Shown: in pieces, positions 1 through 45,030 of the stretch
How the letters are laid out: each line of letters opens with the position of its first letter
Numbering within the stretch: the stretch's first letter is position 1
Origin: a virus
Taxonomy: Duplodnaviria > Caudoviricetes
IMG/VR virus record: IMGVR_UViG_3300044466_000036
Span: 1-45,030 of that record
Reading direction: 5' to 3' (one strand)
DNA length: 45,030 nt
Program-made: the position numbers and the translations under genes
Notes under the pieces: model-generated
What the model was told of the DNA's origin: nothing
Databases searched by the model: none
Seen by the model: only the letters and a program-made list of their open reading frames with translations

Positions 1-317
1 GCGGCCATGGCCATCAGTGGCCATCCGGGGCTTGGCCACGGGGCGCGTGGCCATGGCCATCTCGGCGGCCACGCGGGTCGCGGCCATGGCCATCAGTGGC
101 CATCCGGGGCCGCAACCTGGACAAGATGGTGGTCAGCTGCTCAGTAAACGCGGTGTTCCGGGCCTCCCCAGCCTGGGCCGCCGCGCGCCAGGTCGTCCGC
201 GCGGCGTCGCTCCGCCCGGACAGCGTCCAGATGCAGCCGGTACACCAGCCACGCCAAGCCGCCCACCAGCCCGGCTACACCACCCGTGGGCAGCAGGCCC
301 GTGAGGTGCTGCCACAA

Positions 318-422
318 CTACACTCCACCCCACGGGTTACCCATCCACGCCGCTAAAACGATCATCAACACCAACGCGATGATTCCGCCAACAACGAGCC
401 TGGCGGCCTGCCAGTTGGTCAT
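318..422 (-). CDS. small single-TM membrane protein (possible holin/lysis accessory)
   Basis: Not in ORF track; reads MTNWQAARLVVGGIIALVLMIVLAAWMGNPWGGV; ATG overlaps the endolysin stop (ATGA). Confidence 0.55.
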   Translation of the reverse strand: MTNWQAARLVVGGIIALVLMIVLAAWMGNPWGGV

Positions 423-1240
423 GGTCTCAACGGCGGCGACGTGGTCATGGCGGGCACGGTGTGGGTATGGCCCGGCACCGCCGCCGCGAGTTGGGCGGCG
501 ATCAGGCCCGCGAGGCGCTCCACCTGAGCGTCGGACAGCGCCGCAACATTGTGCGGCGCCGCCGCGAGCGCCTCAACCTGTGTAGCCATCTGACGGAGCA
601 GGAGGAGGCCCTCCTCAGTCCAGCCATAGATGTTGCCCAGCATGGACGCCTGAGGTGCCTCCGGCGGGTCCGCCAACAGCACGCGCTGAGGGTCAGCAGT
701 AGCCATGGTGTCTCCTATCCCGACGCGCCAGTAGGCGGCCGTCTCTCCACGCAGGATGGACAGTACCGCGCCGAACGCGCGCGGGTCATCAAGGTGCGCA
801 CGCACGAACGATATGTGGATGTGCCACAGGTGCGACGAGTCCGATGTGGACGGCGTCACGGCCTGAAAATCCCAGCCCTCAACCGCCGAATCGGCGTTGG
901 CCTGGCCGAAAAATTCCCGCAGGCAATCACCCCGCTCGTCGTCAGGGTCCCGTCCGGAGCCGAGCAGCCGAGCCGCGTACCGCCTGATCGTGCTGTAGTC
1001 CCCGCGCTGGGCGCTGGGGAACGTTAGGTCAATCGCTGCGGCCTTGTCGGCCGGCCCCTGCCGGTCGGCTGCGGCCTGGACGGAGTAGTCAGACGCCGGC
1101 AACGCGGCGCGAATGTTATGATAGCCCGGTTTGTCCGCGTAAATGCCGCCCAACTCGACGCCTGGCTCCAGTCGACGGAACGCCAACCAGAACTCCCACA
1201 TCGCGTCGGTGACCCGCGCCGGGTTGGGGTTGGCGCTCAC
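419..1240 (-). CDS. endolysin, Zn-peptidase-like N-terminal domain
   Basis: GYHN..., AAAIDL, SSHLWHIHISF motifs typical of actinophage M15-like peptidase lysins; downstream of tail genes; GTG start at 1240 overlaps upstream stop. Confidence 0.7.
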   Translation of the reverse strand: MSANPNPARVTDAMWEFWLAFRRLEPGVELGGIYADKPGYHNIRAALPASDYSVQAAADRQGPADKAAAIDLTFPSAQRGDYSTIRRYAARLLGSGRDPDDERGDCLREFFGQANADSAVEGWDFQAVTPSTSDSSHLWHIHISFVRAHLDDPRAFGAVLSILRGETAAYWRVGIGDTMATADPQRVLLADPPEAPQASMLGNIYGWTEEGLLLLRQMATQVEALAAAPHNVAALSDAQVERLAGLIAAQLAAAVPGHTHTVPAMTTSPPLRP

Positions 1241-1590
1241 GTCGTCGCCTCCACGCCCCGCACCCACCAGCGCTGGAGCACCAGCTCCAGCGCGTTGTGG
1301 AGCTGGTGCTCCAGCAACCCGGCCTCCCCGTCATGGATCGCCAGGCTATCGCCAGTGATTTCGACCGCGACCTGCCCGTACCCGATGCGGGTCTGGATCT
1401 CCGTCGTGTGGGCCGGCCACCACCGTTGCAGCACCAACTTCACCGCGTACCGCAGCTGCGCGGCCATCACGCCTGTCTCACCGCCGGGGACGAGCAAACC
1501 GTTGCCGTCTACGGTGCAGGTTATCCGCGCGGGCGTGATCTCGATATGGAACACGCCCCCAGGGGTCTGGCAGGGTGTCGCTACAGCCAT
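1237..1590 (-). CDS. hypothetical protein with internal duplication
   Basis: 117 aa ORF in operon; repeated AxxLVLQRWW motif. Confidence 0.6.
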   Translation of the reverse strand: MAVATPCQTPGGVFHIEITPARITCTVDGNGLLVPGGETGVMAAQLRYAVKLVLQRWWPAHTTEIQTRIGYGQVAVEITGDSLAIHDGEAGLLEHQLHNALELVLQRWWVRGVEATT

Positions 1591-1602
1591 CCTGGCGCCT
1601 CC

Positions 1603-1881
1603 TCAAGTCTCATCGAGCTGGCCGGCGGCGAGGTGCGCCGGCAGGTTTACGACAGTGACCGGCACAGCGCCAAGGTGGCCAATGCCGGTAAACCCAGCAT
1701 TGGCCACCCACCACGCCGCCACAACAAGCCCGGGCCGGTCGGCGAGAGCGTCGCCAACATCGAGGTGGTGATTACCCCGGCCGGTCAGGTACTCCCGCGC
1801 CGCAGCCAGGATCTCGGCGCGGGAGGCGTCCTGACCCTCCCAGACGAGCCCCGTGTGATCGGTCGGTATCAGCGTCGGCAA
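1603..1881 (-). CDS. hypothetical protein
   Basis: Tightly packed ORF with AGGAGGG-like RBS. Confidence 0.6.
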   Translation of the reverse strand: MPTLIPTDHTGLVWEGQDASRAEILAAAREYLTGRGNHHLDVGDALADRPGLVVAAWWVANAGFTGIGHLGAVPVTVVNLPAHLAAGQLDET

Positions 1882-1896
1882 CGTACCCTACCCCTC

Positions 1897-2412
1897 CTAG
1901 TCCGGCTCGTAGACAGCCAGCACGCGCATCTCGTCGTTGACCGCCCACGTATGCGGCACAGTAGCGGTGCAGCCACCGCTCACGGAGTCCGGAGCGATGG
2001 TGGTGGTGGTGATTGGGCGCCATCCTCCAGGGCTACTACGGGTCCCCGAATCGAAAATGTTGACATAGCCGCACCCAAACACCACCGCCGACGCGGACAT
2101 CGTGTGGGACGTCGACAACCGCCACTCGCCTGTGCCACCCGTGGTGGTCGAGCCCCAGATCAGCCGGATCTCGTCGACTACCCGGTTGGACCCGGGCACC
2201 CGCCACCACCGGCCGGCCTGGATGCCATTACCGATCGCTGGGGCGGTACCGGTTGACGTCCACGCCACCGTGTAGGCGATATAGGCGGGTGCCACTAGGT
2301 CGGCGAAGTTGGCGTAGGTGCCGTCAACGACATCGTTGTACAGGGCAGTCAGGGCGGCGCCCCAAACCCCGGACGAAACGGGGGTGTTAGGTGTCGGTAC
2401 AGCCAGGGTCAT
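1897..2412 (-). CDS. minor tail protein / short tail fibre
   Basis: Follows large minor tail gene; YTVAWTSTGTAPAIGNG...GSTTTGGTGEW beta-rich motif common in actinophage tail proteins. Confidence 0.7.
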   Translation of the reverse strand: MTLAVPTPNTPVSSGVWGAALTALYNDVVDGTYANFADLVAPAYIAYTVAWTSTGTAPAIGNGIQAGRWWRVPGSNRVVDEIRLIWGSTTTGGTGEWRLSTSHTMSASAVVFGCGYVNIFDSGTRSSPGGWRPITTTTIAPDSVSGGCTATVPHTWAVNDEMRVLAVYEPD

Positions 2413-2413
2413 G

Positions 2414-4831
2414 TCACTCCGCCCATACGCACTCGTCCCAGTTGGACACGTCCCATACCGCAGCCGGGAGCACCCGACGCCCCGTCACCGTCTGCGTGTA
2501 TCTGGCCCCGTCGACGGTGTGCTTGACGGAGACGAGGCGGAAATTGTCGTCCAGTCCGGTGTTCGCGTTGTCGACGACGCGCACGAGGTCGCCCGGCTGG
2601 CGGCGGGGGTCGCCGAACACCTCCACACCCTCCACGCGGGGCATCGGGTAGGCATGCTCGCCCACGATGGCGGTCGCCAGCCACAACGCGTTCTCGCGAG
2701 TCTGTGCCAGGGGGGCATCGACGGCGACGGTCCGCTCACCCCGGATGGCGACGCTGTTGGCGTCGGTGACAGTGACCGTGGTGTCCACGGTGTGGACCCC
2801 CACCCCGGCGATGACCAGCGCCGGGACGCTGACGTCGTTCGCGAGGTACAGGGTCAATGCGGTCGGGTTGCGGATCGTGACCCGGATACCGCCCGCCGTA
2901 TACACGGCGGGCACCGTAAAAATTATGCCGTCCGCGTCCGAATAATATGCGCCGCTGCCGTCAGTCGCCGTGTTGACAGTGACGTAGGACTGTGTCCCCA
3001 CCCCGTCAGGGTTGAGGGCGTCAATCGCCGCCTGGCTTAACGCGACCGGCGGGTAGGCGTCGCTGACCGAGACAGCTGGGGCGGCGAACGTTATGTTGAT
3101 GGCAGTCAGGCCCGGCACCAGCGGGATCACGTTAGGCAGGGAGTACAGCGCCTCCGTGACAACCGGCCCGCCAATCGACGTTTCCTTATATTTTACGGTC
3201 GCCGAGTTGCGGATTTTGGAGATGTCCCACCCGACGCTGAGGTCACCGACGTTGCCCGGGGTTCCAGCCGACGTGTCCGTGGACAGGGCGTCGACAGGGT
3301 CGTCGACGGAGTCGTTGAGCACCCACCACGCCAACGGCAGGTACCGCACCACATCATCCTCGTCAACGCGCAGCGCGGCCAGCTCAGACTGGGCTAGGGC
3401 GGCGAGGTACGCCCACGCCTCCCGTGGCGCCGGCTCTGCCAGCGCCACCAGGTCCAGCCTCGACCGGCCGACGGCCGCGCCAGCGGTCCAGGCGTAGCCG
3501 GCGTCGTACACCCACGGGTAGTTGTCGGGGTTGGCCTGGGCGCCAGCGGTGACGTGGACTTCGCCGAAGGGCAGGTGGGCTGTCCACTGGAGCCCGGCCG
3601 GGTCTGCCGACAGGTTGGCCTCGCTGAGCGCGAGGCCCGCGGAGGTGGTCACGGCGCCGTTGTAGTACAGCCACAACTTGTTGGCGGCGTAGTCCCACGC
3701 CGCGCCGATGCCGTACCACGCCCCGTCCGTGGGCAGCGGCGTTGAACCGACGATGCTGTACGTGCCGCCCGCGTCGGTGACGACGATGGTGGATTTGCGG
3801 TCGGACCGGCGGATCCCCACCCGGACCCGGGTTGCCTCCGCCGGGTCCTCTAGGACGACCTCGACGAGCAGGCCGTTGGGGTTGTAGGCGTCCCACCAGC
3901 CCGACCCGCCCGGTGTGGTGTTGGTGTTGATGTCGTCGCCGCGCACCATCAACTCAACCCGGCCCGCCGCCCCGGCCGCCTCAAACAGCGGGTCGCCGTC
4001 TTCCATCGCGGCGACGCTGAACCCGTAGTACACCTGGCGCGTGTTGGCGCGAAAATGCGGCGCCTCCAGGTAGGCGCCGTCAACCCAGTAGGGCAGGCCG
4101 TCCGCCGGGACGATTGGCGGCGCCTGGAGGTCGACGCCGTCCTTGGTGTAGAGCAGCTGGTTGCCGCCCCCGCCGATCGTGTTCTCCGGCGCCTCGGGTG
4201 GCGCGAACGCCCTGGTGGACCCGTGCATGGGTGCCCAGTAGCGGCACCCGAGGCGGGGCGGCGGCGACACGTAGATGCCGCACTCGGCCAGGGTCCACGA
4301 CACCGGCCACGTGCCGGTGAGTCCATCGAACGCGCGGGCGATCGGTGGTGGCTGCACGAGCGCGGCGAGGGTGAGGCGGGTCGCGCTGATAGCCAGCATT
4401 GTCGCGGCGTGCCCTTTGACGGGGGTGCCGGCCATCTGGCCGGTGTACACGCGTACACGCTCCTGCCCGTTGGCCGTGACAGCGCCGACATCGATTTTTA
4501 CGGGCGCCACGTCGCGGTCGTAGCCGTACACGTCCGAGTCGGCGCGTAGCGGCGAGAAATACTGACTCGGCCCCAGCCCGCCGCGACCCCACGCCATCGG
4601 CACTGTCGCGACCGCGACAGTGTCGCCGGCCACAAAAGACACCGCGTCGGGGAGACCGTCGTCGAGAGCCTGGATGACCTCGATTGGCCCGCCAGCCTGA
4701 CCGGACAGATCATCGATGGACCCGTCCGCGCCGTAGCCGTCACCAGCCCAGTCCGCCCGCACGGATGGTCGCACCCACGTGACCGCACCGGACTCCATCG
4801 CCGCGTCGAACGCCGCTGACGTGTCCCGCAT
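2414..4831 (-). CDS. minor tail / baseplate hub protein with LamG-like segment
   Basis: Start reassigned to MRDTSAAF (TGATG overlap); C-terminal GDPRRQPGDLVRV hub motif; DGAWYGIGAAWD..KLWLYYNG LamG-like. Confidence 0.75.
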   Translation of the reverse strand: MRDTSAAFDAAMESGAVTWVRPSVRADWAGDGYGADGSIDDLSGQAGGPIEVIQALDDGLPDAVSFVAGDTVAVATVPMAWGRGGLGPSQYFSPLRADSDVYGYDRDVAPVKIDVGAVTANGQERVRVYTGQMAGTPVKGHAATMLAISATRLTLAALVQPPPIARAFDGLTGTWPVSWTLAECGIYVSPPPRLGCRYWAPMHGSTRAFAPPEAPENTIGGGGNQLLYTKDGVDLQAPPIVPADGLPYWVDGAYLEAPHFRANTRQVYYGFSVAAMEDGDPLFEAAGAAGRVELMVRGDDINTNTTPGGSGWWDAYNPNGLLVEVVLEDPAEATRVRVGIRRSDRKSTIVVTDAGGTYSIVGSTPLPTDGAWYGIGAAWDYAANKLWLYYNGAVTTSAGLALSEANLSADPAGLQWTAHLPFGEVHVTAGAQANPDNYPWVYDAGYAWTAGAAVGRSRLDLVALAEPAPREAWAYLAALAQSELAALRVDEDDVVRYLPLAWWVLNDSVDDPVDALSTDTSAGTPGNVGDLSVGWDISKIRNSATVKYKETSIGGPVVTEALYSLPNVIPLVPGLTAINITFAAPAVSVSDAYPPVALSQAAIDALNPDGVGTQSYVTVNTATDGSGAYYSDADGIIFTVPAVYTAGGIRVTIRNPTALTLYLANDVSVPALVIAGVGVHTVDTTVTVTDANSVAIRGERTVAVDAPLAQTRENALWLATAIVGEHAYPMPRVEGVEVFGDPRRQPGDLVRVVDNANTGLDDNFRLVSVKHTVDGARYTQTVTGRRVLPAAVWDVSNWDECVWAE

Positions 4832-5727
4832 CAGTCCACCTCCTGCAACACCATGGCCGGGCCGGAGCGGTAGTCGGGGTGAGCCCACGGCCACTGATCC
4901 ACCAGGGACATGACCTGCACCGGCATGACGGCGGTGCCGGGCCGCCACGTGCCCGGGGTGGATCCCTCCTCCATCTGCAGCTGGTCCAGGTACACCGCAG
5001 CGCCGGCACTGACAGTGCCGGCCGTGGTGACGACGGACGGCAGGGCGTAGGCGGCGGCGGCTGGTGGTGTGTCGGTGACGTACAGCTGGGCCCACGCCCC
5101 TGAGGAGGTGGTGGCGGGCGCACCGGAGGTGGCGGACACGACCGCGCCGGCCGTGGTGTACCAGGTCAGGCGTGGTGTCAGTTCGACGATCGCGTCGGCC
5201 CCGCCGCCCTTGGCGTACATGCTGAGGACGGCTGCGCGGCTGGTCAGGACGGGTACCCCGTACCAGCTGCTGGACGGGGCGTCGAGTGTGACGGTGCCGC
5301 TGACCGCCGCGTACGCGGCGGTGATCTTGAGGGATCTCGGGCCGCGCCGGTACGTCGCCGAGTCCGACGACAATGTGTAGCCGCTGCCGCCGACGGTGAA
5401 ATTGTCGGTGTCGTTAGTCTCGCTCGTGGCTGAGGACTGGTTGACGGTGAGCATGTTGCGCTGACCTGGGTCGAACAGGCAGAACGGGCCTGGGCCTCGG
5501 TGGCCCTGGTCGTACTCCAGCAGGGTCGAGAATGTGTCGAGGTCGAGGGAGTCCCAGCCCAGCGTGTACTGGCGCCGCCCGCCGACTACTTTGGACACGC
5601 GCGCCCCGCCGCCGCCCGTGATGTACGTGAACGTGGGCCGCACGCGGGTGGCTGTCACGCCGCCGCGCGGGTGCGGCAGGGCGGTCAGGTTGCCGGGTGC
5701 CCCGAAGTAAATGCCGGCGTCGGTCAC
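4831..5727 (-). CDS. distal tail (Dit-like) protein with carbohydrate-binding-like insertion
   Basis: Directly after tape measure; RNMLTVNQSS...YLDQLQMEEGSTPGTW resembles CBM insert. Confidence 0.65.
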   Translation of the reverse strand: MTDAGIYFGAPGNLTALPHPRGGVTATRVRPTFTYITGGGGARVSKVVGGRRQYTLGWDSLDLDTFSTLLEYDQGHRGPGPFCLFDPGQRNMLTVNQSSATSETNDTDNFTVGGSGYTLSSDSATYRRGPRSLKITAAYAAVSGTVTLDAPSSSWYGVPVLTSRAAVLSMYAKGGGADAIVELTPRLTWYTTAGAVVSATSGAPATTSSGAWAQLYVTDTPPAAAAYALPSVVTTAGTVSAGAAVYLDQLQMEEGSTPGTWRPGTAVMPVQVMSLVDQWPWAHPDYRSGPAMVLQEVD

Positions 5728-8567
5728 GCTGTGGCCACCAGCCGGTTGCGGGTGCCGGCGAACGCGCGCCGCTGGTGGCCGACGTCGGTTGCGGCGGCGA
5801 CGGTGTTGGGGCGGTTAACGATGACGTCCTGGACGAGATCCTCCATCACCCGGTCGCCGAGCATCACGGTGACGTGGACGGGCCCGCCAGCTGCTGGCAG
5901 CGGCATGCCTGAGCTGGCAGCGCGCCCAGCCGCGGCGTTTGGCCCAGCGGCGGTTAGCGAGGCGAGGAGCCCGGCCATCGACCGGTACAGGTCGGGGGCC
6001 CCCTCTTCCATGCCGACGGCGATGCCAGCGGCGATCGGCCGGCCGACCCTACGGGCCATCAGCCGCGACGGGCTGTGGGAATCGAGGGCTTTGTTAAACC
6101 CTTTCATGATTGAGTCGCCGATGCCGCCGATTTTGCCCATGAGCCAGTCCCACGACTGGGTTATGCCGTCCCACAATCCGCGTAAGATGTTCTTTCCGGT
6201 GTCGACCAACCACGTTTTGGCGCCGGACACGGCGGCTTTGATTTTGGCAGGCAGGTCGTTGAGCGCCTCGATGATACGGGGTCCGAGCCCCATCAGCCAC
6301 GTGATCGCGTCGTCGAGCATGCCCACGACAGTCGACACGACGCGGTTTTTCATCTCGATGAACCAGGCCCAGATCTTGTCGGCCATGCCCACAACCCAGT
6401 CAATGGCATTATTGACACCGTCCATAAACGTCGTCTTGATCGAGTCCCACATGCCGACAACCCAGCCAATCGCGGTGGTCCACATCGTGTGGAAAATTTC
6501 GCCCACTCTGGTGGGGGTGCCGGTGAGCAGCCCGTAAATCGTGCCCAGGCCGAAACCGACAGCCTCAAAAAACAGGTCGAATGCTTTCGACGCGGCGTCT
6601 TTGAGGATTCCGGGCAGCGCCGTCAAGGCGTTCCAGATTTTGCCGGGCAAGGCGACAAAGTAGTCGACGGCTTTGCCTATCGCGTCGCCGATGGCACCGA
6701 AAAATCCGGTGATGCCCGGCCACAACGTTTTCGACAACCAGTCCCACACGGCGAGTGCGGCTTTTTTGATGCCGCCCCACGCCCAGTTCCACGCGTCCTG
6801 AAACCAGGTCGTTTTTGTGGCGATCAACAGGATGACGGCAACGAGTGCGGCGATAGCGATGATGACCAGCCCGACAGGGTTGGCAGCCATCGCCGCGTCG
6901 AGCAGCCATACCGCCCCCGCCCACAACTCCGTCCCGACCTTAACTCCCACCAAGGCGGTAGCGATAATACCCAACTCCACGCCAACCGCGCCGTCCGTCA
7001 CCCACGCCAACGCCCCCGCGATCGGCGCCAACGCCTTAGCCAGATCAACAACCACCGGCGTCATAGCAGCCAACGCTGGCACCAAGACGTTGCCCGCAGA
7101 CTCGGCAAGATCCGCAAACAGCGGTATCAAGACCGGCCCGAGTTGCGAAATCAGGTCGCCCATCGGCGTCAACACGCCAGATATCAGATCGCCAATAGGC
7201 TCCAACGCCCCGGACGCCGCGCCAATACCTGGGGCCAGCCCCACCAGGCCCGGCGCCAGCAGAGACAACGCCGTGCCCAGCGCGGTGACCAGCGTGACTA
7301 GGGCCGGCGACCACGCCGTGGCAATGTCGGCGATGCCTGTGGCGACTGGGCCGAGGGCCTGCATCAGCGCCACTAGGACTGGCGTGACGGCGTCGCCGAC
7401 GCGGGCGAGTTGTTCAAAAAACGTTTTCAGTGCGGTCTGGCCGGCGATGCTGTTGATCGTCTCGTTGAGTCTGTGCAAAAACGTGAGCATTCCGCCGCCG
7501 GACCCCGCAGCGGAGAAAATCCCTTTGATGATTCCGCCCACATCCATGAGCATCCGGCCCAATGCCTTGAGCGCGACCACGCCGTCGTTAATGAGCTGGC
7601 CAAGCCGGCCCGACGCGCGGGCGGCGGCAATATAATCCGCCCACCTGGCCACTGCGGCACCCGCACCCTCAGTAATCCGGGCGAACGCCTCGGATGACAC
7701 GACAGTCGCGTCGGTGATGATCCGCAGCAGCGACTTAAACGCCTCGCCCAGGTTGCCGACAGACCAAGCCGAGTTGGCCAAAATGGCGGTCCAGTCCATT
7801 TTGGTGCCGGCCTGGGTGAGGTAATCGACGCCGCCGCGAATGGTGCCGTTGAGCGCGATCGCCATCAACCCCAGCCCGTCCCTGAGGACGGGGAGATAAC
7901 CCGTGCCGAGACGGTTGATCGCGGAGGCCATGCCCTCAAACAGTTTTTGCTGCACACCGAGTTTAAGGCTGGCGAACGCGGGGCTGAGGGCGTGAACAGC
8001 GAGGGCAGCGGTCCGGGCGTTAGGGGCCAGTTTCGCCATCGCCTCAGCGATTTTGTCGGCGTCGCCCTCCCCCAACGCCTTCAGGGCGCTGCCGAACCCG
8101 GACATGCCGATCTTGAGGACCGCGAACGCGCCGACCGCCGCCATGAGGGCGCCGGGCAGCAGCAGCAAAGACCCGGCCGCCACCACGATGACGTGCGCCA
8201 ATTCTTGGATGACGGCCATCAGGCGACCGACGCCGGCAGCGAGCGCGCCGATCGCCCACCCGACAACGCCAGCAATAGCCCCAAATTTGAGAAGTTGAAG
8301 TGCCGGTTTGACCGCTTTGACCAAGCGTTTGCTGAGATCGTCGGCGAGCCTGCCGACCTGAGGCAGGAAGGCTCGCATTTGTGGCAGAAACCCGGCCACA
8401 AATCCTTTAGAGAAATCTTTGCCCGACTTTTTGCCCCCGCTGGCGTAACGCCACTCCGTGTCACGCAGGAAACGGTTGGTCTCCCGCTCCGCCTCCTGCG
8501 TTGTCGCGGTAACACGCAGGTAACCGGTCGCGATCCGGAACCCGCCGCCAGGGATGGCCATCGTCAC
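5724..8567 (-). CDS. tape measure protein
   Basis: 947 aa, Ala/Gly/Leu rich, AANPVGLVI motif, periodic W/F repeats, HSPSRLM C-terminal motif. Confidence 0.93.
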   Translation of the reverse strand: MTMAIPGGGFRIATGYLRVTATTQEAERETNRFLRDTEWRYASGGKKSGKDFSKGFVAGFLPQMRAFLPQVGRLADDLSKRLVKAVKPALQLLKFGAIAGVVGWAIGALAAGVGRLMAVIQELAHVIVVAAGSLLLLPGALMAAVGAFAVLKIGMSGFGSALKALGEGDADKIAEAMAKLAPNARTAALAVHALSPAFASLKLGVQQKLFEGMASAINRLGTGYLPVLRDGLGLMAIALNGTIRGGVDYLTQAGTKMDWTAILANSAWSVGNLGEAFKSLLRIITDATVVSSEAFARITEGAGAAVARWADYIAAARASGRLGQLINDGVVALKALGRMLMDVGGIIKGIFSAAGSGGGMLTFLHRLNETINSIAGQTALKTFFEQLARVGDAVTPVLVALMQALGPVATGIADIATAWSPALVTLVTALGTALSLLAPGLVGLAPGIGAASGALEPIGDLISGVLTPMGDLISQLGPVLIPLFADLAESAGNVLVPALAAMTPVVVDLAKALAPIAGALAWVTDGAVGVELGIIATALVGVKVGTELWAGAVWLLDAAMAANPVGLVIIAIAALVAVILLIATKTTWFQDAWNWAWGGIKKAALAVWDWLSKTLWPGITGFFGAIGDAIGKAVDYFVALPGKIWNALTALPGILKDAASKAFDLFFEAVGFGLGTIYGLLTGTPTRVGEIFHTMWTTAIGWVVGMWDSIKTTFMDGVNNAIDWVVGMADKIWAWFIEMKNRVVSTVVGMLDDAITWLMGLGPRIIEALNDLPAKIKAAVSGAKTWLVDTGKNILRGLWDGITQSWDWLMGKIGGIGDSIMKGFNKALDSHSPSRLMARRVGRPIAAGIAVGMEEGAPDLYRSMAGLLASLTAAGPNAAAGRAASSGMPLPAAGGPVHVTVMLGDRVMEDLVQDVIVNRPNTVAAATDVGHQRRAFAGTRNRLVATA

Positions 8568-8881
8568 GACCCGTCACCCCCCACCCCACTGTTGCCGAAC
8601 GAGATGATGGAGCCGAGGACAGGGTCAAGCGTCGCCGCAGCCGGGGTAACCGACTGCGGGGTATACGTGCCGTTGCGGGGTCGCGTACCCCTGTCAGGGA
8701 TATGCCCGCCGCTCTCCGCCGCCTCCATCTCAGCGCGGGCCCGCATAACCCCCGGATACGCCACCAGGCGCTCCGCCAGCCGCAAAAACCGGGTCGCGGG
8801 CATGGACCACATGTTGTCGACACGGTGGATCGCGGACAAATCCGACTCAATATCGGCGAGGTGATCCAGGACCCACAGCAC
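8564..8881 (-). CDS. tail assembly chaperone, frameshifted C-terminal part (gpT-like)
   Basis: Open in the -1 frame from the GGGAAAA site of the upstream gene; precedes tape measure. Confidence 0.8.
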   Translation of the reverse strand: MLWVLDHLADIESDLSAIHRVDNMWSMPATRFLRLAERLVAYPGVMRARAEMEAAESGGHIPDRGTRPRNGTYTPQSVTPAAATLDPVLGSIISFGNSGVGGDGS

Positions 8882-8910
8882 CTCAGCGGTGCGTTGGAGC
8901 AGCGGCGCTG

Positions 8911-9261
8911 CTACCGCTTCGAGCGCCGCTTGCCCGATTTTCCCGTTCTCTGCACCTGGGCCGACATCCGGTCCTCGACGACCCTGAATATCTCGTCGAG
9001 CTCGGCCGCGTCGAGGCCGACGTACTGGACGAGCGCGTCATACCCCTCGGCGTCGAGCAACTCCCGCAACAACTCCGCCATCGCCGCCTCCTGGCCCCGG
9101 TCAGCGGTGTTGTCCAGGTAACGGACCACGGCGGCGGCGTCGATGACGCGCGGGATGCTGCCGGCGACGACCGTGCCGTCGTCGCCCACGATCTCGAAAA
9201 TTTGCTCCCGCTCGGCGCTGGCCGCGCGTTCCCGCGCGGCCTTTTGGTCGAGTCTGATCAT
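8911..9261 (-). CDS. tail assembly chaperone (gpG-like)
   Basis: Start MIRLDQKAA at 9261; between major tail and tape measure; slippery site near 3' end. Confidence 0.8.
   Translation of the reverse strand: MIRLDQKAARERAASAEREQIFEIVGDDGTVVAGSIPRVIDAAAVVRYLDNTADRGQEAAMAELLRELLDAEGYDALVQYVGLDAAELDEIFRVVEDRMSAQVQRTGKSGKRRSKR
8938..8944 (-). other. -1 programmed ribosomal frameshift site G GGA AAA
   Basis: In-frame XXXYYYZ heptamer; -1 frame reads GKIGQAALEAVAAPLLQRTAEVLWVLDH without stop. Confidence 0.85.
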
Positions 9262-9404
9262 CCGATAGTCCCTCGTCCGTCTAGGTATGGGTTGTCGGCC
9301 GGTTGGCCGACACTGATCTTGCGGGCGGGTCTGGCACCGTCGGCTCGCGACCCGCACCCCGGCCGGCAGGACCGGCCAGATAGCCCTAGCCGCCATCGCC
9401 GCCG

Positions 9405-9669
9405 CTACGTGTCCCGGGCGTCGTTCGAGCTGGCCGGCGGCGACACGACGGCCGACAGGTACGACACCGACCGTGGCGGGGCGATCGAGGTATGGCCGGA
9501 CGCGGCTGGTGCGCGGAGGCGCGCCGACTACCTCCGCTCGATCCGCGGGGGCATCCTGGGTACCGAGTACAACTACCTCGCCGGGCCGGTGCTGGCGCGG
9601 GTCGCGGGGAAGGTCAAGCCGTCGGTGGCCGCGAAATTTGAGGCGGCCGTCGCGGCGCTGGCCGCCTAG
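9405..9669 (+). pseudogene. 5'-truncated actinobacterial lipoprotein-like fragment, antisense to tail operon
   Basis: YVSRASF...GGAIEVW...RADYL...EYNY..GPVLARV resembles C-terminus of actinobacterial/phage lipoproteins; no signal peptide or credible start. Confidence 0.45.
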
Positions 9670-9675
9670 CCGACG

Positions 9676-10236
9676 CTAGATTGCGTCCACGATGTGGAAC
9701 GGCTTAGTGGAGCTGTCTATGTAATGGATCCGCCACGTGGCCGGGAAAACAAATTGCCCGTCCTTCTTGTACGCTGCCTCAACGGACTCAATCGACAGGC
9801 ATTTACGCGCGATTACCCGGCGCCTCTTGGCGGTTCCGGGAGCCCACCCGTCGACAATCAACGCATAGTACGTGGCCTGGAAACTGGCCTCAGTGGTAGG
9901 CGGGTCGAACGTCCTGTACGACCCCGGCGTCGCTACCGTGCCCTCGTTCAAGACGATCGCCAGGTTGGCCAGCGTCGCCTCAGCCAGCGTGGTCTTGATT
10001 TTTGGGTCGATCTTGGTCGGCTGGGTAGCCACAACGTACAACACCTGATCAACTGTCATCTCCGACATCTCGCGGTCGATCGACAGCGTCAAACCCTCGT
10101 TGGTGCCCCCGAGATCAGTCCACGCGCTGGTTGCCGGGGCAGAGTTGACAGCCGAGTCGGCCGGCTCAGTCGCCCCGTACGCACCGTAGTAGAGGACCGC
10201 GGGACCCTCGACCAAATTGCTGCTGGTTACGGACAT
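9676..10236 (-). CDS. major tail tube protein
   Basis: NLVEGPAVLY, WTDLGGT, VDQ, TLAEATLANL motifs; strong RBS. Confidence 0.88.
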   Translation of the reverse strand: MSVTSSNLVEGPAVLYYGAYGATEPADSAVNSAPATSAWTDLGGTNEGLTLSIDREMSEMTVDQVLYVVATQPTKIDPKIKTTLAEATLANLAIVLNEGTVATPGSYRTFDPPTTEASFQATYYALIVDGWAPGTAKRRRVIARKCLSIESVEAAYKKDGQFVFPATWRIHYIDSSTKPFHIVDAI

Positions 10237-10336
10237 GGATGTGCCCCCTTCAGGACCGGCCCAGAGGGGGCCTTAGTGTGGTGGTAATGACTGGTTTTGT
10301 TCCGACGGTCAGCGCCGCTGACCGCCAGGCCCGGGG

Positions 10337-10819
10337 TTACAGCTCAACCCACGCGAATGCCATATCCATCGACAGCCGGGCATACGCCCCGGCGTCGCCC
10401 GGCACACGGCGAGGCTCCGACACAACCCACGCCGCCTGTACGTAGGCGCCCGCGTAGCCGGCCGGCATCAGCGCCGACACATCCCGCCCACCACCCTCAC
10501 GACCGGTTGTGCGGTACGTGTCGGCGACGATCAGCTCACCCAGCTCACGGGCCCGGCCCCACGGCGGCAGGCCCGAGTCGGGGTTGACGGCCCACAGGTT
10601 GAGTGACACGACGGGTTGCCGCGAGGGCACATACATGCCGGGGGTGCCGCCGATGACACCAACCATCTGCACAAACCCGGTGTCGGCCCACGGGTACAGG
10701 CTGGTGGCGGGGTCGCGTTGCGGCACGGTGACACCGATGTGGTCGGCGTCGGCGGTGAGTCCCGGCACGCCGAGGAGCCACGCGATGGCGACGACCTCGG
10801 AGGCCGCCCGGTTGGTCAC
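10337..10819 (-). CDS. tail terminator / completion protein
   Basis: Start at GTG 10819 (GTGA overlap); directly before major tail. Confidence 0.7.
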   Translation of the reverse strand: MTNRAASEVVAIAWLLGVPGLTADADHIGVTVPQRDPATSLYPWADTGFVQMVGVIGGTPGMYVPSRQPVVSLNLWAVNPDSGLPPWGRARELGELIVADTYRTTGREGGGRDVSALMPAGYAGAYVQAAWVVSEPRRVPGDAGAYARLSMDMAFAWVEL

Positions 10820-11205
10820 AGTCGGCCGCCGGGTGCGCGGCGCCTCAGGAGCGCTGGCCGCATGAACGGCTGTGCTGGGGTGCCTGGGTGGTGCACCCGC
10901 CAGAATGACGCCCAACGCCCCATTTTGAGCCAAAAGAATCGCAGCGGGTAGCCGGGGCCGCGTGGCGTGATCTCGTGGTCGACGGAGCCGTACTCGGTGG
11001 ATGGCCAGTGGTCCGTGCCGACGTGGATGTAGCTGTTGCCGGGTGTGTAGGTGGTGTGGATCGTGGCGAGCATCGCTCCGCTGTCGATGGGGCACCCCGC
11101 CCGGCAGTCGAGGGCAATGGCCTCGGTGATCTCGATGAGGTCGTCCTGTGTGCGGGCCTCTAGGTCGAGTCGCCACACGGGCGATTCGATGATCACTCCG
11201 GCCAC
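10816..11205 (-). CDS. HK97 gp10-like neck protein
   Basis: CPIDSG, EYGS, HPGTPAQPFMRPAL motifs. Confidence 0.85.
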   Translation of the reverse strand: MAGVIIESPVWRLDLEARTQDDLIEITEAIALDCRAGCPIDSGAMLATIHTTYTPGNSYIHVGTDHWPSTEYGSVDHEITPRGPGYPLRFFWLKMGRWASFWRVHHPGTPAQPFMRPALLRRRAPGGRL

Positions 11206-11226
11206 GGTCGCCTCCCCGGCGGTCTG

Positions 11227-11556
11227 TCAGGTGACACGGCGGAGATCTAGGCGGATGTCTGACCCGCGCACCGGGTTAGCCGCCTCAGAGGATGCGTCGA
11301 ACACGTACACCGTGTTGGTGCGCTCGTCCCGCACCCGGTCACCAGTCCGGATGTCGGTGCCGGACGGTACCCGGCCCACGTAGTAGCGGACCTGCCGCAC
11401 CGTCCCGTCAACAGGGTTGGTGACAGTTTTGTTGCGCTCCATGATGGACGCGGTGACGCCCGACGCGACGGTTTTGGCGAGGTCGACGGGGTCGCCGAAC
11501 GAGTCGGTCCCGCCGCCCCGCAGAATCGTCACCCTCGTGTTCGCCCGCGTTTTCAC
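11227..11556 (-). CDS. head closure / stopper protein
   Basis: VTILRG..DSFGD, TDIRTGDRV motifs; GTG start overlapping upstream stop. Confidence 0.75.
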   Translation of the reverse strand: MKTRANTRVTILRGGGTDSFGDPVDLAKTVASGVTASIMERNKTVTNPVDGTVRQVRYYVGRVPSGTDIRTGDRVRDERTNTVYVFDASSEAANPVRGSDIRLDLRRVT

Positions 11557-11987
11557 GCGGGCACCCACGGCAGGTCGTCGTCTCGTGCCGCCGAGTTGCG
11601 GGTGCCGGTGTCGGTGTACGCCCGGTTGGGTTTGTACGCACGCAGCGGCGCCAGGTGCCACGTCAGGCGGTCCAGGCACCGTTTCGCCAACGGCGCGAGG
11701 AGGTGCGCGTTCGGGTGGGCGGGGCTGGAGGACATGCCGTCCTGGCTGAACGCAGTCACGTCGGTGGATGTCATTACGTCTGGGTGCTCACGCATCCACG
11801 CCGCCTGCCACCCGACGGCCCACGCCAGCAGGCGCAGGTTGCGGACGGAGACCAACCCGCCATCCGAGGCCGCAGTTGTGGTATCCGCAAACAGGCTGAC
11901 TATGCTTTGCGCCTGCTTGAGGTCCGGCAGGGTGACCGCGACCCCAGTGAGGGCCTCGATGTCGGCCACGGTGGTCCAGTCCGCCAC
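11553..11987 (-). CDS. head-to-tail adaptor
   Basis: WTTVADIEALTG, AV.WQAAW, LAPLAKRCL; position. Confidence 0.75.
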   Translation of the reverse strand: MADWTTVADIEALTGVAVTLPDLKQAQSIVSLFADTTTAASDGGLVSVRNLRLLAWAVGWQAAWMREHPDVMTSTDVTAFSQDGMSSSPAHPNAHLLAPLAKRCLDRLTWHLAPLRAYKPNRAYTDTGTRNSAARDDDLPWVPA

Positions 11988-11988
11988 G

Positions 11989-12894
11989 TCAGCCTCCCCG
12001 GTAATGGGTGGCCCGCTGCGGGCCGCTGCGGTATGTGGCGGCCCCAGTGCGGGCGCCGTGTGGCCTGCGGGTGCCGCCCAGGGCCGCGACTAGGGCACCG
12101 AGGTCGGCGGACATGGTGCCGTGCCCGGTGCGGGTTCCGGTCAGGGTTGCGGTCAGGGCACCGAGCGGGGCGTCGAGGCCGCCGTTGACGGTCCGGGTGC
12201 CGGACAACACGGCGGTGAGGGCACCCATGTCTGCGGCCATGATGCCGTGCCTCGTGCGGGTGCCCGTCAGCGAGGCGACTAGGGCGCCGAGAGACGCGCT
12301 CAGGGTGCCGTTGACCTGTCGGGTTCCGCCTAGAGTTGCGGTCAGGGCACCGAGAGACGCGCTCAGGGTGCCGTTGACCTGTCGGGTTCCGCCTAGAGTT
12401 GCGGTCAGGGCACCGAGCGGGGCGGACATGGTGCCGGTGATCGTGTAGTCGACGTCAACGTAGTAGGTGGAGCCGTTGGAACTCACTGTGGCCGGGTAGG
12501 CCAGAGTGCCGCCAGCGTGGAAATAGCCCCCGCTGGCGGTGACGCTGCCTCTGGTCAGGGGTGAGGTGAGCACCCCCGATTTGGCGCGGTACCTGGTGGT
12601 GACCACTCCCACGGCGTAGGTGTCGGCGGAGGCGATCACAATTGGGCTGGCTGGGGTGGCCGAGTCCCACTCCCCTGTCGTGGTCGCGTCGAACGTGACG
12701 CTGGCTGTCAACGACTGGTCGCTGACACGCCACATGTGTATCTGTGTGGGTGGGGTGGCGGGGTTGGTGCCGGGCCACCGCCACCGGAGCCGGGTTATCG
12801 TGCAGGCGGGCAGGGCGAACCGCTGCCCGACCGTCGCTGTATCGACAAACTCGGATGACCCTGTCAGGTCGGCGTCCGCCCAGAAGTACCCCAT
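11989..12894 (-). CDS. virion protein with DUF4082-like N-terminal domain and 21-aa tandem repeats
   Basis: TVGQRF...YYVDVDY domain followed by about six GxxxAxLGALxAxLxGTR repeats. Confidence 0.65.
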   Translation of the reverse strand: MGYFWADADLTGSSEFVDTATVGQRFALPACTITRLRWRWPGTNPATPPTQIHMWRVSDQSLTASVTFDATTTGEWDSATPASPIVIASADTYAVGVVTTRYRAKSGVLTSPLTRGSVTASGGYFHAGGTLAYPATVSSNGSTYYVDVDYTITGTMSAPLGALTATLGGTRQVNGTLSASLGALTATLGGTRQVNGTLSASLGALVASLTGTRTRHGIMAADMGALTAVLSGTRTVNGGLDAPLGALTATLTGTRTGHGTMSADLGALVAALGGTRRPHGARTGAATYRSGPQRATHYRGG

Positions 12895-12903
12895 ATATAT
12901 CTT

Positions 12904-13293
12904 TTACGATGCGATGGTCAGCGTCGCGACCATCGCGCCGATGGCAGCGGTGAAATCGTCGGTCACCGCCACCGCATTGGCGGTGACCGTGCCCGAGAGC
13001 AGAAACGTGCCGCCGCTGGATAGGGTCCAGAACGAAAATTTTGTGTACGTCTCGGCCGCCGACACGCTGGGCCACGTGACCGCAACGGTGTTCGCGATTG
13101 ACCCGCCTGCGGCGTCTGTGCCGAACGTGGCCTGCTTGCGGGTGCTGTTGCTGGCCACGTTGGACGTGCCGGCCGCACCGGGTGCCCCAGTGTGGAGCTG
13201 AACCCACCCAGCGGACGGGGGTGTCCACGCCGTGCCCTTGCACAGCAGGTTGAGAGCGCTGTTCGCGGTTGCCGCCGCGAGTCCCTCGGCCAT
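12904..13293 (-). CDS. virion structural protein (head/tail fibre-associated)
   Basis: VQLHTGAPGAAGTSN...R..ATF motif, common small phage structural family. Confidence 0.7.
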   Translation of the reverse strand: MAEGLAAATANSALNLLCKGTAWTPPSAGWVQLHTGAPGAAGTSNVASNSTRKQATFGTDAAGGSIANTVAVTWPSVSAAETYTKFSFWTLSSGGTFLLSGTVTANAVAVTDDFTAAIGAMVATLTIAS

Positions 13294-13303
13294 CCATGTC
13301 TCC

Positions 13304-13645
13304 TCAGGTGGTTACGTTGCGGTGCAGGGTCGCGCGGCCCTCGGCGACCCGCTCGACGCCAGTGGGTCCGGTGGTGATCTCTAGGTCGTACCAGCCGGCG
13401 ACCCACTCGTAGCTGGCTGTTGTTGCGGCGAGGATGGTGGCCGTAACGGTCGAATACGTCGCGTCAACGGTCACGGTGGCCGTCGCGAGAAGGGTTGAGC
13501 CGCTGTCTCTCTCGGCGCGGACCTGCATGGCGCCTGCCGCGCCGGTCAGGTCCGCGCGTAGGTCGCCGTACTCATCCAGCAGGTCCACTATGTACGTAAA
13601 GACGGCGGCGCGTTCGACGATGACGTCACGCTGCGCGGCGGGCAT
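13304..13645 (-). CDS. phage structural protein, Ig/BppU-like fold
   Basis: DLTG...MQVR...GWYDLEIT...RVAEG pattern. Confidence 0.65.
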   Translation of the reverse strand: MPAAQRDVIVERAAVFTYIVDLLDEYGDLRADLTGAAGAMQVRAERDSGSTLLATATVTVDATYSTVTATILAATTASYEWVAGWYDLEITTGPTGVERVAEGRATLHRNVTT

Positions 13646-13651
13646 GGGTGG

Positions 13652-14224
13652 TTATCGCCGGGCGTAGATCTCGTACACGGCGGTGCGGAGCCCCGCGTCG
13701 CTGACGCCCCACCCGGTGCGGTGCGCTGGGCCCTTGGTGGTGTGGCCGGCCGCCTCAGCCTGCCGCTTGGTGGCCGCGCAGAACTCCTGGTGGAGCCCGT
13801 CGCCCAGATCCATGCCGGGGTACAGCACGTGCTCGGCCCGGTATACCCGCTCACGGTTGGCGACGTGCGCGATGTCGGCGGCGTCGCCGGCTGCTGGGGC
13901 TGTCCCGGGGCGGGCGGCGAGTTGGGCCCGGAGCTGGAGTATCTCGGCCTGCATGTCGATGGCCTGCCGGACCAGAGGGTCCACTGTGGGTGGTGGTGCG
14001 GCGGGTGTGGTGGGTGCGACCACCGCGAGGAGGTCGTCGTTGGATCCGTCATCGGGCCCGGCGGCGATCAGCGCCATGGGTTGCTCCTGTTCGTGGTGGG
14101 CTCGCTGGGCGTCGTCGTGCGCGAGCAGGCGGGCGGTGATGTCGGTCCTGCTGCCACGGATGGGCAGGCTGCGGGCGCGGGCCTCAGCGACGAGGTCTGC
14201 GTGTTTGGTTGCGTCGTAGTCCAC
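13652..14224 (-). CDS. SAP/HeH-like domain protein
   Basis: N-terminal ADLVAEARARSLPIRGSRTDITARL matches SAP pattern; follows capsid gene. Confidence 0.65.
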   Translation of the reverse strand: MDYDATKHADLVAEARARSLPIRGSRTDITARLLAHDDAQRAHHEQEQPMALIAAGPDDGSNDDLLAVVAPTTPAAPPPTVDPLVRQAIDMQAEILQLRAQLAARPGTAPAAGDAADIAHVANRERVYRAEHVLYPGMDLGDGLHQEFCAATKRQAEAAGHTTKGPAHRTGWGVSDAGLRTAVYEIYARR

Positions 14225-14291
14225 GACCGTCCTTTCCGTGGGGGGAGGGGCGCTGGGGGCCCGGTTGGCGAGGCGCGGGCCCCCGGGCCGT

Positions 14292-15404
14292 TTAGTCGGT
14301 CACCCGTTCGAGGGCGGCCGCCGCGTTCGGGTGGCTTAGTTTAAACGCGCGACGCGCGCGGAATTTGACCGCGTAGTTGTCGCTGTCGTCCTGGGCGCGC
14401 GGCGTGTCTGTGCGAGTCTCCGGCCCGCTCCGCTTGCCAACCCTCAAGTATCGTTTGTTGAGAAAGTACAGCAGGTCGGCGCCCGTGGGCGAGCCGCTGA
14501 GCGTGGCCGAGACCTTGCAGCCACGGCTCCACGAGATCGGCACGTTGAACAGCGTGTCGGGCGTGCCTGCGGAGCCCTGGATGAAAATCGGCCTACCCTG
14601 ACCGTCCACTGTGAGCCGGAGCGCGTCGCGCCACCCCGGGGCGGCGATGACGAGCGAGTCCGCGAGTGACCAGTATTTGCCGGTTTCCACCAGTTTGAAT
14701 GTGTGGGAAAGCTTGGCGTAGAGGCTCGCGGTGTCAAACACGCTGGACGCAATGGTGGCGTACAGGTCGTCGTCCCACGTCAGGTAGTTGTCATCCGCCG
14801 TGTACGACACGCCGGAGTCGGTCGTGCGCAACGTCTTGTAGACCGACGTGAACGGAGCGGTGGTGCCGTTTTCCGCGCCAGAAACGCCCAGACAGGCGTT
14901 GTCGAACGTATCCGCGTAGCTGATGGCCCAATCCATCGCTTTGGTGTTAATGGTCTCCATGCGGGAGTCCACGTCGGCGAGATCATCCTCGTCGACCTGG
15001 AACCGGCTGATGAACCGGCGGGCCGTGAGGGTGATTTTGTCGTTTGTGGACGCGTCGTCGGTGTAGGTGGTGCCCACCGTGACGGTCATCCCGGCCGACC
15101 GCGGGATTTCCTTCGTGGCAGTTTTCATCGGGACCGGCGAGGCATACCTTTCGACCGCCGACTCCGACTGGACCCGCAGCACGACGTCGGAGTCGTACTC
15201 GATGGGGATCCAGTTGTCGACGATGGTGGTCGCGTCGCGGCCCCACAGCAGGTAGACGGGTGCGCCGTTGGCGCGGTGGCCGATGATGGTGCCCGGGGTC
15301 GGCGCGTCGGAGTCCACGACGTGCCCGCCGGGCACAGCGATGCTGATCACTGTGACTCCGTTCGCGGTAAGCGGTTGGCGGTTGGCGTGCAGGGGGGTGC
15401 TCAT
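14292..15404 (-). CDS. major capsid protein (HK97 fold)
   Basis: 370 aa; WIPIEY, DGQGRPIF, TLFNVP, KFRARRAF..HPNAAA; position. Confidence 0.88.
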   Translation of the reverse strand: MSTPLHANRQPLTANGVTVISIAVPGGHVVDSDAPTPGTIIGHRANGAPVYLLWGRDATTIVDNWIPIEYDSDVVLRVQSESAVERYASPVPMKTATKEIPRSAGMTVTVGTTYTDDASTNDKITLTARRFISRFQVDEDDLADVDSRMETINTKAMDWAISYADTFDNACLGVSGAENGTTAPFTSVYKTLRTTDSGVSYTADDNYLTWDDDLYATIASSVFDTASLYAKLSHTFKLVETGKYWSLADSLVIAAPGWRDALRLTVDGQGRPIFIQGSAGTPDTLFNVPISWSRGCKVSATLSGSPTGADLLYFLNKRYLRVGKRSGPETRTDTPRAQDDSDNYAVKFRARRAFKLSHPNAAAALERVTD

Positions 15405-15413
15405 CGCGAGCCG

Positions 15414-15548
15414 GGGTCGCCCGTCGCGGGCGTGGCGGTGCTGGGTCGCCCGTCGCGGGCGTGGCGGTGCTGGGTCGCCCGTCGCGGGCGTGGCGGTGCT
15501 GGGTCGCCCGTCGCGGGCGTGGCGGTGCTGGGTCGCCCGTCGCGGGCG
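15414..15548. repeat. 29-bp tandem repeat x4.7 in capsid leader
   Basis: GGGTCGCCCGTCGCGGGCGTGGCGGTGCT at 15414, 15443, 15472, 15501 and partial at 15530; each has a CGCCCG-TCG-CGGGCG hairpin. Confidence 0.95.
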
Positions 15549-15617
15549 GCGGCTGTCCGGCCGATGACCGCGTCGACCTGCGCCCGGTCGCCTGAAACGG
15601 CGGCGTCGACGGGAGCC

Positions 15618-17444
15618 TCAGCCCACCCTGTCTGTGCGGTTCGTCTCGGCGGGGCCGTGGTCTTGTACCACCGGTCGTTCGATCAGCACATCCTTGGAGG
15701 GTGTCTTCCAGACATAGCCAGGGCGGACCACAACAACTGGCGCTCCGTCGCGGATGTCCGGGCCGATTAGCTGGTGGCGGCGCCGATCAAATGCCACCTC
15801 TTCGCCAGCATTGTCGATCGGTTCCAGACGCATTCGCTTCATCCGCGCCCGCACCCGGTGAGTCATCGCGCGGGTTGAGGCATCCTTGGCGGCGAGTTCT
15901 TCAACCTCGATCGCCATCTCGGCCAGCGCTCTCGCGGCGTCCATCTCGGTCTGCTGCAACCGGTTGAGCAGGTCCGGACTCTCCTGCGGTTCGGCCAGCG
16001 CGGCGGCCCTGTCAGCCGCGCTGAGGGGCGCGCCACCTCTGTCCTGGGCCGGGGTGTCACCGGCCGCGCCCAACCGCCGCTCGCCCTGCCACGACGACCC
16101 GTCCAGGATCGCCACACCAGCCGGCCCCGAATTGGCGATCTCCAACGGCGTCGGCCACCCCGCACGATCACCCCGAAACGCCTCCAACCACCCCCGCAAC
16201 CGGTCAGACCCCGGCCCGGACGGGTCAGCCGCCAACGCGCCAGCAACCCGCCCGGCTACATCGCCCACAGCCCCGGGCTTGGTCGAGTCCCAGCCATAAC
16301 CTCTCCGGGCCGCAGCGACGCCACCCTCGTAGGCGGGGCTGATCGTCGCCCGGGTATACCCGGCGTCGGTGAGGACCCGGTCGGCGTTGTCGTCAAACGC
16401 CCGGCCGAAACCGCGCCGCTGCCACTCCGGGGCGATAGCCAGCATGTCGTTGTGGACAGTCCGGGTCGTGGGGTGGAGCAGACGCCTAAACCCGCCCACG
16501 ATGTTGCCGGCGTCGTCGCGGATGTCACCCTCAGCCCGGATGACGACGCCATCGCGGCCGTCGTAGACGCGGGACAGGTCCGGGTCCAGGGTGGCGTGGA
16601 GGCCACCGATGTGGTTGTCGTAGGCGTGGGCGATGACTCGCCGGAGTTGCGGGGCGTGGGTGAGGGGCAGGTCGCGGTCGGGGCCGAGGTCGGGTATGGC
16701 GCTGGCGAGGGCGTCCGCCGTGCCGGCTTCAACCGGGGGTTCCGGCGCGACTGACTGCTTGTACGTCCGCCACGGCTCACCCGTGTCGATGCTGATCAGG
16801 TGGTTGTCCTGGTCGCCGATCCGCAAAGCATCTGCCCGGTGCTGGGCCGTGAGCGTTTTCTGGTTTGTCTCGGGCACGAGGCTGACGTGCGGGTTGCGGT
16901 CCATGCGCTTGAGTACCTGGTCCAGCTCACTGCGGGGGATGTCGCTTAGCGCGGCGCGGAGGTCGGCGATGCTGATGTGGGGGTTGCGGTCGCGTCCCTT
17001 GCGGGCGAGGACGAGTTGCTGGTACGCGGCGCCGACACGATCCTCAACCTCAGCGGCGCGGGTTGGTGTCAAACCTGCCGCTGGCGGCGGGGCGGCGACG
17101 GCCGTGTTGGGGCTGCGGGTCGCGTGGGCTGGGGCGGCGGCCGGGGGCACGTAGCCCGACAGTCTCTCACCGGAGACCATGCCCGCTTCGCCGTCCCCAA
17201 ACTCAACCCAGTGTGCCCCACCCGACCCACCCGACCCACCGCCCACGCCGCTGGCGTCGCGCTCGTCGTGGCCGACGTAGGTGACCGGCCCGCGAGTGCT
17301 GTGGGTGAGCCTGTCCCCGGCCTGCCAGCCGGAGCGAGCCTGGGCGTCGCGGGCCACGTGGCCGGCGTCGGTCACGCTGCGGTCGGGAGCCTCCAGGTCC
17401 GGCACCGACGATACGGCGGGCCCCGCGTCGCCTGGAGCGGTCAC
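15618..17444 (-). CDS. large multidomain protein: wHTH-like + GNAT-like + GrpE-like C-terminal domain
   Basis: IAPEWQRRGFG...ARRGYGW (GNAT motif A); FDRRRHQLIG...VVVVRPGY...LIERPVV (GrpE beta-domain pattern). Confidence 0.7.
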   Translation of the reverse strand: MTAPGDAGPAVSSVPDLEAPDRSVTDAGHVARDAQARSGWQAGDRLTHSTRGPVTYVGHDERDASGVGGGSGGSGGAHWVEFGDGEAGMVSGERLSGYVPPAAAPAHATRSPNTAVAAPPPAAGLTPTRAAEVEDRVGAAYQQLVLARKGRDRNPHISIADLRAALSDIPRSELDQVLKRMDRNPHVSLVPETNQKTLTAQHRADALRIGDQDNHLISIDTGEPWRTYKQSVAPEPPVEAGTADALASAIPDLGPDRDLPLTHAPQLRRVIAHAYDNHIGGLHATLDPDLSRVYDGRDGVVIRAEGDIRDDAGNIVGGFRRLLHPTTRTVHNDMLAIAPEWQRRGFGRAFDDNADRVLTDAGYTRATISPAYEGGVAAARRGYGWDSTKPGAVGDVAGRVAGALAADPSGPGSDRLRGWLEAFRGDRAGWPTPLEIANSGPAGVAILDGSSWQGERRLGAAGDTPAQDRGGAPLSAADRAAALAEPQESPDLLNRLQQTEMDAARALAEMAIEVEELAAKDASTRAMTHRVRARMKRMRLEPIDNAGEEVAFDRRRHQLIGPDIRDGAPVVVVRPGYVWKTPSKDVLIERPVVQDHGPAETNRTDRVG

Positions 17445-20400
17445 GCTTTTGGGCGAGCACCACCAGCCATCGCGTCGATGGCCTTGGCTGCGGCCCGCAG
17501 CGCGCGGTACCCGCGGCTCACCCGCGCCCGCGCCTCGCTGTTGGACATCTGGACCGGCGACCTCTGCACCTCGCCAGCCGCGTGGAAACTGGCGCTGCCC
17601 TCCAGTTCCTCCGCCGCTTGACGCAGCCAGGCCGCCACGCCGGCTGGTGAGTCGCCGTTGCGTAGCCTCATCTCAGCCGTCGAGAGGCGGGTTTCTGCGT
17701 CGTATGCCATGCGGTTCGCCGGGACGCCAGAGAGCTGAAACAGGTCTGGAACGGCGTGTCGACTGAGCCGGACTGCTGCGGTCGGGGCTGCGACCGCTGC
17801 GGTCGCTGGGACGCTAGGGGTACCACCGCCCGGCCCGGCCCGCTCCGCAGCCACAATCGCCGACTCCCACTCATCCATGTGCTGAATGATCTGGGACACC
17901 GTCAGATCCGTGTCATGACCATCCACAATGGCCTTGTCGAGGCCGGCTTTGATCGCCCGGTCACGCAGGCCCCGCGCCTTGGACTGCTCACCCCGGCTCG
18001 CCTTGTCCCACCTCAGCGCAGGGGACGACGTGCGAATAACCGGCGGTTGCCGTCCGGCGGATGCGTCGATCAACGGCTGCTGCGCCGGCTTAGGCGCCGT
18101 ACCCCGCTCGGCGTCACGGATCGCCGCCTCCCACTCATCCATGTGCTGGGCGATCTGGGATGCGGACATGGCCGTGTCATGACCATCCACGTTGGCCTTC
18201 ACCAGTCCGGCCGCCGCCGCCCGGTCCCGCAGCCTCCGGGCACGGGCCTGCTCACCCTTGCCCAGCTTGCCGAAGTCCCCAGCGGGGCTGGTGGTGCGGA
18301 TGACCGGCACGGGTGACGTCCCGGCACCCAGCTCATCACCCCTCGTCGGTGCTGGCGCCGCAGCCTTCTTTGCCGCAACCTTCCGCGCGGGCACACCAGT
18401 AACACTGGCCTCCGACAACCGCGTCGACGACCCATCACCATGCGCCAACACAATCCCAGGCCGCAACACATGCACCTGCGTACCAGCCTCTGGGGCAGTC
18501 CCGACATGCCGGTGAGCCTCCGGGTCATACGGCTGTTTCGACCCAGCCGCCCCCCCAACCGGGCTGAGTTTGTGGGCCCGCACCAGTTTCGCCAACGCCC
18601 GGGTACCGGCCGCCGAGTCGCCATGGTCAAACATGCCGGCAACAGCGTCAAGATCGGCTTTGGTCTTGGTTTTGGCGCCAGACTCCTCTGTGGCGGGGTG
18701 GTGCGGGCTGCCGATGGCACGAATGTGGTCCGCGATGACCGTGGGGTCGGTCTTTTTGGCGCGGAGCTCGGCGAGTTCGGCCGCCGCCGCAGCGTAGGGC
18801 TTCGCGTCGGCGACAGCCTGGTAGCGGTCGCGGGCGGCAGCTCGGCCGCCCGCGACCGCTGGCGCGGCATCCGGGGCGTGCTCCACCAAACCAGCCAGCC
18901 GGGCCCGCCGAGCGGCCTGCTCATCCGGGGATCTGATGTCCGCCACCGTGTCCCGCCCGGTCGCGTCGAGACCCGGCCGATCACCCTCAAACCCCCGGAT
19001 AGCGACGGAGTCAAGGCGACGTCCGGTCGTCGCCTCCACGATCTCTAAACGCAGATCGCTCATGTTGCGGCGCGAAACGCTCGGAACGCTGAGCTCTTTC
19101 GCCAGCGCGACGAGGTCTGTCTTGGCGTATCCCTCTAGTTGTTGGTGTGCCTCTTCGCGGCTGGGCAGCGTCATGAGTCGGGTGGTCATCTCCCCTGGCG
19201 GCAACTTGGCCTTCTTCGCGCCAGCCGCCTTGCCCAGCGCGGGCACAGCCCGGCCAGCCCTGCCCACAGCAGGCAACGTCGAGCCCGCTGGTGCCGCCTG
19301 CGACACAACAGTCACCGCCGCCGCCGGACCGAACATGCCCTTGTCCGTGTGGATCCTGTCCTTCCCCACGGCCGTCACCGTTGCGGACTCATGCCCGTCG
19401 TGGATCACGTCACCGGGTTTGAGCCACCCCAGCCTCGCCCCGGTCAGCTCGTGCCCGACCAGGTCCGGGTACCCCAACCCGGGTTGCGACTCGCCCCGAC
19501 CACGAACCGCAGCGTGATCCAGCCGAGACCCGACAGTGTGCTCAACAATCCGCTCCCGCATGGCCTCTTTCGTGGTCAGGCCACCCCTCGCGCCCGACGC
19601 CTCAGCGACAGCCCGCAACGTTTTGGCGTCCAGACCAGACAACACCTTGTGTGCCTCCTCCCGGGAGGAGGCGGCCCCAAGCTGGTCGGCAACCTGGGCG
19701 GGGTCGACAGCCGCCTTGGCTGGTGCGGCCTTCCGGCCGGCCTTGGTCGGCCCGCTCGCCTCCCGCACCGTCGCCGGCGCCAACCGGAAACCAACCGTGT
19801 GCTCAACAATCCGCTTGCGCAACACCTCCGGCGTGGACGCACCAGCCGTAGACGTACCAGACGCCATCGCCACATCACCCAACTCGCCGAGCGTCAACCC
19901 CTCCAGGTGGGCATTGGCCTCCTCCCGGCTCGCCGATGACTCTAGTTTGGAGACAACGAGCCTTGGGCTGGGCTTCTCGGCCCCGCCTCCCTCACTCGCG
20001 CGGGCTGGGGCGCTTGGCGACGGCGTAGCCGGCTTCGCCTTGCCCTCGCCCCTAGCGAGAGCATCTGCGATGTGCGCCTGCCGTGCCTCCCGGGTTTTGA
20101 CATGCGCAGGCATGCTGATACCCAGCTCACCAGCCAACTCCGCGAGTCTCGGCGCAGTCATACCCGGCTCTTGGTCGAGCTGGGTTATGACCTCGTGCCG
20201 ACTGCCGGCACGCCGAACACGGACCGCCACGTTCGGGACGTCAGGCGCCGCGCCGCGATCACGCTCCCGCCATGCCTCCTCCGAAAAAGGGGCGCGACCA
20301 GGCTCGCGCACACGCGGCGCGGCCTCTCTCTCGCCTGGCTTGGCCCCGCGGAACGACCCCTCCGGGGCCTTTTTCGCTGGGACTTTCGGAGCCGCCTCGG

Positions 20401-20704
20401 GGCGCGGCGGCAGGTCAAACCCCGCATGCCGGCGGGAACCCGCCCGCGCCACCACGGCTGGGCCCGTGCGACCGGCCCGCTGACGGATCTCGTCGGCCGT
20501 CACGGCGTGGACAGCCCGCGCCTTGACCCGCGCGCGAGACGCTCCCCGGGCGGGTTTGGCCCCCGTCGCCCGGCCGATCAGCTGATCAGACACCGCCGAT
20601 AGCCACGACGGCCCGTTGAGTTTGCGCGCCCACTGGCCCCGTTTCCGCCCTGGGGCGGACACGTGCGGGTGGAGCGCCGCCGTGAATTTACGCTTAACGC
20701 CCAT
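17441..20704 (-). CDS. large repetitive multidomain head-region protein
   Basis: 1087 aa; N-terminal FTAALHP..GQW motif; SREEA...IVExTxGxRL repeats; GrpE-like segment; duplicated DGHDT...QHMDEWE unit. Confidence 0.75.
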   Translation of the reverse strand: MGVKRKFTAALHPHVSAPGRKRGQWARKLNGPSWLSAVSDQLIGRATGAKPARGASRARVKARAVHAVTADEIRQRAGRTGPAVVARAGSRRHAGFDLPPRPEAAPKVPAKKAPEGSFRGAKPGEREAAPRVREPGRAPFSEEAWRERDRGAAPDVPNVAVRVRRAGSRHEVITQLDQEPGMTAPRLAELAGELGISMPAHVKTREARQAHIADALARGEGKAKPATPSPSAPARASEGGGAEKPSPRLVVSKLESSASREEANAHLEGLTLGELGDVAMASGTSTAGASTPEVLRKRIVEHTVGFRLAPATVREASGPTKAGRKAAPAKAAVDPAQVADQLGAASSREEAHKVLSGLDAKTLRAVAEASGARGGLTTKEAMRERIVEHTVGSRLDHAAVRGRGESQPGLGYPDLVGHELTGARLGWLKPGDVIHDGHESATVTAVGKDRIHTDKGMFGPAAAVTVVSQAAPAGSTLPAVGRAGRAVPALGKAAGAKKAKLPPGEMTTRLMTLPSREEAHQQLEGYAKTDLVALAKELSVPSVSRRNMSDLRLEIVEATTGRRLDSVAIRGFEGDRPGLDATGRDTVADIRSPDEQAARRARLAGLVEHAPDAAPAVAGGRAAARDRYQAVADAKPYAAAAAELAELRAKKTDPTVIADHIRAIGSPHHPATEESGAKTKTKADLDAVAGMFDHGDSAAGTRALAKLVRAHKLSPVGGAAGSKQPYDPEAHRHVGTAPEAGTQVHVLRPGIVLAHGDGSSTRLSEASVTGVPARKVAAKKAAAPAPTRGDELGAGTSPVPVIRTTSPAGDFGKLGKGEQARARRLRDRAAAAGLVKANVDGHDTAMSASQIAQHMDEWEAAIRDAERGTAPKPAQQPLIDASAGRQPPVIRTSSPALRWDKASRGEQSKARGLRDRAIKAGLDKAIVDGHDTDLTVSQIIQHMDEWESAIVAAERAGPGGGTPSVPATAAVAAPTAAVRLSRHAVPDLFQLSGVPANRMAYDAETRLSTAEMRLRNGDSPAGVAAWLRQAAEELEGSASFHAAGEVQRSPVQMSNSEARARVSRGYRALRAAAKAIDAMAGGARPKA

Positions 20705-20741
20705 GACCAGCCCCCCGATCTCACTCTAATGTAGACTTGAC

Positions 20742-21551
20742 TCAGGCCCTGCCGCTGAGCTGGTCATCAACCTGATGCAGCCACGTTTTTTGCCCGCCGC
20801 CGCTCTTCGTGCGGCGGGCGCCCCCGTCAATCTGAGGCGCGCCACGACGCGCCTCAGGTGGCCTGGAACCCCGGAACCACTCCGGGAAATCCGCCTTGAT
20901 ACTCGCGACCTGCTCCGCGATACCCGTCACGTTGCCCTCATCGTCGACATCGACGTCATCGAGATCGAGGAGCCTCATCACCCGCTCCTGGCCGCGACCA
21001 GACCACCCGGCCTCAGCGAGCGCGGCGGCCGTCGCGGTCCGGGCCAGCGCCGGTTTGTACCTGCCCTCAACTCGCGCCGCCGCCCGCTCGGCCGCCCTCG
21101 CGACAGCCCGGTCGGTGGCGCTCCCGGAGTCGGTTGAGGCGCCGCCGTCGATCAGATCCTCAAGCGCCCGCTGGCCGTCCTCTGTGGATAGGTCGTAGCC
21201 TTTTACGGCGAGGGCATTGCGTAGCAACCGCAACCGTTTGTGCTCGGCGTTGTTGCGTTTCGTGCCGGCCTGGAGTCGTTCCCACTGATCCCGCGTCGGC
21301 GGCACATACTCACCGGCGGCATCCTGGTCGTCGTCCTCCGACTGGTCGTCCTCCGACTCATCGTCGTCCTCCGACTCATCGTCCTCATCACTCTCGTCGT
21401 CGTCGCCCCCGTCCTCCCCGTCCTCCTCGTCCTCGTCCTCGTCCTCGGCGCCGTCATCAGGCTCGACGTACCCGGCCCAGTCCGACCCCCACAACAGGTA
21501 GATAGGCGTGCCATCGGCACGGCAACCAACAACAGGCAACACAGTTGTCAT
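20742..21551 (-). CDS. capsid scaffolding protein
   Basis: Acidic D/E tract, coiled coil, IKADFPEWF motif; start estimated at MTTVLP. Confidence 0.8.
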   Translation of the reverse strand: MTTVLPVVGCRADGTPIYLLWGSDWAGYVEPDDGAEDEDEDEEDGEDGGDDDESDEDDESEDDDESEDDQSEDDDQDAAGEYVPPTRDQWERLQAGTKRNNAEHKRLRLLRNALAVKGYDLSTEDGQRALEDLIDGGASTDSGSATDRAVARAAERAAARVEGRYKPALARTATAAALAEAGWSGRGQERVMRLLDLDDVDVDDEGNVTGIAEQVASIKADFPEWFRGSRPPEARRGAPQIDGGARRTKSGGGQKTWLHQVDDQLSGRA

Positions 21552-21604
21552 CACGACATGGACCCTCTCGATCCGGCAGTGCATGGTGGGGTCATCACGA
21601 CCCG

Positions 21605-22672
21605 TCAACGTCTCGACCTGCGCCAGGCCCCCCGGCCGGCCGCCACTTTCCGGGCCGCCCTAAACTTGACCGTCTCCGGCAAACCCGTCGTACCCGGCGG
21701 CGACGCCAAAAGCCGTGCCGCGGCCCGCATCAACGCCGCGCCCGAGTGATACGCCGAGTCGCCGCGAAACACAGACCTCTGAGCCTCACGCATCAACACG
21801 GCAGGCATCTCTGGGGCAATCTGCGGCCCGATACCGTAGTACGGGTCCGTGCCGTACCACGGCGTCACCCGGCAACGGCAATGCGGATGCAACGGTGGCC
21901 CAAAAATCGGGTCCTTGACCGTTGACGTCCCCGGGTCACCAAACGTCAGACCCGCCGGAAAGGACTCCCCCGGCCGGGCCACCAACCCGCTATACGCCAA
22001 ACACGTGAGGCACGCGTCCCTCTCAGCCAGGAACAGCACCGGCACACCGTCATGCTCCGCGCGGGCGCGGGCTCCCTCACTAACGGCTTGGTTAGACGCC
22101 CACCGGGCGGTCTCGTCAACCCGCCGCACCGGGCGGCCAGCCAAACCCACCAGCGACGACGCGTCACGCCACGATCGCGACGGGCCGGTATTGACCAGCC
22201 GCAACGCCTGGTCAATATCAGCCCGGACAGCCAGACCCAAACGGTCAACCACAGCCAACAACTCAGGCGACGGCACCAGCCCAGGCAGCGGCGACCCGCC
22301 CGGCTGACGCGACCCGTGCCGCAAACCCGCCTCAATCGCCCGCCGCAGTGCCTCAAACACCGCCGGCAACTCCGACAACAACCCGGTCGCCAGCGCGGTG
22401 ACAACCCGCCGCACCATGGTGCGGAGCGAGTCCCCCGCCTCATCAGGTACCTCGCTGCGCAGGCTCCCGACGATGCGCGTGTACCCGGCGGCCACGTCCC
22501 GCATCGCGGCCTCCAGCGCGGACCGCATCGCCGCCGCGCCCCGCGCGGCCCGCTCCTCCAACCGCCGGGCCTGCCGCTCGGCGGCAACTATCGCCGCGAT
22601 CTCCGCCGGGGACAACGCCGACGGGTCACTGCCCGCGAGGACGCTGTCGAGACGGTCCATCGGGTCAGGCAC
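21605..22672 (-). CDS. MuF-like minor head protein
   Basis: ACLTC...PPLHPHCRC motif; follows portal. Confidence 0.85.
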   Translation of the reverse strand: MPDPMDRLDSVLAGSDPSALSPAEIAAIVAAERQARRLEERAARGAAAMRSALEAAMRDVAAGYTRIVGSLRSEVPDEAGDSLRTMVRRVVTALATGLLSELPAVFEALRRAIEAGLRHGSRQPGGSPLPGLVPSPELLAVVDRLGLAVRADIDQALRLVNTGPSRSWRDASSLVGLAGRPVRRVDETARWASNQAVSEGARARAEHDGVPVLFLAERDACLTCLAYSGLVARPGESFPAGLTFGDPGTSTVKDPIFGPPLHPHCRCRVTPWYGTDPYYGIGPQIAPEMPAVLMREAQRSVFRGDSAYHSGAALMRAAARLLASPPGTTGLPETVKFRAARKVAAGRGAWRRSRR

Positions 22673-24305
22673 CAGCCGGCTCCGTCACGGGTTGACCACC
22701 GAGGAGATCCGATACCAGCGACGCTGTCTGCTCCTCGTTGACGATGCCCATCGCCGCCGCCGCCCCGATCGCCTGCAACGCGTTCGCCACGCCGGTCAGG
22801 AGTTCGACGCGGCGGGACATGGCCGCGTTTTGTGCCTCCCCGCTGCGGAGCCAGTCGTCGACCTGGTCGCGGGTGTAGCCGGCCTCGATGAGTGCCTGGT
22901 CGCGCGGCATCCCGGCCCCGATTTTGGCCTGGACGATGGTCCACGCCTCGGAGTCGGATGCCTGCTCGGCCGGTTTCCAGCCGACGCGGACCTCAACGTT
23001 TTTGTGGCCCAGCAGCCGGAGAGCGTACTCGAGGGCGTCCTCCCAGACGGCGTCGAGTGACGCTTGCAGGTGCTCAACCTTGTTGACGGTCGGCGCGTCA
23101 GCGGCGCGCAACGCCTCGCCGGACGGGGTTTGCGCGAAATTTGAGCCGAACCGGTATAGGGGTGTTTCGGTGAGTTCGCCCATCGCCTGCACAAACCGGT
23201 CAAACGGCCGCATAAACGTGTCCGATGGGGCCCCAGCCCACTCCCCAGCAGACTTGGCACCCCACAACCGCCACACCGCAGACGCCTCAGCCGACAGCTG
23301 CGACGTGTTGCCGCTACCCTCCGGGTCGTCATCATCGTCGGGGTGGTTGGGGTCCAGCAGGTTACCCATCGGCTGATCCTGCCCCGGATCCATCAGGATG
23401 TATCGCTGGGGGAAACTCTGGTAGTCCACGGAGACGGCCTGCGCGAGCACCAGTTTGTTGATCAACTGTTGCGGCCCGTAGGCGTGCAGGTGCTCGGGTT
23501 TGCCGTACGGGCGGCCGTTGCGGAAATGAAAAACAGGCATCCCGTAGTCGTGTTTGATGACCGCAGGGTCGCCGTCGCCCGTGTACGGCTGCCACGACTC
23601 GGCGCTACCCAAAACCATTTTGCCGGGCCTGGATATCCACCGCTCAACCCGGTCGTCGTAGTACATGGTCGCCCTGGTCCGCGACGTTTTGCCGCCCCGG
23701 CCGTCAGGCTCGTCGTACGTCCAGGATTTTATGCAGGCCCGCATTTTGAGGGGGTCCTCGTCGTCGTAGACGGCGCGGACTGTTGCTGCGGTGTTGACCC
23801 GGATATCAACGGCAGCGATTTTGTCGTTGATATCGGTGCGGGGCCAGACGATGAGGTAGGCGTCGCCGTCGCGGCACAGTGCGAGGTGGAGGGAGTCCGA
23901 CTCGGCGTCTAGCTGGTTGGCCCGCCACAGGTCGTCCAACGCTTTCTGCGCACCGGTTTTGTCGGGGGTTTTGGTGTCAGCCGCTTTTGGCGCCTTGCCG
24001 TCGCCCTTGCCCTGAGTTTCGTCTGGCTCGTTGTCGGGCTCGTCGGGCTCGGCGACGTCGTCGCTGGCGATGGCGACTGAGGTGATCTCCAGCCGGTGCG
24101 CGACAGTGTCGACCACGAGGTGAGCGTAGTTAAACTCCTCGATTTTGCTGACCCCTGCGCGGCGGAGCAGCATCCGGATTTTCTCGCTGGCGTAGATCTC
24201 GCCGACGCGGCCAGTGTACATGTCCTCGGCGGTGGCGTATGCGGGCCGGGCGTTTTCGAGCTCGGTCCACGTGTCGGCGAGGGCATCGCGGTGATCGTCA
24301 GCCAT
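22665..24305 (-). CDS. portal protein (SPP1 gp6-like)
   Basis: NYAHLVVD, DGDAYLIVW, PVFHFRN, SFPQRY, SGEALR motifs; follows terminase. Confidence 0.92.
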   Translation of the reverse strand: MADDHRDALADTWTELENARPAYATAEDMYTGRVGEIYASEKIRMLLRRAGVSKIEEFNYAHLVVDTVAHRLEITSVAIASDDVAEPDEPDNEPDETQGKGDGKAPKAADTKTPDKTGAQKALDDLWRANQLDAESDSLHLALCRDGDAYLIVWPRTDINDKIAAVDIRVNTAATVRAVYDDEDPLKMRACIKSWTYDEPDGRGGKTSRTRATMYYDDRVERWISRPGKMVLGSAESWQPYTGDGDPAVIKHDYGMPVFHFRNGRPYGKPEHLHAYGPQQLINKLVLAQAVSVDYQSFPQRYILMDPGQDQPMGNLLDPNHPDDDDDPEGSGNTSQLSAEASAVWRLWGAKSAGEWAGAPSDTFMRPFDRFVQAMGELTETPLYRFGSNFAQTPSGEALRAADAPTVNKVEHLQASLDAVWEDALEYALRLLGHKNVEVRVGWKPAEQASDSEAWTIVQAKIGAGMPRDQALIEAGYTRDQVDDWLRSGEAQNAAMSRRVELLTGVANALQAIGAAAAMGIVNEEQTASLVSDLLGGQPVTEPAGA

Positions 24306-24359
24306 ACCCCCCCCTGTTTGCCTACAGTCCACATTGGATATCGATGCGGATAAACAGCA

Positions 24360-26024
24360 TCAGCGGGGGAACTCGGTCCGTGACCGACCAGCCGACGGCG
24401 GGGTCAACGCCCGGTTGAGACAACTCACCGTCGCGTCCACCATGTCGTCATAACGGCCACGCGGAAACGCCACCATCTGCTCCTCCAGGCGCACCAAACG
24501 CCGCGCGTGCTTGACCCGCCCACGCTGGTAGAGGTTCAACGCCGCCGCCGCCCTGACCTCTTTCTTGGCGGACTGGTGTACCTCTATCAGCCTCACCGGC
24601 AGGTGGTGCAGCACGGCCCGCCAGTTTTCGCCACCCTGGTTGGTTTCCACCAACACGGCGCGGATGAGCGGAAAGCGGACCAGCAACCCCAGCACGTGGG
24701 TGCGCAGGGGGTCCCCGGTGAGGCGGATCTCCCACGCCTCCTCGACGACGCACCGGGACGGGAGTCGTACGGGTCTGCCCCGGGCGTCGGTGCTGGTCTG
24801 GCCGGGCGCGTACCCGATGATGGCGATGCCGGTGTAGTCGCTCGTGGTTTTGGTGGTGACTGCCGGGTCGATCGAGAGGATCTGGCCGGTCACGCCTTCT
24901 AGCGGGCCGTAACGAAAATCGGCGTCGTTCCAGTAACCACCGTCGGTGCCCATTGGGTCATTTAGGAAGTTTTTCTTGAATGACCTGGTATGTCTGATTT
25001 CGTCGAGGTACGACATCGCCCACTTAGCCGGCCACGTCGATCTCTCAACGCCATCATCACCCACAACGATCGGCGGGTAATGACACGCCCGAAACCGCTC
25101 CTCCCCGATCCACGGCTCAGGCACCTCACCGCTAGCGGACCGCACCAACTGGTGCACCACACTGCCCGCCATCGTCACCGTGCCCACCAGCACAACCCGC
25201 GCCCGGTCGTTCAACGGCAAGATCGCGTCCTGAATGGTCCGCAACCGTTTTTCGGCCTGGGCCGCCGAGTATGAGGACTCGTCGTCCTCGACGTCGTCCA
25301 GTAACAGAGCGTCGGGCCTGCGGGCGCCGACTTTGAGGCCCAGCACCGCGCTGTCGATACCGCGCGCGGCGAAAACAAACCCGGCCCTCGTGTACAACAT
25401 CGCCCGGTTGTCGGCGATCGTGACGCCACTCGGCCGCCGGGCTGCCGTACACAGGTCGGGGTAGTCCTCGCGGAGCAGGTGGTTAGTGTCCAGTTCGTCT
25501 TTCAGCGTCGACAGGTGCGTCTCAGCCTGCGTCGCAGAATCCGAAAACGCGGCGACGAACCGTGTGTAGCCGTGGGCTGCGGCCCAGCACGGGACCAGGA
25601 GGTACCACATCGTCGACTTACCGCTTGCCCGCGGCGCGATGTATGCCCGGCGCCACTGCCTGGGCTCAGTGACCGGCTCCGCCCACTCCAGGGCCTGCCG
25701 GAACCAGTCGAGGTGTGGGTCGGCGAACGTTGTCCGGCCGTCCGCGTCGCGGAGGTGCCGGGCCAGGTAGGTAAGCGCGAAAAGCATCGGGTCGCGAGCT
25801 GTCAGCGCCCGCCGCCGAGCCGGTGTGCCTAACCGCCCGCCGAACGACGCGACGTACGCCTCGGGGTCGAACGTCTCAATCGTGACCGCCGAGCCCACCC
25901 ACATCGGCGGCCCAGCGTCAGCAACCTCACGCTCTGCCGCGCCGGCCTGGACGCGGGTGAGTAGGGCCTGCCAGGAGAGGAGGTCAGACGGGGACAGGCC
26001 AGGCGTCTGAGTGGACGTCACCAC
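24360..26024 (-). CDS. terL: terminase large subunit
   Basis: Walker A APRASGKST, Walker B LLLDDVED, nuclease SIDPA and DDMVDA. Confidence 0.95.
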   Translation of the reverse strand: MVTSTQTPGLSPSDLLSWQALLTRVQAGAAEREVADAGPPMWVGSAVTIETFDPEAYVASFGGRLGTPARRRALTARDPMLFALTYLARHLRDADGRTTFADPHLDWFRQALEWAEPVTEPRQWRRAYIAPRASGKSTMWYLLVPCWAAAHGYTRFVAAFSDSATQAETHLSTLKDELDTNHLLREDYPDLCTAARRPSGVTIADNRAMLYTRAGFVFAARGIDSAVLGLKVGARRPDALLLDDVEDDESSYSAAQAEKRLRTIQDAILPLNDRARVVLVGTVTMAGSVVHQLVRSASGEVPEPWIGEERFRACHYPPIVVGDDGVERSTWPAKWAMSYLDEIRHTRSFKKNFLNDPMGTDGGYWNDADFRYGPLEGVTGQILSIDPAVTTKTTSDYTGIAIIGYAPGQTSTDARGRPVRLPSRCVVEEAWEIRLTGDPLRTHVLGLLVRFPLIRAVLVETNQGGENWRAVLHHLPVRLIEVHQSAKKEVRAAAALNLYQRGRVKHARRLVRLEEQMVAFPRGRYDDMVDATVSCLNRALTPPSAGRSRTEFPR

Positions 26025-26430
26025 CCCGCAACTCCGCCTCCGTGACAGCGGCGCCGTTGACGCGCCACAACCTGACGTCCGCCGCCATCTCGGGCCGCGA
26101 TCCGGCCAGTGACACGACCAGCCAAAACGGGATCCCCGCGGCTACGGCTATGGCGACGTCGGCCGGTGACAGGACTGCCGGCCCGGCGGGGTGGGAGTGG
26201 TACAGGACGAGGGGGTCCTCGCCGGCCGCGTCCATGGCGGTGTACGCGGTGAGGGTCTCGCTCGGGTCCAGCCGAAACCCGCCCTGGGGGTCTAGGGCCG
26301 TGTTGGTCATGGGTATCAGTCGGGTTGTTTCGCCGCGTCTGGCTATGAACCCGCATGCCTCGTCGGGGTGGTCCTGGGAGCAGCGGTTGAGGATCTCGTT
26401 GAGGATCGCAGTGGGCAGGGTCAGCGGCAC
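25984..26430 (-). CDS. JAB/MPN (Mov34) metalloprotease
   Basis: EACG and YHSHP-x6-SPAD JAMM motif intact; GTG start estimated at 26430. Confidence 0.88.
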   Translation of the reverse strand: MPLTLPTAILNEILNRCSQDHPDEACGFIARRGETTRLIPMTNTALDPQGGFRLDPSETLTAYTAMDAAGEDPLVLYHSHPAGPAVLSPADVAIAVAAGIPFWLVVSLAGSRPEMAADVRLWRVNGAAVTEAELRGGDVHSDAWPVPV

Positions 26431-26485
26431 TGGTTTCCCGCTGCCCGGCCGTGGCGGGTGGTGCCGTTGAGGATCAGAGGTCCGG

Positions 26486-26686
26486 TCACTGCGGCGCCCG
26501 CCCGGGGCGTACGCGGCGGAGGATCTCACTGTGGATGGCGGCTAGGTCCGCCACCCAGCCGAGGAGTCGTCCGGGCTCGTCGTCGGCCCAGTCGCCTGCC
26601 GCGCGGCGTGTCTCGATGGTGGCCTCCAACGCGTCGAGCCGCGCGTACAGCTCGTCGACGTACCCTGGGTCCTCGTTGAGCGCCAC
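26486..26686 (-). CDS. hypothetical protein
   Basis: 66 aa ORF immediately after upstream stop. Confidence 0.5.
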   Translation of the reverse strand: MALNEDPGYVDELYARLDALEATIETRRAAGDWADDEPGRLLGWVADLAAIHSEILRRVRPGRAPQ

Positions 26687-26689
26687 CGA

Positions 26690-26986
26690 TCAGGCGACTG
26701 GCTCGGCCGGCACTGCGGGTGCCGGGTTGCCGTCCCCGTCGGCGTCGCCCACTGCGGCGACGCCACCATCCACGGCGGCCCGCAGCGCGTCGAACGCCAC
26801 CTGACCCTCTGGGGTGAAATTGCCCTGCGCGGTCTCAAGGGCGGCGACGCGGGCGTTGACGTCCTCGACGAACTCGGCCACCGTGGCGGCGAGCGTGTTG
26901 AGATCCTCGGCGATGGTCATCAGTGCCTCCATGGTGGCGGTGTCCGCGTGGACGTGGAGATGGATGTGGATGCCGCGTTTGGCCAT
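26690..26986 (-). CDS. small coiled-coil hypothetical protein
   Basis: GGAGG RBS; heptad pattern; His-rich N-terminus. Confidence 0.65.
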   Translation of the reverse strand: MAKRGIHIHLHVHADTATMEALMTIAEDLNTLAATVAEFVEDVNARVAALETAQGNFTPEGQVAFDALRAAVDGGVAAVGDADGDGNPAPAVPAEPVA

Positions 26987-27004
26987 GTCGCCTCCAGCGG
27001 CTGA

Positions 27005-27047
27005 GGGGTGGCGGCCGGACTCGGACCGGCGACCTACGGGTTTTTAA
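27005..27047 (-). pseudogene. tRNA 3'-half-like remnant
   Basis: Minus strand TTAAAAA-CCCGT-AGGTC-GCCGG-TCCGAGT-CCGGC-CGCCACC: anticodon loop, 3' stem, variable loop, T arm, acceptor strand; no 5' half seen. Confidence 0.55.
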
Positions 27048-27049
27048 CA

Positions 27050-27321
27050 GGAACACCCCCACGTGCGTGGGGCGGACAGTCGGAGTGCTGCTGACTCGGT
27101 CATAGCTCACGGAACACCCCCACGTGCGTGGGGCGGACACGAGCCGGGGAGGGAAATGGGGGCTAGAGGCAGGAACACCCCCACGTGCGTGGGGCGGACA
27201 TTCGCTGGCGCTGTAGCTCTGCCTCCGCGCCCGGAACACCCCCACGTGCGTGGGGCGGACGCCGTCCTGACCGCGCGCTCAGATAGGGCTGTCGGAACAC
27301 CCCCACGTGCGTGGGGCGGAC
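27050..27321 (-). CRISPR. type I-E-like CRISPR mini-array, 5 repeats / 4 spacers, no cas genes
   Basis: Identical 28-bp repeat GTCCGCCCCACGCACGTGGGGGTGTTCC (minus) at 27050, 27111, 27172, 27233, 27294; four unique 33-bp spacers; 61-bp period. Confidence 0.97.
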
Positions 27322-27392
27322 CCCGATGCCTTAAACGACAAAACGCGCCACGATAAATCCATTTAATAGCAGACCAACCCCAGGATCGTCAA
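27322..27392 (-). promoter_or_regulatory. AT-rich CRISPR leader with candidate promoter
   Basis: TTGACG (27387-27392), 18 nt, TG-C-TATTAA (27363-27368) on minus strand; locally AT-rich. Confidence 0.5.
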
Positions 27393-27477
27393 GCCGACGC
27401 AGCGCGGCGCTGCGCTGCGTCACGGCGCAATTGGTGTCCGCTGAGGATGCCGGGCCGGCATCGGGCGGTGCGCGTGG

Positions 27478-27711
27478 TTAGCCTGACGCCGTGACGGACG
27501 GGCGGAGTATGGCCCGTACCTCTACGCGCTCCGCAGGTGTCATGCCGGGCCATGCGGCGGCAATCCGGCGCGCCAGCGTTGCGGGCGAGTGTGCCGCGCT
27601 GGCCGCCTTGGCGCGGGTGGCCTGCGCCTCCCTGGGGTCTGCGCGGGCCCACCTGGCCCGTCCGGCGGCGGCGGCGATGCGGCGGCGTGTGGCTGGGTCG
27701 TGGGATGGCAT
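27478..27711 (-). CDS. small basic helical hypothetical protein
   Basis: MPSHDPATRRRIAAAAGRARWA...; start estimated. Confidence 0.5.
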   Translation of the reverse strand: MPSHDPATRRRIAAAAGRARWARADPREAQATRAKAASAAHSPATLARRIAAAWPGMTPAERVEVRAILRPSVTASG

Positions 27712-28136
27712 AAGCCCCAGCGTATGCCTGCCGCAGACAGTTAGCATCCTAACTATCCGTGACATGGCCAGTCTCACGATTCGGGATAATGTCCGGATTA
27801 TCCTGTGAGTTTGGCTGGCGTTCTGGCTATGTCCCAGTATGGGGCTCAGCCGTTCGGCCGGAATGCGGCGCCATCCGGCCAAACCGCCAGCCTGGACCGA
27901 CATCGCTCCACGTTGGACAGTCACGGGGCGTAGCGGATCCGGGCCATAACCGGGCAAACCGGATGGCACAGTGGACAGACGGGCGCCCGCCGCAGCCTCC
28001 GACCCGCATTTGCCCAGGTCAGCGGCCGTGGCCCCGGCGCTGGGCTGCTAGCTACCATCCCAGGCATGAGCTGGTCTGATGCTGCCGCCACCGCACCCGC
28101 GAGCGGCGCTCCCGGCCCGAGACCTGGGAGCGAAAC

Positions 28137-28955
28137 ATGATCCGAACCGTCAACACTATTGCTTGGATTGTCCTGCTGTACGCAGTAGGTATGTCCACTG
28201 CGCACATCATCGCCACGGCGCTCATGATCGGTATGCACGGCGTGGCCGCGTACACGTCCCCGCTGCTCGTGGACGCCGTTTTTGCCCTGGGCAAATTGGG
28301 ACGCCTGGAGCGGTTCTCACCAGCCATCCGGCGGTCATCGCTGCGCCTGATGCTGTTCGGGGGGGCGATGTCCCTGGCCTGCAACGTCATGGCCGGGACG
28401 AACCTGGGCCAGCGCATCCACGGTGTCCTGGTCGTTGTCGTGATGGTGTGGATTGAGTCTCATGCCGCCAGGTTGGCCAACCATGGCCGCGCGGCCAGCG
28501 CGGTCATAGTGGCCGAGAGCGAGGCGAACATGCCCGTAGCCGCAGCCCGGGAGGCTGCGGCCAGCGAGACGGCCGCAGCCGTGGCCGCAGCGGAACAGCA
28601 GTTGCGCGCGGCGTTGGCCGCCGAGATGGCTAACGTGGTGGCCGAGGCTGAGCGTGTCGTCCGAGAGGCCATGGCCGCCGAGATGGCCATGGCCACGCGC
28701 CCCGTGGCCAAGCCCCGGATGGCCAAGGCCGCGACTGCGGCCACGACCTCCCGGGCGGGGTCAGCCAGGGCGGCGGCGGCCAGTCTGGCCGACGCCCGCG
28801 CGGCCAGCGGTCAGGCCAGCGGTCAGGCCAGCGTGGCCGTGGCCGCGGTCCTGGCGGACAACCCGGCCATGACCACCCACGAGGTAGCCGCGCTGGCCGG
28901 CGTGTCCACCCGTACCGTCCGCCGTGTCCGCCGTCAGCTGGCCATGGCCAGCTGA
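28137..28955 (+). CDS. Spd/DUF2637-like membrane protein with C-terminal HTH (actinomycete plasmid/AICE type)
   Basis: Four TM segments (SxxHI, PLLVD, SLACNV), coiled coil, THEVAALAGVSTRTVRR HTH. Confidence 0.75.
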   Translation: MIRTVNTIAWIVLLYAVGMSTAHIIATALMIGMHGVAAYTSPLLVDAVFALGKLGRLERFSPAIRRSSLRLMLFGGAMSLACNVMAGTNLGQRIHGVLVVVVMVWIESHAARLANHGRAASAVIVAESEANMPVAAAREAAASETAAAVAAAEQQLRAALAAEMANVVAEAERVVREAMAAEMAMATRPVAKPRMAKAATAATTSRAGSARAAAASLADARAASGQASGQASVAVAAVLADNPAMTTHEVAALAGVSTRTVRRVRRQLAMAS

Positions 28956-29225
28956 CCGGCCGCGACTGCCTGGCCGCCGAGATGGCCAGCGGTCAGGCCA
29001 GCGTGGCCATGACGTCGGCTACCCGGTACAGCAGCCTCGGGCGGCCGCGAGCCCCTGTCTGGTGCGGCTGGCTGGCCCACCCATGCCGTCTGGCCAGGTG
29101 CCGCAGCCGGGTTACGGGCCAGCCCGTGCCGGCCGCGATGTCGGCGAGAGTGAGGTAGCGATGGCGCATTTGGACTCCCCATGTGGCGCGGGTGGGTGTC
29201 CGGGCCCGGCGTCACGCCGCAGGCT

Positions 29226-29624
29226 CATCGCGAGTAGCTCGGCCAGTGGATCTTACCCACCGACCCCGTCGATGTTGAGACGCCCGTGGTATTCCGAAGC
29301 CGACGCTTCACGGTCGACGGCAGGTACGTACAGCTCGCTACCTCGTACCTGCCGACGGACCTGGCCCGGGGGACCCGCATCATGCATACCGACACTGGCC
29401 CAGGCGGCATCTACGCCGTCTTCACGGAAACCGGCCACGCTCCCGCCATGTACCGCGAAGAGGTCAGGTGCCGGGCGCCGAGCCCAGACGAGGTCAACCG
29501 TCTCGGCGTTCCCGCCAGCGCCTCGGTTATCGAAATCATCCGTCAGGCGTTCCAGACCGACGGCCGGTGCATCGAGGTTAACCGGATGGTGCCCGTAAGC
29601 CCTACTTCTGAGACGGTCTCCTGA
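29226..29624 (+). pseudogene. GntR/KorA-like regulator fragment (UTRA domain only)
   Basis: VQLATSYLP...DTGPGGIY...IEVNRMV UTRA pattern; no HTH domain; 3' end runs into res-like region; left boundary approximate. Confidence 0.7.
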
Positions 29625-29760
29625 TCATGGCCTGGATGACTGGTTTTGGGTCGGAAACCTGTCTCAAAAAACCTGCCCATTGCCACCCTATTGCAGCTGG
29701 ATATATGAGCTAAGTTATGAGACAGTCGTTAGGTCAGTGAGACAGGACCGAGATAGGAGA
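29600..29760. promoter_or_regulatory. res-like site upstream of resolvase
   Basis: Repeated/inverted TGAGACAG half-sites (CTGTCTCA 29659, TGAGACAG 29718 and 29738, TGAGACGG 29609). Confidence 0.6.
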
Positions 29761-29767
29761 CAGGAAC

Positions 29768-30328
29768 ATGGCCACCATCGGCTACGCGCGAGTCAGCTCC
29801 ACCGGCCAGAACCTGGACCGGCAAACCGACGCGCTGACCACCGCGGGATGCGAGCGGGTTTTCACCGAGAAAATGTCGGGCGCAAGGCGCGACCGCCCCA
29901 CCTTGGCCGCGATGCTCGACTTCGCCCGGGCCGGCGACGTCATCGTGGTCACGGAACTGGCCCGGCTCGGCCGGTCCCTGCTCGACCTCATCGCCACCGT
30001 GAACACCCTCGGCGAGCGCGGGATCGGACTCCGCAGCCTAAAAGAAAACATCGACACCACCACCCCCGTCGGCACGCTGCTCTTCCACGTCATGGGCGCG
30101 CTCGCCGAGTTCGAGCGCCGCGCGATCAACGAGCGCGCGGCCGAGGGCCGTGCCGCCGCCAAGGCACGCGGCAAGACCGGCGGCCGCCCCAAGGTCGAGG
30201 ACACCAAAATCAACGCGGCGAAGGCGCTCGTAGCGGGCGGCATGTCCGCCAGCGCGGCAGCGAAGGCGACGGGCGTGGGGCGGGCGACGCTGTACCGCCA
30301 CGGCATCGGCACCGTGGAGGCGGCCTAG
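29768..30328 (+). CDS. serine recombinase (resolvase/invertase)
   Basis: IGYARVSS, RLGRS, ALAEFER, GGRP, C-terminal HTH GVGRATLYR. Confidence 0.95.
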   Translation: MATIGYARVSSTGQNLDRQTDALTTAGCERVFTEKMSGARRDRPTLAAMLDFARAGDVIVVTELARLGRSLLDLIATVNTLGERGIGLRSLKENIDTTTPVGTLLFHVMGALAEFERRAINERAAEGRAAAKARGKTGGRPKVEDTKINAAKALVAGGMSASAAAKATGVGRATLYRHGIGTVEAA

Positions 30329-30998
30329 CCCGGGCGGCACCGCGCGGCGCCCCGGTCCACGCCGGCCGGGGCGCCGTCGTCACCCGCGACGGCCCGCAGC
30401 GCGGCAGACGCCGACCGCACCCGGTCGAGCAGCCACGCCGGGGCACTCAGCTCACCCTCCACGACGGCCGAGGTGACAGCATCGAGGGCCTGGGCTGTCT
30501 CACGCACGGCGTCGCGGTCGAGGCTCATGACACCATCATGACCTGCCGCAGGATGGGTGCCAGTGACGGCATGACCCGTCACGGCGGACCGTCCTGTGGT
30601 CTCCATCTACTGAGAGGTTCTCAGTGTCCTCTTGGGTGTTATACGGCGTTTCGGTGGGGTTCACGCCGCTATCTTGAGTGGTGTCTTAACGCGGCGCCGG
30701 TCTGGTGTGGCTGGGGTCGTGGTCGCCCGCGCGCAGGCAGCCCGGCGGCTGGCACTCACGATGACCGGTCACACTGAGCAACTCGGACATAGGGGGTATA
30801 CCCCCTCCCCCACTCAAAGGTAGACCGCCGCCGGGGAGGAGACTCGCAGTCCAGACCCCCAAAAACATCTCGAATCGGACATGTGAGGACGCAGTCACCG
30901 GCCGCAGGTGACGGATCGTGACCCCCCGGGGGTAATGTCCGTTTCAGCCCGATATGAGGGACCCTACGCACCTCGCCCCCATTTCCCTCCCCGGCCTG

Positions 30999-31103
30999 TC
31001 AAACAGTGGGACATCCTCGGTGCGGGTACTGGTCTCTGGCTAGTACCAGGGCACGCCTCCTGCGCCATGCCCTGGTACTGCCCCCTGCCCATGTGTGGCT
31101 CAC
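30999..31103 (-). pseudogene. truncated HNH endonuclease
   Basis: VSHTWAGGSTRAWRRRRALVLARDQY is a typical phage HNH N-terminus; stops before the CxxC/HNH core. Confidence 0.6.
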
Positions 31104-31342
31104 GTGCGACACCTTTCGCAGTACCCGCGCGCTATGGACTGGGGCGCCCACAGCGGCTGTTGCCCACAACGGTCGCACGGGCCGCCGTAGTCGTGCGGCG
31201 CCAACTGGAGGGCCGTTTCTGTTGGCGCCAAGAGTGGTGGCGCCAAGTCGATTGGGTTGTGCGGCAACGGGTCCGTGGCTTGCCCTGCGGTTGTCGTTGA
31301 CCACCTGGCGCAGATCGGCGACGGCGCCAGGTCGAACATCGG
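31100..31342 (-). CDS. small Zn-finger-like protein or fragment
   Basis: CDRC...CERC at C-terminus; stop overlaps HNH start; start uncertain. Confidence 0.4.
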   Translation of the reverse strand, partial: PMFDLAPSPICARWSTTTAGQATDPLPHNPIDLAPPLLAPTETALQLAPHDYGGPCDRCGQQPLWAPQSIARGYCERCRT

Positions 31343-31360
31343 GACGTCATCGGTACGGGT

Positions 31361-31703
31361 AGTGCGGGTACTGCGGGTACTAGAAACGGGCACCAGGGGT
31401 GCCGCTCTGGTTTTCAAAAAAACCCCCCCTTTTCGATTCGGACATAAGCGTTAAACCTGGTACGTATCTACCCCCGAGAGGGGGGGGTTTTTTTCTGGAC
31501 TCGCACGCGTTGGGTCAAAAACAGGTTTCTAGTACCCGCAGTACCCGCACTGTCTATGTATTTGTGCCCTTGACCTGCTGAAACGTTAGATGATCTTGGC
31601 GGGTACTAGATCTGGGCCGGTTTTCTAGTACCCGCAGTTCTGCGGGTACTGCGGGTACTAGACCGGTCCTGCGGGTACTAGACCCGCTAGCTAGTACCCG
31701 CAG
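31361..31703. repeat. origin-like cluster of GCGGGTACT repeats
   Basis: 27-bp exact inverted repeat 31361-31387 / 31525-31551 enclosing an A7C7/G8T7 inverted pair; more copies 31599-31703. Confidence 0.85.
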
Positions 31704-32245
31704 GCACCACCTCTGGACCGACCGACCAGGCCCACACCTTCTTGTGGTCGTCGTAGTGCCCCTCAAGCCGGAAACCGCCCCGGTACCGGCCACGCTCGGC
31801 GCGCAGCATCATCCCCAGGCCCTTCGCCGACGGAATGACGCCGTCCGACCGACGGGTCAGGAAAGTGCCCCGCCAGTCGTAGCGGGTGTCGCCCTTGTCG
31901 TCTGGGAATGCCGTGTCTCGCAACTGGGTCGCAGTGAGCCTCTTCTCGCCGAGAAGCTCGTACCAGCGCTGGTAGAACGCCCCGTAGGTGGTTTCCTCCT
32001 CATCGACCATGGCCAGCTCGGCCCGGTTGGTCAGGAACCCCTTCTCGCCCATCCAGTCCAAAAAGCCGGCCGTCGCGCTGGCCCAAGGGGTGAAAGACCG
32101 CATCGGTGTCTCGATGCGCGGTGCTCCGGCCACGATCCAGCCCCGCACGAGGGTCAGAAGCGCGTGCAGCGCCTCAGCAGGGTGTGCCGGGTCCTCCACG
32201 AGCCACTGCTCCAGGTCGGCCCGTAGCGGTCGTATGCGGGCTCCG
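31687..32245 (-). pseudogene. C-terminal fragment of primase/helicase-type replication protein
   Basis: ALLTLVRGWIVAGAP...SFTPW...LGMMLR...GRY.GG resembles C-termini of phage/satellite primases; N-terminus missing. Confidence 0.6.
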
Positions 32246-32251
32246 GGGTGG

Positions 32252-32585
32252 TCATTGGCACCACCGGCAGACGTCGACCTCGTCCTCGCGAAGCTTGGTG
32301 CCGCATCCGCCCGTGCAGAGTTCTGGCACCCGTTCTGGCACCCGTTCTGGCACGTGATTGGGTGCCAGAACTGCCAGATCTGCCAGATTGGCAAGATCTT
32401 CTGGCACTTCTGGCACTTCTGGCATCAAAGATGACGTAGGAGGGGTGCCAGATTCGGTGCCAGATCTGGCAGGCACCCCGTAGTGCCCGTGGACAGGTCG
32501 TGTGATCTTGCCCCGTTCCAGGAGGCGCGTCAGGTGCCTGCCGGCTCGGTTGCGGTGAGGCACCGCTACGGCGGCGAGGTCGGGC
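32252..32585 (-). pseudogene. C-terminal fragment of a second replication protein with TCTGGCA repeats
   Basis: RHLTRLLERGKITRPVHGHYG wHTH-like end, VPE repeats, terminal CxxxC...CxxC. Confidence 0.45.
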
Positions 32586-32588
32586 ACG

Positions 32589-32630
32589 AAAACTGTAGAC
32601 AGGAAAACTGTAGACACTGTCTACAGTTTT
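32589..32630. repeat. AAAACTGTAGACA direct plus inverted repeat
   Basis: Copies at 32589-32601 and 32604-32616; inverted copy 32618-32630. Confidence 0.9.
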
Positions 32631-32863
32631 GATGACGGCTGCCAGCACCCCGCCTGAGCTGCTGTTATGCCCTGCCTCGATGGTGAGCTGACAATGAGCC
32701 GCACTGGCCCGCGCTGGCCTGTGCGCCCGCTGCGGACAGCGCCCGGGTAGGTCTCCCCATACCGGGCGATGAGCGCGTCGAGGTCCGAGGCGGTGCGGCA
32801 CCCGGCGACCATGGCGCGCGGGTGTGTCAACGGCCGCTTCCCACTAGATCCACTAGCCGAAAT

Positions 32864-32895
32864 GGCTACACCATAATGCACGTTATGGTGTAGCC
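32864..32895. other. lox/dif-like recombination site
   Basis: GGCTACACCATAA-TGCACG-TTATGGTGTAGCC: 13-bp perfect arms, 6-bp spacer, 8 bp before the recombinase start. Confidence 0.85.
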
Positions 32896-32903
32896 TCTGG
32901 GTC

Positions 32904-33900
32904 ATGACCGACACCGACCCCTCCACACTCGCCACCCTCACCGGACCCGCCACGGTCGCCACCCGCGACCAACTCGCCGCCTTCACCGACGGGTGGCTCG
33001 CCAACCGTCGGCTCAGCGACCACACCCGCGACGCCTACCGCCGCGACGTCGGCACATGGCTCGACTGGTGTGCCGGCCGTGACCTCGACCCGCTCACCGC
33101 GACATTCATTCACGTCAACGCCTTCGCCCGCGAGCTGGAGACCACCCCGAACCCGCGCACTGGCCGGCCGCTCAGCGTGGCCACGGTCGGCCGGCAGCTC
33201 TCCGGTCTATCCAGCTGGTACGGCTTCCTGGCCAAGGTCGGCATGGCCGCGAATCCGGTGGGCGGCGTGGACCGCCCGCACGTCGAACGCGACCACTCCG
33301 CCACGGTGGGCCTCGCGCAGCCCGAGGTCGACGCGCTCCTCGACGCTGCTGCGGCGCAGACTGGCGCGACCAGAGCCCGGAACCTGGCCATGATCGCCGT
33401 CCTAGTCGACCTGGGCCTCCGGGTGGGCGAGCTGGTCGGCCTCGACCTAGCGGACCTGGGCCGCGAGCGTGGCCACGCCGTCGTCCGCTTCACCGGCAAG
33501 GGAGGTGTCCAGCGGCGCCGCGCGCTCACCCCGGCCGCTGCGGCGGCGCTCGACGAATACCGGGCCAGCGTGGCTGCGGTTGGTGACGCTGACCAGGACG
33601 GGGCGCTGTTCGTCACCTCAACCGGCGGCAGGGTTGACCGGCACGCCGTGTTCCGCCTGGTCCGCCGGCTCGCTGCCGCCGCCGGGATACCGGCCGCTGC
33701 GGTGCTGTCGCCTCACTCGCTGCGCCACGCGTTCGCCACTGCGGCCCGCGAGGAGGGCGTACCGCTGGAGGATGTGCAGGACGCGATGGGTCACGCCGAC
33801 CCGCGCACCACCCGCCGCTACGACCGCGACCGGCACAACCTGGACCGCGATCCGTCGTACGCGATCTGGACCGCACGGGCCCGCCGGTCCGGAAAGGCGG
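32904..33900 (+). CDS. tyrosine recombinase (XerC/D-like); true 3' end about 33900
   Basis: GLRVGEL, GKGG, HSLRH, MGHAD, TTRRY catalytic residues; ORF track extension to 35003 is read-through across a G/C homopolymer. Confidence 0.92.
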
Positions 33901-33941
33901 GGGGGGGGGGGGGCGCGCGCCCCCCCCCCCCCCCCCCCGCC
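33896..33941. terminator. G15/C19 hairpin between convergent genes (sequence probably unreliable)
   Basis: GGC-G15-CGCGCG-C19-GCC. Confidence 0.45.
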
Positions 33942-33947
33942 TCGTCC

Positions 33948-34730
33948 TCATTCCTCCCACCGCATGTACGGCGCCGGGTCCAGGACCAGGCCGCTGTCGG
34001 TGGGCGAAATATACCAAAAATGGTGGCGAAACCAGTCCTTGAGCGCCTCCTCCCCGTAGCGCTCGATGATCTCCCCGTAGGCCCGCCAGTGCGCGCCCTG
34101 GTCGACTGGAAGGTCGGCCGCTTTGTACGCCTCAGACCCATTAAGGGCCTTACGCACCATTTGTTCCGCCGAGCGATAGGGAAAATGCCGCACCTCCAAC
34201 AGGCCCTCCACCCGGGGCCCGCCGGACGGCAGCGTCACCCCGTGGTTGCCCTGGTGGATCACCGCCCCGTCCTCCCATCGCAGCGCCATTTTGGGCAGCG
34301 CCCCTGGGGCGTCCTGCCGCCACACCATCGACCGAAACGGGTCCGGGCCGGCGACGTCCAGCGCGGTGCACAGGTGGTTGTACAGCGCCGCCACAGCCTG
34401 GCCGCGCAGGCCCGCGAGAACATCGCGGATACGCCCGTGGGGGCTGACCCACAGCTCGTCCGCGTCAAACGGCACCACCCATGCGGCACCCGCCTCAGCG
34501 GCCAGCCCGGCCAGCCGACTCATTTTGGCGGACTGGAAGTAGGCCGGGTCGGGGTCGTCCAGCACGGTGAGCGGCAACTCGCCGCCGAGACGATCCAGGA
34601 TCTCCCGAGTGCCGTCCATCGAGTTGTTGTCTGCCACGATCAGGTGATCGACCTCGTCTGCCATGTGCCGCAGGGTGCCCTCGATGACGTCGGCCTCGTC
34701 ACGGACCATCGACACGCCATACGTGGCCAT
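33948..34730 (-). CDS. glycosyltransferase family 2
   Basis: SMVRDEAD, ADNNSMDGT, PFDADE motifs; TGATG-coupled start. Confidence 0.9.
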   Translation of the reverse strand: MATYGVSMVRDEADVIEGTLRHMADEVDHLIVADNNSMDGTREILDRLGGELPLTVLDDPDPAYFQSAKMSRLAGLAAEAGAAWVVPFDADELWVSPHGRIRDVLAGLRGQAVAALYNHLCTALDVAGPDPFRSMVWRQDAPGALPKMALRWEDGAVIHQGNHGVTLPSGGPRVEGLLEVRHFPYRSAEQMVRKALNGSEAYKAADLPVDQGAHWRAYGEIIERYGEEALKDWFRHHFWYISPTDSGLVLDPAPYMRWEE

Positions 34731-35425
34731 CAGTACCCCGTCCCGGCCCGCGTGTGTCCTATGTGCTCCACCCACACACCCGAGTGGCGTGCGCCCCAGA
34801 GCCCGAACCGCACCTGGTCGCCAGGGATGCCGTCCCATGCCATGCCCTCACGGAGCAGTCGGTGGGTCAGCTGGCCCTCCGACTGCGGCACGACCGGCCA
34901 GCCTGCGGCGCACAGCCCGCGACGGTACAGGCCCGGATTGGTCGTGAGGTACAGCTGGTGCTCCAGCCACACCCGGCCCAGGTCGTCCCGGTGCTCCTCG
35001 TAGGCGTCGGGGTGCTGCTCTACCACGCCGCCCGCAGCGTGCTCGTCCGCGTTCCACGCCTGCCGCCGCAGGGCGAGTTGGGCCAGCTGAGGGTGCGCGT
35101 CGAGCACGTCCGCCATCGCGGCGAGGTCCACGGGGCGCTGAAAAACGAAATCATCTTCGACGCCGAATACAAGCCGCTCACACCCTTGGGCCAAGTGCGT
35201 CCACGCTGAGGCGTATGCCCCGCCAAACCCGCTGCGGGCCACGGTCATGACCAGGTCGTACCCCGGGTAGGTCTCCCGCAGCCAGCGCCGGTAGTCGATG
35301 TCGCCGGAGTCATCATGGATGACGCGGCGGGTGATCGGGCCGGTGACCACCCGCTCCAGTGACTCGATAGCCCTGGGGAGACAGTCCCTGCGGCCGTCCG
35401 TCATGACCAGCAGCGCGATGCTCAC
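34730..35425 (-). CDS. glycosyltransferase (GT-A fold)
   Basis: IHDDSGD, GVEDDF, VEHIG motifs; GTGA-coupled start. Confidence 0.85.
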   Translation of the reverse strand: MSIALLVMTDGRRDCLPRAIESLERVVTGPITRRVIHDDSGDIDYRRWLRETYPGYDLVMTVARSGFGGAYASAWTHLAQGCERLVFGVEDDFVFQRPVDLAAMADVLDAHPQLAQLALRRQAWNADEHAAGGVVEQHPDAYEEHRDDLGRVWLEHQLYLTTNPGLYRRGLCAAGWPVVPQSEGQLTHRLLREGMAWDGIPGDQVRFGLWGARHSGVWVEHIGHTRAGTGY

Positions 35426-36036
35426 CGCGCCACCCCTGCTGCGGGCAGGACCGACCGGAGGATGTTGCGGGTCACCCGCACCCTCTCTTCGTCGGTCGCG
35501 CCGAAATTGCGGGAGTCCGGGCGCACGTGCGCCCGGTACACGGCATCTGGGACCGACGCGAACGACGCCCCCGCCAGGTGGCAGCGCAGCCATAGCGACC
35601 AGTCCTCGTAGATCGGCTCACCCCACCACCCGCCCGCCTTGCGGATGGTGGCGACCCGGGCGCACGCCCCGACGCACACCCAGTTGCCCTCGGTCAGGCA
35701 TGCCGGGCCGCACAGGTGGCTGTGCCCGGCGACGCGGGGCATCCTGGCCCGGCCCTGCCCGTTGGTCACGTAGCGGAGTGCGGGTACCCGTATGTCCGCC
35801 GTGCTGGTGGTCATGGCCTCAACATAGCCGGGCTCCAGCTCATCATCGGCGTCCAGGTGGATGACCCACTCGGTGTCGACCATGCTGTCGGCCTCGTTGC
35901 GGGCGTCGGCGAGGGTCGAGCCGCGTACGTGCACGACCGGCAGGCCCAGTGCCCGCGCGGACGGGATTGCCCTCTCCTCAGCGAGCCGAACCCACTCAGG
36001 CCCGCCGAATGTGGCTACCGCAACGGTCGCATCCAC
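35422..36036 (-). CDS. glycosyltransferase family 2
   Basis: ADARN, HLDADD, GGW, YEDWSLWLR motifs. Confidence 0.88.
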   Translation of the reverse strand: MDATVAVATFGGPEWVRLAEERAIPSARALGLPVVHVRGSTLADARNEADSMVDTEWVIHLDADDELEPGYVEAMTTSTADIRVPALRYVTNGQGRARMPRVAGHSHLCGPACLTEGNWVCVGACARVATIRKAGGWWGEPIYEDWSLWLRCHLAGASFASVPDAVYRAHVRPDSRNFGATDEERVRVTRNILRSVLPAAGVAR

Positions 36037-36695
36037 AGCCGCCTCCTCGCCTGGTAGAGGGGGGCACCCGCGTCCATCCGGCCCGGCTGTGCGAGGTACA
36101 ACTCATCCCAGGGCGCCTTGTCGTGGTCCGGGTGCAGGTGCTCCACGTGGGAGTCGAGTGCCATAGCCCAGGCACAGCGGTGTTTTGCTGTGCCCACGAG
36201 CTCGTCATCGACGTACTCGTGGGGGTAGCCCTCGTGGAGGATCTCGCCCGGCCGGTCGATGGCGCCGTGCTGGTCGGCGTAGGCGCGGGTGACGAGACTG
36301 TGGGTGGCGTGCTCGCCCGCCACGACCCTGGGCGACCCGAGGTCGTTGGTGCCTACCACGCCGATGCCAGGGGCCAGCTTCGCGGCGGCGGCCTCTAGCC
36401 AGCCCGGGTGGAAGTGCAGGTCATCCGCGCCCAAAAAGAGCAGCTCCTCGGTGGTGGCCCGGCACCCGGCGTTGATCTTGCGGGCGTAGTCGCCGACCGG
36501 CTCCCGGGCCACCATGATGTGCTCGCACCCGGCCGCGTCTACGGCGGCGAGTACCTGGTCATCCCCGGGCGACAGGCAAAACAGCACCCGCGCGTCACAC
36601 GTCGCGCGGATCGACGCCAGCAGTGGCGCGGCCCGGTGGGGCCGGCCCAGCATCGGCACAAGGATGACCAGTCTCACGCGTCGGATCTTACCCAC
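36015..36695 (-). CDS. glycosyltransferase family 2
   Basis: ILVPMLGRP, KINAG, LGADD, YVDDE, VEHLHP motifs. Confidence 0.85.
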   Translation of the reverse strand: MGKIRRVRLVILVPMLGRPHRAAPLLASIRATCDARVLFCLSPGDDQVLAAVDAAGCEHIMVAREPVGDYARKINAGCRATTEELLFLGADDLHFHPGWLEAAAAKLAPGIGVVGTNDLGSPRVVAGEHATHSLVTRAYADQHGAIDRPGEILHEGYPHEYVDDELVGTAKHRCAWAMALDSHVEHLHPDHDKAPWDELYLAQPGRMDAGAPLYQARRRLWMRPLR

Positions 36696-37056
36696 GGCGC
36701 CGGCGAGTCCGACCTGACAGCGCCACTACCCGACAACGGCGGTGAGGCCGAGGCCCAGGACGTGCACAAGGCCGGCGAGCGGGCCACCTCACGCAAGGCC
36801 GACGTGGACGCCGGCTGGAGATGTGGGTCCTCCAGCCCCGGCAGCCTGCCGCCGGAGGGAGCGAAGGGAGGAGACCCCTAGCGGGTCGCTCCCTCGGTGC
36901 TCCCTCCGGCGCACCGCCCCTACCCGATCTTGACGAAGGGAGCGGTCACGGGCTCATGGCCGCGCGGACGAGAGCTACCAGATCCTCGGCGGGTAGCCCC
37001 GCGAGCCGCGCCCGCCGGGCCGCCATGAGTGCCAGCTGGGCGATCAGGCATTCCTG

Positions 37057-37089
37057 CCACTTGACGTCAAGTGGGATCTTGACGTCAAG
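37057..37089. promoter_or_regulatory. tandem palindromic operator-like site
   Basis: CTTGACGTCAAG at 37060-37071 and 37078-37089; first extends to an 18-bp palindrome. Confidence 0.6.
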
Positions 37090-38064
37090 TTATGCCGGGT
37101 GCCACGCCTCCACCCACGCTGGGAGCCACCGGCTGATCGTGTACGCGGCGGCGACCTGACGTGCTTTAGCGCCCATCTCCTCCCGCATCGCCGTGTCCTC
37201 TACCAGCATGCGGAGGTATTTGTCCCACTCATAGTCGCGGCGTACCAAATATCCCGTTTCTCCGTGGCGGACGTACTCCTCGTAGGGCCGTGCGGCGGTC
37301 GCGACTACGGGGATGCCCAGCGCGGCGTACTCAAGCGCTTTTATGTGCGATTTGGACCGGTTGAAAATGGTCCATTGCAGCGGGGCGATGCCGATATCGA
37401 AATCGATGGCCTGGTAGTAGCCGTCGAGCCCGTGGACCCACGGGGTGTGACGGTACGGCGGCCACGATGGCGTGGGGAACCTGGACCCGATGAGGTGCAG
37501 ATCAACATGCCGGTTGCGGGCCAAAAACCGGCGCAACGGCCCCCGGATAACAGGCCAGTCCGCGACGTGGATGCCGGGGGTCCATCCGATCGTGACCCTG
37601 TCTCTCCTGGGCCGGGTGAGGGTGAGGAGGTAGTCCGGAACCGCGTTAGGAACAACAACCACATTCGGGTTGTAAACGGACATGACCTCGGCGAGGGCGT
37701 TGGTGGACACGGTGACCCTGCCCGCAGCGGCGGCGTTGGCGACAATGTTGGCCCGGATGACGGGGTCGGCGTAGATCGGCGCAGCCGGGGTGCCCGGGTC
37801 GACGTTGAGGAGATCATCGTCAACCTCGTACACGAGCCACCGGCCGGTCCGAGCCATGGCCTGCCACCTCTCGGTGGGTGCGGGTTTGCACACCCGCTGC
37901 CCGGCGATGGTGTCGGCGCTGGTGATCCAGTCGGCGGTGATGCGGACGTCGTGGCCGGTGTCGTGGCCGGCCTGGGCGGCAGCGTTGAGGGGCATCTCGA
38001 CGCGGTAGCGGTAGCTGCCGTCCTCCACGGTCGCCGCCCAGCCGAAAACTCTCACGGGCGCCAC
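37090..38064 (-). CDS. glycosyltransferase GT-B fold (GT4-like)
   Basis: YEVDDD, DIGIAPL, FNRSKSHIKALEYAALGIPVVA, GETGYLV. Confidence 0.9.
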   Translation of the reverse strand: MAPVRVFGWAATVEDGSYRYRVEMPLNAAAQAGHDTGHDVRITADWITSADTIAGQRVCKPAPTERWQAMARTGRWLVYEVDDDLLNVDPGTPAAPIYADPVIRANIVANAAAAGRVTVSTNALAEVMSVYNPNVVVVPNAVPDYLLTLTRPRRDRVTIGWTPGIHVADWPVIRGPLRRFLARNRHVDLHLIGSRFPTPSWPPYRHTPWVHGLDGYYQAIDFDIGIAPLQWTIFNRSKSHIKALEYAALGIPVVATAARPYEEYVRHGETGYLVRRDYEWDKYLRMLVEDTAMREEMGAKARQVAAAYTISRWLPAWVEAWHPA

Positions 38065-38354
38065 GCCTCCTGGTAACCGGGCTGGTCCGCGTCAACGGGG
38101 CCCGCGCTGGCCGGGTCTGGGGTGATGGCCAGCCCCTGGGTCCACTGGCGCGTAGGCGGCGGTTACGCACGCAACAGGTCTCCGCGCCGTCACCCCTGTA
38201 CTCCTCCACGTCGTGGCGCATGTACAGGTGACCACACGGGCAGTAAGCCCAAGGTCCGTAGTCTACCAGCCCCCCGTCACCAGATCATGCCGTACATCTC
38301 CTCAGCCATCTCGTAGGCGTGCCTATAACTGCCTGCCATCATCACTCCTCCTCG

Positions 38355-39203
38355 TTACCCGTCCGCAGCCTCAGCTACGGCTGTGGACTCGGCAACCATC
38401 CGCGCCAGCCTCGCACCCAACCGCAACCACGTTGACGCCGGCCACCTGTGGCTATCGACGTGATTGCACAACAACTCGGCCGGCAACCGGTCATCCCTGG
38501 GCCGGATCACCGTCCACAACCAGCCGGGGCACGGCACCGGCACCCCATCGGCGAGCATCAACTCAGGGCAGGACGCGACATCACCACCGGGTGTGCGGAC
38601 GGGCCACACCCGCACCCCTGACGGGTACGCCACCCCATAGGTGTCCCGCACTAGGTTGCGGAGGGTCTGGGCGTGCTCGCCTGCGGCGGGGTGCGCGGCG
38701 AGCCACCTGGCGTGCCTGGTGATGAGGGCGGCGAGGGCGGGTACGCGGGTGTCCCAGTAGGCCGCGCCGCGCCTGAGGGGCATCGGCCCGACGAGGCCCT
38801 CGGGGCGGAGTTGGGCGGTGAGGATCCGGGCGGTGGGTAGGTGTGTGCCCCGTTCGGTGGTGATGAGGCGGGCGAGTCCACCCAACTCGTCGCGGATGCG
38901 GGTGCGGGCGTCGACTGCGGCCATGTTGAGCCGCAGGTTGGGGTCCCCGGCGGCTGCTGTGACCCGTTCGGCGCCGGGGGTTGCGGTGCCGGTGAGGGCG
39001 TGGCCGAGGGCTTGGTGGCGGCCGGTGAGGGTGGTTGGGTCCTCGGCGAGGAGGCGGGCGCAGAGGTCGCAGAGGTAGATGCCGTCGGCGGGTATGCGGG
39101 GGAGGCAGCCCCTGCAGTCGGTGTTGTCGGGGCAGTCGGTGTGCCTGCCACGGTGTGGGGGGCAGGTTGGGGATGCGCATTGGAGTGCGCGGGCGTGGGG
39201 CAT
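38355..39203 (-). CDS. Cys-rich hypothetical protein (possible late-gene regulator)
   Basis: CxxC pairs at N-terminus, CP...CPG...C...H.W at C-terminus. Confidence 0.6.
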   Translation of the reverse strand: MPHARALQCASPTCPPHRGRHTDCPDNTDCRGCLPRIPADGIYLCDLCARLLAEDPTTLTGRHQALGHALTGTATPGAERVTAAAGDPNLRLNMAAVDARTRIRDELGGLARLITTERGTHLPTARILTAQLRPEGLVGPMPLRRGAAYWDTRVPALAALITRHARWLAAHPAAGEHAQTLRNLVRDTYGVAYPSGVRVWPVRTPGGDVASCPELMLADGVPVPCPGWLWTVIRPRDDRLPAELLCNHVDSHRWPASTWLRLGARLARMVAESTAVAEAADG

Positions 39204-39412
39204 CAGGCCGGTACCTGCCCCATGCCCCGGTCGGGGTCGCTGCGGGTCCAGGTGAGGGCGGGGGCGGGGGTGGTGTACGCGTATGTGTCGTCGTCGGCGG
39301 CGGGGACGAAGCGCTCGGCGAGTACGGTGATGTACTCGCCGAGCCCCGACGAGTAGTAGGTCAGGGTGGGGTCGTCGGCGGTGGTTTGGTCAGTGCCCAT
39401 CCAGGGCCTCAT
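39203..39412 (-). CDS. hypothetical protein
   Basis: TGATG-coupled to downstream gene. Confidence 0.5.
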   Translation of the reverse strand: MRPWMGTDQTTADDPTLTYYSSGLGEYITVLAERFVPAADDDTYAYTTPAPALTWTRSDPDRGMGQVPA

Positions 39413-39538
39413 CTCTATGTGGCCTCAACGGGCTGCGGGATGTGGGCGATGGCGGGCAGGACGTTTTCCTCGACCACGGGCCTACCGGGCCGTCGATCGG
39501 GCACCGGGCGGTGATGGTGCCGACCTCCATGCCGCCGC

Positions 39539-40288
39539 CTATCCACACGGAGATGCCGCAGCGGTTTCATCGGCGACCACCCCCCTAACCGGCGCCGTCA
39601 GTTCCCCGATCTCCCGCGCCAACAACGCCGGCAACAACGCCGCCTGCCCGGCACTCAAACCCAGCCCCGCCATCACCCGCCCGAACACAGCATGCATCAC
39701 GTCAGCCTGACGCTCCGCCAACCTGAGCTGCCGCTCAGACGCTTCACTTCCCCCACAAACCCTCACAACATCCACCAGATGCTTACGCTCCCGCATGTAC
39801 AGCTCATGCCACACACTCGGCCGGGCCGCCCGTGTGAAGTCGATGCCCGGGTACTCACCGCTGCCCCGGTTGACCTCATCCGTCACACCCCACACCAGGG
39901 CACTGGCGTCCAGCTCGGCCACCTGGTCGCGGAGCCACCGCACATGCCCCACCGTGTGCCGCAACTCTTCCAACAGGGCATCCGTCCAGTGGATGTCAAC
40001 CGGCAGGCCCATCGTCCTGACAGCGGCCTCAGCCGCAGCAGCCTCCACGCGGTGCCGCCCGGCTCGTTTCGCCACGGCTGACCGGCCGCCGTGGGCCTGG
40101 CACACAGACAGCCCCGCGATGGGGGGCAGGGTACACCCAGCCCCTCCTTTCGCGGCTTTTTTGTGCCCTGTGCAGGCCGGCCCACCATGCCTGGTCAGGT
40201 GAACTTGTCCGCATTTGTCGCAGATGACGGGTTTTTCGGGGGTCTTACTCACGATAGGTATGACCTGACCTTTCTGGTGATAGGCCAT
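39539..40288 (-). CDS. HGG-motif Zn-binding protein, candidate terminase small subunit
   Basis: CDKC..H, C....GLSVCQAHGG, ELYMRERKHL helical C-terminus. Confidence 0.6.
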   Translation of the reverse strand: MAYHQKGQVIPIVSKTPEKPVICDKCGQVHLTRHGGPACTGHKKAAKGGAGCTLPPIAGLSVCQAHGGRSAVAKRAGRHRVEAAAAEAAVRTMGLPVDIHWTDALLEELRHTVGHVRWLRDQVAELDASALVWGVTDEVNRGSGEYPGIDFTRAARPSVWHELYMRERKHLVDVVRVCGGSEASERQLRLAERQADVMHAVFGRVMAGLGLSAGQAALLPALLAREIGELTAPVRGVVADETAAASPCG

Positions 40289-40340
40289 GATAGGTCAGAC
40301 GTTTCTGGCCCGACCCCCCCGGCAACTGCCGTGATGGCGC

Positions 40341-41486
40341 TCATGTCCTCGCCTCCCGCGCCGCGTACTCGTCAACGGCGGCGGCGAGGCCGTTGCGCCG
40401 TACGGCGTCCCGCCAGGCTGCAACGGCGTCCAGTTGGGCTTCCGTCCCGGCATTCTCGCCGAGATCCTCGCTAGGCCAGATGACACGTGTTGCCCCGCCG
40501 CGTCCGTGGACGGCCTCGACGGCCTCGATGCACTCGTAAACGACTGTGGACGGCCATTGACCCGTCCAGCGCAGCACCACGGTGCCGTCTGGCCACTCGG
40601 CGCCGAGCGCGACGGTGTCGGGGGCGCTGACGTCGGTTTCGCGAACCAGGGAGAACGGGCGCGGCGCCTCTCCGCGATGGTCGAATATGACGCTGGGCAG
40701 GCGTTTGCCCTTCTCGGCTGCCAGGTCCCACCGAGTGTTGTCCAGCGCCGCTATGGCGGCGGCGACCACGACGCCGGCGGGGCGGACCGCCGGGAGCCAG
40801 ATGCCGCGCGTCTCCAGCATGGTCGCCAAAAGGCTTATCGTGGCCTGCGTGGCGGCGAGCCGGCGGCCCATTTTGACCATCTCGTGCGACTGTGCCCAGG
40901 CCCGGCGTGCCCACGCCAGTGTCTCGGCCGACCATTCGGGCCCGCCGTGTGGCGGGCATCGACGATAGGCCGTTTCGCAGTCGTCGCAGTCGTCGCTCGG
41001 CACCCTTTCCCCTTGCGGCGCAAGGGTTTCCGCCCCTTCGCTGGGGCAGTCGTCGCAGTCGTCGCCGTCCCCGCAGTCGCAACAGTTATCCCCATCCTGC
41101 GGGCATGTCGCGGGGCCCGCCAGGGCATGCCGTAGACAGCCGGCGGGTTTGTCCTCTCGGGATGCGACGTACATCCGCCGCCACGACCCCTGGGCGGCGG
41201 CGGACCCGCAGCAGCACCGACCCCAGTCGGGCGGGTTTAGGAGGCAGGGGTGGACTTGGCCACATTCGTGCAGCCAGTAGTAGCCGTCGGGCTCGGCGGG
41301 CTCGCAGCAGGTCGGGGCGGCGAGCACGCGGGCGGTGGCGGTAACGGTGTACGTGTCCGTGGGGCTCTCTGTGGTGTTTGGAGTGGCTGGGGTGGTCACG
41401 TGTACCTCCATGGTGTGATCTTGGCTTAGCGCGGACGTCAGACCGGCTTGCGGGGGTGTCCAGTGGCGGGCCAGCAGCTCGCGCAC
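40341..41486 (-). CDS. composite hypothetical protein (Cys-rich N-part, conserved actinophage C-terminal domain)
   Basis: C-terminal FSLVRETDVS...WPDGTVVLRW...HG.GG.TRVIW; start uncertain. Confidence 0.55.
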   Translation of the reverse strand: MRELLARHWTPPQAGLTSALSQDHTMEVHVTTPATPNTTESPTDTYTVTATARVLAAPTCCEPAEPDGYYWLHECGQVHPCLLNPPDWGRCCCGSAAAQGSWRRMYVASREDKPAGCLRHALAGPATCPQDGDNCCDCGDGDDCDDCPSEGAETLAPQGERVPSDDCDDCETAYRRCPPHGGPEWSAETLAWARRAWAQSHEMVKMGRRLAATQATISLLATMLETRGIWLPAVRPAGVVVAAAIAALDNTRWDLAAEKGKRLPSVIFDHRGEAPRPFSLVRETDVSAPDTVALGAEWPDGTVVLRWTGQWPSTVVYECIEAVEAVHGRGGATRVIWPSEDLGENAGTEAQLDAVAAWRDAVRRNGLAAAVDEYAAREART

Positions 41487-41821
41487 CAGTCAGGGCGCTG
41501 GCAGCATGCGGCCGTGGCGGTCGAGACGGCGACGTGGCTGGCCAGCCACGCCCCGCATGCGGTGCGCCTGGCGTCCAGGGGGATGCGCCTGTGGATGGTG
41601 ACGCCCTGGGCGCCGGGGACGCACACGGCGTGGTGCAGGTGCGGCGGGAGGCGTGACTCCCACCGCGGCTGGGGTGCCACCGGGTGGCCGGTGACCTCGG
41701 CGAGCCGGTTGTAAATGGTGCTGGGGGAGCACCTGTGGCGGGCGGCGATCCGGGTCATGGTCTCGCCGGCGGCGTGCATGGCGATGATGGCCTGGGTGTC
41801 GAGGTTGAGGCGGCGGGTCAC
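41438..41821 (-). CDS. HTH DNA-binding protein
   Basis: GETMTRIAARHRCSPSTIYNRL; start estimated at GTG 41821. Confidence 0.6.
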   Translation of the reverse strand: MTRRLNLDTQAIIAMHAAGETMTRIAARHRCSPSTIYNRLAEVTGHPVAPQPRWESRLPPHLHHAVCVPGAQGVTIHRRIPLDARRTACGAWLASHVAVSTATAACCQRPDWCASCWPATGHPRKPV

Positions 41822-42199
41822 TTGCTGCCGCCCCCGTCTCGTGGTCGCGCCGGGTCGTAGGTCGTGGCGGCCCGCTGCCCGTCCGGGTCGATGCCATCCG
41901 GGCCGACCCGGTAGCCGTCGTCGTGGCCTCGCTGGTACCTGTGGGCAGCAGTGTCGAAATCGGTCACGGTCTTGTCCTCTCTTCGTCGCCGGGTACCTGG
42001 CGCTGATCAGCACCGGTCAACCCGGGTCAGTGCTTGTAGTTGTCGCGGATGAAGTCGCTGGCCATGCCCCAGCCGGCACCAAATTCGTCACCGTGATCAC
42101 GGCGGATCGGCTGCAACCCATCCTGAAGGTCTCGTGACTGAGGGTGGCCCGGGGCGCGGCCGTGGTTTGCGAGGCCGTTGGGCCGCGCCCCGGGGCGGG

Positions 42200-42556
42200 T
42201 CAGTGCTGTGCGGACTTCAGTTCCGCGAGCTCGGCGCGCAGACGCTCCACCTCGGCCCGACGCTCCCGTTCAGCGGGTGCCTCGATGCCCGTGTACGCCT
42301 CGGCCTTGACGACGCCGATGTGGGCGTTCACGGCGTAGAGGTAAGTCCCGTTGATCATCTCGCGGTTAATGCCGTCCGTGCCGGCGATGGCCCGGCCGAT
42401 GACGTCGACCACGCGGATGGTCTCGTCGTCGCTCGTCGTGCACGGCTGGAGCGTGAGCCGGGCGTAGAAGTCCGGCATCGGGCCGGTGATGGTGTCGAGC
42501 ATGTCGGCGATGCGGCGCAGGTCGGCGGCGATGGCCGGCGGTGTCTTCGTGTTCAT
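42200..42556 (-). CDS. hypothetical protein
   Basis: GAGGAG RBS; coiled-coil C-terminus. Confidence 0.7.
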   Translation of the reverse strand: MNTKTPPAIAADLRRIADMLDTITGPMPDFYARLTLQPCTTSDDETIRVVDVIGRAIAGTDGINREMINGTYLYAVNAHIGVVKAEAYTGIEAPAERERRAEVERLRAELAELKSAQH

Positions 42557-42713
42557 GGCTGCTCCTCGGTTTCGAGTCCGGTCGTTGGTTTGGCGTGTGA
42601 GCTGGTTACTGGCCGATCAGCAGCGCGGCGACGAACAGCCAACCGATGTGCCACGACGGTTCTTCAGCACGTTGATTGCCCGCTTCCCGGCGGCGGCCGT
42701 GTCGGCCAGCCGG

Positions 42714-43805
42714 TTACTCGCGCGTGGGTGATGGGATTCCAGGTACGGGGTGGCCCGCCCTGGAATTGACCCCACAGACGATCTCGCTTTGGCAATACTC
42801 GCAATTGCCAGGCCTCAATGCGTGTGCGACTTTCTTGCGGTGGAATGGGATTACGTTGTCGTGGGTGTCGGGCCTGGTGTCGGGCTGGGTGGGTGCCGTT
42901 GCGGGTGCTATGGGCGCTGCCGCCTCGACGGGTCGGTCAGACTCCCTGGGGTGGGTCTCCGGCCCGCTCCAGGGGCCCGCTGGCGGCTCAGGGCGCGGCG
43001 GGGGTGGTACGGGGCTGGCCCCGCCAAATTCGCGCCGGCAGAGGGCGCATGAGGGCTGCCCGTCGGCACGCCGGCGGTGCTTGAGCCCGTGCCCGCACCT
43101 CGACGGGCCGGTCGGGCCGTCGAGGTGCGGGCGCTGCCCGGCCAACTCAACATCGAAATCGGTCGCTTGGTCTTGATCATTGCCGGCCGCGCGCGAAACG
43201 GTAACGGCCGCACCAAGATCAACCGATTCTTCCTCCTCTCGCTCCTCGTGGTTCCTCTTGGTTCCTCTGTCCGACGGATTCCGTCGGGCGTCAGTACCAC
43301 AAACCGTCGGGCGTGGGGACGGATTCCGTCGGGCGTCAGTACCACAAACCGTCGGGCGTTGTGGATCTTGGGAGCCTTCACGCCCGACGGATTCCGTCGG
43401 GCGTGAAGGCTCCTCGGCGGTGGCGACACTGAGGTTCAGGCCGTACCTAACAGTGCTCGGCGCGTCGCGTCGCGCCGATGCCCTGCGTTCGACCGTGAGC
43501 GCTCCGGCCGCCAGCAACGGCGTAATGCCTCGCTCCACCGCCCTGAGGTCTGTCTTTGTCACCGGGCCGGGACGACCCAGGGCGAGGGCGGCGAGGGCGG
43601 CGTGTCCCTGGCCGTACCAGGGGCTGGCGTCGCCGTCTCGCGACACGACAGCCATATACAGGAGCAGGACCATGGACAGCGGCGGGATTTTGCCGGCGTA
43701 TCTGGTATACGCCGCCATGACATTGGAGGCCCCCATCAGGCGCCACGCCCATTCATGCCACTCGCCGCGGTCTTTTTTCTGGCCCGGCAAATAGCGCAGC
43801 GGCAT
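42714..43805 (-). CDS. replication initiator-like protein with internal iterons
   Basis: N-terminal wHTH-like region, central DNA repeats, C-terminal C.HG...C.LC; true start may be ATG 43736. Confidence 0.7.
   Translation of the reverse strand: MPLRYLPGQKKDRGEWHEWAWRLMGASNVMAAYTRYAGKIPPLSMVLLLYMAVVSRDGDASPWYGQGHAALAALALGRPGPVTKTDLRAVERGITPLLAAGALTVERRASARRDAPSTVRYGLNLSVATAEEPSRPTESVGREGSQDPQRPTVCGTDARRNPSPRPTVCGTDARRNPSDRGTKRNHEEREEEESVDLGAAVTVSRAAGNDQDQATDFDVELAGQRPHLDGPTGPSRCGHGLKHRRRADGQPSCALCRREFGGASPVPPPPRPEPPAGPWSGPETHPRESDRPVEAAAPIAPATAPTQPDTRPDTHDNVIPFHRKKVAHALRPGNCEYCQSEIVCGVNSRAGHPVPGIPSPTRE
43271..43413. repeat. iteron cluster / putative origin inside rep gene
   Basis: 42-bp direct repeat 43273-43314 / 43318-43359; 43-bp perfect palindrome 43371-43413; core CCGTCGGGCGT. 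Confidence 0.9.
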
Positions 43806-44160
43806 TTATGCCTGTCGTAGCCGCTCGTGCCGTGCGGCTACGACAGGCATGTGCCCGTTTCGGTACGCGCGGACGGCGACGGTCACACGATCGGGTGCCG
43901 AACCCGCGTTTTTTGGACGCGGAGCGCCCGGCTGTGCCAACATGCACGGCAGGTCTCATCTCATCTCTTCGCTGGCGAGATGGGGTCAAGGCCGGGGTCA
44001 CGGGTGTGCCAACACTCGCCCGGCCGCCCCATGATCCTAGCCCGCGCGATACCACTGTGGTCATACACTCTCCCCGCTCGTTGTGCTAACACCAGCCGCG
44101 TGCCTACCGTGGGCCGCAGGTCACGCCACCAGCCCAGCCGCCGGGTACACCCCGGGCTCC

Positions 44161-44203
44161 GCGCCGCACCCCCGGACCCGCGCTCGGGCCGGGGGTGCGG
44201 CGC
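44161..44203 (-). terminator. 15-bp stem hairpin after gene stop
   Basis: GCGCCGCACCCCCGG...CCGGGGGTGCGGCGC; no U tract. Confidence 0.5.
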
Positions 44204-44207
44204 GCGA

Positions 44208-44759
44208 TCAGAGCAGCAGCCTCAGCGCGCGGGCCTCTGCGACCAGCACGCTAGCCAGACGGGGGTCGAACTCGATCACCCGCGCTATCGCGAGCGCGAG
44301 GTCTACCGCGTGGCCGCGATCCTCGATGGAGAGGAGGCCGTCCTCGTCAAGATCGTCCTCGGCGCGGGACGCGATGGCGCGGGACGCGATGCCGTCGCGG
44401 ACGAGCCTGATCGCGTACTGTTCCGTTTTCGTGCGAGACCGCGCCCCTGACTCGTTTCGCCGCGCCGCGGTCTCACCGCTGACGACGTAGTCATACGACT
44501 GGGCCAGTGCCTCAGCGGAGATGGGGTAGTACTCCCCGAGGCGGCCCCGCACGACATGGTGCCCCACAGGGCAGTCCACCCAGCACTCCTCCTGCGCGGC
44601 CCACACCTCCGCACCCTCCGCACCCGCCGCGACGCGGAACCCGGGCACACCCGGGTCTACCTCGCCGACCCACGCGGCGATCTCCGCTGCGGCGCGCCCG
44701 GTGCCGTCCCACAGGATCATGCTCACCGTGACCGGCTTTTTGCGGTATATCCCAAGCAT
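44208..44759 (-). CDS. conserved phage protein (YRKKPV family)
   Basis: YRKKPVTV...WDG...GHHVVRG..GEYYP.....F/L..SYD pattern. Confidence 0.7.
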   Translation of the reverse strand: MLGIYRKKPVTVSMILWDGTGRAAAEIAAWVGEVDPGVPGFRVAAGAEGAEVWAAQEECWVDCPVGHHVVRGRLGEYYPISAEALAQSYDYVVSGETAARRNESGARSRTKTEQYAIRLVRDGIASRAIASRAEDDLDEDGLLSIEDRGHAVDLALAIARVIEFDPRLASVLVAEARALRLLL

Positions 44760-45030
44760 TGACTCGCTCCATTGAGAGTTGGCGATTCCGTGTGCCGGGC
44801 CTTTACCGCGAGACGCCCGGATGCGTGTGAGGTGGCCGTTATCTGGTCGTGCCGCACGTGCCGCAGACAGTTGTCTGCCCCGGCCGGTCCACCCAGTCGT
44901 GGCCGGCGACGCGGCAATAGTCGGATCTCTCGGGGGGCGGAGGCGGGGGTTTTTCAGGCATGGTCGGCCCCCCCTGCAGGAGTGATCATCCGGCCGAACA
45001 GTGCGATGGCCTGGGTGTGCACCTCGAAGA

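Follow-up and report, generated by a model that had tools for sequence, protein, structure and literature searches.

The scaffolding and major capsid proteins encoded in the window, that is, the whole analysed stretch of 45,030 nucleotides of an actinobacterial phage (Caudoviricetes; IMG/VR record IMGVR_UViG_3300044466_000036), carry a common N-terminal leader, and we consider it fairly probable that this leader is removed in head assembly, most likely by a JAB/JAMM protease of the phage itself cutting after the Gly of Leu-Trp-Gly (LWG) at the leader end. The leader is translated, is conserved across a large family of capsid and scaffold proteins, and has been cleanly lost in some lineages.

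Capsid and scaffold proteins share a conserved leader

The major capsid protein gene lies on the minus strand at 14292..15404, and its product was identified by phrog_10 (E 8.9e-12), by TIGR01554 above the cut-off, and by a structural model that Foldseek placed in the HK97 fold. The scaffolding protein gene (20742..21608, minus strand) matches PF06810 (E 8.6e-10), and these results bear out the two identities given in an earlier note on this DNA. The motif which that note had pointed out in both proteins was recovered in frame and on the minus strand, as I40-G55 of the capsid ORF (15287-15240) and V26-G41 of the scaffold ORF (21533-21486). Translation of the capsid gene likely begins at the GTG at 15350 (V19), which has GGAG upstream, so that the leader would span about 37 residues, and the likely scaffold start is at 21554/21551 (GAGAGG upstream), with an acidic tract after the leader. 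The stretches between residues 31 and 74 of the capsid and between residues 40 and 80 of the scaffold contain no in-frame ATG, GTG or TTG, so translation with such a codon cannot bypass the motif, and a start downstream of it, considered in the earlier note, is not borne out. For the capsid leader, the model predicts a hairpin of two beta-strands, 40-43 and 49-51, at a pLDDT of about 67, and the invariant Gly55 comes next.

When the window was searched in six frames with an HMM built from the capsid leaders of 98 relatives, the window's own being excluded, the scaffold site (E 5.3e-6) and the capsid site (E 8.6e-6) were matched and the next best site had an E of 0.62. The same HMM detected no leader motif in the SPP1-type portal protein (22665..24332), the MuF-like minor head protein (21605..22672), or the two large ORFs of 1087 and 608 amino acids inserted between the scaffold and capsid genes (15618..20704), all on the minus strand, and the two large ORFs matched no protease family. 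Ten residues are identical between the capsid and scaffold 16-mers, yet five of these ten codons differ and the DNA is identical at only 32 of 48 positions, indicating conservation at the protein level and not a fresh duplication.

The motif had been described as ending in YLLWG, and this ending is indeed present in both proteins, but it is the variant of a single phage and not the family motif. The family leader reads IG-x-R-x-[DN]G-x-P-I-Y-x-x-A-G-[GAS] (consensus IIGYRKNGRPIYLIAGG), and Trp precedes the leader Gly in one of 120 capsid homologs and in none of 92 reference leaders. An N-terminal extension is present in 106 of the 120 homologs, and the other 14 all begin M-ASTDII exactly at the junction. 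The last two leader residues, placed in 104 sequences, are GG (66), GA (30), GS (6) or GR (2), the first Gly being invariant. Searches of PDB sequences with the capsid and leader profiles and a search of Rfam gave no matches, and the available excerpts of the cluster O paper (PMC4351075) and of an actinophage dendrogram preprint (10.1101/2022.09.09.507160) hold nothing bearing on the leader.

The window encodes a JAB/JAMM protease ahead of the terminase

The earlier note inferred no phage protease and overlooked a gene for a stand-alone JAB/JAMM zinc metalloprotease at 25984..26430 (minus strand), just ahead of the gene that encodes the large terminase subunit (24360..26024, minus strand; phrog_38 E 1.3e-67). 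The product has 148 amino acids from the GTG at 26430, the open frame extending to 26529, and matches PF14464 above the cut-off (E 8.9e-18) with an intact E...H-x-H...S-x-x-D motif (E24, H78, H80, S88 and D91). The catalytic residues are invariant in 13 phage JABs, and the motif is kept in 35 of 35 JABs. The predicted structure (pLDDT 89.9) shows the MPN fold, the nearest folds being 2kks and JAMM1 (5ld9/5lda), with E 1.7e-9 and TM 0.78/0.89 against 5ld9. Assignment as a desampylase (NF041370) was rejected at 61 bits against a curated cut-off of 130, and assignment as a lambda gpK-type tail JAB was rejected for a stand-alone gene of this length ahead of terL. When isolated phages were searched with the window JAB by tblastn, the 60 listed of 528 records were, apart from Dryad gp95, lambda-K tail proteins, and Patience was not among these 60. 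Since the gene lies directly upstream of the terminase gene and tracks the leader in relatives, the foremost candidate for a maturation protease is a phage enzyme, rather than a host enzyme alone.

A Pfam search of 116 window ORFs revealed no protease family besides the JAB, and among the ORFs scanned there was no C39 double-glycine peptidase, no NlpC or Ubl match, and no ubiquitin-like, E1 or E2 gene. An HK97-type prohead protease (PF04586) is absent from the window, in agreement with the earlier note, and S78 prohead protease was found in none of five records, four of them at least 98% complete. Prp (PF04327) was likewise found in none of five records, namely the window (58% complete), its closest relative G001, and three actinomycete genomes that may not be those of the window phage's host; the controls of this search gave matches in 3 of 14. 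When five actinomycete genomes were searched with the leader profile A3 for a host protein bearing the same N-terminal leader, four strong matches were obtained, all to phage head genes, with 150 of the 315-416 candidates in each genome scored. The leader consensus does not fit the Prp motif L-x-L-Q-x-F/A (here and below, a slash within a peptide marks the cut) when compared with Table 1 of PMC9405229. Maturation through an HK97 delta domain was also set aside: the extension has only 37-55 residues of low-confidence coil and hairpin, not a helical domain of about 100 residues, and the window phage has a separate scaffold gene for the scaffold role of that domain.

The JAB gene accompanies leader-bearing capsids in relatives

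Among 38 records selected by capsid, 13 had leader and JAB, 12 had the leader only, 13 had neither (Fisher p 0.001), and the JAB gene was found only with leader-bearing capsids; MrGordo (JN020140) is one of the JAB-negative records. A locus search with a 5-sequence JAB alignment (one JAB as query found no loci) yielded 15 JAB-selected records, 12 of which have the leader (E<=5.3e-8), in 10 cases as two copies. Near-copies occur among these records, which belong to the same capsid family, and the JAB-positive records form about three groups on the capsid tree; the JAB-leader association therefore rests on few independent events. Leader-bearing records without JAB include Yara, Gibson, Wentworth, G005 and others, and also Nesbitt and pMLP1. 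Cultured phages exist for both arrangements, with JAB in Dryad and Patience and without it in Yara and Gibson.

Cognate scaffold and capsid leaders had 3.56 of 10 variable positions in common, against 1.84 +- 0.3 after shuffling (p 5e-5; 16 pairs, window excluded, relatedness not controlled). When JAB-positive leaders were compared with the others for divergence, the last 8 residues gave p 0.20 and the full 17 gave p 0.03, the latter value being confounded by insertion variants and clades. A leaderless capsid together with a hairpin-leader scaffold was observed at 10 loci, after removal of the misread locus L003.

Because 12 of the 25 leader-bearing records have no JAB, the phage JAB is not required, and the leader might instead be cut by a host enzyme, either a JAB beside a CysO-like carrier or another protease, with the phage JAB serving another role such as removing Bil/CBASS ubiquitin-like tags. 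We regard this as unlikely, although several observations favor it. In five actinomycete genomes the host JAB adjoins an ORF for a ubiquitin-like protein with the end ILPAVAGG, and in four of the five further residues follow GG and must be removed; this pair is presumably Mec/CysO. In many relatives over 10 kb separate the JAB gene from the head genes, and 10 of 17 loci have no head gene within the flanks. In line with a tag-removing role, the bacterial JAB BilC removes Ubl conjugates, according to the excerpts available (10.1101/2023.09.26.559546). Against a host enzyme stand the absence of JAB from all 13 leaderless-capsid records and the position of the gene immediately ahead of terL in the window and G001, 1-2 kb ahead of it at L037, L119, L124 and L127, and, in the Rhizomonospora prophage L042, in the interval separating the scaffold gene from the capsid gene. 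Moreover, sister pairs of the capsid tree recur in the JAB tree (G000+G001, G009+G013, G018+G023+G026), the W-G-R and W-G-S tags of the window differ widely from the VAGG tail of the host, and a JAB match (below the cut-off in Tedro) together with co-varying non-GG leaders was seen in each of the seven Patience-like phages examined.

Comparison with Patience and other known systems

Like the window, Patience (gp19, gp21 and gp23), Adjutor, Sadboi, MontyDev, Kurnik, Tedro and Triscuit have a JAB gene as well as scaffold and capsid leaders that end in Gly and co-vary; Patience gp19, encoded in the head module, belongs to PF14464, and GenBank labels of such JABs include 'protease', 'metalloprotease' and 'capsid maturation protease'. 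The published mature starts of Patience lie directly behind Gly-Gly. In gp21 (PIFGG/T35), 11 N-terminal peptides begin at that Thr and a twelfth at the preceding Gly (PMC4324244), the cryo-EM model of the capsid (PIFGG/T20) begins at Thr20 (PMC11965321), and the 17-residue tryptic peptide spanning the uncut junction is not seen in the available part of the published mass spectrometry. The capsid cleavage site at residues 82/83 given by the Patience paper itself (PMC4324244) was set aside because a single peptide underlies it, residues 25-98 make up one tryptic peptide of 74 residues, and the cryo-EM model contains the chain from Thr20 onward. The available excerpts of that paper name neither the JAB, nor the shared leader, nor the responsible enzyme. 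The Patience group differs from the window in its capsid family and in its shorter leaders, which have no full hairpin, and the Patience leader matches the leader profile weakly (E 0.003 in a 4-protein file), indicating that Patience is a cousin of the window system and not a homolog.

The analogy with staphylococcal phage 80alpha drawn in the earlier note is supported, in that a short N-terminal leader is common to an unrelated scaffold and capsid, as in Prp-dependent processing, and an HK97-type protease is lacking (PMC5744158, PMC9405229). The 80alpha leaders are cut by host Prp (C108), while phage Cp-1 has its own Prp-clan protease (PMC5744158, PMC9405229), so that the likeness would extend to an enzyme drawn from the host or from a phage copy; it extends also to a capsid leader that some lineages do without, their scaffold still having one. 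The recognition sequence is different, as had been proposed: LNLQxF/A in 80alpha against a hairpin ending in Gly. The enzymes differ as well, a Cys-His protease in 80alpha and a candidate zinc JAMM protease in the window, and the host look-alike is L27 for 80alpha and a ubiquitin-like C-terminus for the window leader.

The window JAB has the same fold and catalytic motif as BilC, Pyrococcus JAMM1 and the actinomycete Mec of the Mec/CysO pair. Bacterial and archaeal JAMM proteases are described as cutting after Gly, linear peptide bonds included, but their substrate is a beta-grasp domain, whereas that of the window JAB would be a 16-residue hairpin leader on virion proteins. For the lambda-type tail protein K (JAB with NlpC/P60, and the Ubl protein gpI), the suggestion has been made that a phage JAB processes an assembly protein of the virion at Gly (PMC1779556); in contrast, the window JAB has no NlpC/P60 and lies ahead of head genes and not of tail tip genes.

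Probable leader removal and its site

The reading of the leader as cleavable, put forward in the earlier note, gained support from the leaderless homologs that start at the junction, the co-variation within phages, and the processing data of Patience. A cut just after LWG, as predicted there, is the most plausible, because this is the only Gly at the junction, and would fall at G55/R56 in the capsid and G41/S42 in the scaffold. However, the window junctions are W-G-R and W-G-S and not G-G, and in Patience most cuts follow the second Gly, where the window has Arg and Ser; the site would thus have to shift by one residue, or the capsid may stay uncut.

Could the window leader stay on both proteins, its hairpin docking or targeting scaffold and capsid to each other or to a chaperone, with a structural Gly? 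We think this rather doubtful. Several features would fit a retained leader: large proteins contain this hairpin as internal repeats that lack the GG end (about 55 of 149 proteins examined), Arg follows Gly in the window capsid, and 80alpha can dispense with cleavage but needs an intact scaffold leader (PMC5744158). On the contrary, the start of leaderless homologs coincides exactly with the junction, processing of the Patience proteins falls at the corresponding position, the G[GAS] end is kept in 91 of 92 single N-terminal leaders, and the leader is associated with an intact protease; docking and later cleavage are, moreover, not mutually exclusive. Finally, chance similarity or a recent functionless duplication of a gene 5' end is highly improbable even for a motif of just 16 residues in a GC-rich genome, considering that the two sites, and no others in the window, reach an E of about 1e-5, and considering the synonymous divergence between the copies, and the same pairing in many relatives.

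Based on these observations, we suggest how removal by the phage JAB might proceed. At its end the leader looks like the C-terminus of ubiquitin-like sulfur carriers, such as the host copies with their ILPAVAGG tail, and the JAB may thus read the leader as such a tail and cut the peptide bond after Gly. The bacterial JAB BilC cuts a linear peptide bond after Gly, in Val-Ala-Gly/Ala (10.1101/2023.09.26.559546). In phages with their own JAB, the window included, the tag could drift, whereas phages without it would likely borrow the host JAB as 80alpha borrows Prp, and the scaffold leader probably counts more for assembly than the capsid leader, as in 80alpha.

We see about an even chance that, more widely, a deubiquitinase-type JAMM protease is the head-maturation enzyme of a broad actinobacterial phage group, in which a mimic of the ubiquitin-like tail is cut by the host sulfur-carrier JAB or by a private, co-evolving phage JAB, the window phage having been rewired to Trp-Gly. 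As a leader-clipping enzyme, the JAB would be an undescribed enzyme class for head maturation, and a metalloprotease of the ubiquitin system would join the serine and cysteine proteases that mature tailed-phage heads. This would account for the unexplained N-terminal processing in Patience, would assign a role to many phage genes whose sole label is 'metalloprotease', and would make the actinomycete JAB a host factor perhaps needed by phages without their own copy, while short enzyme-tag pairs drifting together would offer a natural set for studies of JAMM specificity.

Leaders of the scaffold and capsid proteins

Two peptides ending in YLLWG, reported in the earlier note, were located on the minus strand exactly where it had placed them, at capsid residues I40-G55 (15287-15240) and scaffold residues V26-G41 (21533-21486). 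When the six frames of the window were searched with a profile built from the capsid leaders of 98 relatives, the window's own being excluded, the scaffold and capsid motifs were recovered with E values of 5.3e-6 and 8.6e-6, respectively, and no other site fell below 0.62. The two leaders have 10 of 16 residues in common, and the codons differ at 5 of those 10. Neither protein offers a common in-frame start codon after the motif and before its conserved body, indicating that the leader is translated and is not bypassed by a downstream start, the refuting possibility raised in the earlier note. The leader is real and conserved.

The best 120 of 394 capsid homologs were taken and all were analysed. 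An N-terminal extension is present in 106 of them, and the remaining 14 start M-ASTDII, exactly at the junction. In the 104 extended capsids whose junction could be placed, the window's included, the first Gly is invariant and is followed by Gly (66), Ala (30), Ser (6) or Arg (2). Upstream lies a hairpin, I-G-x-R-x-D-G-x-P-I-Y, which is modelled in the capsid as a pair of short strands (pLDDT about 67 there). The YLLWG ending itself, present on both proteins, proved private to the window's phage, since Trp precedes Gly in one of the 120 capsids and in none of 92 reference leaders.

Searching 1.84 billion cluster representatives with the leader profile A3 gave 281 matches, the best 150 of which yielded 149 new proteins. 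A single leader was found in 92, 91 of them fitting the pattern (GG 81, GA 9, GS 1), and it ends between residues 23 and 52 in 90. A Pfam scan of 79 A3 matches assigned 21 to Phage_scaffold and one to Phage_capsid. Streptomyces phage Nesbitt bears the leader on its scaffold and has a leaderless capsid, and Micromonospora phage pMLP1 bears it on a scaffold-like ORF. Most other matches among the best 150 are large proteins in which the hairpin is repeated internally and the GG end is lacking. About 55 proteins of this set (P0121-P0269), large and unannotated, contain 2-7 internal copies of the hairpin half of the leader, G-x-I-I-G-H-T-x-S-G-K-P-I-Y, with no GG at the end; it might serve in capsid targeting or in binding. 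In 43 loci (L039, L111 and Streptomyces-type loci), the scaffold has a leader of a second type, which ends F-S-P-F/V-x-Y-A-D-G-G and pairs with leader-bearing or leaderless capsids.

In 16 de-duplicated pairs out of 21, the window excluded, cognate scaffold and capsid leaders share 3.56 of 10 variable positions, compared with 1.84 in shuffled pairs, the shuffle ignoring kinship.

The head module and its JAB gene

The window is a single virus record of 45,030 bases, 58% complete. Its head module, on the minus strand, comprises terL (24360-26024), portal (22665-24332), MuF-like (21605-22672), scaffold (20742-21608) and capsid (14292-15404) genes. Two large ORFs (1087 aa, and 608 aa with a weak GNAT match) lie between scaffold and capsid at 15618-20704 on the same strand, and both contain a short similar segment, GrpE-like by eye; in the closest relative, G001, the scaffold and capsid genes are likewise far apart, at about 12 kb. 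Directly upstream of the capsid gene is a perfect 29-base tandem repeat of 4.7 copies (15414-15548), which may be a regulatory element that has been amplified. A CRISPR-like mini-array (27050-27321, minus strand), immediately in front of the late genes and with an AT-rich stretch upstream, contains five identical 28-base repeats, presumably similar to those of type I-E, and four 33-base spacers; no cas gene was found among the window ORFs scanned, and no spacer matches the window in full (best 20-27 of 33). A UTRA-domain fragment, a serine resolvase, a tyrosine integrase and three glycosyltransferase genes occupy 29286-30328 and 32904-38064.

As the earlier note had reported for the window, no HK97-type (S78) prohead protease was found there or in the relatives tested. 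Prp was not found in the window or the relatives tested either, and Pfam revealed no protease family besides JAB among 116 window ORFs. The candidate is a stand-alone JAB/JAMM protein (25984-26430; PF14464, E 8.9e-18) whose gene overlaps the start of terL. E24, H78, H80, S88 and D91 are present, the model has a JAMM1 fold, and the catalytic motif is kept in all 35 JABs compared. Residues 48-54, in the Ins-1 region, read PQGGFRL, and host JABs have bulkier residues there in alignments; speculatively, from the alignment, this might give space for the leader's Trp. JAB directly precedes terL in the window and G001. In four further loci it is no more than 2 kb away from terL, in the Rhizomonospora prophage it lies between the scaffold and capsid genes, and in others more than 10 kb separate it from the head genes. 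The JAB tree reproduces several sister pairs of the capsid tree. Host JABs form one group, and the adjoining gene ends in ILPAVAGG, extended past GG in four of five; we take the pair to be Mec and CysO.

JAB presence was scored by PF14464 search of 38 whole records that had been selected by their capsid. They comprised the window, 11 isolated phages, 5 prophages and viral records of 72% completeness or more, shorter fragments being excluded. Leader and JAB occurred together in 13, the leader alone in 12, JAB alone in none and neither in 13 (p 0.001), with record L001, missed by the pattern, set to leader-positive by eye, and OscarSo, Wyvern and MiniFlayer scored leaderless partly from annotated starts. 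JAB presence requires only 3 changes on the capsid tree, so independent JAB events are few. In the reverse direction, the leader was present in 12 of 15 JAB-fetched records (of 17, two already known being omitted), and twice in 10 of them. The three leader-negative records are 23%, 31% and 68% complete. The JAB-fetched phages have one capsid family in common and include near-copies.

Evidence for leader cleavage in Patience

The 'protease' gp19 of Patience is a PF14464 protein, and is listed in a supplementary table of PMC4324244 as present late in infection and absent from particles. The paper reports N-terminal peptides of gp21 (PIFGG|T35) beginning at residue 35, after glycine; 11 peptides begin at this Thr and a twelfth starts one residue earlier, at Gly (PMC4324244 supplement 1). 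This Thr is residue 56 in the supplement's numbering and belongs to the sole Gly-Thr within the first 80 residues. The Patience capsid contains PIFGG|T20, and its cryo-EM model begins at Thr20 (PMC11965321, available text); the Adjutor capsid model starts at Asn28, two residues past LSG. PMC4324244 claims capsid cleavage at 82/83 from one peptide. A 17-residue tryptic peptide across the capsid GG would be expected from an uncut capsid, and none was reported.

Scaffold and capsid leaders co-vary in six further Patience-like phages, all with a JAB match, Tedro's being below the cut-off. Most of these leaders have the pattern hydrophobic-x-hydrophobic-x-G and then x-D/E, as in LQG-RD of Tedro, LSG-HD of Adjutor and IVG-AD of Kurnik; the Triscuit capsid has Ala in the Gly position. 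The window's LWG-RD and LWG-SD agree with this form. Since the Patience leader matches A3 weakly, Patience gives support by analogy.

Proposed mechanism and comparison with 80alpha

The leader is translated, conserved and co-varying, and JAB is intact and, in our sample, occurs only with leader-bearing capsids. We propose that JAB would bind the last strand of the leader like a ubiquitin-like tail and cut after Gly; the bacterial JAB BilC cleaves a linear bond, V-A-G|A (10.1101/2023.09.26.559546, available text). Because each junction of the window has a single Gly, the predicted sites are capsid G55|R56 and scaffold G41|S42, and the mature proteins would instead start at D57 and D43 if the Patience register applies. 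The hairpin may dock before leader removal, a possible role since it recurs internally in other proteins. Phages lacking JAB, including many Streptomyces phages, likely use the host's JAB instead.

The analogy with 80alpha drawn in the earlier note holds for the scheme and failed for Prp, on both motif and enzyme: the window's system would operate alike with a different motif and a different enzyme. In 80alpha, the capsid leader and its cleavage are dispensable and an intact scaffold leader is essential (PMC5744158, available text); similarly, many lineages among the window's relatives drop the capsid leader, and the scaffold retains one. We found no published account of JAB as a head-maturation protease, or of the leader, in a search covering subscription journals thinly. 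Full novelty is weakened because the homologous gene already carries the label capsid or head maturation protease in the GenBank entries for Delton, WaldoWhy and Madruga. We suggest that the window's system is a novel variation on a known maturation scheme, likely with a new enzyme class.

Follow-up and report, generated by a model that had tools for sequence, protein, structure and literature searches.

A four-spacer type I-E CRISPR array between the probable halves of a decayed phage tRNA gene

The locus described here raises the question of why a tailed phage would carry a multi-spacer CRISPR array, how that array came to lie where it does and whose Cas proteins could use it. It lies in a 45,030-nt stretch of viral DNA from a sediment sample (the window), and the cassette is known from this one instance in this one sample. 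Five identical 28-nt repeats recur with a period of 61 nt on the minus strand, which is also the strand of the terminase, portal and capsid genes. Read in that direction, repeat 1 at the upstream end (27294-27321), which folds into a type I-E hairpin of 6 bp, is followed by spacer 1 (27261-27293), repeat 2 (27233-27260), spacer 2 (27200-27232), repeat 3 (27172-27199), spacer 3 (27139-27171), repeat 4 (27111-27138), spacer 4 (27078-27110) and repeat 5 (27050-27077), the last an identical copy and not a degenerate one. The four spacers are each 33 nt long and all different, and their first bases, read from the side of position 27322, are G, G, T and G. An earlier note on this DNA had described five perfect repeats, four unique 33-nt spacers, this order of first bases and an orientation shared with the late genes, and our mapping bears out each of these points. 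The site at which Cas6e cuts type I-E transcripts is well established, and cleavage there, at the base of the repeat hairpin, is predicted to yield four crRNAs of 61 nt (8+32+21 nt), the canonical size.

The period of 61 nt, the unique 33-nt spacers and a first base that is mostly G are features of type I-E arrays, and the nearest relatives of the repeat place it in the same class. Among the matches listed, the closest repeats differ from it at position 5 only and come from Solwaraspora, two Micromonospora species, Actinoallomurus and one metagenome-assembled genome. At one such locus (L028) the genes cas3, cse1, cse2, cas7, cas5, cas6e and cas1 (the cas6e call scoring 44.7 bits against a cut-off of 45.2) are flanked by arrays with a one-mismatch repeat, and at another (L037) the genes from cas3 to cas5 adjoin such an array. 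The array is type I-E, as the earlier note had it, judged by the similarity of its repeat to those that stand beside complete I-E operons in Micromonosporaceae. The earlier note had proposed comparing the repeat with actinobacterial arrays as a guide to the host. A degenerate form of the repeat, a pattern designed around the phage repeat itself, found 50 loci in 28 genomes of actinobacteria, of which 17 are Micromonosporaceae to judge by their titles and by genera that we take to belong to that family. The best named relatives of the terminase are from Rugosimonospora (66%) and Rhizomonospora (62%), and one of 401 genomes of the family (G028) contains a prophage with a 63% identical terminase; a second prophage stands at 36%. 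Repeat family and terminase relatives thus agree, as had been anticipated of the repeat, in pointing to Micromonosporaceae, and the host is likely to be a Micromonospora-like soil bacterium. Host spacers gave no assignment of their own, the best of 703 still showing 8 mismatches to the phage. Of the 703, 642 have G as their first base, a bias that the first bases of the phage spacers fit, and in AAG-type I-E systems the last repeat base is PAM-derived, as given in the available part of PMC8482600, with which the host G bias agrees; three G among four first bases are in themselves unremarkable (p=0.30). The exact repeat had no match in the viral, genome and metagenome collections, and the degenerate form none in viral contigs. 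All five copies carry a base unseen in the sampled hosts, which fits an array that multiplied at this site from a single founder repeat as well as one taken up from a host outside the sample.

That the array is carried by a virus is supported by the genes around it and by contig depth. Comparison with PHROGs and Pfam of 58 likely genes, chosen from 301 open reading frames, identified a terminase, a portal protein, a scaffold protein, a capsid protein, a tail tube protein, a tape measure protein, five glycosyltransferases, a resolvase and a tyrosine recombinase. The gene for the terminase large subunit (24360-26024, minus strand) begins the virion module downstream of the array. None of these 58 genes belongs to a Cas family in PHROGs or Pfam, Cas7e was not found in the window, and seven host Cas proteins compared with it by tblastn gave no match apart from that of one host open reading frame, in the part where this frame runs over the array of the host itself. 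The record, which is linear, is put at 58% completeness, which leaves some 40% of the element unseen; the closest complete relative (G402, locus L001) has 75 kb and a terminase 65% identical. The earlier description of a phage-borne array without cas genes holds for the 45 kb at hand, in a record only about 58% complete, and we consider it unlikely that cas genes lie elsewhere in the element.

An array of this kind could also be an artefact in which a phage contig and a host array were joined during assembly. The Logan contigs leave some room for this, since the four that cover the array break at repeats, none spans it from end to end and the unit with spacer 2 is not listed among them; the one sequencing run that contains this DNA may also be its source. 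Each end of the array is nevertheless linked to its own phage flank, repeat 5 by an 11.6-kb contig that continues into the terminase side and repeats 1-2 by another contig that continues into the far side. Depth is similar on the two sides (14.6 on the terminase side, at the left, and 13.4 at the right), there are no loose ends, and no other spacers on the same repeat occur among the Logan contigs. The two flanks, moreover, pair with each other at the spacing of a tRNA, as set out below. We regard a chimera as extremely improbable.

Several other features of the window were recorded along the way. A JAB-domain (Prok-JAB) gene (25984-26430) stands immediately before the terminase gene and is also found in G402 and G028. 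The five glycosyltransferase genes lie in a row upstream of the late module (33948-38064), and genes of this kind stand at the corresponding place in both relatives. Two large genes at 15618-20704, encoding 608 and 1087 aa, lie between those for the scaffold and capsid proteins and have no Pfam or PHROG match, and a non-coding 29-nt tandem repeat of about five copies (15385-15558) separates the capsid gene from the upstream 608-aa gene. Positions 18-71 and 28672-28725 are 54-nt perfect inverted copies of part of a DUF2637/SpdB-like gene (28137-28955); the copy at 18-71 is at the left contig end within a 79-nt tandem duplication, where depth doubles, and a second gene of this kind probably runs off that end. 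An Atlas search with 28137-28955 returned only DUF2637/SpdB-like leads, all below 0.9. At 33870-33953, at the end of the tyrosine recombinase gene, a poly-G/poly-C run differs in its letters from the Logan contig, and because of this difference the 699-aa open reading frame at 32904-35003 is probably an assembly error.

If the array is to be used, it must be transcribed, and the DNA upstream of repeat 1 is unusual in composition. Its GC content is 40% at 27353-27392 and 48% at 27322-27392, against 60-74% per kb over the window. The earlier note had read this region as the array's own AT-rich leader. AT-rich it is, but it is not a leader of the host type: the host leader motif, found just before the first repeat at 22 of 28 host array starts and present in 10 of 59 viral I-E arrays with at least two repeats, is missing upstream of repeat 1, and the region overlaps the probable 5' half of a tRNA. 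Because the motif is missing, spacer acquisition at this array is left unexplained. A sequence in the trailer that had been taken for a copy of the host leader motif was dropped, being explained as a tRNA variable loop. The motif TTGACG, 18 nt and TATTAA (27363-27392, minus strand), 10 nt upstream of tRNA position 1, could serve as a promoter; a strict sigma-70 scan called nothing here, and for that reason it is only a candidate. Just upstream of it is a perfect 10-bp GC hairpin lacking a T tail (27396-27421), and beyond this a 77-aa gene (27478-27711, minus strand) whose N-terminus resembles that of a small gene of a PICI-like element in the genome G354 (13/29, pairwise E=2e-5).

What, then, does the array interrupt? 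On its downstream side the minus strand at 27003-27049 reads as the 3' half of a tRNA, with a 9-nt remnant of the anticodon loop (27049-27041), an anticodon-stem strand, a variable loop, a T arm of 5 bp in which U55 is altered, and an acceptor strand that ends at 27007, 43 nt in all from the end of the last repeat; CCA is not encoded. A profile built from 24 tRNAs matched 27047-27011 at E=2.2e-4 and had no other match below E=4 in the window. The best Rfam match for a 100-nt stretch here is likewise tRNA (RF00005), 5'-truncated, at 14 bits and E=1.3, no family reaching gathering level anywhere in the window, and the top phage matches of this half include annotated tRNAs.

On the upstream side, 27322-27352 (minus strand) has the layout of tRNA positions 1-31: a 7-nt acceptor strand, a decayed D region of 19 nt and a 5-nt anticodon-stem strand. 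The first repeat starts at tRNA position 32, where the anticodon loop would begin. This half has no Rfam match and adds nothing significant to the profile score, since 148 and 103 of 2000 controls (the 148 being shuffles) reach the score of the rejoined sequence. The case for it comes from pairing and spacing. Six acceptor pairs and four anticodon-stem pairs form between the halves at canonical distances and, with the five T-stem pairs, make all 15 internal pairs Watson-Crick; three of these (3-70, 6-67 and 28-42) differ from the tRNA-Met of G402 and yet pair across the array. With the 3' half fixed, the two stems occur at exact spacing at 1 of 44,331 positions of the window and at 4 of 242,364 host positions, and chance pairing is found at 30 of 44,331 positions with loose spacing and at 53 of 44,331 when GU pairs are also allowed. 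Apart from the loop, the segment lengths of the flanks (7/19/5, then 5/5/5/7/5/7) equal those of the intact tRNA-Met(CAT) of G402.

ARAGORN reports no tRNA gene in the intact window. With the array removed in silico it reports a tRNA-like gene of 76 nt, at up to 95% of threshold and as a possible pseudogene, and exact removal of the array gives the best score of 81 choices of junction. In controls it reported 116 matches in 3000 when the 5' side was shuffled and none in 3000 when the 3' side was. The rejoined sequence falls short of an intact tRNA in its score, in the conserved D-arm and tertiary bases and in its anticodon loop: the invariant U8, A14, G18/G19 and U55 are altered, and identity to the G402 tRNA is 13/31 in the 5' half and 25/34 in the 3' half. 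Altogether we hold that the flanks are very probably a tRNA gene split by the array at the start of the anticodon loop, the 5' half being assigned by pairing and spacing and not by a sequence profile.

The original identity of the gene is ambiguous. Initiator tRNAs are marked by a 1-72 mismatch and three G-C pairs in the anticodon stem, and the rejoined tRNA has both; ARAGORN, by contrast, assigns it the anticodon UAA in a shifted register. G402 has a tRNA-Met gene directly after its homologue of the gene at 28993-29169 and upstream of the JAB and terminase genes, with no array. In the G028 prophage the same interval has no array and, at default threshold, no tRNA.

Searches for a second case of this arrangement returned none. 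A pattern of repeat plus T arm matched at one viral locus and in 2 of 381 genomes; each match was an ordinary spacer of a longer array. Excising host arrays and joining their flanks produced no tRNA at 90% of threshold in 52 trials. The same operation on viral I-E repeat loci, 13 of 115 being left out for short flanks, gave one pass in 102 (L203), which was rejected as a single-repeat call with further degenerate repeats alongside. Searches of paper listings, mainly of the open literature, brought up no report of a CRISPR array within a tRNA gene. These searches also turned up three ordinary I-E arrays with spacers resembling tRNA T arms (L154, L155, L156); large tRNA gene arrays in Micromonosporaceae (L051 at 12759-15672, L173, L174), the first with 22 genes adjoining the CRISPR arrays of its genome; a conserved orphan unit of one or two I-E-family repeats with near-identical flanks at about position 1500 of L158, L159 and L160 (in G105, G183 and G230); and 123 viral loci with I-E-type repeats (L179-L301), among which 49 of 115 distinct units were called single repeats, some with degenerate copies. 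The single-repeat viral units in this last set are candidates for Racr or Cracr elements.

Has the broken tRNA kept a function? When the cassette was folded as 350 nt, with ends that we chose and on which the result depends, the acceptor stem closed with p 0.92-1.0, or 0.46-0.72 with the repeat hairpins enforced, and the T arm formed with p 0.58-0.70; the anticodon stem did not form. That all internal stem pairs are kept while unpaired conserved bases have changed hints at selection on structure, though an atypical ancestral phage tRNA would look alike.

The same observations bear on a reading in which an array fragment from an unsampled host recombined once into the tRNA gene, killed it and by now is silent or drifts. 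Such a history would go with the patchwork of fragments in the adjoining DNA, the missing host leader motif, the altered invariant bases (U8, A14, G18/G19 and U55), a lack of spacer variation at a depth of about 13 and the failure to find outside targets. Five repeats identical down to the last one are not what it leads one to expect, and neutral decay would presumably have broken some of the 15 internal stem pairs, all of which are Watson-Crick. We consider silent cargo unlikely.

What the guides recognize is best approached through spacer 3, which matches a second site in the window, 30967-30999 on the plus strand, at 27 of 33 positions, with an exact core of 21 nt. No such core appeared in 100 shuffles, and the longest exact run between any of 703 host spacers and the window is 17 nt, with 8 mismatches at the fewest. 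The site is non-coding and lies 3.6 kb from the array. Its mismatches fall at spacer positions 1, 4, 5, 8, 30 and 31, four of the six within the first 8 nt (p=0.02), and it is preceded by TA, not AA; this clustering in the seed may reflect which part of the motif is conserved. Under the rules of type I-E interference, seed mismatches together with the lack of an AA PAM predict no self-attack at this site.

The match lies within a 4.6-kb satellite- or plasmid-like insert (29286-33890) that is not found in G402. The insert holds a UTRA fragment, a serine resolvase, DNA like that of a packaging region, a C-terminal fragment of a primase/polymerase and the tyrosine recombinase, and a 9-nt iteron-like motif occurs in it 12 times. 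Two distinct fields of iteron-like repeats (31000-31710 and 32250-32470), accompanied by a perfect inverted repeat of 27 nt at 31361/31525, suggest remnants of more than one integrative element. Compared with the 401 family genomes, 30780-31100 matched 23 at E<=0.01, mostly over short lengths that we treated as chance. Two matches have a telling position: in G366, the counterpart of 30923-30993 (77%, E=0.0027 with 401 searched) is prophage DNA that directly precedes an HTH gene and the gene for a terminase large subunit, and in G354, that of 31033-31083 (E=1.4e-8) lies ahead of the terminase gene in a compact element with integrase, helicase, terminase and portal/capsid genes. Packaging sites of the cos type lie just upstream of terminase genes, and the position in these two genomes leads us to infer that the site matched by spacer 3 belongs to a packaging region; annotated phages offered no match that confirms a packaging site. 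The integrated element of G354 (L104), with its integrase, helicase, terminase and fused portal-protease-capsid gene, resembles a capsid-forming PICI. Part-matches to the spacer-3 region at L077-L080 were rejected as chromosomal genes, and tblastx matches were dismissed as noise of the sum statistics.

Outside the phage's own genome no protospacer was found for any spacer in the searches that follow. The whole array, compared with phages and plasmids, gave matches to the repeat and otherwise weak ones only. Single-spacer BLAST searches, those with spacers 1 and 4 included, returned nothing below E=0.09; the match at that value, 26/30 between spacer 2 and Pseudomonas F116-like phages, was treated as chance. 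Spacer 3 had no match with up to three mismatches in the 401 family genomes, viral contigs contained neither its 20-nt core nor a 17-mer taken from spacer 4, and a follow-up for spacers 1-2 of 10 genomes, drawn from a 301-genome search swamped by repeat matches, gave no protospacer. The earlier note had proposed comparing the spacers with virus and plasmid sequences; the outcome is the self-match of spacer 3, which lacks an AA PAM. The use against competing elements that it suggested gains indirect support from the match of spacer 3, mismatched in seed and PAM, to a satellite-like packaging region, though these searches found no outside protospacer.

Three further explanations give the guides a different purpose. 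The crRNAs could be decoys that occupy the Cascade and Cas6e of the host, have no useful targets and so lower immunity in the manner of RNA anti-CRISPRs, and three of the four spacers do lack a known target. Viral crRNA-like RNAs that compete for Cas proteins are described in the available part of 10.1101/2024.10.29.618823, whereas the Racrs described in that of PMC11656645 are single repeat units. The spacers here are full-length and unique, with a first base like that of host spacers, and one of them records a mobile-element sequence. The earlier note had raised such titration of Cascade as its second possibility; nothing specific supports it, the spacers being of canonical length and the repeats all intact, and we think it rather improbable.

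Alternatively, the guides could pair in part with the promoter of the host cas genes, leading Cascade to repress its own operon. Phages carry I-E Cracr arrays with several spacers, directed at systems that include those of Actinomycetota, according to the accessible text of 10.1101/2024.10.29.618823, which also gives as their mark at least 9 PAM-proximal pairs to the host CreR target or a cas promoter. The I-E Cracr spacers described there have 21 and 24 nt, against 33 nt here. No spacer had a seed match with an AA PAM in 851 kb of I-E loci from hosts (L025-L074), a set that does not include the true host, and the best whole-spacer matches there had at least 10 mismatches. Repression of this kind is very unlikely.

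The third explanation starts from the DNA after repeat 5. As the 3' half of a tRNA it matches intact tRNA genes with 8-10 mismatches, and RNA from it could act as a fifth guide against the intact tRNA alleles of related phages, so that the array copies itself in. Those 8-10 mismatches fall in the seed, however, in an uninterrupted allele the match would be preceded by GG instead of AA, the supposed fifth guide has no repeat hairpin on its 3' side, and the four true spacers have no match to a tRNA. We judge selfish homing to be highly improbable.

We favor, with a probability of roughly 0.55, the reading that this is a four-guide type I-E array in a decayed phage tRNA gene, whose transcript would be cut by host Cas6e and loaded on host Cascade for host Cas3 to destroy competing phages or satellites. 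We envision a scenario in which the former tRNA promoter drives transcription of the cassette, Cas6e releases the four canonical 61-nt crRNAs (8+32+21), and Cascade carrying them directs Cas3 to such competitors. The target of spacer 3 would be a rival element whose packaging region is related, not identical, to the resident copy, and the resident copy would escape through its PAM and seed mismatches.

A more elaborate version, which we put forward tentatively as possible though doubtful, is a natural tRNA-scaffolded array. A host repeat would have entered the anticodon loop and grown to five copies through host Cas1-Cas2, with the old D arm in place of a leader; the acceptor and T stems would have been kept for the host tRNA machinery to trim and stabilise the pre-crRNA; and the guides would lead host Cascade to packaging sites, those of satellites and of rival phages. 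The match of spacer 3 also suggests a phage guide directed at a packaging region, the point at which a helper phage would be expected to strike in order to exclude satellites.

Among known systems, the array is reminiscent of the mini-CRISPR arrays of SPV1 and SPV2, whose spacers target regions near the array while their own orthologous loci are mutated, and for which an origin by recombination with host arrays has been suggested (available part of PMC6858448). Like these, and like the phage mini-arrays in the available part of PMC11656645, it has a host-like repeat, no cas genes that we could find in the window and a mutated counterpart of spacer 3 near the array. Under the strict definition given in both sources a mini-array has one or two spacers, and here there are four. 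Unlike in SPV1 and SPV2, the repeat differs by 1 nt from the closest one in a sampled host, a leader of the host type is missing, the flanks are very probably a split tRNA, and the matched sequence is a satellite-like packaging region, not a gene of a sister virus, with no target found outside the phage. It shares with Cracr arrays, as the accessible text of 10.1101/2024.10.29.618823 presents them, that it is phage-borne, multi-spacer and type I-E and is predicted to use host Cas6 and Cascade; Cracr arrays in that account have short spacers, sometimes degenerate repeat-like units and matches to cas promoters, whereas in this array the spacers have 33 nt, the repeats are perfect and no match to a promoter was found in L025-L074. 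With Racr (PMC11656645, as far as the source was available) it has in common an RNA from a host-type repeat in a phage without accompanying cas genes in the window, and it differs from the solitary Racr unit in its five repeats and four unique full-length spacers.

The cassette of about 400 nt is a single observation, read from sequence alone. Homing-endonuclease genes are known to sit in the anticodon loops of phage tRNA genes, as with T4 SegB and the endonucleases of the T5 region, and here too a phage tRNA gene appears to be split at the anticodon loop; the insert, in contrast, is a non-coding CRISPR array with no nuclease gene. The nearest geometry is that of the engineered tRNA scaffold, in which cargo replaces the anticodon loop and the acceptor and T arms are retained (available part of PMC7961669). 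The laboratory construct has an intact tRNA core, whereas the phage cassette is natural, with a decayed D arm, an altered T loop and processing that is only predicted. The locus offers a testable route by which leaderless viral mini-arrays could arise and be expressed, the reuse of a phage tRNA transcription unit, in which the array occupies exactly the position where engineers put their cargo.
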